Notes: generated by a model from the letters alone, not told the origin. Positions 1 through 64,000 are shown, counted from the stretch's first letter. The stretch is DNA of 64,000 bases from Muribaculaceae bacterium (GCA_045637445.1 JAZTZN010000001.1:6693-70692), one strand, 5' to 3'. Numbers and translations: made by a program.

Positions 1-389
1 TTAACTTTTTTAGTGGAATTATTTGTATTCCAAGATAACAATAAATATCTCCAATTAGACACCCCAAGTTCATTTGAATGATTAAGAAAATCCAGCAATT
101 GTTTTCTTTCTTTACTATTTAACACATCTTCTTTTCCAGTATGATGAAAATATTCTGATGTTTCTATTTTTATACATGTGTGAAATTTATTACCTAATGT
201 AGTTTTATCTACTATATGAAAATGTGGTATATTACCAGGATCATTAGAACGAATATAAATAACTAATGTTTTATTTATATTACCAATTTGAGCCATTTCC
301 ATAAGCATATCATCCCATTCTTTCGTAGGTGTCTTTTCATTCAATGTTTTGCTATTTACAAATTCATTAAAATTCTTAATTTTTTCCAT
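1..389 (-). CDS. hypothetical protein, truncated by the window edge (N-terminal ~129 aa visible)
   Basis: Absent from the ORF track because no stop lies inside the window. A reverse-strand ATG at 389 opens a frame (MEKIKNFNEFVNSKTLNEKTPTKEWDD...NIPHFHIVDK...) that runs uninterrupted to position 1. The DNA is very AT-rich compared with the adjacent SDR gene. Confidence 0.4.
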   Translation of the reverse strand, partial: MEKIKNFNEFVNSKTLNEKTPTKEWDDMLMEMAQIGNINKTLVIYIRSNDPGNIPHFHIVDKTTLGNKFHTCIKIETSEYFHHTGKEDVLNSKERKQLLDFLNHSNELGVSNWRYLLLSWNTNNSTKKV

Positions 390-622
390 ATCTTTATACT
401 TATATATTAATTTTGATATCCTGAATTAGTTATGTGTCTCTATTTATAATTTCTATTATTTTTTAGTCCCAAGTGTAATTCTCTGCTATATCGTGAGCTA
501 GTTCTTTTACACTACCAAGTTTATCAAAGAGTTCGGCAACATTCTTGCTTTCTTCTCGATTTAGGTAATCGCACGCGCAATAGTGTGCGAAACCAAATTC
601 TGCCCTAACTTTGGGCGTAGGG

Positions 623-1279
623 TTAGGATTCGGGCCAGACGAAGTGGGATAGGATTGATTCGCCGCCATCGACTACGATGCTTTGTCCGGTGCAAAATCC
701 GTTGGTGACGGTCAAAAAGTATGCCCATTGTGCTATTTCTTCTGCTGTCGCCCATCGTTTTAATGGCGTCTGGTCCATTATCTCTTGCCAAAGAGCAGGG
801 TCTTCCATTACGCACGAATTGAGCGGTGTCACCACTCCCCCGGGGTCAAGGCTGTTGCAAGTTGCACCATATTTTGCGACACGAAGGGCTACGTTTTTGG
901 TGTAGGCTATCACCCCACCTTTGCTGGCACAATATTCGGGAAATTCTGCGCCTGTGTGTCCGCTGGCAGAGCCAATGTTGAGTATCGAACGGATGCTTGG
1001 CTGAATGCCGTATCTCTCGGTCACGCGTATCAGAGCCTTGAGGTTTGTGTCGATGTCGCTTTCGTTCTGAGTACCGGCATTATTGACGAGCACTTCGACA
1101 TTGTCTATCGCCGGCAATGAGTCGATGTCGCAGATGTCTGCGACGATGTGGGTGTAGCGGGCGTCAACGATTGATGCTTGCCGGCGGTCGATGCCGATGA
1201 CTGTGTGTTGATTGGCCAAGAATAACTCGGCGATAGCTTTGCCGATGCCTTGCGATGTGCCGGTGATGAGTATTTTCAT
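623..1279 (-). CDS. SDR-family short-chain dehydrogenase/reductase
   Basis: N-terminal Rossmann motif MKILITGTSQGIGKAIA, NNAG motif (VLVNNAG) and a YxxxK-type catalytic segment (EYCASKGG). ATG confirmed at 1279. Starts 15 nt downstream of the transporter gene. Confidence 0.85.
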   Translation of the reverse strand: MKILITGTSQGIGKAIAELFLANQHTVIGIDRRQASIVDARYTHIVADICDIDSLPAIDNVEVLVNNAGTQNESDIDTNLKALIRVTERYGIQPSIRSILNIGSASGHTGAEFPEYCASKGGVIAYTKNVALRVAKYGATCNSLDPGGVVTPLNSCVMEDPALWQEIMDQTPLKRWATAEEIAQWAYFLTVTNGFCTGQSIVVDGGESILSHFVWPES

Positions 1280-1294
1280 ATATATATGTGCAAA

Positions 1295-1972
1295 TCAATG
1301 TGAAACTTTGCGAGTGATACGATTTAGTCTGCCGATTACGGCGTAAGCGAGTGGCGTGCCGATGAGAGCTTCGATGCCTACCTTCATCACGTATTGCATG
1401 GCAATCATCAGCAACATGTCGCGCAATGTGATGGTGCCGGCAAATGCGATGACCACAAATGGCACTGTGTCAAGCAGATATGCTATGACCGAACTGCCGA
1501 TGGTTCTAAGCCACAGAAGCCGACTGCCGGTGATGCGTTTAATCCTATCCATCAGCCAAGCGTTGGACAATTCTCCCAAGAGAAATCCGACGAGTGATGC
1601 GATGACGATGCGTGGCACGTATGTGAAGATAGTGTTGTAGGCGACGGCTGTCGAATCAAGGTAATCGGGCGAAGGAAGCCACACGCCGATTTGTGTGCAG
1701 ACGACCATGATGAGATTGCAGACAAACGTCAGATAGATAACTCGTCGGGCTGTGCGATAGCCCCATATCTCGGTTAAGACATCGCCAAGCATATAGGCAA
1801 AAGGGAATGTAATAGTGCCGGCATCGAAATAAAACAGATTGAATATGCCGATGACCTTTACAGCCATAATGTTTGACACCAGATAACTTGTGACGAAAAG
1901 TGCCACAACGATGATGAGCGATAATTCGCTCCTATCTCGGTTTTTTAAAGGGTTTTCCGAAACCTTTTCCAT
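1295..1972 (-). CDS. yhhQ: queuosine-precursor transporter (YhhQ/DUF165 family)
   Basis: Polytopic membrane protein with the family-typical stretch FDAGTITFPFAYMLGDVLTEIWGYRTARRVIYL. The track start at 2047 is a TTG. I prefer the ATG at 1972 (MEKVSENPL...) because a TAACTTTG -7 box lies at 2005-2012 on this strand. Confidence 0.8.
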   Translation of the reverse strand: MEKVSENPLKNRDRSELSLIIVVALFVTSYLVSNIMAVKVIGIFNLFYFDAGTITFPFAYMLGDVLTEIWGYRTARRVIYLTFVCNLIMVVCTQIGVWLPSPDYLDSTAVAYNTIFTYVPRIVIASLVGFLLGELSNAWLMDRIKRITGSRLLWLRTIGSSVIAYLLDTVPFVVIAFAGTITLRDMLLMIAMQYVMKVGIEALIGTPLAYAVIGRLNRITRKVSH

Positions 1973-2004
1973 AACTAAAATGCTCTTTAGAATAAAATTC
2001 ATTG

Positions 2005-2012
2005 CAAAGTTA
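2005..2012 (-). promoter_or_regulatory. Bacteroidetes-type -7 promoter box (TAACTTTG) upstream of the yhhQ-like gene
   Basis: The plus strand reads caaagtta, which matches TAnnTTTG on the minus strand about 33 nt upstream of the ATG at 1972. Confidence 0.4.
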
Positions 2013-2227
2013 ATCAAATCTTCCGAAATACGCGCACCGACCTTCAACGTAATTCCTCAACAACATCCTCCTCTACCTTAAATTTACCCTCATCGGCAAA
2101 CTCCCCGCCGGAAAGCCAAATCCGGCCATAGAAAATATTATTCGGATGCTGCAAACAATTTTGCGTGTCCGAATGTTTTATTCAATGAATTAACTCAGCA
2201 TTATTAATCAAATAAAAAGAAAACGAC

Positions 2228-2764
2228 ATGAAGAAAATTTTACTTGCAATAATCGTTGCAATGACAGCAGTGGCAGCAAATGCTCAATTTTGGATTGGTG
2301 GCTCATTTGGCCTTAATTTCATAAAGCCTGATTACTCCAATTCTGATGTAATTACCAGCTTAACCATTGCTCCGGAAGTGGGTTATAAAATCAACGACAA
2401 ATGGGATGTCGCTGTAGCTCTCAACGAATCATTTATCGCAACCGATGGAGAATTTTATAACTCTTTCTCATTTGAGCCATACGCACGCTACACTTTTGCA
2501 AAAGCAGGCATCGCATCATTCTTCGTTGATGGCGGTTTTGGTGTCGGAGCGACAGGATTTGAAGGAGATGATTTGTTTGACGACTCAAGATTTAATTTCT
2601 ACCTCGGCTTCCGTCCGGGCGTAAACATCGCTCTTTCTGAAAAGGTAGGCATGGTGGCAAAACTTGGCTTCATCGGCTATGAGTTTGTTGACGACGCATA
2701 CCATGCTTTCGGTATCAACCTCAACAACAGCCCGTTGACATTCGGTATGTACTATAATTTTTAA
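2228..2764 (+). CDS. outer-membrane beta-barrel (OmpW/porin-like) protein
   Basis: Signal peptide [20 protein letters not shown], alternating aromatic/glycine beta-strand pattern, and a C-terminal aromatic residue (YYNF). Confidence 0.7.
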
Positions 2765-2799
2765 TCAATAATATTTTAAACAAAAAACAAGTAAGAACT

Positions 2800-2979
2800 A
2801 TGGAATTAAAAGATAAAGTATTGGCAACAATGAAGGAGGCAGGCACTCCTCTCAACGCAGGTAAAATCGCTGAACTCAGCGGATTGGACCGCAAAGAAGT
2901 AGATAAAGCGATGAAGGCTCTCAAAGAAGAAGGTGCAATCGTATCGCCGGTTCGTTGCAAATGGGCTCCTGCAGAATAA
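2800..2979 (+). CDS. small winged-helix DNA-binding-like protein (59 aa, below the ORF-track cutoff)
   Basis: Translated by hand as [62 protein letters not shown] at 2800 and TAA at 2977-2979. A strong hairpin terminator follows. The layout is typical of small MarR/wHTH-like proteins. Confidence 0.55.
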
Positions 2980-3010
2980 TCGCAAACCCCTATAAGCAAA
3001 TCAATAATCA

Positions 3011-3047
3011 AAATGAGCGATTCCATTAAAGGTTTCGCTCATTTTTT
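3011..3047 (+). terminator. rho-independent terminator (possibly bidirectional)
   Basis: Stem aaatgagcga (3011-3020) pairs with tcgctcattt (3035-3044). It is followed by a T-run and preceded by an A-run. It sits between convergent genes. Confidence 0.7.
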
Positions 3048-3093
3048 GTATCTTACGCCGACTATCAGTCAGCCACATTGCATTATGACGATG

Positions 3094-3279
3094 TCACCAA
3101 ATACGATTAGTCGTCGGATTATATTCAAAGCCTCCTTTCGCAAGCGCCGCGACTATTTGGTCGTGGTCCATATCCAACGCATCACACAACTCTTGCAACG
3201 AGCCATAACCTTCGTCACGAAATTTCATGTTGATAAAACTCATCAACATCGCAGGGTCTTTTGGGAAATCCGCATTCAT
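3094..3279 (-). CDS. DUF4250-family small protein
   Basis: 61-aa protein MNADFPKDPAMLMSFINMKFRDEGYGSLQELCDALDMD..., recognised as the DUF4250 pattern. Confidence 0.7.
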   Translation of the reverse strand: MNADFPKDPAMLMSFINMKFRDEGYGSLQELCDALDMDHDQIVAALAKGGFEYNPTTNRIW

Positions 3280-3313
3280 GATTTAGTCTATAGTTTAGCA
3301 ACCTAACACTGCA

Positions 3314-4588
3314 TTACTTCAATTCGGGAGTATTTTCCACTGTGCGCCAGATGTATAGGCGATCGTTCGGACGCACACGCTCAGGCACAGGGATTGAGAA
3401 TCGGTCGCCTTTGACAGCCTTTTCGACTGCTTGCAAATCGACACGTATCTCATCGACTTTGAAGATTAGAGCGCCTGTCGTCGGACCGGTGATGACCACC
3501 TCATCGCCCACAGCCAACTCGCTGCTTTCGAGCTTGAATTCTGCCACCCCGATTTTTGAAAAATATCTTATCGCCTTCGCCGCATAAACTTTGACACGAG
3601 AAGATGAAGGACCATACTTCGAGCTCCATTCGCCCAAACGCTGACCGAGATAGTATCCGTCCCAGAAACCACGATTGAAGACACGACTCAAACGTTCATC
3701 CCACTGCGCAATTTTTTCTTCGTCGTATGTGCCATCGCAAATCGCTTGAAGAGCCTGATTGTAGCACTCCACCACTTCCTTTACATACTCCGGTCCGCGT
3801 GCACGACCTTCGATTTTGAACACTCTGACTCCGGCATCGACCATCTTATTGAGGAAATGAATCGTCTTAAGATCCTTCGGCGACATGATATATTGGTTAT
3901 CTACCTCAAGCTCTTGACCGGTGTCCTTATCGGTCACGACGTATGCACGACGGCAAATTTGGTTGCAAGCGCCACGATTTGCACTTGAATTCATTTGGTG
4001 CAAACTCATATAGCACTTGCCACTGACAGCCATACACAATGCACCATGACAGAACATCTCGATGCGCACAGGCTCCCCATTCGGGCCCTTGATGTTTTCG
4101 TCACGTATTTGATCCGTGATGCCTTTCACTTGCTCCATATTCAACTCGCGAGCAAGCACCATAACATCGGCAAATTGCGAATAGAAACGCACAGCATCTG
4201 TATTTGCCACATTGACCTGAGTCGAGATGTGAACTTCCTGACCGATTTGACGCGCATAAAGAATTGCAGCCATATCGGCAGAAATGATAGCAGAAATGCC
4301 TGCTTGCTTGGCACGATCGATGATATTGTGAAGCAACGAAATATCAGAATCATAGACCACCGTATTTACTGTCAGATAGGATTTTACCCCATGACGATTA
4401 CATTCGGCAACGATATTGTCCATATCGTCCATAGTGAAATTTGCACTCGAACGAGAACGCATATTCAAACCCTCGATACCGAAATAGACAGCATCAGCAC
4501 CCGCGCTGAGAGCAGCAGCCAACGACTCCCAACTACCGACGGGAGCCATTATCTCAAAATCTTTGCGTCTTAACATATTCTTATCCAT
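3314..4588 (-). CDS. U32-family peptidase (collagenase-like)
   Basis: N-terminal MAPVGSWESLAAALSAGADAVYFG and a central E..CHGALC....G.C motif (EMFCHGALCMAVSGKCYMS), both typical of peptidase U32. Confidence 0.9.
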   Translation of the reverse strand: MDKNMLRRKDFEIMAPVGSWESLAAALSAGADAVYFGIEGLNMRSRSSANFTMDDMDNIVAECNRHGVKSYLTVNTVVYDSDISLLHNIIDRAKQAGISAIISADMAAILYARQIGQEVHISTQVNVANTDAVRFYSQFADVMVLARELNMEQVKGITDQIRDENIKGPNGEPVRIEMFCHGALCMAVSGKCYMSLHQMNSSANRGACNQICRRAYVVTDKDTGQELEVDNQYIMSPKDLKTIHFLNKMVDAGVRVFKIEGRARGPEYVKEVVECYNQALQAICDGTYDEEKIAQWDERLSRVFNRGFWDGYYLGQRLGEWSSKYGPSSSRVKVYAAKAIRYFSKIGVAEFKLESSELAVGDEVVITGPTTGALIFKVDEIRVDLQAVEKAVKGDRFSIPVPERVRPNDRLYIWRTVENTPELK

Positions 4589-4594
4589 TAGAGA

Positions 4595-4866
4595 CTACAA
4601 AGTTAAGCAAACGAGAGCAGAGAGCAAAATAAAAAACGCAGTTTTTAGATTTTGCCTATGCGGAGTGCAGCAGAACTTATCAAAAGTTAGTGCAAGGTGA
4701 GCGAAGAAGCAAACTTGTTTGCATTTTTTCGAACCGCCGCCTAACTTGGACTCTGTCAAAGTTAAGCAAACGAGAGCAGAATACCAAATGAAACTTGTAA
4801 AGAATGGTACACCCCTCTTGGCTCTCGCCCTGCGAGTGCCGAGTGCAGCCGAACTTATCAAAAGTT
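4595..4866. repeat. dispersed composite intergenic repeat, copy 1 (inverted relative to copies 2 and 3)
   Basis: The reverse complement aligns in blocks with 31690-31883 and 60193-60424. Shared blocks include aacttttgataagttcggctgcactcggcactcgcagggcgagagccaagagggg, ttctgctctcgtttgcttaactttg and ccaagttaggcggcggttcg..gcaaacaagtttgctt.ttcgctcaccttgcactaacttt. Confidence 0.85.
4598..4605 (-). promoter_or_regulatory. TAACTTTG -7-like box at the inner end of the dispersed repeat, facing the U32 peptidase gene
   Basis: The plus strand reads caaagtta, 9 nt from the ATG at 4588. A second identical unit lies about 160 bp further upstream, so which box is used (if any) is unknown. Confidence 0.3.
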
Positions 4867-4985
4867 TATAAATCATCACAATGCAATTCATAGAAGTCCT
4901 CTTTAATTACTATATGTATATAGCAACTATAAAATAATGATAGACTGTTATACTTGATTTCAGATAAAAGCAGTATATTTGCAAT

Positions 4986-6041
4986 ATGAAACAGATGCAG
5001 ATGCATAATAGCACAGATATTGTTGCCGATATTAAGCAGATTATCGAGCAGGCAAGAAAACAGGCTTACTCGTCGATTAACACATTGATGATACAATCAA
5101 ATTGGTTGGTAGGACGTCGTATTGTAGAGGAAGAACAAGGTGGAAATTCACGAGCAGAGTATGGCAAAGCCTTGTTGAAAAATCTTGCCACTGAGTTGAT
5201 GCCGATATATGGCAATTCATATTCTGTTCGCCGTTTGCAGGATTATCGTCAGTTTTACTTGTATTTCAAGGATATAGAGATTTGGCACTCGCGAGTGCCA
5301 AATCTTACTTGGACTCATTATCGAGAATTGCTTACGGTCAGTGATGAGATTGCTCGCCAATGGTATATGTTGGAGGCGGCAAAAGAGATGTGGAGCGTAA
5401 GAACACTTCACCGCAATATATCATCGCAATACTACTATCGTTTGTTGCAGTCGCAAACAAAAGATATGATAATAGATGAGATGAAGCGGATTACAGCGCC
5501 TATGCAAGGCGACAAGCTGGAGTTTATAAAGAATCCTGTTGTCGCAGAGTTTTTAGGGTTGGCTCAAAATACTAAATTCTCTGAAACTGAATTGGAAAAT
5601 GCAATTATCACCCACCTTCAAAAGTTTATTATGGAGTTGGGAAAAGGTTTTGCTTTTGTCGCTCGTCAGCAGCATATCCGAACCGATATGGGCGACTTTT
5701 ATATCGACCTTGTGTTCTATAACTACATTCTCAAATGCTTTATGCTTGTCGATTTGAAAACGGAGCAAATAAGTCATCAGGATGTAGGACAAATGGATAT
5801 GTATATAAGAATGTACGATAGTCTAAGACGGACAGAAGGGGATAATCCTACAATAGGACTAATACTTTGCTCTCGCACAAGTGAGGATATGGCGCGATAC
5901 TCTATGCTCAAAGACAATGACAGATTGTTTCAAGCAAAGTACCTCACATTCTTACCCACAAAAGAAGAACTATCAAATGAGATAGAGCGTCAGAAAATGA
6001 TATTCAGATTGCAGCAAGAAAATAACACTCCCGAAGAATAA
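4986..6041 (+). CDS. PDDEXK nuclease-domain protein (YhcG/DUF1016 family)
   Basis: The N-terminal helical region (IIEQARKQAYSSINTLMIQSNWLVGRRIVEEEQGG..AEYGKALLKNLA) and the C-terminal D...(D/E)LK nuclease core (DLVFYNYILKCFMLVDLK) are characteristic of DUF1016. Confidence 0.8.
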   Translation: MKQMQMHNSTDIVADIKQIIEQARKQAYSSINTLMIQSNWLVGRRIVEEEQGGNSRAEYGKALLKNLATELMPIYGNSYSVRRLQDYRQFYLYFKDIEIWHSRVPNLTWTHYRELLTVSDEIARQWYMLEAAKEMWSVRTLHRNISSQYYYRLLQSQTKDMIIDEMKRITAPMQGDKLEFIKNPVVAEFLGLAQNTKFSETELENAIITHLQKFIMELGKGFAFVARQQHIRTDMGDFYIDLVFYNYILKCFMLVDLKTEQISHQDVGQMDMYIRMYDSLRRTEGDNPTIGLILCSRTSEDMARYSMLKDNDRLFQAKYLTFLPTKEELSNEIERQKMIFRLQQENNTPEE

Positions 6042-6195
6042 TAAATAGGGAGTGTTTCTGTATATACTAAATTATTACTGTCCGGTAAACATGTGACAGA
6101 GCTTGTCATCACTCATTTCTTTGTGTGACAAGCACCCATTGTTAATTTTCGGTGTTGCTATTACACTATTACAAAATACGGCATATAACAGTTGT

Positions 6196-6236
6196 CGAAA
6201 AAACGGGTAAGACCTCATCAGAAGCCTTACCCGTTT
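6196..6236 (-). terminator. rho-independent terminator downstream of the nfnAB-like operon
   Basis: 10-bp stem aacgggtaag (6202-6211) pairs with cttacccgtt (6226-6235). The minus-strand transcript would end in a U-run (plus-strand A-run at 6197-6201). Confidence 0.75.
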
Positions 6237-6275
6237 CGGAGTCTATAATGAATTGTTTTATTATATTGCGCAGGA

Positions 6276-7667
6276 TTATTTTTTCTCGCTGATGTATTGA
6301 TGGATTGCTTTTGCGGCTTTACGACCGGCACCCATTGCGAGGATAACTGTCGCAGCACCTGTCACAGCATCACCACCGGCAAAGACACCTTCGCGTGAAG
6401 TCTGACCCATTTCGTCTGCAACGATGCAGCCGCGACGATTTGTTTCAAGACCTTTCGTTGTCGCTTTAATCAATGGGTTAGGAGATGTTCCGAGAGCCAT
6501 GATTACCACGTCACATTCGATACGGAAGTCGCTGCCTTCTTTAGTTACAGGCGAACGGCGTCCGCTTTCGTCCGGTTCGCCAAGTTCCATTTCTACACAG
6601 TTGATAGCTTCCACCCATCCTTTTTCGTTGCCGATGATTTCGGTAGGGTTTGTAAGCATTTTGAAGACGATGCCTTCTTCTTTAGCGTGGTGCACTTCTT
6701 CGACGCGAGCCGGGAGTTCGGCTTCGCTACGACGATAGACGATGTAGGCATCAGCGCCGAGGCGTTTTGCTGTGCGCACAGCATCCATAGCCACGTTGCC
6801 ACCACCCACTACCACGACACGTTTTCCTGTGTAGATCGGTGTGTCATACTCGTCGTCGTATGCTTTCATGAGGTTAGCGCGAGTAAGGAATTCGTTTGCT
6901 GAGAATACGCCATTGAGGTTTTCACCCGGTATGCCCATAAAGCGAGGAAGTCCGGCACCTGAACCGACAAAGACAGCATCGAATCCGTCGCGATCCAAGA
7001 GGTCGTCGATAGTCATTGTGCGGCCGACGATAACGTCAGTCTCAATTTCAACGCCGAGTTTTTTCACAGCTTCCACCTCTTTAGCGACGATGACATCTTT
7101 CGGGAGACGGAATTCCGGAATACCATAGACGAGCACGCCACCCACTTTGTGCAAAGCTTCGAAGATTTTCACTTCGTAGCCAAGACGAGCGAGGTCAGAA
7201 GCGCAAGCGAGACCTGAAGGGCCTGAGCCAACGACAGCGACACGATGGCCGTTCTTTTCAATCACCGGAGCAGGCACGCTGTCAGCATTAGCGATACGCC
7301 AGTCGCCAACGTAGCGTTCGAGCTTACCGATAGCCACCGGTTCGCCTTTGATGCCGAGCACGCAAGAGCCTTCACATTGGCTTTCTTGAGGGCATACACG
7401 TCCGCAAACGCTTGGCAAAGAGCTGTCCTTAGCGATAGTGTCGGCAGCTGATTGAAGGTTGCCTTCTGTGATGTGTTGAATGAATTGTGGTATGTTGATT
7501 GACACCGGGCATGCTTGCACACAGCGTGGATTTTTGCAATTTAAGCAGCGAGAAGCTTCGAGTGCCGCTTCTTGATCGTTGTAGCCGTAGCATACTTCTT
7601 CGAAATTGGCAGCGCGCACTTTTGGGTCTTGTTCGCGCACCGGAACGCGTGGAATTCTGTTAGCCAT
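6276..7667 (-). CDS. nfnB: NADPH-dependent glutamate-synthase-small-subunit-like oxidoreductase (NfnB type)
   Basis: N-terminal Cys clusters (CLNCKNPRCVQACP, CGRVCPQESQCEGSC), then FAD and NAD(P) GxGxxG motifs (VVGSGPSGLA, VVGGGNVAMD). Overlaps the upstream PyrK-like gene by 8 nt. Confidence 0.85.
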   Translation of the reverse strand: MANRIPRVPVREQDPKVRAANFEEVCYGYNDQEAALEASRCLNCKNPRCVQACPVSINIPQFIQHITEGNLQSAADTIAKDSSLPSVCGRVCPQESQCEGSCVLGIKGEPVAIGKLERYVGDWRIANADSVPAPVIEKNGHRVAVVGSGPSGLACASDLARLGYEVKIFEALHKVGGVLVYGIPEFRLPKDVIVAKEVEAVKKLGVEIETDVIVGRTMTIDDLLDRDGFDAVFVGSGAGLPRFMGIPGENLNGVFSANEFLTRANLMKAYDDEYDTPIYTGKRVVVVGGGNVAMDAVRTAKRLGADAYIVYRRSEAELPARVEEVHHAKEEGIVFKMLTNPTEIIGNEKGWVEAINCVEMELGEPDESGRRSPVTKEGSDFRIECDVVIMALGTSPNPLIKATTKGLETNRRGCIVADEMGQTSREGVFAGGDAVTGAATVILAMGAGRKAAKAIHQYISEKK

Positions 7668-8514
7668 GGCAATTACATTTATGTGTTTCTGGATTTGTCT
7701 TTTTATTATCTCTATACATTGCTTGACGGCGCATTGCTTCGTCGAAATCTACTTGGTGGCCGTCAAACTCCGGACCGTCAACACAAGTAAACAAAGTCTT
7801 GCCTCCGACGCTTACACGACAAGCGCCACACATGCCTGTGCCATCGACCATCAACGCATTAAGCGACACGATAGTCGGGATGTCGTATTTCTTGGTGGTC
7901 AAAGCAGCAAACTTCATCATAATCATCGGACCGATGATTACGCAAGTGTCATACTTTTTACCCTCGTTTTCCACAAGATGCTCCATCAAACCTGTCACCA
8001 TGCCATGGAAACCTTCAGAACCATCGTCGGTGCAAAGATAGACATTACCCACCTTGCGCATCGGCTCAACGTATGTGAATAGGTCTTTAGTCTTGGCGCC
8101 GATAATCACGTCAGCCTCGATGCCACGCTCAGCAAGCCATTTCACTTGCGGATAGACAGGCGCTGTGCCCACACCACCGGCAACAAAAAGAAAACGTTTC
8201 TTCTTAAGCTCCTCGATATCCTCATTGACCATTTCAGAAGGTTGACCAAGAGGACCGGCAAAGTCGGCAAAACAATCGCCAACATTGAGGTCGCAAATCT
8301 TTTGTGATGAAATACCCACAATCTGAGTTACAATTGTGACTGTTCCTTCATTTGCGTCATAGTCGCAGATGGTCAAGGGGATACGTTCTCCCTGTTCATC
8401 TGTGCGCACAATGATAAACTGACCCGGAAGTGCCGACTGCGCCACACGCGGAGCCTTCACCTTCATCTCAAAAATGTTATGGGCCAATTCATTTTTTTCA
8501 ACTATTTCAAACAT
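7660..8514 (-). CDS. nfnA: sulfide/dihydroorotate-dehydrogenase-like FAD/NAD-binding protein (NfnA type)
   Basis: PyrK-like ferredoxin reductase fold (RIPLTICD, GGVGTAP) with a C-terminal 2Fe-2S Cys cluster (DGTGMCGACRV). Translationally coupled to the GltD-like gene, as in NfnAB. Confidence 0.85.
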   Translation of the reverse strand: MFEIVEKNELAHNIFEMKVKAPRVAQSALPGQFIIVRTDEQGERIPLTICDYDANEGTVTIVTQIVGISSQKICDLNVGDCFADFAGPLGQPSEMVNEDIEELKKKRFLFVAGGVGTAPVYPQVKWLAERGIEADVIIGAKTKDLFTYVEPMRKVGNVYLCTDDGSEGFHGMVTGLMEHLVENEGKKYDTCVIIGPMIMMKFAALTTKKYDIPTIVSLNALMVDGTGMCGACRVSVGGKTLFTCVDGPEFDGHQVDFDEAMRRQAMYRDNKKTNPETHKCNCHG

Positions 8515-8651
8515 AATCGGCTGTATAGTAATTAATTAATTTTGATTTCGTTTCATATTATTTTGCAAAAGCAATGGAGCTTTACCAAATCTGCTGTCGC
8601 TTTGTGTCTTAACGAGGCGCGTAAGTAATTGCTTTTCTTGATTTTGCGATG

Positions 8652-8659
8652 CAAAGTTA
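8652..8659 (-). promoter_or_regulatory. candidate -7 box (TAACTTTG) upstream of nfnA
   Basis: The plus strand reads caaagtta, about 140 nt upstream of the ATG at 8514. This is a motif match only. Confidence 0.25.
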
Positions 8660-9233
8660 GTCATTTTCCTCCACCTCACAAAATTTTAATCACCCTCCTT
8701 TACTTTATGCTTTCGTTAAAACTTTGTCAGGCTGTTTATAACAACTTAGATTAATTGTAATTCTCTATGATTTTCACGATTTCACCATCTTTCCACGAAG
8801 CCGTCAAAGCTGACATTGCTATCGCAATCCATAACAAATACTTTTTCATCTGCCACTATTTTTTTAGACCTATAAGTCAAAATCTCATTTTTATCGTAAC
8901 ACTCATTACGATAGTGTAAATATACAAATAATTTTGTCATCTACGCAAGAATTCTTACAAAAATATTTCTCTTTCAATCAAACAGTTGCTCAAACAGTTG
9001 CTCTCAGCACCTCACCATGCGGTCGGTCCTCCGGACGGCCACATCGCCTCGAGCCTATATGGCGTCAAAAAAGGGTTAAATTCGGTTTTATCCTTTTGAT
9101 TAAATATTTGTGTTAATTTAATAAAATAAATATTAAAATCCAATTATTTGGCACTATTTTATCGCAAAAGTTTTTTAACTTTAGCAAATTTTTATTGTCT
9201 ATACAATTTCTAATGAATTCAATATTTTAAATT

Positions 9234-12233
9234 ATGAAAAAAACATATTATTTGATTACACTTTTACTCGTCTTTTTGATGGCATGCGAAGACGACTTGC
9301 ACTACGATAAGGAGCAGGAAGACAAAGCAGACAATTTTATCGGTCAAATGTGCTCGTTGAAATTCGACATTCCCATGGAAGGGTTTGAGGAGCGAGAAGC
9401 TGTGCTCTACATTTCAGCACCTGATGGTTCGGTGATTACGCGCAAATGCAGCCACAGTCGCGAGAATGGTGTTTCAACCATTCTGCTTGAAAAGGGGCTC
9501 AAAGACGGCATCTATCGCCTACTTTATTTGGAATACAATCTTCCGAAGCCGTTAGACAACGGACGCATCACAAAAGGCACTTTCGGGTTAGGATGCCAAA
9601 TCGGAGTGAAAGATTTGACATTTGACATTCATGATTCATACAATAGAGATATGGAAATGTTTGGCGAAGGAACCGAAGAAAAGCCTTTCATTATTGCCAG
9701 CGACGACAATGTGCGAACACTCGCAAAGAAAGTCAACGACTCACGCTACAATGAGATTATTTCGACAAAAACATTCTTCAAACAATATGCCGACATCGAT
9801 TTGAGCGGCAAGTCATTCGATTGCGACAACATACAAGGATGGAGCCCTATTGGCACGAATAACACTGTGCCTTTCAGAGGCGTTTATGATGGTGGCAACA
9901 AATTAATTAAAGGTCTTAATATTGAACGCTACCAAGATAATGGTGTCGGTCTTTTCGGCTTCACTGTCGGTGCATACATCAAGAATGTGCGTATCGGTAG
10001 TTGCAATGTCAAAGGCAATGTGGCGGTCGGAGCTCTCATCGGCTCAATCACTACCGCAGGAGGCAAACTCACTTGCACAGTAGTCGATAGTTGCAAACTC
10101 GAAACGGGAGCAAATATCAACGGAACGGGAGCAAAAGGCGGGCTATCGACAGGTGGTTTGATTGGCAACATCGACATGAATGCGAAGGCCATTATTAATG
10201 CTTGTGCCACCGACACCGGCGTCAATGTTTCATCTTGTTTCAACGCCGGAGGCATCGTCGGCACGACGTCGATTTATTCGGCTTTAGTCATGAGCAATTG
10301 CATCAATAGAGCAAAAGTCACATCGCAGTATTCCGGATGTGGAGGCATGATTGCATCAGGCGACACTATAATGATGTCAAATTGTCAAAATTATGGCGAC
10401 ATCATCGGTTCGACGCTTTACAGCAAAGGATCTGAAGGAGCCGGCATCGGCACCGGAGGACTTATCGGCGGCAGTGGCATTGCTGTAATCACATCGTCAG
10501 TAAATCATGGTAATATCGAAGGTAAAGAAGGCGTCGGAGGCATTATTGGCAGTACTCGCATCAATGGCAGCGACGAAGAAGGATACATCTACAACAATGT
10601 GACAGTGTTGTATTGTGGCAACGAGGGCAGAATAAGCGGTGAACGTTCGGTCGGAGGTATTTGTGGAGAAGCCCAATTCGGATCTTACGGATCATACAAC
10701 ACCGGCGAAATCTCCGGTGGCATACACACCGGTGGTATTGCCGGTAGCACAGCAATCTCTGTGGTGCATAATACTGTCAATACAGGCACGATTAGCGGTG
10801 ATCAATACACAGGCGGCATCGTCGGTAAAACTAATTTCGGACAACTTGCCATCAACCACAACTATGGCACAGTGAAAGGATCCGGCAGTCATGCAGGTGG
10901 CATCTTGGCATTGGGCAGCAACAACACCATGATCAACTATTGTGGTAATCATGGTCCTGTCTCAGCCGGTGGCGACGGTCCTGTCGGGGGGATAGTCGGC
11001 GAAATCGGCGACCCAAGCGATTGGGATCTCATGAACACTGCCGATTGCATTATCGGCTCAGTTGAAATTATAAGCGGTATATTTAGTTGTGGCTTCGCTT
11101 ACTATACTAAGAAAAATGGCAAAGAGCCCAAAAAAGTCTTATTGAGAATTCAAAACAGCATCGACCACCCATTGCTTATTGTTGACTCATTCTTTTGGGG
11201 TTGGTCTGTTTATGATATGGCGACATTCGATTGGTCGGAAAAACTTAATCTTTCGATTAAAGAATTTGCTATCAGTAGTGCTGAATCAATTAAAACGAAG
11301 CTGAACTCTTTGCGAAGGGAATATGGCAATTTTTCTGTCTCTCCGTTCTATTCGGAAGCTTTCAGTTCGGACTATCTAAATAATGTCGAAGCGTTAGAGG
11401 ATTACTATTCATATTCTGATGCAAACGCAGAAAACTTCAACAATAATATTAACCAATCACGCTATAACAGAGCAAAAAAACTTGAAAAGTTCAGCATAGG
11501 AATGGAAGCAACCCATGCCACTATTGCCGGAATATGTATTATAGGAGGTTTTATTGCAGCCATTGGAGCAGGTTTTGTCACAGGAGGAACAGCCCCAGCT
11601 GCATATCTCATGGCTGTCGGTGGCATATCATCTATCATCGGAGGTGCCAACACTATTTGGAAAACGACTACCGACTTTGAAGAAAATGCAGTCATAATAT
11701 CTCAATGCGTCAACACAGGCTACATCGAATCAGCCAACAATTATAGCAGCAAAGCAGGCGGCATCGTCGGTCTGCTCCACGACTATAGCATCATTCGTGA
11801 CTGTCTCAACTCAGGCAACGGCAACAATTCAAAAGGTGGCGGTCATTTTGCCGGCACGACAAAGGTCCGCACACAAGTCAACAACTCATTGACAATAGCC
11901 AACATCTACGGGTGGTATGACATTTTTGATGACACTCCACCTCTGGGGTCTTACAAAGCAAAAAATCTGTACTATTGTTCAAATAGCGAAAACCAAACAT
12001 CTGTGCCTACTATCACTATGTCGGCGCAACACAAGCCGAGCAAATATGCCGACGGACTTAGCAATGACGAAGTGGAAGACCAAAGCAGCTACAAAAATTG
12101 GGATTTCACCAATCGTTGGATAATACCTGCCAAATCCGGCTCTTTCCCTATTCCGTATAAGTCTGAATATCAATCACCCTACGAAGAAGATTCCGACAAA
12201 GACTATCCTTCGGAAGATGAATGGTCGGAATAG
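9234..12233 (+). CDS. large surface lipoprotein with GLUG-type (GGI[VI]G) beta-helix repeats and an internal hydrophobic glycine-zipper insert
   Basis: Lipobox LVFLMAC followed by an acidic run (CEDDLHYDKEQEDK) consistent with a Bacteroidetes surface-export signal. At least 12 repeats of the type N.G.I.G...VGGI(I/V)G. C-terminal YKNWDFTNRWIIP motif. The repeat-free insert spans about 11040-11690. Confidence 0.8.
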   Translation: MKKTYYLITLLLVFLMACEDDLHYDKEQEDKADNFIGQMCSLKFDIPMEGFEEREAVLYISAPDGSVITRKCSHSRENGVSTILLEKGLKDGIYRLLYLEYNLPKPLDNGRITKGTFGLGCQIGVKDLTFDIHDSYNRDMEMFGEGTEEKPFIIASDDNVRTLAKKVNDSRYNEIISTKTFFKQYADIDLSGKSFDCDNIQGWSPIGTNNTVPFRGVYDGGNKLIKGLNIERYQDNGVGLFGFTVGAYIKNVRIGSCNVKGNVAVGALIGSITTAGGKLTCTVVDSCKLETGANINGTGAKGGLSTGGLIGNIDMNAKAIINACATDTGVNVSSCFNAGGIVGTTSIYSALVMSNCINRAKVTSQYSGCGGMIASGDTIMMSNCQNYGDIIGSTLYSKGSEGAGIGTGGLIGGSGIAVITSSVNHGNIEGKEGVGGIIGSTRINGSDEEGYIYNNVTVLYCGNEGRISGERSVGGICGEAQFGSYGSYNTGEISGGIHTGGIAGSTAISVVHNTVNTGTISGDQYTGGIVGKTNFGQLAINHNYGTVKGSGSHAGGILALGSNNTMINYCGNHGPVSAGGDGPVGGIVGEIGDPSDWDLMNTADCIIGSVEIISGIFSCGFAYYTKKNGKEPKKVLLRIQNSIDHPLLIVDSFFWGWSVYDMATFDWSEKLNLSIKEFAISSAESIKTKLNSLRREYGNFSVSPFYSEAFSSDYLNNVEALEDYYSYSDANAENFNNNINQSRYNRAKKLEKFSIGMEATHATIAGICIIGGFIAAIGAGFVTGGTAPAAYLMAVGGISSIIGGANTIWKTTTDFEENAVIISQCVNTGYIESANNYSSKAGGIVGLLHDYSIIRDCLNSGNGNNSKGGGHFAGTTKVRTQVNNSLTIANIYGWYDIFDDTPPLGSYKAKNLYYCSNSENQTSVPTITMSAQHKPSKYADGLSNDEVEDQSSYKNWDFTNRWIIPAKSGSFPIPYKSEYQSPYEEDSDKDYPSEDEWSE

Positions 12234-12287
12234 AACTATACGAATGAATAACAAACCGATTAATCACTTATAAACAACACATAATAT

Positions 12288-15206
12288 ATGAAACTATTCT
12301 TAAAATTTGCTCTTATCATAATGGTGGGTATGACCTCAGCATTAATGTCATGCTCCGACGACTCTGATTATCTTGAAAACAGCGCAGGCTCGACACTTGA
12401 ACATAGTGGAGAATACCGAATTTCCAAGTTCAAAATCGAAAGTCACTGGTTGAGGATTAACGGGATAATTGACAATTTCAAAATAAAACTCATCCAACTC
12501 GATGGCGCTTCTATCGAAGAATTTGATGCCAAGACAGCAATTGCCAAAGACAAACTCGAAATCGCCATCAACATCCCAAACCACAAAAGACTCAATGATG
12601 GCAAATATGCAATGATAGCATTCCATGAGGGCAAAATGATACCCCACCGAATGATAACGCATTTTGCAGACGAAATGCTTGTCAACGCATCTTTAGCAAA
12701 TGCTGATTACGAAAAGCATTTAGAGGGCAGCGGATCCGAAGAAGAGCCGTTTGAAATCCGATTTAATGCAGGGCTCGACACTCTTTGCAAATTGCTCTAC
12801 AACGATGACTCCAAAGCAGCCGGACTCCACTTCAAACAGATGACCAACATCACACTTAATCAGCAAGGAGACGCTTCTGATGATTGGGGACACGCCAATC
12901 AATCGTTTGCCGGCAACTATGATGGCAATGGAAAGACTATCGACAACCTAACCCACATCGGCAATGGGACATCTGACTACGACTGCAATATCGGACTTTT
13001 CAACACTCTTTGCAATGGTGCCGTTGTCAAAAATCTTAAAATCGAATTAGGCACCTGCCGAGGTATTAAAGAAAATTTCGGAGCTGTCGCTGGATGTGCT
13101 AAAGGGACAATCACCATTGATAATGTCGATGTAAAAGGCTCGGTCACAGGCACAGGTAAAAACATCGGAGGACTGATAGGTTATGCCGGAGAATATGGCA
13201 CTGTAATCAACATTAGTGATATCGACATTGAAGTGGGATTTTTCGATTTTACTGAAAATGTCGGTGGCATAATCGGCTGCATCGAAAACTCAGAGATAAC
13301 CATCAACAAGGTTCGCACATTCGATAATTCATTTACATTTCATGGCAAGCGAAATATTGGCGGCATAATCGGTTACACACATAATACTACAGCAAATATT
13401 ACGGATTGTAACATCGAGCACACCACCAGCACATCAAACGACAATGTACTGATTTCTGCCACAGAAAGTAATGGAGGGGGCATAATCGGGAAAATATCTG
13501 CTTCTACGGTAAATATCAAAAACAGCAGCGTATATTGCCCTGTCGGTGGATCCGGCGAATATATAGGAGAAAACATCGGTGGACTCATCGGCTATCAGGG
13601 TGGTGTTTTCCTTACTACTATCTCAAAATGCTACGTTGCCGGTAAAGTCATGGGCAACAAGAATGTCGGTGGCATGATCGGACAAACAGATAATACTATT
13701 ACCAAATTTACAAACGATAGCCAAATGGCAACATTTGAAGAAACCGGCATCGGCGTCTATGGAAATGAAAATATTGGTGGCATTGTGGGCTATATCAATG
13801 ATTCGAATTTGGAATTAGAAGGCACAGTAACATCTTATACAAATGTCATCGGCAAAAGACAAAATACCGGGGGATTCGCAGGGCTTGTCAAAAACTCCGA
13901 CCTTAACCTTTGGAATTTCAATCAGACAGACCAAAGCACAATGAGTGTCACCGGAGTGGACTACGTCGGTGGACTCGTCGGACAAATCACCGAACAATCC
14001 CTAATCACAAGCAACAACGATAAGACAGCAGATAGCAATACTATTCCTTCCCCATCAGAATTTAATCCTGACTTTTCAGGAGTAGTCACAGGAGCAAACC
14101 ATGTCGGTGGTGCTGTGGGAAGTGTCAACAATTCAAGCCTATCGAATTTATGTATCAGTGCTACAGTGACCGGCAACGGGACCCATGTCGGTGGCATCGC
14201 AGGAAGTCTTTTATTTGCATCATCGGGCGAAGAAAATGTCTATGGTGTCAAATCAATGGGAGAAATTAAGAACCCTAATGGTGAACGCACAGGCGGTGTA
14301 GCCGGTTCTATCGATGGAAAAGGAAGCATTTCATTCAGCATTAACTATGCTATTGTGGAGGGAGGAAAACACTCCGGAGGCATCGTAGGATACACCGATT
14401 TCAAAGACCAAGCTCCGGAGATTATGTACAACTATAATGTCGGCAACGTTTCAGGCTATCTGACAGCAGGAGGAATTGTCGGACACGCCACAAGCAACGA
14501 TGGTATATGGTTTGAAATAACTTGCTGCAGCAACTTTGGCAACATCAGTTGCGCAGGAGGATCCGGCGATGTCAACAATTGGTGGGGACTTGGAGGTATT
14601 CTCGGCTCTTGCGACCACAAAAAAATCAAAATCACTAATAGCTCCAACCATGGCGAAATCAAAGGAACCAGCAATTCATTCCATGGCGTAGGAGGCATCG
14701 CCGGAGTTATGGGCAATGACCCGGGCGGAGCTCGCGAATCCGACAACCTTTACCTATACTCTTGTGCCAACTACGGAAACATTTCATCGACAGGAGGTTG
14801 GGTCGGCGGCATACTTGGCTTCCAAGAAGAAGGCGAAGAAGGTAAGAATGACGGTAACTCTGTGGTGGAAGACTGCATCAACCATGGTCAAATCACTGAT
14901 GGCGGTGGCATCATCGGATTTGTCGATCACTACTCACAACAACGCAGATGTATCAACTTCGGTAAAATCAATGGTGGCGATGCACTCGTCGATAAAGAAA
15001 AAGACGGAGCTGTCACTCACCAACACGATCTATACTACCACGTCACAAGTGGTACCGACTCTTGGGGCGAATCGTTCACGTCAGAAGAGCAAAACAAGCA
15101 AAGCACATTCTCCAACTTCGACTTCACCAATGTATGGAGATTAGACGCAGGCGACCCATATCCAATCCTGCGAAATTGCTTCGGACAAGATGCCCAAAAG
15201 CCTTAA
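12288..15206 (+). CDS. large surface lipoprotein with GLUG-type beta-helix repeats (paralogue of the upstream gene)
   Basis: Lipobox SALMSC plus an acidic run (CSDDSDYLEN). Many repeats of ..NIGG(L/I)IGY.., ..HVGGIAGS.. and ..SGGIVGY... C-terminal FSNFDFTNVWRLD motif. Starts 54 nt after the previous gene and is followed by a strong terminator. Confidence 0.8.
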   Translation: MKLFLKFALIIMVGMTSALMSCSDDSDYLENSAGSTLEHSGEYRISKFKIESHWLRINGIIDNFKIKLIQLDGASIEEFDAKTAIAKDKLEIAINIPNHKRLNDGKYAMIAFHEGKMIPHRMITHFADEMLVNASLANADYEKHLEGSGSEEEPFEIRFNAGLDTLCKLLYNDDSKAAGLHFKQMTNITLNQQGDASDDWGHANQSFAGNYDGNGKTIDNLTHIGNGTSDYDCNIGLFNTLCNGAVVKNLKIELGTCRGIKENFGAVAGCAKGTITIDNVDVKGSVTGTGKNIGGLIGYAGEYGTVINISDIDIEVGFFDFTENVGGIIGCIENSEITINKVRTFDNSFTFHGKRNIGGIIGYTHNTTANITDCNIEHTTSTSNDNVLISATESNGGGIIGKISASTVNIKNSSVYCPVGGSGEYIGENIGGLIGYQGGVFLTTISKCYVAGKVMGNKNVGGMIGQTDNTITKFTNDSQMATFEETGIGVYGNENIGGIVGYINDSNLELEGTVTSYTNVIGKRQNTGGFAGLVKNSDLNLWNFNQTDQSTMSVTGVDYVGGLVGQITEQSLITSNNDKTADSNTIPSPSEFNPDFSGVVTGANHVGGAVGSVNNSSLSNLCISATVTGNGTHVGGIAGSLLFASSGEENVYGVKSMGEIKNPNGERTGGVAGSIDGKGSISFSINYAIVEGGKHSGGIVGYTDFKDQAPEIMYNYNVGNVSGYLTAGGIVGHATSNDGIWFEITCCSNFGNISCAGGSGDVNNWWGLGGILGSCDHKKIKITNSSNHGEIKGTSNSFHGVGGIAGVMGNDPGGARESDNLYLYSCANYGNISSTGGWVGGILGFQEEGEEGKNDGNSVVEDCINHGQITDGGGIIGFVDHYSQQRRCINFGKINGGDALVDKEKDGAVTHQHDLYYHVTSGTDSWGESFTSEEQNKQSTFSNFDFTNVWRLDAGDPYPILRNCFGQDAQKP

Positions 15207-15228
15207 TAACACAGCAATACAACAATCA

Positions 15229-15275
15229 GAGAGGATGCAAGCGACATTGGTTTGCATCCTCTCAAGCATATTTTT
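15229..15275 (+). terminator. rho-independent (bidirectional) terminator between the GLUG operon and cdd
   Basis: Perfect 12-bp stem gagaggatgcaa (15229-15240) pairs with ttgcatcctctc (15252-15263) across an 11-nt loop. A T-run follows at 15271-15275. Confidence 0.75.
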
Positions 15276-15294
15276 ACAGTTCTACGATAAGAGG

Positions 15295-15765
15295 TTAAAA
15301 CTCTTTGAAGCAGAGTGGCAATAATGAAGCTACTGATGGCAAAATGTAGATTTCTTCTTTGCCATAAAGGATTACTTCAATCGGGGTCTTATAAAGCGTT
15401 TCGTATTCGAGCAAGGCTTGTCGGCAGGCACCGCATGGAGAAATCGGGAGTCGCTGAAAATCGCCGTTTGTAAAAGCCGCAACAGCTATTTTCTTAAAAG
15501 GAGTGTTTGGGAAGACGGCACCGGCATGATAGCATGCTGCACGCTCTGCACATGTTCCTGACGGGAAGGCTGCATTCTCTTGATTGGCGCCGACTGCTAT
15601 TTCTCCGTTTTCGAGCAAAATTGCCGCACCCACTTTGAATTGGGAATAAGGCGCGTAAGAGCCTTTTGTCGCGTCTTTTGCCGCATCGACAAGGCGTCGA
15701 TCTTCGGCACTCAACTCATCGTAGCCGACTGAACGCACAAGCGTTGTAATATTTATCTCTTTCAT
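15295..15765 (-). CDS. cdd: cytidine deaminase
   Basis: Zinc-binding motifs CAERAA and PCGACRQ. The track start at 15774 is a TTG, so I use the ATG at 15765 (MKEINITT...). Confidence 0.85.
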   Translation of the reverse strand: MKEINITTLVRSVGYDELSAEDRRLVDAAKDATKGSYAPYSQFKVGAAILLENGEIAVGANQENAAFPSGTCAERAACYHAGAVFPNTPFKKIAVAAFTNGDFQRLPISPCGACRQALLEYETLYKTPIEVILYGKEEIYILPSVASLLPLCFKEF

Positions 15766-15830
15766 ATAAGTCAAAAAAATTATTTGTGTGTAAAGTTACA
15801 ACAAATAATCGAGAGATTTTTTCTTTATAC

Positions 15831-15863
15831 TAAAAAAAGAGGATCGCATTAAGCAATCCTCTT
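15831..15863 (-). terminator. rho-independent terminator after the 2-oxoacid:ferredoxin oxidoreductase operon
   Basis: Stem aagaggat (15837-15844) pairs with atcctctt (15856-15863). The plus-strand A-run at 15832-15838 gives a U-run on the minus transcript. Confidence 0.7.
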
Positions 15864-15892
15864 AAGTATGTTGTTAAAAATACTGACAAATA

Positions 15893-16432
15893 TTATTTCA
15901 CCAAAGAGCGACCCTTTTCGATAGCAGCTTCGTTGAGTGGAATAAGTTTGTGGTGACGTTCAGGAAGAGACTTTTGAAGACCCTTGATAACGTTTTCCAT
16001 AGGCAACTTATAGTCCATTACTTCGAGCAAAGCACCCATGATGACCATGTTGTAAGTCTTAGAGTTACCCATTTCCATGCAAGCACGAGTAGCCTCAACG
16101 CGTACAACGCGAATATCGTCGCGAGTAGGTAGGTTGTTGATACCGTTAGCATCATAGATAAGGATACCACCCTTCTTTACTTTTGGTTCGAATTTGTCGA
16201 GAGATTGTTGGTTGAGCACTACAGCGATGTCGAATGAATCGAGGATAGGTGATGAAATCTTTTCGTCAGAAAGGATCACAGTCACGTTAGCAGTACCACC
16301 ACGTTGTTCAGGACCGTAAGAAGGCATCCAAGTGACTTCTTTGTCGTCCATAAGGCCTGAGTAAGCCAAAATCTTACCCATAGAAAGGACACCCTGTCCT
16401 CCGAAGCCTGCAATGATTATTTCTTCTTTCAT
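15893..16432 (-). CDS. 2-oxoacid:ferredoxin oxidoreductase, gamma subunit
   Basis: N-terminal IIIAGFGGQGVLSMGKILA motif typical of the OFOR gamma subunit. Last gene of the four-gene operon. Confidence 0.85.
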   Translation of the reverse strand: MKEEIIIAGFGGQGVLSMGKILAYSGLMDDKEVTWMPSYGPEQRGGTANVTVILSDEKISSPILDSFDIAVVLNQQSLDKFEPKVKKGGILIYDANGINNLPTRDDIRVVRVEATRACMEMGNSKTYNMVIMGALLEVMDYKLPMENVIKGLQKSLPERHHKLIPLNEAAIEKGRSLVK

Positions 16433-16453
16433 TGTTTTGTCTGTTTTAATGGA

Positions 16454-17215
16454 TTAAAGATTTTTGAGGTCTCCAAGAGGATATTTCGGGAACATGTTTT
16501 CCACCATCCATTCGTTAGCCTTTTCAGGGCTTAGTTTCCAACCTGAGTTACAAGTAGAAACTACTTCTACTACAGAAGTACCCTTCTTAGCGAGAGCGTT
16601 TTCGAATGCTTTCTTAAGAGCTGCTTTAGTCTTGCGAACAGCTGCTGCAGTGTGAACTGATTGGCGTGTTACGTAGCAAGTACCGTCAAGTTCTTTAAGA
16701 AGGTTAGTGATTTCAAGTGGGTGACCGTTAAGATCCACACGACGACCGTAAGGGCTTGTAGCAGTCTTTTGACCAAGAAGTGTTGTTGGCGCCATTTGAC
16801 CACCTGTCATACCATAGATAGCGTTGTTAACGAAGATCATAACGATGTTTTCGCCACGGTTGGCAGCGTGGATAGTTTCTGCTGTACCGATTGCCGACAT
16901 GTCGCCGTCACCTTGATAAGTGAAGACTGCTTTGTCAGGGTAAAGACGGTTAAGAGCTGTAGCGACTGCAGGTGCACGACCGTGAGCTGCTTCTACCCAG
17001 TCAACGTCGATGTAGTTGTATGCGAATACAGCACAACCTACTGGAGACACACCGATTGTCTTTTCTGTAAGACCCATTTCTGCAACCACTTCAGCCACAA
17101 GTTTGTGGATTACACCGTGGGAGCAACCCGGGCAATAGTGCATGTGCACTTCGTTGAGAAGTTCAGGCTTTGAGTAAACCTTATTCTCCGGGCGGATTAT
17201 ATCATTGATTTCCAT
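16454..17215 (-). CDS. 2-oxoacid:ferredoxin oxidoreductase, beta (TPP-binding) subunit
   Basis: CPGC Cys motif near the N-terminus and the TPP-binding GDGD...NN segment (YQGDGDMSAIG...FVNNAIYGMTGGQ). Confidence 0.85.
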   Translation of the reverse strand: MEINDIIRPENKVYSKPELLNEVHMHYCPGCSHGVIHKLVAEVVAEMGLTEKTIGVSPVGCAVFAYNYIDVDWVEAAHGRAPAVATALNRLYPDKAVFTYQGDGDMSAIGTAETIHAANRGENIVMIFVNNAIYGMTGGQMAPTTLLGQKTATSPYGRRVDLNGHPLEITNLLKELDGTCYVTRQSVHTAAAVRKTKAALKKAFENALAKKGTSVVEVVSTCNSGWKLSPEKANEWMVENMFPKYPLGDLKNL

Positions 17216-17240
17216 TGATTTCGATTAGGTTAGGGATTAA

Positions 17241-18323
17241 TTATTTGATTAATTTTTCCTGCAATGCTACAAGCACTTCATCCGGGCTTGGGATGATACC
17301 GCCAAGGCGACCGAAGTGTTCAACAGGAAGTGAGTCATGAACAGCAAGACGTACGTCTTCGATCATTTGACCGGCGTTAAGCTCTACGCAGAGAACGCCT
17401 TTCTTGCCTTGAGCTGCTTTTTCGATAGCTGCTGTTGGGAATGGCCAAAGTGTAATCGGACGGAGGATACCCACCTTGATGCCTTTTTCTGCTGCCAATT
17501 CTTTTGCTTTTGTACAGATACGTGCTACTGAACCAAATGCTACGATCAAGTAGTCTGCGCCTTCAACGTCGATTTCTTCCCAACGTGTTTCGTTCTTTTC
17601 GATTTCACGATAGCGAGCTTGGAGACGTTCGTTGATAACTTCCATCTTAGCTGATTCGAGCTCCAAAGAAGTCACTACGTTGCGAGGGCGAAGGTCTTTA
17701 CGGCCGTTAGTAGCCCATGGGCATTGTTTGCGGATTTCTTCTTCTGTACGACGTGGGCGTTGCTCCGGAAGCACTACCTTTTCCATCATCTGACCTACTA
17801 CACCGTCAGCGAGGATCATTGCTGGGTTAGTGTATTTGAATGCCAAGTCGAAACCGAGAGTTACGAAGTCAACCATTTCTTGCACTGTAGAAGGAGCAAG
17901 CACGATCATGTGATAGTCACCATGACCACCGCCCTTACATGATTGGAAATAGTCGGCTTGTGATGGTTGGATTGTACCAAGACCCGGTCCCCCACGAGAT
18001 ACGTTTACGATCAATGCAGGCAATTCTGATGCTGCAATGTATGAAATACCTTCTTGCTTAAGGCTGACACCTGGGCTTGATGATGATGTCATAACAGCTT
18101 TACCTGAAGCAGCTCCACCATATACCATGTTGATCGCTGCAACTTCAGACTCTGCCTGTAACACTACCATACCGGTTGTTTCCCATGGCATTTCCTCTTC
18201 AAGAGTTTCAAGCACCTCTGATTGAGGTGTGATAGGATAACCGAAGTATCCGTCACATCCGTAGCGGATTGCTGCGTGTGCGATAGCTTCGTTACCCTTC
18301 ATTAGTCTAACCTCTTCTTTCAT
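17241..18323 (-). CDS. vorB: 2-oxoacid:ferredoxin oxidoreductase, alpha subunit (VorB/KorA type)
   Basis: MKGNEAIAHAAIRYGCDGYFGYPITPQSE is the classical N-terminus of the OFOR alpha subunit. Substrate specificity (2-ketoisovalerate versus 2-oxoglutarate) cannot be decided by eye. Confidence 0.8.
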   Translation of the reverse strand: MKEEVRLMKGNEAIAHAAIRYGCDGYFGYPITPQSEVLETLEEEMPWETTGMVVLQAESEVAAINMVYGGAASGKAVMTSSSSPGVSLKQEGISYIAASELPALIVNVSRGGPGLGTIQPSQADYFQSCKGGGHGDYHMIVLAPSTVQEMVDFVTLGFDLAFKYTNPAMILADGVVGQMMEKVVLPEQRPRRTEEEIRKQCPWATNGRKDLRPRNVVTSLELESAKMEVINERLQARYREIEKNETRWEEIDVEGADYLIVAFGSVARICTKAKELAAEKGIKVGILRPITLWPFPTAAIEKAAQGKKGVLCVELNAGQMIEDVRLAVHDSLPVEHFGRLGGIIPSPDEVLVALQEKLIK

Positions 18324-18377
18324 ATTCTGTGTTTCTTGTGTTAGCTTGTTAGGTAATTTTGTTGTTAAAAACTTTGT

Positions 18378-18611
18378 TTAATCGTCGATTTTCACGCGAT
18401 AAACTTCGATACATGCGTCAGGACACACCATTGCACATGTTGTACATCCTGTACATGACTCAGGATTTGCCATATAGGCATAGTGATAACCACGGTCATT
18501 GACCTCATTTGGTTGCAATGAGAGAGTGTTTGTGGGGCATGCCACCACGCAAAGGTTACATCCTTTGCATCTCTCAACGTTTACTGTAATTGCTCCTTGT
18601 ATTTTTGCCAT
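18378..18611 (-). CDS. 4Fe-4S dicluster ferredoxin (OFOR delta subunit)
   Basis: Two CxxCxxCxxxCP motifs (CKGCNLCVVACP and CTGCTTCAMVCP) in 77 aa. First gene of the operon. Confidence 0.85.
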   Translation of the reverse strand: MAKIQGAITVNVERCKGCNLCVVACPTNTLSLQPNEVNDRGYHYAYMANPESCTGCTTCAMVCPDACIEVYRVKIDD

Positions 18612-18735
18612 ATTAGAGTTGATTTAATAGATTTGACAAAATTAATACTTTTTTTCAAATAAAAACGAATTATTTCGAGATTTATTTTTTATGTTTAAAA
18701 ACATAAATTTAACATTATGCTGTGTAGCCCATTTA

Positions 18736-19446
18736 TTACTTAGATTTTGCATCCAAAATAGCCATCATTTTTTTCATCCCGACGGTGGCTTTTTCTCTTA
18801 TTATTGTCAGATTTTCCATCATTCCCACGTTGGCAGGGTTAGGATCGATATAATAGATGCTTGTGTCTTTGCGCACACAACGTATCAGCCCAGCCGCCGG
18901 ATAGACCGCCAACGACGTGCCGATCACGACAAACACATCAGCCTCAGCAGCAAGCTGCATCGCCGGAGTGATATTAGGCACAGCCTCATTGAAAAAGACA
19001 ATGTGTGGACGCATCGGATGGCCATTCCTGCCACGACGCTCAGGCGTAGTCTCAATGTCATCGACCGACAACTCCTCTATATAATCCTCATCCTTGACAG
19101 AGCGAATCTTCATCAGCTCGCCATGAAGATGAAGCACATCCTTGGAGCCGGCACGCTCGTGAAGGTCATCGACATTCTGTGTAATCACCTTCACATCAAA
19201 ACGAGGATCCTCCGCAAGCTCGGCAATCAAGCGATGAGCCTCATTAGGCACCACCTCAAGCAACTGACGACGACGCGCATTATAAAACTCATGCACCAAC
19301 GCCGGGTCGGCAGCAAAACCCTCAGCCGAAGCCACCTGCATCACAGGATAGTTTTCCCACAACCCATCAGCGTCGCGAAACGTCTTGACGCCACTCTCGG
19401 CACTCACACCGGCGCCCGTAGAAAACACAATTTTCAACTTCTTCAT
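18736..19446 (-). CDS. cobB: NAD-dependent protein deacylase (Sir2 family)
   Basis: GAGVSAESGVKTFRD, QNVDDLHERAG and the C-terminal VIGTSLAVYPAA are sirtuin hallmarks. Confidence 0.85.
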   Translation of the reverse strand: MKKLKIVFSTGAGVSAESGVKTFRDADGLWENYPVMQVASAEGFAADPALVHEFYNARRRQLLEVVPNEAHRLIAELAEDPRFDVKVITQNVDDLHERAGSKDVLHLHGELMKIRSVKDEDYIEELSVDDIETTPERRGRNGHPMRPHIVFFNEAVPNITPAMQLAAEADVFVVIGTSLAVYPAAGLIRCVRKDTSIYYIDPNPANVGMMENLTIIREKATVGMKKMMAILDAKSK

Positions 19447-19839
19447 ACCATTATCGATTGGTTAAATTTATCTTCTGGGGTTATACTCACCATGAGTATA
19501 TCCACATCCATGCAGTTTGCACCATGCAAAGATACACAATTTTATCGGAGTCTCACAAACTAATCCTATCAATATGAAAAGTTTGAACAGAGACCGCCAC
19601 AAATAGCCACGAAGCATTATTGACTGTGCAAACCGTATAGGCGTAGCAACACATTATTTATAAGAACATTGTCATATATACAGGTATATACTCCACGCCA
19701 TTTTCTCGCTTGTAATCCTTTGTATAAATCACATATCGGTTCATTATTCGGTCGGAATACTTACTGCAAAACTCATCCAACGATCTGCACAACTTATAAG
19801 TCTCTGGTTTTTAGGCAAAAAGCATAACTTTTTCATTTC

Positions 19840-19933
19840 TCCACCAAATTTATTTAGTGCGTTTTGTCAATATCCACCAAATTTATTTAGCCCATTTTGT
19901 CAATATCCACCGAATTTAATAGACCAATTCGCC
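19840..19933. repeat. tandem repeat of a 33-bp unit, 2 full copies plus 1 degenerate copy
   Basis: Copies are tccaccaaatttatttagtgcgttttgtcaata (19840-19872), tccaccaaatttatttagcccattttgtcaata (19873-19905) and tccaccgaatttaatagaccaattcgcc (19906-19933). They are contiguous with no spacers. Confidence 0.85.
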
Positions 19934-20028
19934 TGATTTTTATACCATTAAAACAAAATCTATATCACCTAAAAAGCAACTTTACAAACAATTAAAAACA
20001 GTGGTAAAAAAACGACTCTATTCAATAA

Positions 20029-20095
20029 TATGCTTGCTCTGCATAAAACAACATCCTTTTTATTCGATATACAAAACGAAGAAATAATAGTGAGG
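20029..20095 (+). repeat. left copy of the ~67-bp imperfect direct repeat bracketing the AbiE module
   Basis: tatgcttgctctgcataaaacaacatcctttttattcgatatacaaaacgaagaaataatagtgagg matches 21692-21757 with a few substitutions and one indel. Confidence 0.85.
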
Positions 20096-20199
20096 CAGCT
20101 CGTGATTATACTCACCTTTTGAGATTATTTTAGTAAAAAAATGAACAGAAAAAGAACTCTAAATTCTTTTATTGTTCAAATTTTTACTATTTTTGCAAC

Positions 20200-20826
20200 A
20201 TGAATAGACAATTAAGAGAAATAGGGAGCATTCCAATAACGACTTCTGTTATCGAATCGTTATATCCTGAACTCAAGTCGCCGGATAAGAAGGTCGCATG
20301 GCTTGAGAAGAATGGGTATATTATTCGATTGAAGAGAGGGCTCTATGTTGTCAATCCGGAACATTCGAGTAAAACTCTTTCGAGTGAGCTGATTGCCAAT
20401 CATCTTTATGCACCTTCTTACATCTCGATGTCAACAGCATTGAGATATTATGGGTTGATTCCGGAGGAAGTATATACGCATCAGTCAATGACAATAAAGC
20501 ATTCTCGAAGTTTTCAAACTCCTATAGGAAATTACAATTACAAGTATATTTCCCGAGCAGCTTTCTCTGTCGGAGTAAGAAGTATTCATAAGGAGGAATA
20601 TGCTTTCTTGATTGCATCGCCCGAAAAGGCTTTGTGCGACCTGATAGCAAATTCTTCTAAGGTAAATCTGCGTTTTCTGAAGGATGTTGAGAACTATCTT
20701 GAGCATGATATCCGAATGGATATGGATGAGTTTTATAAGTTTGACTCAACTATTTTTGAAGAGTATATAAAGGTAGGCAAGAAGGCCGACTCTATTGCAA
20801 CACTTTTAAGATTCTTAAGACGATGA
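20200..20826 (+). CDS. type IV toxin-antitoxin / abortive-infection antitoxin AbiEi-family protein
   Basis: N-terminal wHTH-like IESLYPELKSPDKKVAWLEKNGYIIRLKRGLYVV and the C-terminal domain pattern of AbiEi. Overlaps the downstream nucleotidyltransferase gene by 4 nt. A tatttttg box lies at 20188-20195. Confidence 0.75.
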   Translation: MNRQLREIGSIPITTSVIESLYPELKSPDKKVAWLEKNGYIIRLKRGLYVVNPEHSSKTLSSELIANHLYAPSYISMSTALRYYGLIPEEVYTHQSMTIKHSRSFQTPIGNYNYKYISRAAFSVGVRSIHKEEYAFLIASPEKALCDLIANSSKVNLRFLKDVENYLEHDIRMDMDEFYKFDSTIFEEYIKVGKKADSIATLLRFLRR

Positions 20827-21656
20827 AAAATGAAATTTACGATAGCATGTTGTCACGCTACGATCTGACGACAGAGCAGAATAAAAGGAATGCTATTTTT
20901 GAAGTAAACCAACAGATGATTCTTGCCGGTTTGTATAGTGGTGGATTTTTTGAGTCAGCTGCATTCTATGGTGGAACTTGCTTGAGAATCTTTCATGGGT
21001 TGCAACGCTTCAGTGAAGATATGGATTTTTCTCTGCTGACACAAGATGAAGCGTTTGACTTCAGCAAATATTTCCAACCCATTGTTGATGCATTTGCTTT
21101 GGTGGGACGTGAGGTTGAAATCAAGAAGAAAGACAAGAAGAACTTCGGTAAGGTTGAGTCAGCCTTCCTGAAAGACAACACCGATGTGTATGATGTAATG
21201 TTTCAAACAGAGAAGTCTATAAAAATCAAGATTGAAGTTGACACTTGTCCTCCATTGAATTTTAAGACAGAGCAAAAACTATTGCTACAACCACATTCAT
21301 TCATGACTCGTTGCTTTACACTTCCCGACCTGTTTGCCGGCAAGATGCACGCACTTGTATATCGTGCATGGAAAAACAGAGTCAAGGGACGTGACTGGTA
21401 CGATTTTGAGTGGTATGTTCGCCATAATGTACCGCTTGATTTTGCTCATTTGGCTGAAAGATGCCGACAATTCAATAATGAGGAAATCACCCCGGAACTA
21501 TTCAAAGATAAGCTCAAGGAGCGTCTTTCTACTGCGGACATTAAGCAGGTAAAAGAAGATGTCCTACCATTTGTTCGCAATCCTAAGGAGTTGGAAATTT
21601 GGTCAAACGACTATTTTGTTCAATTGGCTGAGATGGTGAAATTGGAATATGTATAG
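20823..21656 (+). CDS. nucleotidyltransferase AbiEii/AbiGii-family toxin
   Basis: FYGGTCLRIFHGLQRFSEDMDFSL (the GG..L...RFSEDxDF nucleotidyltransferase motif) and downstream KxxA...R...GRDWYD motifs typical of AbiEii. Confidence 0.8.
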   Translation: MKNEIYDSMLSRYDLTTEQNKRNAIFEVNQQMILAGLYSGGFFESAAFYGGTCLRIFHGLQRFSEDMDFSLLTQDEAFDFSKYFQPIVDAFALVGREVEIKKKDKKNFGKVESAFLKDNTDVYDVMFQTEKSIKIKIEVDTCPPLNFKTEQKLLLQPHSFMTRCFTLPDLFAGKMHALVYRAWKNRVKGRDWYDFEWYVRHNVPLDFAHLAERCRQFNNEEITPELFKDKLKERLSTADIKQVKEDVLPFVRNPKELEIWSNDYFVQLAEMVKLEYV

Positions 21657-21691
21657 TTTCAATTATGAATTGATTATATTGAAGTAAAACT

Positions 21692-21757
21692 TATGCTTGC
21701 ACTGCATAAAACAACATCTTTTTAGGCGATATACAAAACGAAGAAATAATAGTGAGG
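21692..21757 (+). repeat. right copy of the direct repeat bracketing the AbiE module
   Basis: tatgcttgcactgcataaaacaacatctttttaggcgatatacaaaacgaagaaataatagtgagg; see 20029-20095. Confidence 0.85.
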
Positions 21758-21830
21758 TACTCCCAATCAGCAAGATATTGAGCATACTCAGAAACACTCG
21801 CTGATTGGGAATTTTTCTATACTTTTAAAA

Positions 21831-22154
21831 TTATTTTACGATGCGTTTCGCCACAATGTCAGGCTTTCGAAATTTAGGTGTTTTGGGTGCCGGAATTTTC
21901 TTCATTATGCTACTATCTACACATTGATAGTCAATCACTTCCCCCTCATAAACTCCTTTGGATGTAGTGGCACGCACAGTGCCTGTTCCAGTGAATTTAT
22001 TGTTGATAAACGCGCCTTCATAATAGTCGCCGTTGGGCATTGTGAGCTTACCTTTGCCGTTGAACTTACCGCCGACGATGCCTCCTTCATAGCGCTCACC
22101 ACCCGGGAATGTAATTGACACATAGTATGTAGCAGAGTTTTTGGGTTGCCTCAT
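21831..22154 (-). CDS. small MORN-repeat protein without a signal peptide (possibly a gene remnant)
   Basis: Three to four Y.G....gk..G.G MORN units (GGERYEGGIVGGKFNGKGKLTMPNGDYYEGAFINNKFTGTGT). Divergent from the kinase operon. Confidence 0.55.
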   Translation of the reverse strand: MRQPKNSATYYVSITFPGGERYEGGIVGGKFNGKGKLTMPNGDYYEGAFINNKFTGTGTVRATTSKGVYEGEVIDYQCVDSSIMKKIPAPKTPKFRKPDIVAKRIVK

Positions 22155-22276
22155 AATACTGATTTTTATGAGACAAAATTGGAAAGAGCAATAAGATATA
22201 CATAAGATTGGGATTGTGAATAGATTGGTCTAATAATTTTTAATTCTGTTATATTGTTGGTTTTAAAAACTTTAGT

Positions 22277-22284
22277 TACCTTTG
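22277..22284 (+). promoter_or_regulatory. candidate -7 box (TACCTTTG) for the kinase operon
   Basis: TAnnTTTG match about 200 nt upstream of the kinase ATG. It would imply a long leader. This is a motif match only. Confidence 0.3.
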
Positions 22285-22484
22285 TTGCACAAGAGTTATT
22301 TGAAAGTGTCAGTTAATGCAAACCGAAGAAATTAGTATTATTCAAAAAGGTCGCAAAACGAGGTCTAATATTAATTCTGCAAACGATAACATCAAATAGA
22401 AAAATATTAAAGGAAGAACCCTAAAGCTAATGAATTAATTAATCCGGGAATTTTTAGAAGTTTCCCAAATAATAAATTTAGGAT

Positions 22485-24365
22485 ATGGCATTTTTAGAGG
22501 AATATACATTGCTTGATGAGCTGGGACAGGGTGGATATGCCACAGTCTATAAGGTGCGTCACAACCATTTGGGCTACATACGTGCCATACGTGTTTTGAA
22601 CGCCACCATAGCTCATGGCGAAGAGGATAAAACATATCAGAAATTTTTGCGCGAATGTCGTTTGCTGTTGCGTCTTGGCAATGGCAATCATCCTAATATT
22701 GTGCATATCTATCAGCCGCTGCTTAAGGCTCAAAAAGCGATTGTGGAGATGGATTATGTCGATGGCATGGACTTATTCCATTTTATAAAGGAGCAAAAAG
22801 GTTTTGTGCCTACTGAAGATGTGCTTCATCTCTTGACAGGCATCGGTAGTGCTTTGGCATATTGCCACAAGGACATCTACAAATTCTGCATGGATAAAGA
22901 GGAAGATAACCTCAAAGACGACCCTAACGACGGCACAAAAGTGTTGCTCGACACCAAAACCATTGAGCGATTGATAGATAAATATCGCGTTATCCACAAC
23001 GACATCCATTCCGGCAATATCATACGTCGCGAGGATGGCAATTTTGTGTTGTTAGATTTCGGGTTGGCTATCGAGGGCAACGACGTCGTTCGCAGCAGTA
23101 GAAAAAGAAACGGTGCGCCGGAGTTTAAAGCGCCGGAGAAGTGGGACAACGAAAGTCTGCTTACGACACAATCGGATATTTACAGCTTTGGTGTAGTGCT
23201 ATACGAATATATCACCGGCAGAGTTCCTTTCCAATTTGACAAGAAAAATTCCAATCCGAGCGAGGCAGAATATCTTCTTGGCAAAGCCCATAAGGAGCAG
23301 CAGCCACCGTCAATCTTCGAGCTTCGCAAGGAAGCTTTCGAGAAGGCTCATCCGGGAGCAACCTACGAAAAAGACTATCCCGACTGGCTTGAAAAAGTCG
23401 TTATGCGTTGTCTTGCAAAATCGCCTGCCGAGCGTTTTAAGGACGGCAAAGAATTGCACGACTTTGTCATGGAGAGCATCAAAGCCGACTCTGACACAAA
23501 AGTCGCAAACATGCGAGAAGAGATAGCACAATTGCAAAACAAACTCAGCGCAATCCAAAGCGAACAGCAGGCTAAAAGCAAAGAAGAGACAGAGCAAGTG
23601 GCTGCGATGAAAAGACAAGTAGAGGATGCCGAATGGCGTGTTGCCGAGTTTGTGGATAAGGAGCGCTTATTGAAGGAAGAAATCGAGCGTCTGAAGGGGC
23701 TGTTGAATAATAATGCTCCGGCGGTTGATGCCGAGCAAGTCGCAAACATGAAAGCAGAAATCCGACGTCTTGAGACGGAATTAAGCACAGTGGTCTCTAA
23801 GCACGTCGATGCCAACAATAAATTGTCTCAGTTGGAGAAAGAAAACGCCAAGCTCAAAACGGTAGCTCCGGGTGCAAAACCGAGTGGAATATGGAAAATT
23901 CTTGCTTTGATATTCTTGTTGACCACCGGTGGAGCTTTGATGATGTGGTATAATTCGAAGGATGCTTCAGCAGAGCCTATCGTTGTCGATACAATTTCCG
24001 TCACTATGGACGACGGCACTAATAAGGCTTTTTCAGCATCAGATGTGAAGAAACTTTTGAATGACAAAAATTCGCTTGCTCAAAGCCTTGCCAACTCGCA
24101 AGCGGCAAGTTCGTCAGACGATAGCGAGGCACTTAAACGCCTCAATGCGCAAATCGGTCAGAAGGATTCTCTCATAAATGAGTTGAACAAGACTATCGAA
24201 GAATTAAGACAGCAGTCGTCTGCCGGCAATGACAATTCGCAAAGCATAATCAACCGTAAGGACAAAGAAATCAGCCAGCTTAATTCGACAATCAAATCTT
24301 TGCGCAATCAAATTAAAGAAAAAGAAAAAGAAATCGGACTCTTAAAAAAAGAATTTGTAAGATAA
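22485..24365 (+). CDS. membrane-anchored Hanks-type Ser/Thr protein kinase with coiled-coil regions
   Basis: Kinase subdomains are readable: G-loop LGQGGYATVY, HPNIV, catalytic loop VIHNDIHSGN, LLDFGLA, GAPEFKAPE, DIYSFGVVLYEYITGRVPF. A heptad-rich segment follows, then one TM helix (IWKILALIFLLTTGGALMMWY, about 23888-23950) and a ~140-aa Ser/Gln/Lys-rich coiled-coil tail. Confidence 0.9.
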   Translation: MAFLEEYTLLDELGQGGYATVYKVRHNHLGYIRAIRVLNATIAHGEEDKTYQKFLRECRLLLRLGNGNHPNIVHIYQPLLKAQKAIVEMDYVDGMDLFHFIKEQKGFVPTEDVLHLLTGIGSALAYCHKDIYKFCMDKEEDNLKDDPNDGTKVLLDTKTIERLIDKYRVIHNDIHSGNIIRREDGNFVLLDFGLAIEGNDVVRSSRKRNGAPEFKAPEKWDNESLLTTQSDIYSFGVVLYEYITGRVPFQFDKKNSNPSEAEYLLGKAHKEQQPPSIFELRKEAFEKAHPGATYEKDYPDWLEKVVMRCLAKSPAERFKDGKELHDFVMESIKADSDTKVANMREEIAQLQNKLSAIQSEQQAKSKEETEQVAAMKRQVEDAEWRVAEFVDKERLLKEEIERLKGLLNNNAPAVDAEQVANMKAEIRRLETELSTVVSKHVDANNKLSQLEKENAKLKTVAPGAKPSGIWKILALIFLLTTGGALMMWYNSKDASAEPIVVDTISVTMDDGTNKAFSASDVKKLLNDKNSLAQSLANSQAASSSDDSEALKRLNAQIGQKDSLINELNKTIEELRQQSSAGNDNSQSIINRKDKEISQLNSTIKSLRNQIKEKEKEIGLLKKEFVR

Positions 24366-24366
24366 T

Positions 24367-25248
24367 ATGGGATTTTTTGATAAAATAGCAAAGCTCATCA
24401 ATGGCTCTTCGGCAGAGGAAACACCGAAGGCAGAGTGGCAATCAAAGTCTGAAGCATCAAAGGTTGAGACTGAAGAAACGCCGAAAGCGACAGTAAGCGA
24501 AAAGGCAACAAACAGTATCGACAAGCAAGACAATTTGCTCAGAGCCGTTATTCAATGTCTGAAGTCAAACTATGGCGGCAGCAAAATTTCTATGGCTGAC
24601 AAAACATTGGCATTGTGGATAACCGATGGCTTGTTCTACGACTTATTGTCGAGCAATAATTTCAAAAATCAACTGATGACATCGATAGTCGATGAGCTTG
24701 GTCTTGATTTTTCATCGATTGAAATCATGACAGGGCGATTGCCAGAAGAATCTCTGACGCCGATAGCCGATGGTTGTTTTTTGCAAATTAAAGCAAAGCA
24801 AGTCGTGCAGTCGATTTCGCGAGCTGAGATTCTGCAGGTGGAAGGCTTTGGCTCAATGCAGGATGCAAGTGTCTGCCTTGATTCGCAAGAGATAGTCTCC
24901 TTGCCATACGCACGCTATAATATCGGGATCGGTCGTCGTCCGAAGATGGATGACAACACACATCGCATCAATCAAATAGCTATCGACGACAGTCCGACAT
25001 CGGAAGAATATCATAAGAATAAATTTGTCAGTCGTGCTCATGCGTTCATATCTTATTCTGAGGAATATGGATTTTTGTTGAATGTAGAGCATGGCGGGTC
25101 GCGTATGGCAAAAAAACGCACCCACATCTATCGTGGCATAGAGAAAATAGAGCTTGACAATGTGCTTATTCCGGTGCCTTTGCGCGACGGCGACTATATA
25201 GTCTTGAGTAAAAATGTTCATCTATTATTCAAAAAAGCAAAAGCATGA
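24367..25248 (+). CDS. FHA-domain protein (FhaA-like layout: N-terminal domain of unknown function plus C-terminal FHA)
   Basis: The C-terminal FHA signature is YNIGIGRRP...INQIAIDD....VSRAHAFISYSEEYGFLLNV......THIYRG. The N-terminus MGFFDKIAKLING resembles FhaA/DUF3662-type starts. Begins 1 nt after the kinase stop. Confidence 0.8.
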   Translation: MGFFDKIAKLINGSSAEETPKAEWQSKSEASKVETEETPKATVSEKATNSIDKQDNLLRAVIQCLKSNYGGSKISMADKTLALWITDGLFYDLLSSNNFKNQLMTSIVDELGLDFSSIEIMTGRLPEESLTPIADGCFLQIKAKQVVQSISRAEILQVEGFGSMQDASVCLDSQEIVSLPYARYNIGIGRRPKMDDNTHRINQIAIDDSPTSEEYHKNKFVSRAHAFISYSEEYGFLLNVEHGGSRMAKKRTHIYRGIEKIELDNVLIPVPLRDGDYIVLSKNVHLLFKKAKA

Positions 25249-26216
25249 TAAAGAAAGCAGTAACAAAAATATTGGATATATTCAAGCCGGAAGGCAACAA
25301 CACAGGGGCAGCCAACGATAGGCTGACCAATAAGCGCCTGCTTGAAGAGTTGAAGTCGCATTTCAAAAGCGTGCTTGATGTGGAATCGGTGGGCAACAGA
25401 ATGCTCTATCCGATGTCGTTCAATATTCTGATGGAATCTTCCGACTACAACGATCGCAAACAATCGTTGCCATTCATTTTGCCGCAGGTGGTCGCTGCTT
25501 TCTATGGCATCATCGAAGAAAATAAAAAGGAATTTTCCGACTTTACCCCGCCGGCGAAATATTGGTTTTTCCAATTCTCGGCTTGCAACGTAGGGAGCAT
25601 CCCGACTGATAGTTCGACGCCACTTATAGTGCGCAAAGGACACATCACTACGGTGGCAAACCTTTTGACATTCGACATCAAAAAGGCTTCGAATGTCAGC
25701 GTCGATTCAAATGTCAGAGTTTCAATCAAACTCGATGATTCTGATGTGATGAATGATGTCAACGTCAACCTTGGAGCGATACAAAATCTCGACATCCTCA
25801 GCGAAGGAACGTTTATCTATAACTTTGACAACACGTTAAATCGCGATACTCGTCACATCGAAGAAAACTCAAATATGGCTGAGACATACGGCTTGGCAGA
25901 ACTTTCCTATTCGCGTGACGGCAAAAACTATCGTTTCTCGATGAAGGACAATCTTATTCACATTTCCGGCAAGAACGAAATGCGAGAAGGGCGTGCATTC
26001 TTCATCTTGGAAAATGCCGACATCAAGGACTCTCACGTTCAAATCAAATATGTGCCGACAGAAAAGAGATTTCAAATTGCAGCATTCGGCCCGACGAGAC
26101 TCAATAGCCGCCTGCTTGCCGAGAGTAGCGGAGGCGATGTGATGTGGTATGATTTGGCAAACAATTCAAGCATTTTTATCAACGAAGAGATAAGAGTGAA
26201 ATTTGAGATTAAATAA
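25245..26216 (+). CDS. second FHA-like protein (divergent FHA at the C-terminus, DUF3662-like N-terminal region)
   Basis: The start overlaps the upstream stop (ATGA). N-terminal GNRMLYPMSFNILMESSDYNDRK resembles the FhaA N-domain segment (LL.PN.Y.I.L...DF). The C-terminal HISGKNE..RAFFILENADIKDSHVQIKY....FQIAAFGPTRLNSRLL follows the FHA G-R/S-x-x-H/N-G spacing only loosely. Confidence 0.6.
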   Translation: MIKKAVTKILDIFKPEGNNTGAANDRLTNKRLLEELKSHFKSVLDVESVGNRMLYPMSFNILMESSDYNDRKQSLPFILPQVVAAFYGIIEENKKEFSDFTPPAKYWFFQFSACNVGSIPTDSSTPLIVRKGHITTVANLLTFDIKKASNVSVDSNVRVSIKLDDSDVMNDVNVNLGAIQNLDILSEGTFIYNFDNTLNRDTRHIEENSNMAETYGLAELSYSRDGKNYRFSMKDNLIHISGKNEMREGRAFFILENADIKDSHVQIKYVPTEKRFQIAAFGPTRLNSRLLAESSGGDVMWYDLANNSSIFINEEIRVKFEIK

Positions 26217-26220
26217 GTTT

Positions 26221-27300
26221 ATGATTATGAAGACGATACATTTTTTTGGAAAAACAGATATGGGCAGAAAGCGTACAAACAACGAGGATGCCTTTATCGC
26301 TCAAAATATTTGGGATGAGAAACACATCCTTGCTGTGGCTATCGACGGCGTCGGAGGTTATGAGGGTGGAGAAGTGGCTGCTGAATTGGCTCAAAAAAAC
26401 ATTGTCAAATACCTCGAAACGTATCCCAACGGTGAACGCCTCGACTTGCTTAAACAGGCTGTAATCTTTGCCAACAATGCCATTTTCGACGAGAGAAAAC
26501 AATCGGCCAATCTTTGTAGCATGAGTTGCGTTTTGACAGCGGCTCTTATCGAGGTGGAGAGCCGGCGCATAAACATGGCGCATGTGGGCGACACTCGTCT
26601 TTATCAATATGTCGATGGCGTTTTGACGAAACTTTCCCACGACCACTCTCTCATCGGCTATCGCGAAGAAATCGGCGAACTCTCGGAGGAAGAAGCAATG
26701 AATCATCCTCAGCGAAACATCATCGGGCGTGACGTGGGTTCTACTCGCTTGGAAAGCAACGCCAACGACTATGTGGAAGTCGCTTCATTCCCTCTTGAGG
26801 CTCATTCATCGTTGATGCTATGCTCCGACGGTCTTTGCGATATGATTACTTCGCAACAAATGAAATCTATCCTTGACGAAAATTTGCCGACAGAAAAGAA
26901 AGTCGATGCTCTGATTGAGGCTGCCAACATTGCAGGAGGTAAGGACAATGTCACTGTGGTGCTCGTGGAGTGCAACCTGCCTGAATTGCCTCGCAAAAAA
27001 ATAATAGAAACAGAAACCCATCCTACCGAAATAAGAAAAAAGTCAACGGTAGAAACGAAAAAGAAATCTTCACTCGGTCGGTATCTGATTATTATCGGTG
27101 TCGCATTGTTGGGCTTTATCGGAGGATATTTGCTCAATAGTTACAACGCTTATAAAATGCAACTTGAAACCTCTGAATCAATAGTTGTACGCGACACTGC
27201 CATAATCAAATTGAAAAAGGAAAGATCGGAGCTTTCCAAGCATATTAAAGAATTGGAATTGCGCATCGATTCGCTTCAAAACGCCAACAGCAACAAATAA
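26221..27300 (+). CDS. PP2C-family Ser/Thr phosphatase with a C-terminal TM anchor and coiled-coil tail
   Basis: Motifs GKTDMGRKRTNNEDAF, AIDGVGGYEGGEVAA, VGDTRLY, LCSDGLCD and GGKDNVTVVLVE. TM helix LGRYLIIIGVALLGFIGGYLL at about 27073-27140. The track start at 26203 is a TTG, so I use the ATG at 26221. Confidence 0.9.
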   Translation: MIMKTIHFFGKTDMGRKRTNNEDAFIAQNIWDEKHILAVAIDGVGGYEGGEVAAELAQKNIVKYLETYPNGERLDLLKQAVIFANNAIFDERKQSANLCSMSCVLTAALIEVESRRINMAHVGDTRLYQYVDGVLTKLSHDHSLIGYREEIGELSEEEAMNHPQRNIIGRDVGSTRLESNANDYVEVASFPLEAHSSLMLCSDGLCDMITSQQMKSILDENLPTEKKVDALIEAANIAGGKDNVTVVLVECNLPELPRKKIIETETHPTEIRKKSTVETKKKSSLGRYLIIIGVALLGFIGGYLLNSYNAYKMQLETSESIVVRDTAIIKLKKERSELSKHIKELELRIDSLQNANSNK

Positions 27301-27312
27301 TAATCATACGCC

Positions 27313-28818
27313 ATGAAAAAACTCATAACACTGCTAATCGCAATACTTTCCGTCGCCGGCATCTACGCCGACAACTATAATGAATATCTTGAGGCTTCGC
27401 GCAAGCATCTCGCCGAGGGAAACAAGGAGAAAGCCGAGAGCTGCTATCGCATATATACGAATATGACTGGCAAAAAAGATGCAGAGCTTGAAAAAGCTTT
27501 TTACGGCTCGGCGCAGTCAGGCAATGTCGGCAGCATGACGATCAATTACCCTAACGGCGACCATTATGAGGGCGAAACCAAAGACGGCAAGCGTCATGGC
27601 AAAGGCACAATGATTTATTCGAATGGCGATCGCTATGAGGGTGAGTGGAAAGACGACCAAAAGCATGGGCAAGGTGTCGAAACGTGGCCTGACGGCTATA
27701 GGTATGAGGGAGAGTTTAAAGATAACAGATGTAATGGTCAAGGCACAGAGACTTGGCCAAGTGGCGATAAGTATGTCGGACAATTTAAAGACTATCGCTA
27801 CAATGGTCAAGGCACAATGTTTTATGCCGACAACCGATTATATGTCGGCGAGTGGAAAGACGGCAAAAAGCATGGCTACGGAGTCCTGACTCATAAAAAT
27901 GGCGATCAATACGAAGGCTACTTTGTCAATGATAAGTATAATGGCAAAGGGACCTACTATAACAACAATGGCGACCGCTATGTCGGCGAGTGGAAAGACG
28001 ACGTACTGCATGGAGTGTGTACAGTCTATTACAAGAACGGCACACACTCGACGGCGATGTGGGAAAATGGAAAAAAGACACGTGAATTGCCTAACGACGT
28101 AGTGGCAGAGAGCAATGTGGAAATTCGAACCATTAATTACGATAACGGCGACAAATATGTAGGCGAAATCAAAGACGGCAAACGCAATGGTCAAGGAATA
28201 TATTATTTCGCTAATGGCAACCGCTATGAGGGTCAATGGAAGGACGGCAAACTCCATGGCAAAGGCACTTATTATTTTGTTTCCGGCAATCGCTATGAAG
28301 GCGAATTCAAGGACGGCAAACGTCAAGGCAAAGGCACTTATTATTTTGCTAATGGTAATCGCTATGAAGGCGAATGGCAGGACGACAAACGCCATGGACA
28401 AGGCACTTGTTATTATGCTGATGGTGACAGCTATGAAGGCAAATGGCAGGACGACAAACGCCATGGACAAGGCACTCTTTATTTTGCTTCCGGTAACCGC
28501 TATGAAGGCGAATTCAAGGACGACAAATATAACGGTCAAGGCACTTTTTATTGGGCTGATGGTGACAGCTATGAAGGCAAATGGCAGGACGACAAACGCC
28601 ATGGACAAGGCACTCTTTATTTTGCTGATGGCGACCGCTATGAAGGCGAATTCAAGGACGACAAATACAATGGACAAGGCACTCTTTATTTTGCTTCCGG
28701 TAACCGCTATGAAGGCGAATTCAAGGACGACAAACGCCATGGACAAGGCACTATGTACTTTAAGGATGGCACATCGAAGTCCGGTCGTTGGGACATGGGA
28801 GTCTTTGTCGGGGAATAA
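27313..28818 (+). CDS. secreted MORN-repeat protein (~19 MORN units) with a helical N-terminal module
   Basis: Signal peptide MKKLITLLIAILSVAGIYA, a ~45-aa helical module (NYNEYLEASRKHLAEGNKEKAESCYRIYTNMTGKKDAELEKAF), then repeated YEGE(W/F)KD(G/D)K.HGQGT units. Starts 12 nt after the PP2C stop. Confidence 0.9.
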   Translation: MKKLITLLIAILSVAGIYADNYNEYLEASRKHLAEGNKEKAESCYRIYTNMTGKKDAELEKAFYGSAQSGNVGSMTINYPNGDHYEGETKDGKRHGKGTMIYSNGDRYEGEWKDDQKHGQGVETWPDGYRYEGEFKDNRCNGQGTETWPSGDKYVGQFKDYRYNGQGTMFYADNRLYVGEWKDGKKHGYGVLTHKNGDQYEGYFVNDKYNGKGTYYNNNGDRYVGEWKDDVLHGVCTVYYKNGTHSTAMWENGKKTRELPNDVVAESNVEIRTINYDNGDKYVGEIKDGKRNGQGIYYFANGNRYEGQWKDGKLHGKGTYYFVSGNRYEGEFKDGKRQGKGTYYFANGNRYEGEWQDDKRHGQGTCYYADGDSYEGKWQDDKRHGQGTLYFASGNRYEGEFKDDKYNGQGTFYWADGDSYEGKWQDDKRHGQGTLYFADGDRYEGEFKDDKYNGQGTLYFASGNRYEGEFKDDKRHGQGTMYFKDGTSKSGRWDMGVFVGE

Positions 28819-28832
28819 CAAAATTACATACG

Positions 28833-28866
28833 CTTCTATGAGGTGATAAATTTAATCTCATAGAAG
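28833..28866 (+). terminator. candidate hairpin terminator after the MORN gene
   Basis: 10-bp stem cttctatgag (28833-28842) pairs with ctcatagaag (28857-28866) across a 14-nt loop. There is no clean U-run immediately after. Confidence 0.4.
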
Positions 28867-29032
28867 ACTTTCCGGTCCTTTATTTTCGGTAAGTATTTGT
28901 TGCATTTTTATAAAAACAAATATGTGGATATTTAGATTAGGCTTACAAATAAAACTATTTTATACTCATAGTGCTATGATTTATAGACAAATATTTTTGT
29001 AGAAATTCTTGCATAGAAGACAAATTTATTTG

Positions 29033-29040
29033 TAAATTTG
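29033..29040 (+). promoter_or_regulatory. -7 box (TAAATTTG) upstream of the DUF234-type ATPase gene
   Basis: TAnnTTTG match 25 nt upstream of the ATG at 29066. It is followed by the palindrome cgtaac/gttacg. Confidence 0.4.
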
Positions 29041-29065
29041 CACTATCGTAACAGGTGTTACGGTA

Positions 29066-30418
29066 ATGAGTGTTACGATAAAATCAGTCGATATGAGATT
29101 TTTTGATAGAGAAACAGAGTTTGAAAAGCTAAGAGAAATAGAAGAATTGTCTCACAATGTGGCACAGTTCACGATTATCACCGGAAGACGTCGCATTGGT
29201 AAGACAGAAATGGTCAAGAAGTTTTTTGAGGGTAAGACCATTCTTTATTTTTTTGTAGCCCGTAAGGCGGAAGCAGATCTATGTAATGTCTTTGTTGACG
29301 AAATTCGTACAAAGCTCAATATCCCAATGCTTGATAGTAAAGGAATGTCGTTTGCTACGATATTCAAATTCGTAATGGAGCTGTCGTTGACTCGGCAAAT
29401 CACACTTTTTATTGATGAGTTTCAGGACTTCTTTAGGGTGAACCCTTCTATCTATTCTGATATGCAGAATATATGGGATAACTATAAAAACAAGGCTCAT
29501 ATTAATCTAATCGTGGCAGGCTCGGTAAATGTCTTGATGAATAAGATATTTAAGGATAGTAAGCAGCCTCTATTTGGTAGGCAGACAGATACAATTCATG
29601 TCCGACCATTTAAACCATCGGTTTTAAAAGAAATAATGTCGGAATATTGTCCGGGCTACAAAAAGTCTGACTTGTTGGCTCTCTATACTCTGACCGGTGG
29701 TGTGGCTAAATATGTCGAATTATTCATCGATAAGAAAAAGTTTACCGAGAAAAAGATGTTGGATATGTTTTTTAGTCAAGATTCTTACTTTTTGTCAGAG
29801 GGTAAGAATATGCTTGTGGATGAATTTGGTAGAGATTATGGTATCTATTTCTCGATATTGACTCTTATAGCCCAAGGCAGAAATACACGCTCAGAACTGG
29901 AGGATACTCTTAATATAAAAGAATTGTCGGGCTACTTAAAAAATCTAAGTGTTGAATATGGCTTGATAAGAAAGATGCAGCCAATTTATGAAAAGTCATC
30001 AAATAAGAATGTTCATTACACCATTGACGACCGGTTTTTGAGTTTTTGGTTCAGATTTGTATATAAATATACTCATATTATTGAGGCTGGTGGTAATGAG
30101 AAGTTGAAAACATTGGCAGAGCGAGATTTTGCAACAATCAGTGGAAAATCTCTTGAAAGCTACTTCGTTGAGGTGCTGAAAGAGTCGGGCTGTTTTACTT
30201 GTCTTGGATATTGGCATGACCGTAAAGGAGAGAATGAGATAGACATTATTGCTGAAGACGAAATCGACAAGAAGATAGAGTTTATCGAAGTGAAGAGACA
30301 AGCAAAGAATTTCGATGAGCAAATACTAAAGAAAAAAGCAGAGTTATTCTTTAAGGCTGTTGGTTCGTTCAATGGTTTTGCAATTACTTACAGAGGTCTT
30401 TCAATGCAGGATATGTAA
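29066..30418 (+). CDS. ATP-binding protein (archaeal-type AAA ATPase with a DUF234-like C-terminus)
   Basis: FFDRETEFEKLREI... followed by Walker A ITGRRRIGKTEMV and Walker B LFIDEFQ. The C-terminal segment EIDIIAEDEIDKKIEFIEVKR is typical of DUF234. The start could alternatively be the ATG at 29093. Confidence 0.8.
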   Translation: MSVTIKSVDMRFFDRETEFEKLREIEELSHNVAQFTIITGRRRIGKTEMVKKFFEGKTILYFFVARKAEADLCNVFVDEIRTKLNIPMLDSKGMSFATIFKFVMELSLTRQITLFIDEFQDFFRVNPSIYSDMQNIWDNYKNKAHINLIVAGSVNVLMNKIFKDSKQPLFGRQTDTIHVRPFKPSVLKEIMSEYCPGYKKSDLLALYTLTGGVAKYVELFIDKKKFTEKKMLDMFFSQDSYFLSEGKNMLVDEFGRDYGIYFSILTLIAQGRNTRSELEDTLNIKELSGYLKNLSVEYGLIRKMQPIYEKSSNKNVHYTIDDRFLSFWFRFVYKYTHIIEAGGNEKLKTLAERDFATISGKSLESYFVEVLKESGCFTCLGYWHDRKGENEIDIIAEDEIDKKIEFIEVKRQAKNFDEQILKKKAELFFKAVGSFNGFAITYRGLSMQDM

Positions 30419-30512
30419 TTACCGAAATGGGTGCATTTGTGGTAAACTAATAAATGACACTCTCAATAGTTATAGAATAAATTAAAACAGAAGTTTCAAA
30501 AAATAGAGGAAG

Positions 30513-31538
30513 ATGAAAAAGTATTTGTTTTTGATGATGATATTGCTTTCGGCAGCGAGCATTTCAGCCGACAACTATAATGAATATCTTGAGGCATCAC
30601 GCAAGCATCTCGCCGAGGGAAACAAGGAGAAAGCCGAGAGCTGCTATCGCATATATACGAATATGACTGGCAAAAAAGATGCAGAGCTTGAAAAAGCCTT
30701 TTCGAGCAAAGCACAGTCAAGCAATGTTGAATATAAAATAATAATGACCGTAGAATATGAAAATGGCGATGTCTATGAAGGAGAAGAAAAGGACGGCATA
30801 CGTCATGGAATAGGCAGATATTATCACGCAGATGGGGCTATTTACGAAGGCGAATGGAAAGATGATCTTATTCATGGAATAGGCAGATACTATTATCCTG
30901 ATGGCACTGCTGAAAATGTAGTATGCGAAAATGGGAAAATTGTAGGTTCTACTAAAGAGACCTTGCCACAAAGTGAAATCAGAATACATAGTATAGGCTA
31001 TGACAATGATTATCTATATCATGGAAACATGAAAGACGGCAAACGCAACGGTCGAGGCACAATGCATTATGCCGACAGACGTAAATATGTCGGCGAGTGG
31101 AAAGACGATAAATGGCATGGCAAAGGAACATATTATTTTGTTTCCGGCGACCGCTATGTCGGCGAATTCAAGGACGGCAAACGCCAAGGCAAAGGCACAT
31201 ATTATTGGGCTGATGGCGGTCGCTATGAGGGCGAATGGCAGGACGGCAAACGCAGCGGTCAAGGCACACATTATTATGCTGATGGACGTAAATATGTCGG
31301 ACAATGGTTGGACGACAAATACAATGGTCAAGGAACATATTATTTTGCAAATGGCGATCGCTATGAGGGTCAATGGAAGGATGACAAACGTCATGGACAA
31401 GGCGCATATTTCTGGGCTGATGGACGTAAATATGTCGGTCAATGGGCGGATGATAAAATTCATGGACAAGGCACAATGTACTATAAGAATGTCATGACAA
31501 AGTCCGGCCGTTGGGATATGGGTAAATTTGTGGAATAA
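30513..31538 (+). CDS. secreted MORN-repeat protein, paralogue sharing the N-terminal module of 27313-28818
   Basis: Signal peptide MKKYLFLMMILLSAASISA, an identical NYNEYLEASRKHLAEGNKEKAESCYRIYTNMTGKKDAELEKAF module, then about 11 MORN units. Confidence 0.9.
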   Translation: MKKYLFLMMILLSAASISADNYNEYLEASRKHLAEGNKEKAESCYRIYTNMTGKKDAELEKAFSSKAQSSNVEYKIIMTVEYENGDVYEGEEKDGIRHGIGRYYHADGAIYEGEWKDDLIHGIGRYYYPDGTAENVVCENGKIVGSTKETLPQSEIRIHSIGYDNDYLYHGNMKDGKRNGRGTMHYADRRKYVGEWKDDKWHGKGTYYFVSGDRYVGEFKDGKRQGKGTYYWADGGRYEGEWQDGKRSGQGTHYYADGRKYVGQWLDDKYNGQGTYYFANGDRYEGQWKDDKRHGQGAYFWADGRKYVGQWADDKIHGQGTMYYKNVMTKSGRWDMGKFVE

Positions 31539-31689
31539 CGAAATACACAGTCTGATTGAGGGTGCAAGCGATTATTGTGCTCTCTATTCGCAACCCGATA
31601 TGCTCGAGTAGCGTATCGACGTTTCCGTCCGAAAGACGTGAAAGCGTAGCAATATGGATAGCCAAGGGTTGAGGGTATAGTCCCGCTAC

Positions 31690-31883
31690 GCTCACCTTGC
31701 ACTAACTTTTGATAAGTTTGGCTGCACTCGGCATAGGCAAAATCTAAAAACTGCGTTTTTTATTTTGCTCTCTGCGCTCGTTTGCTTAACTTTGACAGGG
31801 TCCAAGTTAGGCTGCACTCGGCATAAACCAAATTAAAACAAGTTTCATTTGGTATTCTGCTCTCGTTTGCTTAACTTTGTAGT
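31690..31883. repeat. dispersed composite intergenic repeat, copy 2
   Basis: gctcaccttgcactaacttttgataagtttggctgcactcggcataggcaaaatctaaaaactgcgttttttattttgctctctgcgctcgtttgcttaactttg... matches the reverse complement of 4595-4866 and parts of 60193-60424. Confidence 0.85.
31872..31879 (+). promoter_or_regulatory. TAACTTTG -7-like box at the end of repeat copy 2, facing the porX-like gene
   Basis: TAnnTTTG match about 125 nt upstream of the ATG at 32004. Confidence 0.3.
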
Positions 31884-32003
31884 GTGGGCGAGCGAAATAT
31901 ATGTGCCACTAAAACGTTATATAGAAAATGATAAGGACTTTTATGATTTGCTTGCAGTGGTTTGCGAATTTTTAAAAGTCCTGATAATAAACGGATTATT
32001 GAT

Positions 32004-33539
32004 ATGGAAAGAATTCTTTGGGCAGACGACGAGATAGATCTATTAAAACCTCATATCCTTTTCCTTAAGCAAAAAGGATACGATGTGGCGACAGTCTCCA
32101 ACGGCAGAGATGCACTCGATGCTTTGGAAAATGAGCAGTTTTCTTTAATATTGCTCGATGAGAATATGCCCGGACTTTCCGGCTTGGAAACACTGACGCT
32201 TATCCACCAGTCGCATCCGCAGATTCCGGTAATCATGATTACCAAATCGGAAGAGGAAAACATTATGAATCAGGCTATTGGCAATAAAATTGCCGATTAT
32301 CTCATTAAGCCTGTCAACCCAAACCAAATCTTGCTTTCCATAAAGAAAAATCTGCATGGCGGCGAAATTGTGGCAAAAACCGTAAGTTCGGATTATCAGC
32401 AAGAGTTTCAGAAGATTTCGATGCAAATCAATATGGCACAATCGATTGACGACTGGTATGAAGTCTATCGCTCGTTGGTGTTTTGGGAATTGAAATTAGC
32501 ACAGACAGATACAAATATGGATGAGCTCCTTTCACTCCAAAAACGCGATGCAAATGTCGGTTTCTGCAAATTTGTAAAGCGCGAATATGAGGATTGGGTG
32601 ACTACAGAGTCTCATCCGCTGATGAGTCACGAGATTTTCAAACGTCGCGTCTTTCCGGAATTAGATAAAGGAGAGAAAGTGTTTGTCATTCTAATCGATA
32701 ATTTCAGATACGACCAATGGAAGGTGATACAGCCGATAGTCTCGGAATTTTTCAATATCAATGAAGAACTGTACACCACTATTTTGCCGACATCGACACA
32801 ATATGCCCGCAACTCAATATTTGCCGGCTTGATGCCTCTCGACATAGCTAAAATGTTTCCCGACCTATGGGTTGAAGAAGACGAAGACGAGGGTAAAAAC
32901 ATCTATGAAGAGGAGCTTATTCGCAGTCAGCTAAATCGTTTTCGCCGCAAAGAAAAGTTCTCTTACCACAAAATCAACGATTCGGCAGGTGTCGATAAGC
33001 TGTTGGTCAAGTTAAAACAAATTGACAACAACGAGTTGAATGTCGTGGTGCTGAACTTCATCGATATGCTCTCGCATGCGCGTACCGAGTCGAAAATGAT
33101 TCGTGAGCTTGCTAATTCGGATGCCGCTTATCGTTCGCTGACTGAGTCGTGGTTTCGCCACTCGTCGGCTCACGACCTCTTCCGTTGCCTGTCGGAAAAG
33201 AAATATAAAGTCATCGTGACCACTGACCATGGGACAATACGTGTCGATAATCCGATAAAGGTGGTAGGCGATAAAAACACCAACACCAACCTTCGTTATA
33301 AGGTGGGTAAAAGCTTGAACTACAATCGTAAAGAGGTCTATGAAATGACCAATCCGAAGCGATTTGGTCTGCCGGCGCCTAACCTTTCCAGCACATTCAT
33401 CTACGCAATGAACGAGGACTTCTTCTCCTATCCTAACAACTACAACTATTATGTCGGCTACTACACAGGCACATTCCAGCATGGTGGCATCTCACTCCAA
33501 GAAATGATAGTGCCATTGGTAACTCTCAACCCCAAATAA
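32004..33539 (+). CDS. porX: response regulator with a CheY receiver plus PglZ/alkaline-phosphatase-like domain (PorX type)
   Basis: Receiver domain ILWADDEIDLL...LILLDENMPGLSG...MITK, followed by a PglZ-type domain (VILIDNFRYDQW, TDHG). The architecture and ~510-aa length match PorX. The track start at 31962 is non-ATG, so I use the ATG at 32004. Confidence 0.8.
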   Translation: MERILWADDEIDLLKPHILFLKQKGYDVATVSNGRDALDALENEQFSLILLDENMPGLSGLETLTLIHQSHPQIPVIMITKSEEENIMNQAIGNKIADYLIKPVNPNQILLSIKKNLHGGEIVAKTVSSDYQQEFQKISMQINMAQSIDDWYEVYRSLVFWELKLAQTDTNMDELLSLQKRDANVGFCKFVKREYEDWVTTESHPLMSHEIFKRRVFPELDKGEKVFVILIDNFRYDQWKVIQPIVSEFFNINEELYTTILPTSTQYARNSIFAGLMPLDIAKMFPDLWVEEDEDEGKNIYEEELIRSQLNRFRRKEKFSYHKINDSAGVDKLLVKLKQIDNNELNVVVLNFIDMLSHARTESKMIRELANSDAAYRSLTESWFRHSSAHDLFRCLSEKKYKVIVTTDHGTIRVDNPIKVVGDKNTNTNLRYKVGKSLNYNRKEVYEMTNPKRFGLPAPNLSSTFIYAMNEDFFSYPNNYNYYVGYYTGTFQHGGISLQEMIVPLVTLNPK

Positions 33540-33583
33540 CCCACACTGTTAAAAATTTTTTTAAACTTGCAACGAATGGTCGT

Positions 33584-34930
33584 TTATTTTAATTTCCTCT
33601 CTGCCACAAATCTCTTCAATAAGAAAGTCAAGAAGTATGGAAAGGTATAAAATTTACCATTGAAACCGATATTTTTATATCCCAACTTAATTCCATATTT
33701 CACATCCGGATATTTATCATCTTTCAGCAAATTATTCAATGACGCTGTCGCATTGTCATTTGATTTAACTTCTATAGGAATAAGAGAATCGGCATCACGT
33801 ACAAAGAAGTCCATTTCAAGAGAATGTTTGTCGCTGCTGTAATAATATAGGTTGTAGCCTTGTTTTACCAACATATCACCTACGATGTTTTCGTAAATAG
33901 CTCCTTTGTATGTTCCAAGATTTTTGTTGGCTCTCAAATCCTCCTGAGCTTCTTCGTCGAGCGATGCAATCAAAAGACCTGTATCTTTGTAATAAATCTT
34001 ATACAGTTTAGGATCATAGTTTCCCTTAAGAGGGAGTTCCGGCAGATTTAGACAATAGCATAGGTTTATCACACCGGCATCTGCAAGCCATTCCACACAA
34101 CCGATATAATCTCGATTACGTGCATTCTTTGCAATCTTGGTTATTTGGAAACGTTTATTTTCTTTAGCCAAGAAAGTAGAAATATGATTATATACAGCCT
34201 TGACCTTTGCTTTATCCAAACCCTCTACGTATTTGGTAATATCCTCTTCGTAATCTTTAAGCAATTGTTGTTGTATGGCAAATGTGCCGCTGAAGTTCTT
34301 GTTTTTGATATACGTATTTACCACCTCGGGCATGCCACCGATAGTTGCATAATCACGGAACAATTCAAAAAGAACATCCATTTGCAAGGTAGTAAGTGGT
34401 CTGACTTCCAACATGTGCTGATATAGCTCATCTATAAAATCGTCGGTGTATCCTTTAGCCCAAAGAAATTCTTCGAAATCCATAGAATGCATTTCGTAAT
34501 CTTCTTTATAACCGACACTGTTAGACTCTATTTCTCGATAATTGATACCCATTAAAGAGCCGGAACAGATAACATCAAACCGTCCATCGAGTTTAAAGAA
34601 CTTCAATGCAGTGGCACAATTAGGACAAGCTTGCAACTCATCAAAAAAGAAAAGGGTCTCGCCTGGAATAAACTTAAGTCCCGGATTTAGTAACGACATG
34701 TTTTTAAGAATGGTCTCAACCTTAAAACCATCCTCAAAAATATTCTTATATTTAGGTTGCTCCACAAAATTGATTTGGATAACGTTTTTGTAATTTTGAC
34801 CTGCAAACCACTCAATGGAGCGAGTCTTTCCAATCTGACGTGCTCCTTTAATGATTAATGGTTTTCTATCCGGATTGTTTTTCCATGTTATCAAATAGTT
34901 ATCAACCTTTCGTCTAAGCAACTTATCCAT
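33584..34930 (-). CDS. ATP-binding protein (AAA_14 plus DUF4143 family)
   Basis: Walker A GARQIGKT, Walker B FFFDELQ, and a C-terminal E.DF...... segment (SLEMDFFV...IPIEVK) typical of DUF4143 ATPases. Confidence 0.8.
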   Translation of the reverse strand: MDKLLRRKVDNYLITWKNNPDRKPLIIKGARQIGKTRSIEWFAGQNYKNVIQINFVEQPKYKNIFEDGFKVETILKNMSLLNPGLKFIPGETLFFFDELQACPNCATALKFFKLDGRFDVICSGSLMGINYREIESNSVGYKEDYEMHSMDFEEFLWAKGYTDDFIDELYQHMLEVRPLTTLQMDVLFELFRDYATIGGMPEVVNTYIKNKNFSGTFAIQQQLLKDYEEDITKYVEGLDKAKVKAVYNHISTFLAKENKRFQITKIAKNARNRDYIGCVEWLADAGVINLCYCLNLPELPLKGNYDPKLYKIYYKDTGLLIASLDEEAQEDLRANKNLGTYKGAIYENIVGDMLVKQGYNLYYYSSDKHSLEMDFFVRDADSLIPIEVKSNDNATASLNNLLKDDKYPDVKYGIKLGYKNIGFNGKFYTFPYFLTFLLKRFVAERKLK

Positions 34931-34964
34931 ATTTAAAATCTTTTATTACAACTGCAAAGATAAT

Positions 34965-34972
34965 ACTTTTCA
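34965..34972 (-). promoter_or_regulatory. -7 box (TATCTTTG) upstream of the DUF4143 ATPase gene
   Basis: The plus strand reads caaagata, 35 nt upstream of the ATG at 34930. Confidence 0.45.
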
Positions 34973-34987
34973 CATAATCCCCACTAT

Positions 34988-35083
34988 AATTACATGATTT
35001 TTCACATTTTCCGTGCTGTTTTTGCCTATATTTTTCACATAATCCCCGATAAATAAGGCGAAAATTTCACATTTTCCTTGTTT
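34988..35083 (+). repeat. left copy of the perfect 96-bp direct repeat bracketing the KilA-N gene
   Basis: aattacatgatttttcacattttccgtgctgtttttgcctatatttttcacataatccccgataaataaggcgaaaatttcacattttccttgttt is identical to 36179-36274. It contains internal motifs ttttcacataatcccc and tttcacattttcc, also present at 34967-34983. Confidence 0.9.
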
Positions 35084-35202
35084 TTCCTCGCAAACTGAAC
35101 CGAAGGGATTGCAAAATCTCTTTTATCCTATTCATATCTGAAATAATACCTTGATTGAGTGCAACAGTACACAATTTTATTGGGTATCTCATAAATTATT
35201 CT

Positions 35203-35210
35203 TATTTTTG
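35203..35210 (+). promoter_or_regulatory. -7 box (TATTTTTG) upstream of the KilA-N gene
   Basis: TAnnTTTG match 30 nt upstream of the ATG at 35241. Confidence 0.4.
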
Positions 35211-35240
35211 TATTGTTAACTTTATCGTTAAATATCAATT

Positions 35241-36047
35241 ATGGCAAAGATTACAGTTCAGAATACCAATGTAACCGTAATATCGGTAAATGAAAATGAT
35301 TATATATCATTGACAGATATAGCAAAGTATAAGAGTGATGACCCAACAGCGGTTATTGGTAATTGGATGCGTAATCGAAATACCATTGAATACTTGGGGA
35401 TTTGGGAAAGTTTGTATAACTCTCAGTTCAACCCCCTCGAATTCGAGGGGTTTAAAAAAGATGCCGGATTAAACGCCTTTACACTTTCTCCGCAAAAGTG
35501 GATAAATGCCACCAACGCTATCGGTATTATCTCTAAGTCAGGAAGATATGGTGGAACTTATGCTCATAAGGATATTGCGTTCAAGTTTGCAAGTTGGATT
35601 TCTGTTGAATTTGAACTATATATTGTTAAGGAATTCCAGAGACTTAAACAAGAAGAACAGAAATTGATCGGATGGACTGCTAAAAGAGAACTATCCAAAA
35701 TCAATTATCATATACATACGGATGCGATAAAGCAGAATCTTGTTCCTGCCGAAGTTACTGCATTACAGGCAAGCATTATTTATGCCAATGAGGCAGATGT
35801 ATTGAATGTTGCAATGTTTGGTATGACTGCAAAGCAATGGAGAGAAGCAAATCCTAATTTGAAAGGTAATATTCGGGATTATGCAACAATAAACGAACTT
35901 ATTTGCCTCTCTAATATGGAGAGTTTAAATGCTGTTTTTATTGATGAAGGACTTTCTCAGCGTGAAAGATTAATTAAACTAAATCAAATAGCAATTCAGC
36001 AAATGAAAGTTTTAGAAGAGGTTGAGAATAGGCGATTATTGAAATAA
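35241..36047 (+). CDS. KilA-N domain-containing protein
   Basis: VTVISVNENDYISLTDIAKYK....AVIGNWMRNRNTIEYLGIWE and GGTYAHKDIAFKFASWISVEFELYIV match the KilA-N DNA-binding domain. The C-terminal half is helical. Confidence 0.8.
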   Translation: MAKITVQNTNVTVISVNENDYISLTDIAKYKSDDPTAVIGNWMRNRNTIEYLGIWESLYNSQFNPLEFEGFKKDAGLNAFTLSPQKWINATNAIGIISKSGRYGGTYAHKDIAFKFASWISVEFELYIVKEFQRLKQEEQKLIGWTAKRELSKINYHIHTDAIKQNLVPAEVTALQASIIYANEADVLNVAMFGMTAKQWREANPNLKGNIRDYATINELICLSNMESLNAVFIDEGLSQRERLIKLNQIAIQQMKVLEEVENRRLLK

Positions 36048-36178
36048 GACAAATAAAAAGAATTGAAAGAAAACTGATTAATCATTCCTAAAGGTCGAAC
36101 TTGGTTCGTGAAGTCTTAATCCAAAATTATGACTGAAATACGACTAATGATGAGTCAATATAAGACTGCAATATCTGA

Positions 36179-36274
36179 AATTACATGATTTTTCACATTT
36201 TCCGTGCTGTTTTTGCCTATATTTTTCACATAATCCCCGATAAATAAGGCGAAAATTTCACATTTTCCTTGTTT
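36179..36274 (+). repeat. right copy of the perfect 96-bp direct repeat
   Basis: Identical to 34988-35083. Confidence 0.9.
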
Positions 36275-36444
36275 GTTATGTAGCAGCATGGTCGCAAAAA
36301 GCCGAAACAGATTCTGTTATCGGATATAAATAATATTCAAGAAAAGGAAATGAAATATTGGTGTCTGATAAAAGTTTTTTTGAAAAAATTAGTACTGATT
36401 CGATTAAATATATATGTTTTATTGCACTTTTAGAATAAAGTTGT

Positions 36445-36452
36445 TATCTTTG
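36445..36452 (+). promoter_or_regulatory. -7 box (TATCTTTG) upstream of the hipBA-like operon
   Basis: TAnnTTTG match 43 nt upstream of the ATG at 36496. Confidence 0.45.
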
Positions 36453-36495
36453 CAATAAATAAGATATTGTTTGTTGTTATAGATAAAAACCAATT

Positions 36496-36813
36496 ATGAA
36501 TAATATATTATCTTTTAATATTGCAAATCCAAACGATGTTGCTATGCAAATAGCTGCAAGGGTGAAGGCTCGTCGTTTGGAGCTAAATTTGACGCAGGGA
36601 GGAATGGCATCAAGAGCAGGTGTCAAGTTTGCGACCTATCGTCGTTTTGAGCAGACGGGTGAAATCTCGCTGCGAGGGTTGCTTCAAATTGGTTTTGCAT
36701 TGAATTGTCTTGATGAGTTTAATGCACTTTTTGCTCAAAAACAGTATCAGTCACTTGAAGATGTACTGAATGAACAGAGTGTTAATCGCAAACGAGGAAA
36801 AAAGAATGAATAG
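36496..36813 (+). CDS. hipB: XRE-family helix-turn-helix antitoxin (HipB-like)
   Basis: HTH segment RVKARRLELNLTQGGMASRAGVKFATYRRFEQTGEISL. Overlaps the hipA-like start by 8 nt. Confidence 0.7.
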   Translation: MNNILSFNIANPNDVAMQIAARVKARRLELNLTQGGMASRAGVKFATYRRFEQTGEISLRGLLQIGFALNCLDEFNALFAQKQYQSLEDVLNEQSVNRKRGKKNE

Positions 36814-37903
36814 CATCAGACAGATAGAGGTTATATATGCCAATCGCGTTGTTGGTCATTTGGTACTGATCAAAGAGGGCTTGTGTGCTTTTGAATATTC
36901 TACAGAGTGGCTTACATCCGGATTTTCTATTTCTCCATTTGAACTGCCATTGCGTAGTGGTGTATTTATTGCCAAACCTAGACCTTTTGATGGTGGATTT
37001 GGAGTTTTTGATGATTGTCTGCCGGACGGATGGGGCTTGCTTATCCTTGATAGATATTTACAGCGTCAAGGCATAAATCCACGTAGTCTAACCCTTCTTG
37101 ACCGTCTCGCATTGGTTGGCTCAACGGGACGAGGAGCATTGGAATTTCGACCGGATAAGAGTGTAGTCGCCAAGCAGGATTATGCCGATTTCGAGAAATT
37201 GGCGTTAGAGGCTGAGCAGATTCTTGATAGTGATGATTATGCCGGCAAGGGTATTGAGGAGTTTCAGCATCGAGGAGGTTCGCCCGGTGGTGCTCGCCCA
37301 AAGATTTTTGCTCGCTACGAGGGTAAGGAGTGGTTGGTTAAGTTTCGTGCGAAACAAGATCCAAAGCGCATAGGTTGTGAAGAGTATAACTATTCGATAC
37401 TTGCCAAAGAGTGTGGTATCGAAATGCCCGAAACACGACTCTTTGAGGATAAGTATTTCGGTGTAGAGCGATTTGACCGTACATCAAGTGGCAAACTACA
37501 TGTAGTGAGTATAGCCGGTCTTATAGGTGCCGACTATCGTATTCCAAGTATCGACTATTCACACATCTTTCAAGTATGTGCTGCTCTCACCCATAATGTG
37601 GCAGAACTATGGAAGGTCTATCGCCTAATGGTTTTCAACTACTTGATAGAGAATAAAGATGACCACGCCAAAAATTTTGCTTTTATCTATCGGGATGGCG
37701 AATGGCACTTCTCTCCGGCATTCGACATCTTGCCGAGTGATGGCATGAATGGTTTTCATACCACATCTATTAATGACTGTATTGAGCCGACAAAAGATGA
37801 TTTGATTGCCGTTGCAGTAAAAGCAGGATTGAATAAAAAAGAGGCGGAGGAGATATTTTTATCGATGAAGTCAGACATCAAAAAAAGTCAGGTAGAGATA
37901 TAG
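36806..37903 (+). CDS. hipA: type II toxin-antitoxin HipA-family kinase toxin
   Basis: Shows the HipA N-terminal coupling domain and the kinase core, with GGARPK (P-loop-like), DDHAKNFAF (catalytic D.HAKN) and FSPAFDILP. The track start at 36770 is non-ATG, so I use the ATG at 36806 (MNSIRQIEV...). Confidence 0.8.
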   Translation: MNSIRQIEVIYANRVVGHLVLIKEGLCAFEYSTEWLTSGFSISPFELPLRSGVFIAKPRPFDGGFGVFDDCLPDGWGLLILDRYLQRQGINPRSLTLLDRLALVGSTGRGALEFRPDKSVVAKQDYADFEKLALEAEQILDSDDYAGKGIEEFQHRGGSPGGARPKIFARYEGKEWLVKFRAKQDPKRIGCEEYNYSILAKECGIEMPETRLFEDKYFGVERFDRTSSGKLHVVSIAGLIGADYRIPSIDYSHIFQVCAALTHNVAELWKVYRLMVFNYLIENKDDHAKNFAFIYRDGEWHFSPAFDILPSDGMNGFHTTSINDCIEPTKDDLIAVAVKAGLNKKEAEEIFLSMKSDIKKSQVEI

Positions 37904-37973
37904 ATAGTATTTACCGGTGTAAGCGATAGGTGTAGTCTTAATAAGCGAACCGAAGTGACGGAATAGGTATTGA

Positions 37974-39707
37974 CTAAGGGATTGTGTCGATGCTGAGCAG
38001 TCGGAGTCCGCTGAGTGAACGACCGGTGTAGATTGCTCTGTAGAACCATGCTGTGTCGCACCCGTTGGCAATAGCAGTCTCTGACAACCGGCACACGACG
38101 TTAATGCTATCGCTGCTTTCGTTTTTGAGGTTTTTTATTGTGCGTTGAAGAGCATAAACGGGGTTGACACTGCCTGTCGGCTTATGGACCGAAGGATAGC
38201 CGAAGTGAAGTAAGATTTGTCGGGCATTCAATTGCCGAGGGGAATAAAAAACGGGGAAAACACCTCGCAGTCCGGCGTTGCCTTCGATGTCGGGTAGTGA
38301 CTCAAAATCTTTTCCTTTATAGCGAGAGGGCAGAATGACTAATCTCGGCTCTTGACGTTTCATGATGTCGGCAAAGAGGTTGACGCGTGACGTTTCGCCC
38401 GGGTTGTCGATATATTGAGGTATTTCGAAGAGCCACCAAGGCATGTCTCCTTGATGCGACACGTCGGCATAGACCAATTCATTGCGTTGCGTAGCCAATT
38501 CGTTTGCTACGTTTTGTTGTTCGCAAGAAAATCGCCATTGATAGCGAGCAAGCGTGATTTGCCAGAATAACAGCAGTGTCAATCCGAGGATTGTCGTTAA
38601 ACGCAGTGCCGATGCAGAAAGTCGTTTCCGGAGGTCAAACGTTGCCGATAATATTTGCCAAGAGGCTATGCCGAATGACAGATAGGCGGCCCACAAAGCT
38701 CGTCCTCCTTGCGCGGAGGCTATCGATAGCAAGCAGGACGAAATTCCCACAACTGCCCAAAACATATTTTTCGTATAAAAAGCATTGCCCGGACGTTTGC
38801 GACGTGTTGCCGACCATAGGGCAAGCAATGCCCATAGATACATAGGCCACATTCTTACTCCAAGCGTGTAGCTGTAAAAATTGTAGGCAAGACCTTGTCG
38901 TTGACGTTCTTCGAGCAGTAGCCAAACGGCAGGGCTGCCAATGGCGACGATAGTGCCAAGTGCGAAGCAAATCGAAGGCAGTAGCGAATGAATTATTGCG
39001 ATGCGCAGTGGCTTTTCGGAATTGAAATCACGCCACAAAAGCAATAGCTGACCTACACAGAACGGTATGGAAAATCCTTCGTGCATCATAGCAGAAACAA
39101 ATCCCAAGACACACATTATCGCGACATTTTCCGTACATGGCTTTCTGATGCGTCGCTCGATGAAAAACAACACCAAAGCCGATGACCACACATAGTTGAT
39201 CATGAAATCCGAAGAAGCCAGATAATCCTCCCATGGAAGCACTATCCAGAACGTCGAGACAACGCATAGCGTAAGCAATGGGCGATGTTTCCATTCGGAG
39301 TCGATAATACGGAGCAAAGATATGAGCATCAGCAGATACGCTGCCGCGTGTGCTATGTCGATAATCCATGGCGGCAATAAATTGCTTGCCAAGGCTATCA
39401 TGTTGGCAAGGCGACCGTTTATCAGGAAATAATGGTTTTTGACGGATATGACTACATCCGTAAGCGATGAAATATTGTCGCCCTCGCAATTCCAAAAGGC
39501 TGTCGCGGCACGTCGTGAGGGTTCTGCCGCATCAGCAAAGGATTCGACGCCCTGCACGATGTGTGAGTAGGGATAGTCGTCGGCTATCTTGCCGGAACAA
39601 AGCATCCAAAGCAACATCCCGATGCCGGCTGCGACAACGACAACAACCGACAACGGCAGCGTAGCTTTCGTTTTAAAAAGATTACCTGTCGTGCCTCCCG
39701 GGCTCAT
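37974..39707 (-). CDS. polytopic integral membrane protein, possibly a GT-C-fold glycosyltransferase-like protein
   Basis: About 11-13 hydrophobic segments over the first ~400 aa, then a ~170-aa soluble C-terminal domain. The ATG overlaps the stop of the upstream methyltransferase gene (ATGA at 39704-39707). The function is a guess from topology. Confidence 0.6.
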   Translation of the reverse strand: MSPGGTTGNLFKTKATLPLSVVVVVAAGIGMLLWMLCSGKIADDYPYSHIVQGVESFADAAEPSRRAATAFWNCEGDNISSLTDVVISVKNHYFLINGRLANMIALASNLLPPWIIDIAHAAAYLLMLISLLRIIDSEWKHRPLLTLCVVSTFWIVLPWEDYLASSDFMINYVWSSALVLFFIERRIRKPCTENVAIMCVLGFVSAMMHEGFSIPFCVGQLLLLWRDFNSEKPLRIAIIHSLLPSICFALGTIVAIGSPAVWLLLEERQRQGLAYNFYSYTLGVRMWPMYLWALLALWSATRRKRPGNAFYTKNMFWAVVGISSCLLSIASAQGGRALWAAYLSFGIASWQILSATFDLRKRLSASALRLTTILGLTLLLFWQITLARYQWRFSCEQQNVANELATQRNELVYADVSHQGDMPWWLFEIPQYIDNPGETSRVNLFADIMKRQEPRLVILPSRYKGKDFESLPDIEGNAGLRGVFPVFYSPRQLNARQILLHFGYPSVHKPTGSVNPVYALQRTIKNLKNESSDSINVVCRLSETAIANGCDTAWFYRAIYTGRSLSGLRLLSIDTIP

Positions 39708-40246
39708 CGCATAAGTTTCAGAGACTCAATGAAATGCCAAATGGCAAGACCGGCAGAGACTGCTACATTCAGAGAGTGTTTTGTTCCGAACTGCGGTATT
39801 TCGATGACAGTGTCTGCCGCATCTACAACCGACTGATTTACGCCTTCAACTTCGTTTCCCACCACAATGGCATACACCTCGTCCTTTGACGGGATAAATT
39901 CATGGAGGGGCACGCTATTATGCGTCTGCTCAAGGCAGCACACCTTCACTCCGGCTTCTTGCAACTTTCTGACAGCCTCTTCTGCCGACTTCTCATAACG
40001 CCAAGCGACCGATTCTTCTGCGCCCAATGCCGTTTTGTGAATTTCCGGATGTGGTGGTGTGGCTGTGATGCCACACAAAATGATTTCATCGACCATAAAA
40101 GCATCGGAAGTTCGGAATATCGATCCTATATTGTTCATTGAGCGAACAGAATCCACCACCACCTTCACCGGCAACTTGTCGCTACGGCGATAGTCGTCGA
40201 TTGTAATTCTCGTCAACTCAATAATATTCTTCTTTCTTTTATCCAT
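39704..40246 (-). CDS. SpoU/TrmH-family RNA 2'-O-methyltransferase
   Basis: NIGSIFRTSDAF, VVGNEVEGV and the C-terminal SLNVAVSAGLAIW motif (SPOUT knot). Confidence 0.8.
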   Translation of the reverse strand: MDKRKKNIIELTRITIDDYRRSDKLPVKVVVDSVRSMNNIGSIFRTSDAFMVDEIILCGITATPPHPEIHKTALGAEESVAWRYEKSAEEAVRKLQEAGVKVCCLEQTHNSVPLHEFIPSKDEVYAIVVGNEVEGVNQSVVDAADTVIEIPQFGTKHSLNVAVSAGLAIWHFIESLKLMR

Positions 40247-40285
40247 TTCAAATTCCTCCTGAATAAAATATGGTGTAAAAAGGGG

Positions 40286-40738
40286 TTAAACGGGATTTTT
40301 ACTATCGACGATGATTGTCACCGGTCCATCGTTGATGAGCGATACTTGCATGTCAGCACCGAAGCGACCATGTCCGACTTTGCGACCGATAGTCTGCTCC
40401 ATGCGTTGGCAAAACAATTCATACATCGGCACAGCCAAATCGTGTCCTGCCGCTCCGATGTAGCTCGGACGATTGCCTTTTTTGGTGCTTGCGGCAAGGG
40501 TGAACTGGCTGACCACCATCACGTCGCCACCGACATCCATTACGCTGCGATTCATCACTCCGGCGTCGTCGTTGAAGATGCGCATCTGCGAGCATTTTTT
40601 TATAAGCCAATCGACATCGGCTTCGGTGTCGCCCGGCACAACGCCCAACAAGATGAGCAGTCCGGCTCCTATTTCCGAGATCCTTTCGCCGGCGATGTCA
40701 ACGCTTGCTCCGGCTACACGTTGTATGACAACTTTCAT
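40286..40738 (-). CDS. dtd: D-aminoacyl-tRNA deacylase
   Basis: MKVVIQRV..A.V, LILLGV, SQFTL and the C-terminal NDGPVT(I) motifs are classical Dtd signatures. Length 150 aa. Confidence 0.9.
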   Translation of the reverse strand: MKVVIQRVAGASVDIAGERISEIGAGLLILLGVVPGDTEADVDWLIKKCSQMRIFNDDAGVMNRSVMDVGGDVMVVSQFTLAASTKKGNRPSYIGAAGHDLAVPMYELFCQRMEQTIGRKVGHGRFGADMQVSLINDGPVTIIVDSKNPV

Positions 40739-41688
40739 TTCTTCTGATTTATTTGTTGTGAAAATTCAACTCCTTGAGGTGTTATTTTGATATGACATTG
40801 TGAGCCTTCAATCATCGGCATATTATGGCTGACATGCCCTACCGGGAAGTCAAAAGCCACAGGCAAATCGCCATAGCCCAGACGCTTAAGCAGAGAGTGA
40901 ATCATCGAGTGTGTCGATTCGAAATTTTTGTCGGCGCGTGTCTCTGTGAATTGACCGACAATGAGAGCTTTGATGCGTCGCAGCCCTCCGTTAAGATGAA
41001 GATTATAGAGCATACGTTCGGTGCTGTAGATTGCTTCCGAAATATCCTCAATGAAGAGTACGACATCTTCTTCCTCTTCGGGCGTCAACATGTCGAACTC
41101 CGTACCGATAAGACCTGCCAAAACAGCAAGATTTCCTCCTCTTAACTCTCCGCTTGCTTCGCCACATACATTGTAGGGGTGGGCATCCAAGTTATAGGTC
41201 AGAGAATTGTTTCCTCTCAAAATTTGCAATAGGGCATTTATGGCAACGTCGTCTTCCGGCTCGATGCTGAGGTGTTTTGCCATAGGAGCGTGGATAGAGG
41301 CAACTCTGGCTCGTCGCATCATGGCGTGAAGGGCTGAAATGTCGGAGTAGCCGATAAGCCATTTTGGATTGCGACGAAGCGTCTCAGTGTCGAAATGTTC
41401 GAGTAGGTGAACAGCTCCATAGCCACCTCTGGCGCATAAGATTGCCTTGATGTCGGCATCGGCAATGGCATCCTGCAAATCTTTCAGACGGCGTTCTGCC
41501 GACGATGCGTACGACCCGTCGGCGGGACCCAAAGTGCCGGGCATAATCCTGACTTTGTAGCCAAGCTCTTGCAGGCGACGCTCTGCCCCCAAGACGTATT
41601 CCTCCTTCACCGTTGTTGCCGGCGAGATGATAGCTATTGTGTCGCCGGGCATTAATGCCGGTGGGTAGATGATGCTTTGTTCGGTCAT
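40735..41688 (-). CDS. ldcA: LD-carboxypeptidase (peptidase S66)
   Basis: GDTIAIISPA, the nucleophile motif GYSDISAL and a C-terminal FPVGH motif. The track start at 41724 is a TTG, so I use the ATG at 41688 (MTEQSIIYPP...). Confidence 0.8.
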   Translation of the reverse strand: MTEQSIIYPPALMPGDTIAIISPATTVKEEYVLGAERRLQELGYKVRIMPGTLGPADGSYASSAERRLKDLQDAIADADIKAILCARGGYGAVHLLEHFDTETLRRNPKWLIGYSDISALHAMMRRARVASIHAPMAKHLSIEPEDDVAINALLQILRGNNSLTYNLDAHPYNVCGEASGELRGGNLAVLAGLIGTEFDMLTPEEEEDVVLFIEDISEAIYSTERMLYNLHLNGGLRRIKALIVGQFTETRADKNFESTHSMIHSLLKRLGYGDLPVAFDFPVGHVSHNMPMIEGSQCHIKITPQGVEFSQQINQKK

Positions 41689-41720
41689 TCTTGCGATTTT
41701 ATTAAGAGACCTTCTATTAA

Positions 41721-42506
41721 TCAATTGACTTGCACTTTTATGCCGGCTGCTTCAAATCGTTCGGCAATTTTGCGAAGTTCGTCGATTTCCACTTTCTTCA
41801 GATTTTCTTCAGGCGTTGAGCGGTCGATGCTGTAGAGCATAACTTCTTTCGGTGCGATTTTCTTATAGGCATCGATAAGGGCATTAATTTCGTCGTCGGT
41901 GGTATTGTCGATGACCTTGCCTTCATGCTCGCCACGAAGCATCATCGTTTGGATGATGCACTGCGAAGAGAATTTGCTCAACTGCTCGATTAATTGTTCG
42001 CTATTGAAGTCAGGCGATGTCGGCTTATCGATAAGGCGCATTGTCGGGGTGATTGCCGAGTCAAGTTTCAAAATATTGTTATCGACACGCATCAAAGCTT
42101 CAGCCACCTTCTCATCGCCGATACGAGTGGAATTTGACAACACCGACACTTTTGCATTGGGATAAAACTCATTTCTCAACGCGATGACATCATCGACAAT
42201 GCCTGCGAAATCAGGGTGCAAAGTCGGTTCGCCATTGCCTGAAAAAGTGATGACATCAAGAGAGTCGCCGGCAGCCTTCATGGCTTCGAGTTTTGCTTTC
42301 AAATCATCCCTTGTCTGTTGGCGCGAAGGCATGCCTGTCGTGCCGAAGCCCTGACGATTATATCCCGCCTCGCAATAGACACAATCAAACGAACAAATTT
42401 TTCCGTCGTTAGGCAATAAATTGACCCCTAACGACACGCCTAATCTGCGACTGCGTATAGGTCCGAATATAGTGGAATGAAACAATACTGTCTGATCTTT
42501 TCCCAT
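41721..42506 (-). CDS. radical SAM protein
   Basis: CxxxCxxC cluster motif CSFDCVYC near the N-terminus after GPIRSRRLGVSLGVNL. GNGEPTL (SAM-binding GGE-like) motif. Confidence 0.8.
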   Translation of the reverse strand: MGKDQTVLFHSTIFGPIRSRRLGVSLGVNLLPNDGKICSFDCVYCEAGYNRQGFGTTGMPSRQQTRDDLKAKLEAMKAAGDSLDVITFSGNGEPTLHPDFAGIVDDVIALRNEFYPNAKVSVLSNSTRIGDEKVAEALMRVDNNILKLDSAITPTMRLIDKPTSPDFNSEQLIEQLSKFSSQCIIQTMMLRGEHEGKVIDNTTDDEINALIDAYKKIAPKEVMLYSIDRSTPEENLKKVEIDELRKIAERFEAAGIKVQVN

Positions 42507-42544
42507 TTTGTTTTTCTTGATGAAATTAATTTTGTATTAATCGA

Positions 42545-43717
42545 TTATTTGCTGACAAATTTATGCTTGATTTTGTCGATGATTACGGCTATCGCTCCGT
42601 CGCCGGTGACGTTGGTTGCTGTCCCGAAACTATCCATTGCGATATATAGCGCAATCATCAAGGCTACTGCTGTATCGTCAAAGCCCAAAATGGATTGCAA
42701 CACGCCGATAGCTGCCATTATAGCGCCTCCCGGCACTCCCGGAGCTGCGACCATTGTGATGCCAAGCATGAAAATGAAGCCGACCATTGTCTCCATCGGT
42801 ATTTCCAAGCCGGTGATCATCGAGATAGCCAATGCGCAAGCTGTGATTTTCATCGCGCTGCCCGAAAGGTGGATTGTGGCACATAGCGGAATGACAAAAC
42901 CTGCTATCGACTCATCGACGCCGTTTTTGATAGTCTGTTTAAGTGTTACCGGAATAGTCGCTGCCGATGATTGTGTGCCTAATGCAGTGAAATAGGCTGT
43001 CATCATATTTTTTAGCATCTTCAGTGGATTTTTGCGAGCAACAATGCCGGCGATGCCAAACTGCACCAATAGCAAAACGGCAGTCATCGCGAAAATAACA
43101 ACGATGAGTTTCAAGAACACTTCGAGAACGCAAGTGATTTGGTCGCTCGCACTCATCGACATGAATATACCGAAAATGTAGAGTGGCAACAATGGAATCA
43201 CCACTCGCGTAATGGTCATGATAATGATTTCGTAAAAGTCATTGAACACTTTTTTCAGAGAGTCACCACCGACGGCTGTCAAGCCGATGCCAATGACAAA
43301 TGCAGCGATCAATGCGCTCATCACACCCATAATCGGCGGCATCTCGACTGTAAAGTAAGGCACAAAATTGCCTCCTGAATTTTCGACAGTCGATAAAGTT
43401 GCATTCTTTAGCATTTCGGGATAGAATGTCTCGCAAACTCCCCATGTGAAAAATCCACTGAAGAGGGTGAATGTGTATGCCAACGCCAAAGTGATACCCA
43501 ATAATTTGCCGGCACTTTTACCAACGTTTGCAATACCCGGGACTATCAGTCCGAGAATCAACAGCGGCACAAAAAAGCCGAGGAAGTTGCTAAACAAACC
43601 ATTAAACGTGGCAAATATACGTTGCAACCATTCAGGGAAAAACAACCCACACACAATGCCTAAAACGATGGCAATGACTATTTTTGCCAACAGACCGATT
43701 TTTATCTTACGACTCAT
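42545..43717 (-). CDS. dicarboxylate/amino acid:cation symporter (DAACS family, SstT-like)
   Basis: 390-aa polytopic protein with the family segments SSAATIPVT and AIGVLQ....D...ALMIA.... typical of sodium:dicarboxylate symporter family members. Confidence 0.75.
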   Translation of the reverse strand: MSRKIKIGLLAKIVIAIVLGIVCGLFFPEWLQRIFATFNGLFSNFLGFFVPLLILGLIVPGIANVGKSAGKLLGITLALAYTFTLFSGFFTWGVCETFYPEMLKNATLSTVENSGGNFVPYFTVEMPPIMGVMSALIAAFVIGIGLTAVGGDSLKKVFNDFYEIIIMTITRVVIPLLPLYIFGIFMSMSASDQITCVLEVFLKLIVVIFAMTAVLLLVQFGIAGIVARKNPLKMLKNMMTAYFTALGTQSSAATIPVTLKQTIKNGVDESIAGFVIPLCATIHLSGSAMKITACALAISMITGLEIPMETMVGFIFMLGITMVAAPGVPGGAIMAAIGVLQSILGFDDTAVALMIALYIAMDSFGTATNVTGDGAIAVIIDKIKHKFVSK

Positions 43718-44062
43718 CTTTATTTGATTTTCAAAAATTTATACTATAATCTGCAAATTTAGGCATAAATTGCGACATTACGGCATCGATACGACAAAAA
43801 TGTCGATTTCGAGCCTCAAGTAGTTTGGTGAGAAATGGAAATTTAGAAAAATTAGCGATGAGAGAACGATACTTTTAAACTACTATAATTATGTTCTTCA
43901 AACATTTTTATTAATTTTGCATTTGTTAGTCCATTCCTCGTGAAATGCTATTACGAATTCATATAAATTTGGGAATTAGTAGAAGTTGCCGTTAGTGGTT
44001 GAGGGAGGGACTTATAAACAATTGAATCATAAAAAGGAAATTATAACATAAACGTATAATAT

Positions 44063-45856
44063 ATGGCAAAGAACAGATTAGTGGGAGCATATCCTGTGAT
44101 TGGAATTCGTCCGACAATCGACGGACGCAGAGGGGAGCTCAAAGTCAGAGAGTCTCTTGAAGAGCAAACAATGAATATGGCACGCTCGGCAGCCAAATTG
44201 TTTGAAGAAAATTTGCGTTATAGCAATGGCGAACCGGTGAAAGTGGTTATCGCCGATACGACAATAGGCCGTGTGGGCGAAGCTGCTGCATGTGCAGAAA
44301 AATTTAAGAAAGAGGGAGTCGATATTACATTGACAGTGACACCATGCTGGTGTTATGGCGCAGAGACAATGGATATGGACCCATTGACAATAAAAGGTGT
44401 ATGGGGATTTAACGGGACAGAGCGTCCGGGAGCAGTCTATTTGGCATCAGTGTTGGCTACCCACACCCAAAAAGGACGTCCGGCATTCGGCATCTATGGT
44501 CATGACGTTCAAAATGCCGACGACAAGGAAATCCCGGAAGACGTAAAAGAGAAGCTTTTGCGTTTCGGACGTGCTGCTGTCGCTGTGGCATCGATGCGTG
44601 GCAAGTCTTATTTGCAAATCGGCTCAATCTGTATGGGTATCGGTGGCTCTATCATCGACCCTGAGTTTATCGAAGAGTATCTTGGCATGCGTGTAGAGAG
44701 TGTCGATGAGGTGGAAGTAATTCGCCGAATGGAACGAGGTATCTACGACAAAGCAGAATTTGAAAAAGCACTCGCATGGACAAAGGCAAAATGCCGTGAG
44801 GGTTTTGACAAAAATCCGGAAAGCCTTCAAAAGACACGCCAAGAGAAAGATGCCGATTGGGAATTTGTCGTTAAGATGATGGTTATTATAAAGGACCTCA
44901 TGAATGGCAACGAGAATCTTCCTGAAGGTTGCGAAGAAGAAAAGGTCGGTCACAATGCGATAGCTGCCGGCTTCCAGGGACAACGTCAATGGACCGACTT
45001 CTATCCGAACTGCGACTTCCCGGAAGCATTGCTTAACACATCGTTCGACTGGGATGGCGCTCGCGAACCATATATTTTGGCTACAGAGAATGACGTGTTG
45101 AACGGAATTGGCATGTTGTTTATGAAGTTGCTTACCAACAGAGCACAGATATTTGCCGATGTTCGCACATATTGGAGTCCTGAAGCTATCAAAAAAGCTA
45201 CAGGCTACGACATCGAAGGCAAAGCAAAAGAATCAGATGGTATTATCCACCTTATAAATTCGGGTGCGGCGTGTCTTGACGCTTGCGGCTTGGCAAAAGA
45301 TGAGCAAGGCAATGCGGTGATGAAAGAGTGGTGGAACGTCACTGAAGAAGATCAAGAGGCAATCTTGAATGCGACGACATGGAACCCTGCCGATTTAGGT
45401 TACTTCCGTGGTGGTGGCTATTCATCGCGTTTCATTACCGAAGAGCAGATGCCGGTCACAATGATACGTTTGAATCTTGTGAAAGGTCTCGGTCCTACGT
45501 TGCAAATAGCTGAAGGTTGGACTGTCAAACTCCCGGAAGAGGTGTCAGATATTCTTTGGAAACGCACCGACTATACTTGGCCTTGCACATGGTTTGCTCC
45601 ACGATGCACAGGCAAAGGCGCTTTCAAGACTGCTTACGATGTGATGAACAATTGGGGAGCCAACCATGGAGCAATCTCATACGGTCATATCGGAGCTGAC
45701 CTCATCACTCTATGTTCAATGCTTCGCATCCCTGTGTCGATGCACAATGTGGATGAAGACAAGATTTTCCGTCCGTCGGCGTGGAATGCCTTCGGAATGG
45801 ATAAAGAGGGTCAGGACTATCGTGCTTGTGCCGCATACGGTCCGATGTATAAATAA
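44063..45856 (+). CDS. fucI: L-fucose isomerase
   Basis: 597 aa. N-terminal [25 protein letters not shown], internal [10 protein letters not shown] and C-terminal [15 protein letters not shown] are typical of FucI. It heads a fucose operon. Confidence 0.9.
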
Positions 45857-45914
45857 AAAATTAAAAAACAGAAGGGGGTTGTGTTTACCACACGCCCCCT
45901 CACCTTAAAATATC

Positions 45915-47069
45915 ATGACAAGAAGATTTGTATTAAACGAAACGTCCTATTTTGGAGCAGGCTCACGCGAGGCTATCGCCGAAGAAGTGGCTCGCAAAGG
46001 ACTTAATAAAGCGCTAATCGTAACCGATAATAGCTTAGTGAAATTCGGCGTAGTGTCAAAAGTCAGCGAAGTGTTGGAAAAAGCAGGTATTCCTTTTGAG
46101 ATATTTGATGAAGTGAAGCCAAATCCGACTGTTGCAAACGTCAAAAGCGGATTGAAAGCTTACTCTGAATCCGGCGCTGATTTCATTTTGGCTATCGGTG
46201 GAGGCTCATCGATAGATACAGCGAAAGCAATCGGAATCATAACAAACAATCCGGAATATTCGGATGTCGTTTCGCTTGAAGGTGTTGCGCCGACAAAGAG
46301 ACGCTCAGTGCCTATCATCGCAGTGCCGACAACAGCCGGAACAGCCGCTGAAGTGACTATCAACTATGTGATTACCGATGAAGAAAACAAGAAGAAAATG
46401 GTTTGCATCGACCCTAACGACATTCCGGTGGTGGCAGTTGTCGATGCCGAATTGATGTATTCGTTGCCTAAAGGACTGACTGCAGCGACAGGAATGGATG
46501 CGCTTACACATGCCATCGAGGGATTGATCACCAAGGGCGCTTGGGAATTGAGCGATATGTTTGAGATTAAAGCCATAGAGATGATAGCAGAGTATTTGCC
46601 TATCGCTGTCGAAGAGCCGACAAATGCCAAAGCACGCGAAGCGATGGCTCTCGGTCAATATGTGGCGGGAATGGCATTCTCAAACGTAGGTCTTGGAGCA
46701 GTCCATGGAATGGCGCATCCGATGGGCGCAATTTTCGATATTCCTCACGGTGTGGCAAATGCAGTGTTGTTGCCGACGGTTATGGAATACAATAAGCCGG
46801 CGGCAAAAGAAAAATATGTCGAAATTGCAAAAGCGATGAAGGCTTACAAAGACGGAATGAGCATTGACGAAGCGGCAGACGCAGCCGTTGAAGCAGTCAA
46901 AGCATTGTCGATAAAGGTCGGAATTCCTCAGACGTTGACCGAATTAGGCATAACAGAAAAAGACATCGACATCTTGGCGGCATCGGCAATTGCCGATGTG
47001 TGCACACCGGGCAATCCGAGAGAAATCGATGAGGCAACAATCAAAGAACTATATAAGAAAATTCTGTAA
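45915..47069 (+). CDS. fucO: lactaldehyde reductase (iron-containing alcohol dehydrogenase family)
   Basis: GGGSSIDTAKAI and the metal-binding HxxxH region (THAIE...VHGMAHPMG). Lies within the fucose operon. Confidence 0.8.
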   Translation: MTRRFVLNETSYFGAGSREAIAEEVARKGLNKALIVTDNSLVKFGVVSKVSEVLEKAGIPFEIFDEVKPNPTVANVKSGLKAYSESGADFILAIGGGSSIDTAKAIGIITNNPEYSDVVSLEGVAPTKRRSVPIIAVPTTAGTAAEVTINYVITDEENKKKMVCIDPNDIPVVAVVDAELMYSLPKGLTAATGMDALTHAIEGLITKGAWELSDMFEIKAIEMIAEYLPIAVEEPTNAKAREAMALGQYVAGMAFSNVGLGAVHGMAHPMGAIFDIPHGVANAVLLPTVMEYNKPAAKEKYVEIAKAMKAYKDGMSIDEAADAAVEAVKALSIKVGIPQTLTELGITEKDIDILAASAIADVCTPGNPREIDEATIKELYKKIL

Positions 47070-47713
47070 TGGAAAATATAAAAGAAGCTCAATATCAAGA
47101 GTTTATCGAAGCAGCTCATCGTGCCGGACGTGAGCATCTGATGCTCTGCAGCAGTGGCAATATGTCGTGGCGAATTGGCGATAAGGTGATGATTTCAGGG
47201 ACAGGCTCATGGTTGCCGGCAATACAAAAGGAGAAAATCGCAATATTAAATCTTGCCGACGCGACATCGCTAAACGGCATAAAACCATCGATGGAGCACG
47301 GTTTTCACTTGGGAGTTTTGCGAAATCGTCCTGACGTAAATGTGGTCCTACACTTTCAATCGGAATATGCAACCACGATTGCCTGCATGAAAAATAAGCC
47401 TGCAAATTTCAATGTGACGGCAGAAATTCCGTGCCACATCGGAAAAGAAATTCCTGTGGTCCCATACTATCGTCCGGGTTCGCCGGAATTGGCTCAAGCT
47501 GTGGTGGAAGCGTTGAAAGACCACGACTCATGTCTTTTGACAAACCACGGACAGGTCGTGTGTGGAAAAGACTTCAATGCAGCATTCGAAAAGGCTATGT
47601 TCTTCGAAATGGCTTGTCGCATAATCGTTCAATCCGGAATGAATTACACAGTTCTTACCGATGAGGAGATTAGAGATCTTGACAAATACGTTTTAGGTAA
47701 AATCACAGACTAA
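47069..47713 (+). CDS. fucA: class II aldolase (L-fuculose-phosphate aldolase-like)
   Basis: SSGNMSWR, the zinc-ligand His pattern (MEHGFHLGV...VLHFQS) and LTNHGQVVCG. The start overlaps the fucO stop (TAATG). Confidence 0.75.
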   Translation: MENIKEAQYQEFIEAAHRAGREHLMLCSSGNMSWRIGDKVMISGTGSWLPAIQKEKIAILNLADATSLNGIKPSMEHGFHLGVLRNRPDVNVVLHFQSEYATTIACMKNKPANFNVTAEIPCHIGKEIPVVPYYRPGSPELAQAVVEALKDHDSCLLTNHGQVVCGKDFNAAFEKAMFFEMACRIIVQSGMNYTVLTDEEIRDLDKYVLGKITD

Positions 47714-47763
47714 ACAACTATGGAAAGAGGAGAAAATTTCGCCTCTCTCTTATCTGAAATATC

Positions 47764-49167
47764 ATGTACTACATAGCAGCAGATTTTGGTGCAGGAAGCG
47801 GAAGAGTGATTGTCGGCAAGCTGGAAAACGGCGAACTGGATATTCACGAAATACATCGTTTCCCCAACCGACAAATTAATTTGGGTGGAAGAGTTTATTG
47901 GGACTTTCTTTCCCTCTACGAGGAGCTGAAAACGGGTTTGAAAAAAGCTTTCGCCAAATATGGCTCACAGATAAAAAGCATAGGAATCGACACATGGGGA
48001 GTGGATTACGGTCTGCTCGACAAAAAAGGACGCTTGCTATCCAATCCGGTGTGTTATCGCGATTCTCGGACACAAGGAATGCTTGAAAAAGCCTTTGAAC
48101 GTTTGCCGAAGGAAAAGTTTTTCTCCCTTGCCGGCAATCAATTCATGGAGATAAACACTGTCTTCCAGCTCTATAGCGCAGTGTCAGAGGGCGATGAATC
48201 GCTGAAGAATGCCGAAAAGTTGCTCTTTATGCCTGACTTGTTTGCATATTTTCTGACCGGGAAAACCATCAACGAATACACTATCTCATCGACATCGCAA
48301 ATGCTCAATTCTCAAAGTCGCGAGTGGGATGACACGATATTCAAATCGCTTTCGTTGCCCAAGAAAATTATGCAAGAGGTGGTCTATCCCGGCACAAAAA
48401 TAGGCGATTTGACAGAGTCGCTGCAAAAGGAATTGGGTGGAAATGCTGATGTCGTTGCTGTAGGCTCTCATGACACAGCATCGGCGCTTGCCGCCATTAC
48501 TGCGGATGACGATGAATGGGCATTTATCAGTTCCGGGACATGGTCGCTTATGGGAATGGTGACTCCGACTCCATTGCAAACCCCTGAAGTGTTGGCTTCT
48601 GATTTCACCAACGAAGGCGCTGTGTCGGGAGAAATCCGTCTGCTAAAAAACATTACAGGGCTGTGGTTGATACAATCACTCGTCAAGGAATGGAGCGAAC
48701 AAGGTCAGGACTGTGACTATTCTCAAATGGTCATTGATGCTGAAACATCATCATGCGAAAGCGTGATAGATGTCAGCGACAGCCGATTTACTGCTCCTCA
48801 AAGCATGGCAGAAGCGATTTGCGACTATTGTGCAGAGACAAAACAGGATTTGCCACGTACGCAAGGCGACTATATGCGATTGGTCTGCCAATCATTGGCG
48901 GAAGAATATGCCAAAGTCAAACAAGAGTTGGAGCAATCACTCGGTCGCAAGATAAAGACCATATATATCGTAGGCGGCGGCTCGCAAAACGGATTGCTGA
49001 ACAAAATGACTGCACAAAAGACCGGATGCAAAGTGATAGCCGGACCGGTGGAAGCGACAGCCATAGGCAACATTAAAGTGCAGGCACAAGCCTCCGGAGA
49101 ATTGTCAAAAGACAAACACCTCAGATTAAAAGGCGACGGGATGGAATTAAAAACATTTCTGCCGTAA
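47764..49167 (+). CDS. fucK: FGGY-family sugar kinase (L-fuculokinase/rhamnulokinase type)
   Basis: N-terminal AADFGAGSGRV, IGIDTWGVDYGLLD, GSHDTASA and the C-terminal IVGGGSQN motifs. Confidence 0.8.
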   Translation: MYYIAADFGAGSGRVIVGKLENGELDIHEIHRFPNRQINLGGRVYWDFLSLYEELKTGLKKAFAKYGSQIKSIGIDTWGVDYGLLDKKGRLLSNPVCYRDSRTQGMLEKAFERLPKEKFFSLAGNQFMEINTVFQLYSAVSEGDESLKNAEKLLFMPDLFAYFLTGKTINEYTISSTSQMLNSQSREWDDTIFKSLSLPKKIMQEVVYPGTKIGDLTESLQKELGGNADVVAVGSHDTASALAAITADDDEWAFISSGTWSLMGMVTPTPLQTPEVLASDFTNEGAVSGEIRLLKNITGLWLIQSLVKEWSEQGQDCDYSQMVIDAETSSCESVIDVSDSRFTAPQSMAEAICDYCAETKQDLPRTQGDYMRLVCQSLAEEYAKVKQELEQSLGRKIKTIYIVGGGSQNGLLNKMTAQKTGCKVIAGPVEATAIGNIKVQAQASGELSKDKHLRLKGDGMELKTFLP

Positions 49168-49234
49168 GAAATAAATATATGAAGGGAGTTTTTAGAAGTT
49201 CCCTTAACTCTCAAACGTTAAAACACATATTGCA

Positions 49235-50551
49235 ATGACAAAAGATAAAACAAAAGTAGTGGAAAAATCGATGCTGGTGCCATTCATAATGTTGGTGTCA
49301 TGCTTCGTGTTGTGGGGCTTGCTCAACAATATGACCGATAATCTTGTCCCGGCATTCGGCAAAATCTTCATGATGTCGGCAGTAGATTCATCCTTTGTGC
49401 AGATAGCTTTCTATGGTGCGTATGCTGTGTTGGCAATTCCTGCAGCAATAATAATCAAAAAGTTTTCATATCGAGTGGGTGTATTGTTCGGATTGGGGCT
49501 TTACATGATTGGAGCTTTGGGATATATACCTTCGGCGATAATCCAAAGCTACGACATGTTTCTTGTGTCGATATTTGTGTTGGCGTGCGGACTGTCGGTG
49601 CTCGAAACGACTTGCAACCCCTACGTGATTTCGCTCGGCACGAAAGAGACATCAATTCAGCGATTGAACTTCGCGCAAGCGTTTAATCCGCTTGGCTCAT
49701 TAGCCGGTATATTCTTGGCAAAATATATGATTCTGGCGCATCTGAATCCGGCGACCTACGAAGAACGAATTGCTATGGAGCCTGATGTGCTCAACAGCAT
49801 CCAAAACGATGAGCTGCTTTGGGTGTGTGTGCCATACGTCGGATTGGTTTTGATAGCTTTGATAATCTGGATATTCTTCTATAACTTCAAGCGTCCGGAA
49901 AACAAAGCGGAAGAAGGCGATTTGAACATCGTAGCATCATTCAAAAAGTTAATACGCAAACCTCGATACTATTGGGGTGTCGCAGCTCAATTTTTCTATG
50001 TCGGACTGCAAATAACCGTATGGACATGGACAGTAAAATATGCTATGACTGTGTTTGGCGATGCTGTTAATGAAGCTGCCGCGGCTCAATACTATCTGTA
50101 TGCAATCGTCTTATTTATTCTATGTCGTTGGATTTGCACGGCATTGATGCGTCGTTTCAATCCGGCAGTGATGTTGTCGATATTTGCATTTGCCGGAATA
50201 GCTGCTTGTTTGGCAACAATTTATCTCCCTGCCGAGGTGTCGATATGGACATTGATCGCTATTTCCGGATGTATGTCATTAATGTTCCCTACAATCTACG
50301 GCATCGCCTTGTATGGAATGGGCGATGAAGTGAAACTTGGTGCTGCGGGATTGATAATGGCAATCTTGGGTGGCGCTGTGATAACTCCGATCATGGGAAT
50401 GTTTATCGACAACGGATGGTTGAATACATTAATCTCGTCGGCATACAGTTTTGAAGAGGCTGCGATACGCACGTCATTCTATATCCCTGTGGTTTGCTTC
50501 GCTATCGTATTGGCATACGGAATCTACATCAAATGCACCGACAAGGACTAA
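49235..50551 (+). CDS. fucP: L-fucose:H+ symporter permease (MFS)
   Basis: 12-TM MFS protein with the FucP-like N-terminus (FVLWGLLNNMTDNLVP.F). Last gene of the fucose operon. Confidence 0.85.
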   Translation: MTKDKTKVVEKSMLVPFIMLVSCFVLWGLLNNMTDNLVPAFGKIFMMSAVDSSFVQIAFYGAYAVLAIPAAIIIKKFSYRVGVLFGLGLYMIGALGYIPSAIIQSYDMFLVSIFVLACGLSVLETTCNPYVISLGTKETSIQRLNFAQAFNPLGSLAGIFLAKYMILAHLNPATYEERIAMEPDVLNSIQNDELLWVCVPYVGLVLIALIIWIFFYNFKRPENKAEEGDLNIVASFKKLIRKPRYYWGVAAQFFYVGLQITVWTWTVKYAMTVFGDAVNEAAAAQYYLYAIVLFILCRWICTALMRRFNPAVMLSIFAFAGIAACLATIYLPAEVSIWTLIAISGCMSLMFPTIYGIALYGMGDEVKLGAAGLIMAILGGAVITPIMGMFIDNGWLNTLISSAYSFEEAAIRTSFYIPVVCFAIVLAYGIYIKCTDKD

Positions 50552-50640
50552 GCAATTCACTTGGGTAACAGTGTAGAATACCGCGGGTGAGCGAAGCCGT
50601 CAGGCGAGCGCCACCCGTGGATAAGTAAACTCCTCTGTGC

Positions 50641-50760
50641 TCGTTGTATTTGGCTTTTCGGTCCTTCGGACCTCCATTTCCTACATACTCGTTGTACTTT
50701 ACCCTCCAATCTTCCGGACCACCTCTCTTCGTGGCCTATTCGTTGTATTATGGCTTGCTG
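50641..50760. repeat. degenerate ~50-bp tandem repeat (about 2.5 units)
   Basis: Units start with tcgttgta(t/c)t at 50641, 50689 and 50740. Each carries a ttc(c)gga(c)c hairpin-like core (ggtccttcggacc in unit 1). Confidence 0.6.
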
Positions 50761-51457
50761 CAAAACCTTTGCTCTGATAAAACAAAAAAAGCGGACGACT
50801 CCTCTCGGATGGGTCCACTTGTATCTTGCGTACAACAAGCATAAGTAATCGATATAAATACCAATTAGAAAGGAGGTCTTATGACTTGATGCGCAAGATT
50901 TACACATTTCTTTTTAGAAATGAACCATTATTTAACCAAACATTATCACTGTCAATGATTGACAATGTGCTCCCTCTCGAATCACTTCGGTAAGAAGCAT
51001 TATTATTCACCATGATTTTTTTTGTAGCAACTTTCTCGCGAAAGATATATGTATTAATCTACAAACCTTGGTAATATACATTTTTTGATGTTTGCAAAGA
51101 TATATATAATTTCTGATATAAGTACTAAAAAATATTTATTTTTTTATCAAAAAGTCTAATCATGTTTTTTCTTGCAAAGAAATATGATACAATAAATGGT
51201 GTAATCGCAACATTTTGTATAAACTATATTTATTGTATAATATTTAAGTATTATAATTTTATGTTTTACTATCCATTTTGAAAGTTGCAATATTTTTTAA
51301 TTTATTACTTTCTTTTTGCAATTAATCATGCTCTATAAAATCTTTTATCGAAAGAAAAACACTTATTTTTCGCAACATAAACTATTTTTTTAATATAGCA
51401 TAAATGTTATATCGTTTATTGTTACAACAATACTAACCTTTCTTCGTTAATAAAATA

Positions 51458-52384
51458 ATGAAAAAGATGATTTTTACATTTGTGGCAATAGTCGCAGCTT
51501 TAATATCTTATGCAAAGGAAGAGCATGAGACTGCAGAAGTTTTATACCGCAAAGCATACGCTATTGAAATCGGCAACGACAGCACCCCCGGTAATGTCCA
51601 AAAGGCTATCCCGCTCTACATTCGTTCGGCTGAAGCCGGATATGCTCCCGCTCAAAGCTATTTGGGTTTCTGCTATTACAACGGAAACGGCACCGATCGT
51701 CAGCCACATCTCGGCATCAGTTGGATTGAGAAAGCAGCCATGCAAGGCGACATAAAAGCATGCAACAATTTGGGTTGGCTTTTGGCAAACGGTGAGGAAG
51801 TAGTCAGAGACTATCCCAAGGCTGCTTATTGGTTTGAGAAAGCAGCCAATGCCGGTCTGCCAATGGCACAATCGCAGCTTGCCGATTTATACAGAGAAGG
51901 CAAAGGCGTAGAACCGGATTCGCTTGTCGCTCGCAATTTATACATCGCAGCCATTGCCGGCGGCTTGGCAGACGCCGAGCGTAAACTGCTTGCCATGGAC
52001 TATCGTCGATACCTGACATTATCAGCCGATAGCGCTGCCTCGGAAGGTATTGATTTCTACAAGCGTCGTGCATATTCCATATCGGCAACTCTTTTCGAGA
52101 TAGCAGTCGAAAAAGGAAGTGCACCGGCAAAATTTTGGTTGGCAGAATCCTATGCTCATGGCAGAGGCGTAAAATACGACTTCGATAAGGCTCTCAATTG
52201 GTATTACCAAGCAGCATGCGACGGCATCGCATCGGCACAATACATTGTCGCTGAGACGCTTGAAATGTTTCCCGACGCCATACCCCAAGACACTCATGGC
52301 CCGAAATATTGGCTCGACAAAGCACATCAGGCAGGCGTATTTTCTGCCGAAGATGCCTATTCAAAAATCATAGAAAATCAATAA
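51458..52384 (+). CDS. secreted Sel1-repeat (SLR/TPR-like) protein
   Basis: Signal peptide MKKMIFTFVAIVAALISYA. Repeated A..W..KAA..G...A...LG..Y..G.GV units (AEAGYAPAQSYLGFCYYNGNG, AAMQGDIKACNNLGWLL, AANAGLPMAQSQLADLYREGKGV). Confidence 0.8.
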   Translation: MKKMIFTFVAIVAALISYAKEEHETAEVLYRKAYAIEIGNDSTPGNVQKAIPLYIRSAEAGYAPAQSYLGFCYYNGNGTDRQPHLGISWIEKAAMQGDIKACNNLGWLLANGEEVVRDYPKAAYWFEKAANAGLPMAQSQLADLYREGKGVEPDSLVARNLYIAAIAGGLADAERKLLAMDYRRYLTLSADSAASEGIDFYKRRAYSISATLFEIAVEKGSAPAKFWLAESYAHGRGVKYDFDKALNWYYQAACDGIASAQYIVAETLEMFPDAIPQDTHGPKYWLDKAHQAGVFSAEDAYSKIIENQ

Positions 52385-52412
52385 ATACATTAATTCACAT
52401 ACATTATTAAAC

Positions 52413-52874
52413 ATGAAAAAATCAACTCTAATCAGACTATTCATTGCAGTCCTATTACTTGGCGCCACACCAATGCTATCGGCAAGCAACCTTTCAAAGG
52501 CAGATCAATCGACAGCGGCAAATCAAAAATCGACATCCTCATTAGAGACACTATTCAAAAATGCTATCAGTCAATATCCCGGCGATATAAATTTATTTGA
52601 CAACCCTACGCTGAAACAGCGCATGATCAGATTGCTCGGAAAGCAACGATATGAAATTTTCATCGAATACTTCGAAGTGCAGACACCTGTAGAATATTTC
52701 AGAGGAGCATACTCCGCATTTGCATGTCAAGCCCACAATTGCGGCTTTACTGAATTTGAAGTTCTCTACTTCCCATACGAGGACAACCTTTGCATACGCT
52801 ATCGTGTTGATGATGTCGAATCCATATTTATGGAAAAAGAAACCTACGTCACCTGGCCTAACAAAAATACATAA
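52413..52874 (+). CDS. secreted protein, possible Ivy-family (inhibitor of vertebrate lysozyme) homologue
   Basis: Signal peptide MKKSTLIRLFIAVLLLGATPMLSA. The loop FACQAHNCGFTEFEVLYF resembles the Ivy active loop SACKPHDCG..(I)AV(M). Confidence 0.45.
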   Translation: MKKSTLIRLFIAVLLLGATPMLSASNLSKADQSTAANQKSTSSLETLFKNAISQYPGDINLFDNPTLKQRMIRLLGKQRYEIFIEYFEVQTPVEYFRGAYSAFACQAHNCGFTEFEVLYFPYEDNLCIRYRVDDVESIFMEKETYVTWPNKNT

Positions 52875-53137
52875 TCAGAAGCTACATTAAGAAAACATAC
52901 AAGTTACAGATTTATTTTAGATTTATTTCAGTCTAATTGGGCAAACTTTATCGTTTGTTTCTTTGTAGTATCATAATTATTTTGTAATATTGCAAAGCAA
53001 TTGACAGTCTGCAATCTTAACGTTTTTTGACATATAAATGCAAAACTCTTGCAGTGGTGATGTACTAATTTTGCATCGTCAAGCGATAAAGACAGACAGT
53101 CGCAGACATCAATCAACACTTAAAAAATTTATCAACA

Positions 53138-54310
53138 ATGGCAAAAAAGAAATCAGCAGTGACGACTACAGGTCGTATAGACAATAGCGATCAGAAAATG
53201 AAAGCCTTGCAAATGGCAATGGAGCATATCGAAAAAGACTTTGGCAAAGGAGCCATCATGCGCATGGGCGACGAATCAATTGAAGACGTAGAGGTAATCT
53301 CTTCAGGCTCAATTGCGTTAGACCAAGCGTTGGGCGTCGGTGGTTATCCTCGAGGAAGAATTATCGAAATCTATGGTGCAGAATCATCTGGTAAGACCAC
53401 ACTTGCCATTCATGCCATCGCAGAGGCACAAAAAAATGGTGGCGTAGCAGCTATCATCGATGCCGAACACGCATTCGACAGATTCTATGCCGAGCAACTC
53501 GGTGTCGATGTCAACAACCTTTGGATAGCCCAACCGGATTGCGGTGAGCAAGCTCTTGACATCGCCGAGCAATTGATCAACTCCGGAGCTATCGACATCA
53601 TCGTTATCGACTCTGTCGCAGCATTGACTCCAAAGACAGAAATCGAAGGCGAAATGGGCGATAAAAATGTGGGCTTGCATGCACGTCTAATGTCGCAAGC
53701 GATGCGAAAAATGACAGCATCAATTTCTCGCACACGCACCACTTGTATTTTCATCAACCAAATACGCGAAAAAATCAGCGCAATGCCATTCACCAATCCG
53801 GAAACGACCACCGGTGGTAATGCCTTGAAATTCTACTCATCGGTACGTCTCGAAATACGCCCTTCATCACTTATCAAAGAAGGCGAAAACGTATTGGGAC
53901 GCACTGTCAAGGTCAAGGTTGTCAAAAACAAGGTAGCACCTCCTTTCCGTCGTGCCGAATTTGACATTATGTTTGGCGAAGGTATCTCTCGCACCGGCGA
54001 AGTGCTCGACATGAGCGTCGATATGGGCATCGTCAAGAAGTCCGGTTCGTGGTTCTCTTACGAAGGCACAAAAATCGCACAAGGACGCGACGCTGCAAAA
54101 GAAGTGCTTGCCGACAATCCGGAATTGATGGAAGAATTGACAGAAAAAATTAAGGCTAAACTTAACGAAAAGCCGGAAGAAAAGCCTCGCACAGCAGCCA
54201 CTCCATTCCTGCCACGCGACAATGAAAGCCAACGAGTTCCTCTCGACGAAGAATTCGATGCAATCGGAGATGCAATCGACGACGAAGTGGAGGACATTAG
54301 CTTCGACTAA
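53138..54310 (+). CDS. recA: recombinase RecA
   Basis: Walker [28 protein letters not shown] and L2-loop region NQIREKI. Has an unusually long acidic C-terminal tail. Confidence 0.95.
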
Positions 54311-54417
54311 TCAGTCGATACGCATAAAGTCATAGCTTTATCGCAAACAGATAAAAGAACTTTGTACGAAACAACTCATAATTTTTTACTTTTAGGTTAA
54401 TAATGTTAGTGATACTT

Positions 54418-54455
54418 GATGTGGATTATCCGCGAGGACAATCCACATCTTTTTT
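54418..54455 (+). terminator. rho-independent terminator downstream of recA
   Basis: 10-bp stem gatgtggatt (54418-54427) pairs with aatccacatc (54440-54449), followed by TTTTTT (54450-54455). Confidence 0.75.
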
Positions 54456-54814
54456 GTTACATATCAGCTTATCACGTCATTCGGACGGCAACGCCAATCG
54501 CCAAAAGTGGAGGTCCGAAGAACCGGTGTGTCAAGTATGTAACGATGTGGAGGCAATTCCTTTGTAGTCGTTTAATGTTTAGTGTTTAAGGCAAATCGAT
54601 TTGGGATTTTGCTTAAACCCTTAACATTAAACACCATAGAAGCATAGCCTCCCTATCGGGGTAACTACGACACCTCAAACCTATATAGAGACAAAACCAC
54701 CTGTATAACGATAGCGTATAGCGCATGAGTAGGTGATAAGTGAGTAGTTCGCATCTATCACTAAATTCCCTAATCTCCCTAAATTCCTTACACGCCCTAC
54801 ACTCCCTAACCCCA

Positions 54815-54850
54815 ACAAAAAAGTAGAGCTTGTATCACTACAAACTCTAC
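54815..54850 (-). terminator. rho-independent terminator downstream of the amylase gene
   Basis: 12-bp stem gtagagcttgta (54823-54834) pairs with tacaaactctac (54839-54850), with one G-U pair. The plus-strand A-run at 54817-54822 gives a U-run on the minus transcript. Confidence 0.7.
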
Positions 54851-54887
54851 CTTACATCTTAACTTTTAATCAAGTAATTAACCTATT

Positions 54888-56291
54888 TTAATATTTAACG
54901 TATATCTTATATTCCCAAGGGTTGAGTGTCTTTGGCAAATCAGCTTTTTTATTACCAAAATAATCACTCATTCCTGTAATATCCGGCATATTATTATTCT
55001 TAAACGTCAATGGCAATTTCTCGTTGCTGAGATTTACGATAACGACTATTTTGCTATCGCCTGACTGACGAGTGAAAGCATAGATGTCGCGTTCGGAAGT
55101 CAAATGGCGTTTCCACTGCTGACCTTTCACCCCTGCATCCAATGCCGGAGTGTTATGCTTAAGAGCATTTAATCGCTTGTAGAATTCTGTCCATTCGTTT
55201 GGCGTATAATCCGGCGTTTGGTCATGCTTAAAAAATTCAAACGCATGATTGAAGCCTACTTCCTGACCGGTGTACATCATCGGAATACCCGGCAATGTAT
55301 AAGAAAGAACGGCAAAAGCACCCACGCCGTCGGTATAGCGTTCAAACTCGGTGCCTTCCCATGAGTTGAGGTCATGATTTGTAATCATGTTCATGTTTAT
55401 GGCTCTTTTTGGATATTGTCTTGACTGCGTCATCAGCAATGAGTCGATGGCAAGAGCATCCTTCTTCGGGAGATTTTGTTCTTTCTCGATCGCATACTTA
55501 TTGATGCCCTTTGTCGCTGCTATCGCATTAAACAAATCCTTCATCGGCCAATTGTAGTCGGCATCAAAAGCCGATATCAACAGCTCCGGCTTTGTCGCTT
55601 CTGCCAACATAAACACCGGCTTGATCTTTTCCAATTCTCTGCGAGCTTCTTCCCAAAATTCTGTCGGCACTTCACCGGCAACATCACAACGATAGCCATC
55701 GACATCCAACTCTTTTACCCAAAATTTCATAGCGTCCAACATTCTATGACGCATTTGTGCGTTGTTGTAATTGAGTTTATAAGTGTCTGTCCAATCGTAA
55801 GGACTTGTGAATTTACCGTTTTTGCGAACATAGAAATCAGGATTTGATTTCACCCACGGATGGTCGCATCCTGTGTGATTGCACACTTCATCAAGAATCA
55901 CTTTCATGCCATAGCTATGTGCTGTCTTGACAAGATGTCGAAAATCATCCATCGTTCCAAACTCCGGATTGACAGCCTTATAGTCGGCAACAGCATAGTA
56001 GCTTCCTAATTCACCTTTACGATTGACTTTGCTTATCGGATGTATCGGCATCAACCACAGAATATCGACACCCAATTCTTTCAGACGTGGGATTTCTTGT
56101 GTGAATGATTTGAATGTTCTGCCCTCTGTCCCCTGTCGGAGATTTACTTCATAAATAACAGCATTTCTGCTCCATTCCACATGATTACACTTGGTCATTA
56201 TTGAGCCTAATGCCGGCTCTGAAGCGACAGCGGAAGAAACAAATAATCCTGCGATTGCAGCAAATATCGTTGCAAATTTCAATCGTTTCAT
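54888..56291 (-). CDS. alpha-amylase-family glycoside hydrolase (GH13), secreted
   Basis: Signal peptide, then GH13 conserved regions (DEVCNHTG, GYRCDVAG, MLAEA, ITNHD). Confidence 0.85.
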   Translation of the reverse strand: MKRLKFATIFAAIAGLFVSSAVASEPALGSIMTKCNHVEWSRNAVIYEVNLRQGTEGRTFKSFTQEIPRLKELGVDILWLMPIHPISKVNRKGELGSYYAVADYKAVNPEFGTMDDFRHLVKTAHSYGMKVILDEVCNHTGCDHPWVKSNPDFYVRKNGKFTSPYDWTDTYKLNYNNAQMRHRMLDAMKFWVKELDVDGYRCDVAGEVPTEFWEEARRELEKIKPVFMLAEATKPELLISAFDADYNWPMKDLFNAIAATKGINKYAIEKEQNLPKKDALAIDSLLMTQSRQYPKRAINMNMITNHDLNSWEGTEFERYTDGVGAFAVLSYTLPGIPMMYTGQEVGFNHAFEFFKHDQTPDYTPNEWTEFYKRLNALKHNTPALDAGVKGQQWKRHLTSERDIYAFTRQSGDSKIVVIVNLSNEKLPLTFKNNNMPDITGMSDYFGNKKADLPKTLNPWEYKIYVKY

Positions 56292-56305
56292 ATAGGTAAC
56301 GTTTT

Positions 56306-56863
56306 TTAGACTGTGAGAATTTCTTTTTCTTTGGCAGCGAAGAGTTCGTCGATCTTCTTCATGTATTTATCATGAAGCTTCTGAACATCTGCTTCCGCAT
56401 CTTTTTCTACGTCTTCGCTAAGACCATTCTTTATCTCTTTCTTCAATCCGTCAATAGCTTCGCGACGAGCGTTGCGCACCGATACTTTGGCATTTTCAGC
56501 CTCGCTCTTTGACTGCTTAACGAGTTGCTTACGACGTTCTTCAGTCAATGGAGGAATACAGATGCGGATTACTTCGCCGTTGTTTTCCGGAGTCACACCG
56601 AGGTCGGAGTTGATGATTGCTTTTTCTATTTCCTTAAACATTGACTTTTCCCATGGAGTGATAGCGATGGTGCGAGCGTCAGGCACGCTTACGTTAGCAA
56701 CGTTTGAGATTGGCGCTGCACTGCCATAATAGTCAACACGAATACCGTCGAGCAGACGAGCAGATGCTTTACCGGCACGGATGTGCGACAATGTATCATC
56801 GAGATATTCGACAGCCATTTGCATGCTGTCTTCAGCTTCTTGGAGATATTCTTTTACTTCCAT
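56306..56863 (-). CDS. frr: ribosome recycling factor
   Basis: 185 aa. Classic Frr motifs ([36 protein letters not shown]). Confidence 0.95.
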
Positions 56864-56908
56864 TGTTGTGATATGTTTGTTTTGTTAATAATTGACGTTT
56901 TTGTGTAT

Positions 56909-57619
56909 TTATTCAGCAGTGACAAGAGTGCCGATAGGCTCGCCTTGCATCATCTTCTCAAGGTTGCCGACGATGTCCATGTTGAAGACATAGATAGGCA
57001 TACGGTTTTCCTTGCAGAGTGCTGTGGCTGTGAGGTCCATCACTTTTAGACCACGCGCAAGCACCTCGTCGTAGCTGATAGTATCGAATTTTGTCGCTGT
57101 AGGATCCTTTTCCGGGTCGGCTGTATAGACACCATCGACGCGTGTGCCTTTGAGCATCACTTCAGCTTCGACCTCGATAGCACGAAGTGCCGAGCCTGTG
57201 TCGGTGGTAAAGAACGGATTGCCTGTTCCACAGCTGATGATGACCACCTTTCCTTGCTTAAGAGATTCGATCGCTTTCCACTTCGAATAATGTTCGCCGA
57301 TAGGGTACATGTTGATGGCTGTCAACACTTGTGCCGGCTGACCTGCCGACTCTAAAGCCGAGCTGAGCGCCAATGAGTTTATCACTGTTGCCAACATTCC
57401 CATTTGGTCGCCTTTGACACGATCAAAACCTTTTGATGCGCCTGAAAGACCACGGAAAATATTGCCCCCACCGATGACGATAGCCACTTCCGTACCGGCT
57501 TGAGCGATAGACTTAATCTGCTGTGCATACTCACCAAGACGCACTGAATCGATGCCATAGCCTTGCGCTCCCATCAACGATTCGCCTGAAAGCTTTAGTA
57601 ATATTCTTTTATATTTCAT
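56909..57619 (-). CDS. pyrH: UMP kinase
   Basis: MKYKRILLKLSGESL, VIGGGNIFRG and GTGNPFFTTD motifs. The track ORF extends to 57727, but the ATG at 57619 gives the canonical N-terminus. Confidence 0.9.
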   Translation of the reverse strand: MKYKRILLKLSGESLMGAQGYGIDSVRLGEYAQQIKSIAQAGTEVAIVIGGGNIFRGLSGASKGFDRVKGDQMGMLATVINSLALSSALESAGQPAQVLTAINMYPIGEHYSKWKAIESLKQGKVVIISCGTGNPFFTTDTGSALRAIEVEAEVMLKGTRVDGVYTADPEKDPTATKFDTISYDEVLARGLKVMDLTATALCKENRMPIYVFNMDIVGNLEKMMQGEPIGTLVTAE

Positions 57620-57936
57620 CTTATTCAAAATTATTTTTCCGACAATGATTTTTCGGATAGTTCTATTGCAATATAAATGATTTTGCACAAAGTTAATGCA
57701 CCACTGCCAAAAATGCAAATAAATCATCGCTTTTTTTAGAAGAGTTGCTGATTTAAAGCAACATCTATCGATTTACTAATTTACATAATTTCTTCAGCCG
57801 ATGTTCAGCAATGACCGTTACGCTTCCGAGTATTTCTCCTCACGAAACACAACCGAGCTATCCACTTGGAACGCTGCCTGAGTATTGATGTGTGGTAGTG
57901 TTTCTACACTGTTGAAATAAGATGTGTGTTGTTCAT

Positions 57937-57972
57937 AATAAAAATAGCCTTGCGATTTCATTCACAAAGCTA
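57937..57972 (-). terminator. candidate rho-independent terminator after the serine-hydrolase gene
   Basis: Stem tagccttg (57945-57952) pairs with caaagcta (57965-57972), with one wobble pair. The plus-strand A-run before it gives a U-run on the minus transcript. Confidence 0.5.
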
Positions 57973-58004
57973 CTTCTATTCTATCGCTATCCAAAAGAGA
58001 AATA

Positions 58005-59258
58005 TTACAATTGCTCTAATAGTCTATCAAATATATTGTAGTAGTCTTCGATACGGTCTCCGCCCAAATATACTGCAATGATATTCTTTTGTGGATTTAC
58101 ATAAAGCACTTGTCCATATAGACCGTAAGCCCAAAATCCACCTCGATGAAGTATTGCTTTATATTTACCTGTAGTTCTGCTTCTGTTTGCACCACAAACT
58201 TCTACATCAGGCACGGATTTATAGTAGTCATATAAGCTATCCATATCATCAAATTTCTTATGGTCGTATGTACCCCAATACCAACTATATGAGTATGTTC
58301 CATTATTTTTGCCCACAACATTTTTGCTGTGAGAACGCTCGACATAGGCGCTATCGACTATCTGAAGACCGTTCCAATTGCCATTGTTTATATAGAGTCT
58401 GCCAATTTTTGCCAAATCACGAACGTTTGTTGTAAGTCCGGCATAACTCTTTGCTGTATGGGATTTCTTGCTGTCAAGACTGATAGTTGCCGACTGTTCC
58501 ATGCCTAATGGTTGCCATACATTATCTGAAAGATATTTAGCGTATGGTATTCCTGTTGCTCGTTCTATAACAAGCCCCAATATGGCAGTTGTCATCGAAT
58601 CATAATGATACCTTTCGCCCGGAGTTGAGATAAATTTCATACTACAAATAGTTTTCAAAGTATTATCTCCATAGTATAGTTCTGAAATCTTTGAGAATGG
58701 ATTAAAACTATACGACTCCTCAAATTTAAGCCCTGCACTCATATCAAGCAAATGCTCAATCGTGAGTTGCTGAAACATTTTATCCTTCTTCTTTAACTCA
58801 GGAATATATTTTGTTACAGGATCTTTTACGCTTTCGATATATCCGTCTTTTAAAGCGATACCACATAGTATGCTTGTAATTGTCTTAGTAACTGAAAATA
58901 CAGTGGTTTGACTGCTTTTATTCAGTCCACCGCTATAATGTTCATAGATGATGGTATCATTCTTAATAATAATCGCAGCTGCCGGTTTTGCAGTATATTC
59001 GAGCATCTCGGTCAGAGTCATTTGCTTCATTGTGTCACTCTTCGCAAAATAGACATCTACCGGTAATGTGTTAAGTTTTCTTTCTTCGTGGGGTAATTCA
59101 GCAAATGAAAAAACTTTTGATGAATTGTGTATTGTATCTTGCACGAATACATTATAATCATCTATCGTAGGATTACCGTTCTTTATAGCTCTAAATGTAG
59201 AACAAGACGACAATAATATTATAATAAAGAATAGGACTATATCGAAATTTTTCTTCAT
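58005..59258 (-). CDS. beta-lactamase-family serine hydrolase lipoprotein
   Basis: Lipobox ILLSSCS and the SxxK nucleophile motif (FSVTKTITS), in a class C / PBP-like serine hydrolase layout. The gene is AT-rich. Confidence 0.75.
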   Translation of the reverse strand: MKKNFDIVLFFIIILLSSCSTFRAIKNGNPTIDDYNVFVQDTIHNSSKVFSFAELPHEERKLNTLPVDVYFAKSDTMKQMTLTEMLEYTAKPAAAIIIKNDTIIYEHYSGGLNKSSQTTVFSVTKTITSILCGIALKDGYIESVKDPVTKYIPELKKKDKMFQQLTIEHLLDMSAGLKFEESYSFNPFSKISELYYGDNTLKTICSMKFISTPGERYHYDSMTTAILGLVIERATGIPYAKYLSDNVWQPLGMEQSATISLDSKKSHTAKSYAGLTTNVRDLAKIGRLYINNGNWNGLQIVDSAYVERSHSKNVVGKNNGTYSYSWYWGTYDHKKFDDMDSLYDYYKSVPDVEVCGANRSRTTGKYKAILHRGGFWAYGLYGQVLYVNPQKNIIAVYLGGDRIEDYYNIFDRLLEQL

Positions 59259-59267
59259 AACCGATAC

Positions 59268-59960
59268 TTATTTGATGTTATTTATCGAATCGCAAATGCT
59301 TTGTATATGGTCTAATCCGTACAGAAGTGATTTGCTGTCTATGTCAAGCCACAAAAACAAATTATGAATACGCATATAAAGTTCTAAAATATATGTCGTA
59401 TCTATTATTGCTGAATTATGCAAAAAGCAAATTGGTTCATGATGAGCAATTCGATTTCTCAAATTATTTATACCATCAAGTTTATTGAATACATACAAAT
59501 TATTATACTGTTTTATTGCAGAGGATTTTGGTTTATTCGGAAAAATCTTCAGTAAGACTTTGCCTGAAGCCTTATATTGCGGTGCGGAGAACATATATTT
59601 CCAAACACCAAATTCCATTTCTGCAATGAGTTTGGAATGTGTATATAAATTGTGAGTGTTCAATTTATTAAATGAACGAGATATAATTTTGGAAGTATCT
59701 CTGCATTTACTACCGGAAAATATTCCACCGGGAAGAATTGCGTCACGAAGCCAATCTGAGCCAAGTAATGCAACCATTTGTCTGTCAATTGCATTGCGTA
59801 GAGCAACTTCAAAACAACTGATTATAGTAAACAATTCTTGAGAAAGGCGAAGATTATATCTGTATAATGTCATCGCCTTTTTTGTATCGTTGTTACAGGC
59901 TAAAAGGTATCTATGAAGCCTGTCTTGCGATAATATTTGCTCAAATTTGCTATATTTCAT
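59268..59960 (-). CDS. Abi-like (Abi_2 / AbiD-AbiF type) abortive-infection family protein
   Basis: The N-terminal LSQDRLHRYL......KAMTLYRYNLRLSQELFTIISCFEVALRNAIDRQ and the C-terminal LRNRIAHHEPI motif are characteristic of the Abi_2 family. Its stop lies 9 nt upstream of the hydrolase start. Confidence 0.75.
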   Translation of the reverse strand: MKYSKFEQILSQDRLHRYLLACNNDTKKAMTLYRYNLRLSQELFTIISCFEVALRNAIDRQMVALLGSDWLRDAILPGGIFSGSKCRDTSKIISRSFNKLNTHNLYTHSKLIAEMEFGVWKYMFSAPQYKASGKVLLKIFPNKPKSSAIKQYNNLYVFNKLDGINNLRNRIAHHEPICFLHNSAIIDTTYILELYMRIHNLFLWLDIDSKSLLYGLDHIQSICDSINNIK

Positions 59961-60284
59961 GACTTTTTTGCTCTAAAATTTGTTTTATTCGCAGGGAGTC
60001 TCTAAATTTGTACTGTTGATTCCCGGTAGCCCCTGATTCGTCAAGCTATCGGGTTTAGTCTTTTTATAGGGATTCCCTTTTAATATTGCAAAATTAATAT
60101 ATTTAGCAATTTCGGCAAAGCAAATATTGCTAAATCACCTCACCGCAAAAAACTTCCATTCCATTGATACGGAAAATGCAGACATCTCTCAATTGTTTGC
60201 TTTTTCGCTTACCTTACACTAACTTTTGATAAGTTCGGCTGCACTCGGCACTCGCAGGGCGAGAGCCAAGAGGGGAATACCACA

Positions 60285-60318
60285 TTTTTCTTTTTTTCTT
60301 TTTTTCTTTTTTTCTTTT
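60285..60318. repeat. T-rich simple-sequence tract, (T7C)x3 core, inside repeat copy 3
   Basis: The sequence reads T5 C T7 C T7 C T7 C T4. The other two repeat copies have unrelated sequence at this position. Confidence 0.8.
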
Positions 60319-60414
60319 GCTCTCTGCCCTCATTTGCTTAACTTTGGCGTTGCCCAAGTTAGGCGGCGGTTCGGAAAAATTGCAAACAAGTTTGCTTTTT
60401 CGCTCACCTTGCAC

Positions 60415-60422
60415 TAACTTTG
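60415..60422 (+). promoter_or_regulatory. TAACTTTG -7-like box at the end of repeat copy 3, facing the Stealth-family gene
   Basis: TAnnTTTG match 27 nt upstream of the ATG at 60450. Confidence 0.4.
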
Positions 60423-60449
60423 CAGACATAGTTTCAGAAATGTCAGAAT

Positions 60450-61328
60450 ATGGATATTGTCATCACATACGTTAATGGTCTTGACCCGGAGTGGCAAGCC
60501 GATTATTGCAAATTCACTAATACGCCGATGGTCGAAAAACGTTTCAGGGATTGGGGCACTTTGCGCTATCTTTTCAGAGGTATCGCCGAGAATATGCCTT
60601 TCATCCGACGCGTTCATCTCGTCGTGTCGCAAGAGTCGCAAGTTCCGGAATGGCTAAATCGAAATGCTGTCAATGTGGTGCTTCATCGCGATATTATCCC
60701 TGCCGAGCTGTTGCCGACTTTCAACTGTAATCCTATCGAAATGCACCTCCACAATATCAAGGATTTAGACGAGGAATATCTTTATTTCAACGACGATATT
60801 TTTCCTCTGTTGCCTTGCCTGCCGACCGACTTTTTCAGAGAGGGGAGAGGGGTGCTTGGCATGAGCCGACATCTGCTTGAAATCGGTATGTTTAAGAAGA
60901 TTTGTCGCAATTCCGATAGCGTTGCCCGAAAAGCGTTGGGTATGAAAAATTCCATTTTGTTTTTACGCCCTCAACATGTCTGCACGCCGATGCTTAAGAG
61001 CCAGGTTAGCGAAGTGTATGAAAAGGTTGGTGATGAGATTGTCGGCTCGATGACTGCGACCCGCTCGGCAAAAAACCTCAATCAGTATCTTTATCTCAAC
61101 TATATGTATCTAAAAGGCATGCTCATCAACGAACGCCTTTCCAAGAAGCATTTTTCTGTGGGTATGGTGTCGGGTAAAAAGTTGCGCAAATTCATCGAAC
61201 ATCCGACTCACAAACTGACTTGCATCAACGACGTCAACATTGCCGACGATCGCTACGAAGAACTTCGCTCCGCACTGCTTGATGCCTTTGAAAGCAAATT
61301 TCCCGACAAATGCAAATACGAACTCTGA
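60450..61328 (+). CDS. Stealth-family sugar-phosphate (hexose-1-phosphoryl) transferase
   Basis: CR1-like DIVITYVNGLDPEW and CR2-like RFRDWGTLRYLFRGIAENMPFIRRVHLVV, then YLYFNDDIF (CR3-like). Confidence 0.75.
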   Translation: MDIVITYVNGLDPEWQADYCKFTNTPMVEKRFRDWGTLRYLFRGIAENMPFIRRVHLVVSQESQVPEWLNRNAVNVVLHRDIIPAELLPTFNCNPIEMHLHNIKDLDEEYLYFNDDIFPLLPCLPTDFFREGRGVLGMSRHLLEIGMFKKICRNSDSVARKALGMKNSILFLRPQHVCTPMLKSQVSEVYEKVGDEIVGSMTATRSAKNLNQYLYLNYMYLKGMLINERLSKKHFSVGMVSGKKLRKFIEHPTHKLTCINDVNIADDRYEELRSALLDAFESKFPDKCKYEL

Positions 61329-61361
61329 TGATGTAAATAAATGAGCTATTCTCATCATATT

Positions 61362-61392
61362 TTGACGCGAATAATTTGTTTTTTCGCGTCAA
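61362..61392 (+). terminator. perfect 10-bp hairpin between the Stealth and Fic genes (terminator or operator candidate)
   Basis: ttgacgcgaa (61362-61371) pairs with ttcgcgtcaa (61383-61392) across an 11-nt T-rich loop. There is no trailing U-run. It lies immediately upstream of a -7 box. Confidence 0.4.
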
Positions 61393-61397
61393 ACCAC

Positions 61398-61405
61398 TAT
61401 CTTTG
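61398..61405 (+). promoter_or_regulatory. -7 box (TATCTTTG) upstream of the Fic gene
   Basis: TAnnTTTG match 20 nt upstream of the ATG at 61426. Confidence 0.45.
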
Positions 61406-61425
61406 CGCCCAAAATACATCAGAAA

Positions 61426-62532
61426 ATGAGAGCAGTATATATTTGGCAGCAGTCGGAGTGGCCCAAATTTAGGTGGGACAATGACCGATTGATACACCTT
61501 CTTTCGGATGTGCGCCACCACCAAGGGAAAGTTCAAGGGTTGATGAGTGGCTTGGGATTTGATTCTCAAAGTTATGCGTCACTTGATGTTATGACTGAAG
61601 ATGTGTTGCGTTCATCTGAAATAGAGGGAGAATTGCTTAATGCCGACCGAGTGCGCTCGTCTATTGCACGTCATCTCGGTCTTCCCACAGAGGGATTGCC
61701 GGAGCCGGACCATTACACCGAGGGTGTGGTGCAGGTGATGCTTGATGCCGTAGGCAATAAAGACAATCCGTTGACTCATGAGCGCTTACACAATTGGCAT
61801 GCAGCTTTATTCCCGACAGGTCGTAGCGGAATGTATCCTATCACTGTAGCAGCTTATCGTGTGGGAGCAGAGCCTATGCAAGTGGTGTCGGGGGCAATGG
61901 GTCATGAACGTGTACATTACCAAGCTCCTGACTCTGACGATGTGCCATCTATGATGGATGAGTTTTTGGCTTGGGTGAATAGAGATGTTGCAATTGACCC
62001 GATACTTAAAGCAGCAATAGCCCATATATGGTTTGTGTCCATTCACCCGTTTGACGATGGCAATGGTCGGTTGACTCGCACTATTACCGATATGCTTCTT
62101 GCCAGAGCTGACGAAACACCTCATCGCTTTTATAGTATGTCGGCAGAAATATTACGTGAGCGCAAGGGATATTATGCCGCCTTGGAGAAAACGACTGTAG
62201 GCTCGATGGATATAACTGAATGGATTGAATGGTTTTTGCAGACTCTTCGCAATGCTATACTACGCTCGGAAACAATGGTCAGACGAGTCGTTAAGAAATC
62301 CTTGTTTTGGCAACGCAATAGCGATGTGTCGATGAATGAACGCCAAGTAAAGATGGTCAATCGCCTTTGGGATGGTTTTGAGGGCAAGCTGACCACTTCT
62401 AAATGGGCTAAAATGACCAAGTCATCACAGGCAACAGCGCTCCGCGACATCACTGATTTGCTCGATAAGGGCATTCTGATCGTGGCAGATGAGGGAGGGC
62501 GTAGCACCAACTATCTGCTTAACGAGGACTGA
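61426..62532 (+). CDS. Fic-family protein (DUF4172-type N-terminus plus Fic domain and C-terminal wHTH)
   Basis: N-terminal IWQQSEWPKFRWD (DUF4172 pattern). Fic motif HPFDDGNGRLTR. An inhibitory-helix-like SSEIEGE is present upstream. Confidence 0.85.
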   Translation: MRAVYIWQQSEWPKFRWDNDRLIHLLSDVRHHQGKVQGLMSGLGFDSQSYASLDVMTEDVLRSSEIEGELLNADRVRSSIARHLGLPTEGLPEPDHYTEGVVQVMLDAVGNKDNPLTHERLHNWHAALFPTGRSGMYPITVAAYRVGAEPMQVVSGAMGHERVHYQAPDSDDVPSMMDEFLAWVNRDVAIDPILKAAIAHIWFVSIHPFDDGNGRLTRTITDMLLARADETPHRFYSMSAEILRERKGYYAALEKTTVGSMDITEWIEWFLQTLRNAILRSETMVRRVVKKSLFWQRNSDVSMNERQVKMVNRLWDGFEGKLTTSKWAKMTKSSQATALRDITDLLDKGILIVADEGGRSTNYLLNED

Positions 62533-62640
62533 CGCTTTATCGGCAGCAGTCGTGGGATTGCTTGGTCGTTGCTGACGTGCTTCAACGTATTCGGAGCAGG
62601 CTAATCCGACGACGAAGTTATCGCGGTCAGATGCTTACGG

Positions 62641-63579
62641 CTACAAAAATCGGGCGATGAGTTTGGTCAGCAGTTGCAACGGCACCCACACATCAGATCC
62701 TCTTCTGATTTCTGCTTTGCCGACAGCCCTTTTGAGCCAAGGGTATTGACGGAAGAATTTAAAATTGTAAAGTATTGAATACCAACCTATCTGCATCACA
62801 ATATCATCAATGATGCAACCCACAGGATTTTCCTTTCGTGGCAAGTCGCAATATTTTTCGTACAGGTCGATAAAATTCAGAGCATACTCTTTTTTACGCT
62901 TGCGATGCTTTTGGGCAGTCAACGCTCCGGGATTGCCTTTGCGATAGTGATAAATATCGGCATCCAAATAACATATAGTCTTGGCATATCCGATCAATTG
63001 AGTTGTCAGATAGCAATCCTCGGCATAGCCATATTGCGGCGTGTGGATAGTATGGTCGAGAAAAAGAGAGCGACGAAAACATTTATTGCACACCGAGGCT
63101 GCAGCACGATGATTGTAAATGTCACGAATAAATTGTTCTCGTTGTTCAGACGAGTATGCCTTTTGTCGCTTGACTTTTGAGCGATCCGGATATTCTTTGA
63201 CAAGATTGAAATAGACAATATCGCTCGAGGTGCGCTCTATTTCGTCAACGATTTTTTTAATGGAATCAGGAGCCAACCAATCATCGGAATCGACATGATA
63301 GACATAGTCCGAAGTGGCTGCATCAAGTCCTGTTCGACGAGCTGCCGGAAGTCCTCCGTTCTGCTTGTCGATGATTTTTATTTTGTCTTTCAGATGACTG
63401 AACTTACTATCAATCAATCCGTTAAGCACCGACATTGAATTGTCCTTTGTGCCGTCATTGACAAAAATAAATTCTATATTCTGATACGACTGCGACAACA
63501 CCGAGTCGGCAAACTTTTCGATATAGTTTTCCACCCCGTAGATTGGCGCGATGATAGAGATAGATATGCTGTTATTCAT
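62641..63579 (-). CDS. family 2 glycosyltransferase
   Basis: ISIIAPIYGVENYIEKFADSVLSQSY.NIEFIFVNDGTKD and the DSDD (DxD) motif. Confidence 0.85.
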   Translation of the reverse strand: MNNSISISIIAPIYGVENYIEKFADSVLSQSYQNIEFIFVNDGTKDNSMSVLNGLIDSKFSHLKDKIKIIDKQNGGLPAARRTGLDAATSDYVYHVDSDDWLAPDSIKKIVDEIERTSSDIVYFNLVKEYPDRSKVKRQKAYSSEQREQFIRDIYNHRAAASVCNKCFRRSLFLDHTIHTPQYGYAEDCYLTTQLIGYAKTICYLDADIYHYRKGNPGALTAQKHRKRKKEYALNFIDLYEKYCDLPRKENPVGCIIDDIVMQIGWYSILYNFKFFRQYPWLKRAVGKAEIRRGSDVWVPLQLLTKLIARFL

Positions 63580-63640
63580 TTGTTTCGATTCTCCTAAAAC
63601 AATGCAAATTTACATCATTTTTTCAGTAAATTCTCTTATT

Positions 63641-64000
63641 TTATCCCAACCAATTCATTGCTGATTGTTTTAACTTTTCAAACCATTCGATTTCGTTTTT
63701 ACAAGTCTTAACTAATTCATTTGAATATTCAAAGAATTTACGTACATGGGCGGATGTCGGGGTATAACTTACCCTATAACTATCTTCTAACATTTTCTGA
63801 AAAACATCTATAGGTAATGGCACTATTGTAGATTTACCACCATAGTATGAGATATTCAGACTATGTAGTGCATAAAAATGTGCAACACAAGCTTCATTTA
63901 TTTTTGGAGCCAAAAATAGACAATAGCACGGTTTTTCACTTGCTTTTTTCAGCTTACCCAAATGACGACTTACTGGTTCTCCTTCCATATCATATTGTTT
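63641..64000 (-). CDS. hypothetical protein, C-terminal part only (the ORF continues beyond the window)
   Basis: The frame stays open upstream of the first Met (63988) through position 64000. It is AT-rich. A restriction-endonuclease-like C-terminus is only a vague impression (CLFLAPKINE...). Confidence 0.4.
   Translation of the reverse strand, partial: KQYDMEGEPVSRHLGKLKKASEKPCYCLFLAPKINEACVAHFYALHSLNISYYGGKSTIVPLPIDVFQKMLEDSYRVSYTPTSAHVRKFFEYSNELVKTCKNEIEWFEKLKQSAMNWLG

Follow-up and report, generated by a model that had tools for sequence, protein, structure and literature searches.

Five co-directional open reading frames (ORFs) were observed on the plus strand at 22485-28818 of the window, by which the whole 64-kb stretch of DNA analysed is meant, and successive ORFs are separated by spacers of 1, -4, 4 and 12 nt. 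An earlier reading of this DNA from its letters alone (the sequence-only reading) had proposed the same five ORFs, the same spacers and a tight operon-like packing, all of which were recovered here. The ORFs are as follows:

22485-24365, plus strand: kinase, 626 aa
24367-25248, plus strand: g2, an FHA-fold protein, 293 aa
25245-26216, plus strand: g3, an FHA-fold protein, 323 aa
26221-27300, plus strand: PP2C phosphatase, 359 aa counted from the ATG
27313-28818, plus strand: secreted MORN protein (fifth gene), 501 aa

A TTG at 26203, upstream of the ATG, is a possible alternative start of the PP2C. Pfam profile searches agreed with the kinase (Pkinase, E 5e-37), PP2C (PP2C_2, E 3.5e-15) and MORN (E 3.6e-112 in the 501-aa protein) assignments of the sequence-only reading, and its membrane topology was likewise matched by a hydropathy scan, with one transmembrane (TM) helix each in the kinase and the PP2C and a signal-like segment in the MORN protein.

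The kinase is a Hanks-type, single-pass membrane protein, which includes the kinase domain (about 1-320), a coiled-coil-like region (330-465), the TM helix (469-487, hydropathy scan) and a 139-aa extracytoplasmic tail. No PASTA domain was found in it by Pfam and NCBIfam profile searches, and the NCBIfam model PknB_PASTA_kin scored 139 bits against a cut-off of 450, with the kinase domain alone aligned. The kinase carries a 37-aa insert, and its catalytic loop reads HNDIHSGN, not HRDxKxxN. Residue positions were assigned with the PknB sequence as the ruler; on this scale Arg occupies the beta3 catalytic-Lys position and His the catalytic-loop Lys position, both invariant in 15/15 orthologues, whereas the glycine loop, the alphaC Glu, the catalytic Asp, the Asn, DFG and APE are strictly conserved across the same 15. 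The Arg at the catalytic-Lys position in every orthologue is a new detail. Given the residues at the two Lys positions the kinase may be weak or inactive, while the strictly conserved elements suggest that nucleotide binding and catalysis are retained.

The PP2C comprises a catalytic domain (1-250), one TM helix (289-307, hydropathy scan) and a 52-aa extracytoplasmic tail, and the metal-binding motifs RTNNED, DGVGG, GDTR and DN were read off its translation. The NCBIfam Stp1/IreP-type PP2C model matched it at 6.7e-58, yet below the cut-off of that model.

The two proteins encoded between kinase and PP2C are cytoplasmic and, according to structure models, FHA folds. The g2 protein has a short N-terminal helix, a variable disordered K/E/T/P-rich linker, an alpha/beta domain (about 50-160) and a C-terminal FHA domain (about 165-293), and no TM segment was detected in it by the hydropathy scan. 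Its Pfam FHA match reached E 0.011 at full length and 0.0023 with the C-terminal half alone, which at 16.6-18.8 bits lies below the PF00498 gathering cut-off of 20.7; 27 of 28 g2 family members match PF00498 weakly (E<=1; best 2.8e-4). The g2 model has a pLDDT of 78.7, and its top Foldseek matches are the FHA domains 1uht (3.9e-3), 3hx1 and 1mzk. The N-terminal domain of g2 gave no significant match, including against FhaA_N (hhalign). The g3 protein contains an N-terminal alpha/beta domain (about 29-140), a disordered linker (144-186, pLDDT<50, against 73.8 for the model overall) and a C-terminal FHA fold (186-323). The g3 model returned 43 Foldseek PDB matches at E<1e-3, and among the matches listed all are FHA, including 2lc1 (Rv0020c/FhaA) and GarA, with target-normalised TM-scores up to 0.82. 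The g3 protein itself has no PF00498 match, and 4/41 of its family members do (best 2.8e-5). The FHA assignments of the sequence-only reading thus stood by fold and, for g2, by weak family-wide matches, and failed in Pfam at default thresholds.

The N-terminal domain of g3 was compared with FhaA_N (PF12401, formerly DUF3662), which is weakly matched by 9/41 diverse g3 family members (best 0.0019), and the g3 N-terminal profile aligned with the mycobacterial FhaA_N alignment at an hhalign probability of 47% (P=1.9e-4, 125 columns). In its order of an FhaA_N-like domain, then a disordered linker, then FHA at the C-terminus, g3 looks FhaA-like, the link to FhaA_N being only moderately supported. 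The g3 family consists of 262 representatives at 50% identity.

The phosphothreonine-binding motifs of FHA domains are GR, SxxH and NG (PMC1262709), and part of this set is missing from both proteins. Among 28 g2 homologues, G189 and S222-R223-x-H225 are invariant and R/K190 is found in 21/28, with no NG motif in the alignment columns; among 41 g3 family members, G242 is kept in 29, R/K243 in 19, H264 in 38 and N287 in 35, and the canonical phosphothreonine-binding Ser position is not conserved. These incomplete motifs, together with the Arg and the HNDIHSGN loop found in all kinase orthologues, are the features expected if the kinase were a pseudokinase scaffold and the cassette used another kinase or phospho-independent FHA interactions. 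KSR-type scaffolds and the MviN pseudokinase-FhaA pair are precedents for such an arrangement. This reading is improbable in our judgement, as the remaining catalytic elements of the kinase are strictly conserved, a PP2C that is catalytically intact by its sequence is always co-encoded, and g2 retains G-R/K and the invariant S-R-x-H.

The fifth gene product is composed of an N-terminal signal-like segment (hydropathy scan), a helical-hairpin module of ~45 aa and 15 MORN repeats. Its repeat DNA at 28156-28752 consists of a 69-nt unit (8.7 copies) and a 207-nt unit (2.8 copies), its orthologues are 337-360 aa long, and the MORN array of this gene has expanded recently. The ~45-aa N-terminal module is common, by alignment, to other cassette-linked secreted proteins with varying C-termini, and the fifth gene is one variant of a variable secreted family that has a MORN C-terminus in this clade. 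The MORN gene, proposed earlier as a co-conserved member of the module, is not universal, and the fifth secreted gene varies among lineages. A second member lies downstream:

30513-31538, plus strand: paralogous secreted MORN protein, 341 aa, MORN match 1.9e-56, same N-terminal module

This gene had been named before as a downstream MORN flank. Its product shares 71% identity with that of the third MORN gene in the related locus L007. An inserted ATPase gene at 29066-30418 (PADLOC PDC-S27 match, 1.4e-47) separates the two MORN genes here, and in L007 and L024 the MORN genes are contiguous without an ATPase between them.

Comparison with related loci of gut Bacteroidales revealed a consistent genomic partner. 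In each of the 14 related lineages whose flanking DNA was long enough, the g2-g3-PP2C core adjoins a gene for a fused SEDS and transpeptidase protein, and in 13 of them the kinase is also present. The fusion is ~1,460-1,530 aa long, with an N-terminal region of ~330 aa before a single SEDS domain; the Pfam pedestal model found no match in the Bacteroidales fusions, and their FtsW, RodA and SpoVE scores fell far below the cut-offs. Since the g3 identity of these lineages to the window spans 22-97% and the cluster occurs in four gene orders among them, the linkage appears functional rather than accidental. The synthase is present even in relatives at 92-97% g3 identity, and in the closest relatives only 12 nt separate its stop codon from the ATG of the kinase. 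A BrxL-like ATPase and an M50B-like protein are further additions in some related loci. Neither SEDS nor PBP genes were found in the 64-kb window, as the sequence-only reading had noted. Its further proposal, of a distinct kinase/FHA/PP2C/MORN module without a synthase, does not hold: all 14 lineages carry the SEDS-transpeptidase fusion in the same cluster, so that neighbourhood comparison found a linkage elsewhere of the kind that the sequence-only reading had named as speaking against its proposal. The five genes are better regarded as the signalling half of a synthase cluster, and therefore not as a stand-alone new phage or stress sensor.

The left end of the locus bears traces of rearrangement, with the following features:

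21831-22154, minus strand: MORN-repeat ORF, 107 codons, 3' remnant of a 666-aa secreted MORN-type gene
22128-22200, no strand: rearrangement junction, with the AbiE block and the truncated 666-aa gene to the left and the cassette upstream region to the right
22201-22292, plus strand: promoter-like element with a TTG-type -33 box and TACCTTTG at 22277-22284

In L032 and L033, an identical AbiEii is followed by the intact 666-aa gene on the minus strand, and the sequence that they share with the window (94-97% identity) ends at 22127. The MORN ORF at 21831-22154, previously taken as an upstream flank of the operon, is accordingly a truncated 3' remnant of an unrelated gene. An independent metagenome contig, L037, matches window 22128-28345 at 97.3% identity. 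Left of 22128, where the window itself goes on into 22127, this contig has 147 nt followed by window 8853-8686; it contains no AbiE block and likewise no synthase adjoining the cassette. Synteny of the window with the closest relatives begins at 22467-22471, about 18 nt before the kinase ATG. The absence of the synthase here stems from a rearrangement next to the kinase start codon. The element at 22201-22292 is 80% identical over 92 nt to L007 4710-4797, which follows the SEDS-PBP stop and precedes an inserted AAA_14 gene. We take its TACCTTTG box to fit the Bacteroides -7 motif TAnnTTTG, and a promoter function of the element is inferred.

The loss of the conserved synthase partner from the window, in a locus heavily rearranged and invaded by mobile or defence-type genes, could mean that the cassette became functionless in this genome after synthase loss and is heading to decay. 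This is very unlikely, because all five ORFs are intact, the promoter-like element upstream is conserved, and L037, at 97% identity, keeps the synthase-less arrangement, indicating that it has persisted. The dN/dS values of the four genes range from 0.06 to 0.25, do not differ between pairs that include the window and pairs that do not, and show no excess dN on the window branch, a pattern that also argues against decay; the cassette genes are still under purifying selection in the window.

The neighbours of the locus were identified by profile search as AbiEi/AbiEii, AAA_14/DUF4143 and ATPase_2/DUF234 ATPases, KilA-N and HipA, in line with the AbiE, AAA ATPase, KilA-N and HipA genes named previously. 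Against the PADLOC-DB 2.0 profiles, g2, the PP2C and either MORN protein had no match, g3 had one marginal match (Type II specificity subunit, E 0.003), and the kinase matched generic kinase models only, including the PD-T4-6 and MADS6 kinase profiles; the matches of the cassette to known defence systems, which the sequence-only reading had expected to be absent, were limited to these generic and marginal ones. A literature search found no paper on a characterised Bacteroidales version, in agreement with the sequence-only reading, which was aware of none.

A stand-alone phospho-switch for envelope stress or phage, in which the tails and the MORN protein sense and the FHA proteins relay independently of a synthase, would draw on these neighbours (AbiE, the PDC-S27-like ATPase, KilA-N and HipA), on the PD-T4-6 and MADS6 kinase matches, on the BrxL-like ATPase of some related loci, and on the cassette being intact and selected with no adjoining synthase in the window and L037. 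We consider such a switch unlikely. The kinase matches reflect what kinase domains share in general (for the MAD6 kinase model, 119 bits where the cut-off is 460), the PADLOC models miss the other cassette proteins apart from the marginal g3 match, and the defence-type neighbours are window-specific insertions, as L037 has no AbiE block and L007 and L024 have no ATPase between their MORN genes. Moreover, in all 14 other lineages the cassette is linked with the SEDS-PBP fusion and the surroundings are not of the defence type, NadA and ClpXP being examples, and no g3 relatives occur in the viral contigs searched.

Instead, the cassette is the Bacteroidales counterpart of the actinobacterial FhaA/FhaB/PstP/RodA/PbpA/PknAB locus, that is, M. 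tuberculosis Rv0014c-Rv0020c (fhaA-fhaB-pstP-rodA-pbpA-pknA-pknB; PMC6554272). Five functional classes occur together in both clusters: a membrane Hanks kinase, a one-TM PP2C, FHA proteins (two) and, in relatives of the window though not in the window itself, a SEDS glycosyltransferase and a class B PBP. The domain order of g3, with its FhaA_N-like domain, resembles that of FhaA, its FHA fold matches Rv0020c (2lc1), and FhaA has a role in cell-envelope biogenesis (bioRxiv 10.1101/2024.08.13.607006). The differences are that SEDS and PBP are here fused into one protein with the extra ~330-aa N-terminal region, that a single kinase occurs, lacking PASTA repeats and with Arg at the catalytic-Lys position, that g2 has no TM segment as compared with FhaB/FipA, and that secreted hairpin-module proteins are added, in a Gram-negative Bacteroidales host.

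In Pedobacter ginsengisoli, the gene of a giant SEDS-TPase chimera also has Ser/Thr kinase and phosphatase genes on its flanks (Microlife 2025, PMC12516126); the protein is 1,341 aa long, is described as carrying two tandem GTase domains, has no recognisable pedestal domain, and coexists with canonical FtsW/FtsI and RodA/MrdA pairs. Compared by description, the present fusion resembles it in being a giant SEDS and transpeptidase fusion of Bacteroidota without a pedestal match, and differs in having one SEDS domain plus the unassigned ~330-aa region in place of two GTase domains. A term search of PMC12516126 found no mention of FHA or secreted partner proteins. The PpkA-PppA-Fha1 threonine-phosphorylation branch of T6SS likewise groups a membrane-bound Hanks kinase with a PP2C and an FHA protein, whereas two FHA proteins, each with an N-terminal alpha/beta domain, are found here. 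T6SS genes were seen neither in the ORFs scanned around the cassette (window positions of about 17-20 kb and 29-40 kb) nor in the gene and Pfam listings of the related loci compared. In the TerY-P triad and other vWA, PP2C and kinase conflict systems, the kinase and PP2C genes are adjacent and the proteins sometimes membrane-anchored (PMC7159879), but the present cassette has no vWA, GTPase or MoxR component, its conserved partners being FHA proteins and a peptidoglycan synthase.

With the actinobacterial locus as a model, we infer the following mechanism as the most likely one. From the inner membrane, where each is anchored with a short periplasmic tail, the kinase and the PP2C would set the phosphorylation of membrane-proximal targets. 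The two FHA proteins would bind these targets in their phosphorylated state and thereby adjust an accessory peptidoglycan synthase, with the secreted hairpin-module proteins probably serving as periplasmic partners or ligand adaptors for the kinase and PP2C tails. In this window the cassette would have been left behind the promoter-like element; as the synthase is unlinked and the cassette is intact and under purifying selection, the cassette presumably works in trans, either on a synthase whose gene lies elsewhere or on different targets.

A more speculative picture, to which we attach little probability, is that of a self-sufficient envelope-surveillance device that does more than regulate a single synthase. 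It would be made of an atypical kinase or pseudokinase, two divergent FhaA-like readers and secreted hairpin-module proteins whose MORN, TPR or Lcl_C heads can be exchanged. For wall repair or remodelling after attack it would recruit the fused SEDS-PBP in most lineages, joined in some cases by a BrxL-like ATPase and an M50B-like protease, and it would have been rewired here to work without a linked synthase. The explanation that we favour, mechanism included, and regard as probable is that the four-gene core represents a conserved Ser/Thr phospho-signalling cassette of Bacteroidales, with a giant peptidoglycan synthase, a SEDS-class B PBP fusion, as its conserved partner in the genome.

The five ORFs of the cassette lie in the window exactly as the sequence-only reading had placed them, in coordinates, plus-strand orientation and spacers (1, -4, 4 and 12 nt), and its kinase, PP2C and MORN domain calls were borne out by Pfam, as listed here.

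Genes of the cassette (window coordinates, strand, assignment)
22485-24365, +, kinase: Pkinase (Pfam 5e-37)
24367-25248, +, g2: FHA fold supported by family and model evidence
25245-26216, +, g3: FHA fold supported by model; FhaA_N-like N-terminus
26221-27300, +, PP2C: PP2C_2 (Pfam 3.5e-15)
27313-28818, +, MORN protein: MORN (Pfam 3.6e-112, 15 repeats)

The PP2C was nearest to the Stp1/IreP type in NCBIfam (6.7e-58, under the model cut-off), and its metal-binding motifs could be read from the translation. A hydropathy scan placed one TM helix each in the kinase (469-487) and the PP2C (289-307) and gave a signal-like N-terminus for the MORN protein. Scanning for sigma-70 promoters and terminators revealed no terminator enrichment, and the sigma-70 model is not meaningful for Bacteroidales.

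The cassette had been proposed as a new stand-alone module, and this proposal was not supported by the related loci. The comparison set comprised 15 distinct lineages, whose g3 proteins are between 22% and 97% identical to that of the window, and in 14/14 lineages with enough flank a gene of ~1,460-1,530 aa, encoding FTSW_RODA_SPOVE and Transpeptidase domains, is clustered with g2, g3 and PP2C, the kinase also being in the cluster in 13/14. This fused SEDS-PBP synthase is thus part of the cluster, the very linkage that the earlier reading had named as refuting its proposal. Most loci have the synthase upstream of the kinase; L020 has it between kinase and g2, and L022 and L023 have it downstream of PP2C. 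In the closest relatives of the window (L011, L024-29; g3 97%) the synthase stop lies 12 nt ahead of the kinase ATG. The fusion scored far under the FtsW, RodA and SpoVE equivalog cut-offs (131 vs 337 bits), and it has the appearance of an accessory synthase rather than of the housekeeping enzyme. In L011 (2763-7235) and the orthologues, it carries an extra N-terminal TM segment followed by a ~310-aa region with no family match, and no match to the Pfam pedestal domain was found. The most distant lineage, L005, has the synthase, g2, g3 and PP2C and no kinase nearby; instead it carries another PP2C, which is small, and a 1,142-aa protein without assignment (988-1671 and 1932-5360).

No trace of the synthase was detected within the 64-kb window. 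DNA synteny with L011, L007 and L009 starts at window 22467-22482, directly ahead of the kinase start, and window 22201-22292 is 80% identical to the L007 region after the synthase stop; the window stretch contains a Bacteroides-type promoter-like motif, TACCTTTG, at 22277-22284, which explains the start coordinate formerly assigned to the operon. An AAA_14/DUF4143 ATPase gene lies exactly between synthase and kinase in L007 (4878-6086), behind the same promoter-like element as in window 22201-22292, and such genes are recurrent as insertions, another being present in the window at 33584-34930 on the minus strand. The upstream MORN gene said to flank the operon, a 107-codon ORF at 21831-22154 on the minus strand, proved to be the 3' end of a 666-aa gene, the intact form of which comes after an identical AbiEii in L032 and L033, with homology to the window ending at 22127. 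Among metagenome contigs, the first junction 30-mer had no match and the second matched L037, an independent contig that is 97.3% identical to window 22128-28345 and, leftward of 22128, runs on into 147 nt followed by window 8853-8686. From the L037 match and the junction evidence, the synthase-less arrangement is therefore real and no assembly artefact of the window alone; the 22127/22128 boundary is common to the window and L037, and window 8854-22127 is a 13.3-kb block absent from L037. Within this block, in place of which L037 has the 147 nt, lie two ~1000-aa ORFs, of which one has a GLUG motif, together with a 2-oxoacid:ferredoxin oxidoreductase operon, Sir2, AbiEi/AbiEii and the truncated 666-aa gene. 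Pairwise dN/dS values of the four core genes (the cassette up to PP2C) ranged from 0.06 to 0.25, with window pairs no higher than the others, and to judge from the coding sequences the cassette shows no sign of decay.

The Pfam FHA threshold was reached by neither g2 (16.6-18.8 bits vs a cut-off of 20.7) nor g3 (no match). Weak matches to PF00498 were nevertheless observed for 27/28 members of the g2 family (best 2.8e-4), the best Foldseek matches of the g2 AlphaFold model (pLDDT 78.7) were FHA domains, and the g3 model (pLDDT 73.8) obtained 43 Foldseek PDB matches at E<1e-3, every one of those listed being FHA, including Rv0020c/FhaA (2lc1) and GarA. These family and Foldseek matches back the earlier FHA calls, and an FHA fold is supported as the predicted structure of both proteins despite the sub-threshold Pfam scores. 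The two proteins have a common layout, in which a short helix at the N-terminus precedes a disordered stretch, followed by an alpha/beta domain and, at the C-terminus, by the FHA domain. FhaA_N (PF12401) was matched weakly by 9/41 diverse g3 family members (best 0.0019), and a profile-profile comparison (hhalign) of the g3 N-terminus with mycobacterial FhaA_N gave P=1.9e-4 over 125 columns at a probability of 47%, moderate evidence that the g3 N-terminal domain resembles FhaA_N; the g2 N-terminal domain had no significant match in the profile comparison. The canonical phosphothreonine-binding motifs of FHA domains are GR, SxxH and NG (PMC1262709), and column counts revealed that this set is only partly retained, with G-R/K kept, S-R-x-H invariant and NG absent in g2, and the motif His and Asn kept and Ser not kept in g3. 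Profile searches of PDB sequences with g2 and g3 returned nothing significant. The predicted order of secondary structure is similar in the two proteins, and paralogy is not claimed because the hhalign comparison of the g2 family with the g3 family was not significant. Homologues of g2 fall into 86 clusters at 90% identity, and those of g3 into 257 clusters at 90% identity and 262 representatives at 50% identity; both families are uncharacterised and come from uncultured Bacteroidales, including Bacteroidaceae, Muribaculaceae, Paludibacteraceae and Candidatus Caccoplasma MAGs. The protein P0001 is 99% identical to g2, and its contig begins inside the kinase gene. Searches for exact copies of the window's g2, kinase and 107-aa ORF products matched no protein record.

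The kinase domain (window 22485-23500) is atypical, as the beta3 'VAIK' lysine is an Arg (YIRAIRVL) and the catalytic loop reads HNDIHSGN instead of HRDxKxxN in 15/15 orthologues, with a 37-aa conserved insert ahead of this loop. The alignment used a PknB sequence as its ruler. A scaffold pseudokinase is conceivable from these two replacements, which occur in all 15 orthologues, but the Gly loop, alphaC Glu, DFG and APE are all retained across the same set, and the overall residue pattern suggests a kinase in which nucleotide binding is retained and the chemistry is unusual.

One to four secreted proteins are encoded downstream of PP2C per lineage, all of which begin with a signal peptide and then have a helical hairpin of ~45 aa with the pattern 'NY..YL..A..HL..GN.EKA...Y..Y..MTGK.D.ELE', and their C-terminal parts vary between MORN, Lcl_C, TPR and unassigned sequence, so that MORN is not the constant fifth component it had been taken for. 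The cassette MORN protein, with 501 aa vs 337-360 aa in orthologues, is an expanded member of this secreted family, and its gene has a 69-nt unit repeated 8.7 times plus a 207-nt higher-order unit. MORN-coding tandem arrays with the 69-nt unit and with 207-nt and 138-nt higher-order units occur at 28156-28752 and 31035-31475; they point to recent expansion of the repeats and are a probable cause of assembly breaks, several related contigs ending within MORN genes. In several lineages that lie outside the window's clade, the cassette is followed by three more genes, encoding an M50B-like membrane protein, a ~240-aa protein and a TIGR02688 BrxL-like ATPase (343 bits, over the cut-off), as in L001 (15760-18647), L012, L013, L015 and L021; the trio is absent from the window's clade.

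The defence-type neighbours named by the sequence-only reading (AbiEi/AbiEii, AAA-type ATPases, KilA-N and HipA) were all found. The AbiEi/AbiEii toxin-antitoxin pair lies at 20200-21656 (PADLOC 7.7e-76 and 5.4e-116), and the identical AbiEii protein is found in other assemblies (L030-L035) with at least four different downstream contexts. An ATPase_2/DUF234 ATPase at 29066-30418 matches the PADLOC candidate system PDC-S27 (1.4e-47) and is inserted between MORN paralogues that adjoin one another in L007 and L024. Because L037 is without the 13.3-kb block and the ATPase splits paralogues contiguous elsewhere, the defence-island look of the locus stems from insertions specific to the window's lineage. 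Downstream (35241-37903), a protein with a KilA-N domain and a kinase toxin of the HipA family add a mobile/defence flavour. A 525-aa response-regulator receiver + PglZ protein (31962-33539) has a conserved, 99% identical counterpart downstream of the L007 cassette; a BREX link through PglZ was rejected, as this architecture fits a PorX-type regulator instead. A ~200-280-nt repeat at window 4594-4866 and 60212-60421 and L007 16543-16827 (85-89% identity) is possibly an intergenic repeat or a mobile element. For the cassette itself, no convincing PADLOC match to a known defence system was obtained, and a viral or mobile origin was discarded, no g3 relatives being present in IMG/VR viral contigs.

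Regulation of peptidoglycan synthases through Ser/Thr kinases, PP2C and FHA proteins is seen for the most part as a theme of Actinobacteria and Firmicutes. Among characterised systems, the actinobacterial PknA/B-PstP-FhaA/B-RodA-PbpA locus (PMC6554272) comes closest; the Bacteroidales cluster differs from it in its fused SEDS-PBP synthase, its single kinase, which lacks PASTA and has Arg in place of the catalytic Lys, its second FHA protein without a TM segment, its added secreted proteins and its Gram-negative host. In the published literature, the nearest observation is a 1,341-aa SEDS-SEDS-TPase chimera of Pedobacter ginsengisoli with Ser/Thr kinase and phosphatase genes alongside, called a novel phenomenon in 2025 (PMC12516126), where a term search found no mention of FHA or secreted partners. 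No paper on the Bacteroidales cluster was found in the literature search. T6SS regulation was dismissed, no T6SS gene being present among the ORFs scanned on either side of the cassette (about 17-20 kb and 29-40 kb of the window) or in the gene lists of the related loci, in line with the earlier reading, and TerY-P/vWA triads were dismissed for want of a vWA component.

Domain content, topology and conserved linkage form the established part of the picture. By analogy with the actinobacterial locus (PMC6554272; FhaA function from bioRxiv 10.1101/2024.08.13.607006), the membrane kinase and PP2C would determine how membrane-proximal targets are phosphorylated, and the FHA proteins would read that state. 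As output, the accessory SEDS-PBP synthase would be adjusted in its activity or its placement, and the secreted hairpin-module proteins are candidates for periplasmic partners that would act with the short extracytoplasmic tails. The cluster of uncultured gut and rumen Bacteroidales would represent a structurally distinct version of kinase/PP2C/FHA synthase control, distinguished by a fused SEDS-PBP, a PASTA-less Arg-for-Lys kinase, two putative FhaA-like readers and apparently interchangeable periplasmic partners. The window also carries a caution, as absence at a single locus is poor ground for calling a module novel. Of greatest interest are the atypical kinase and the fact that the cassette has been naturally uncoupled from its synthase; with the signalling half still present and no synthase next to it, the window amounts to a natural uncoupling experiment. 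The cluster offers a concrete entry point to how Gram-negative anaerobes regulate accessory cell-wall synthesis, to whether FhaA_N-type domains predate Actinobacteria, and to whether an Arg-for-Lys Hanks kinase can be active.
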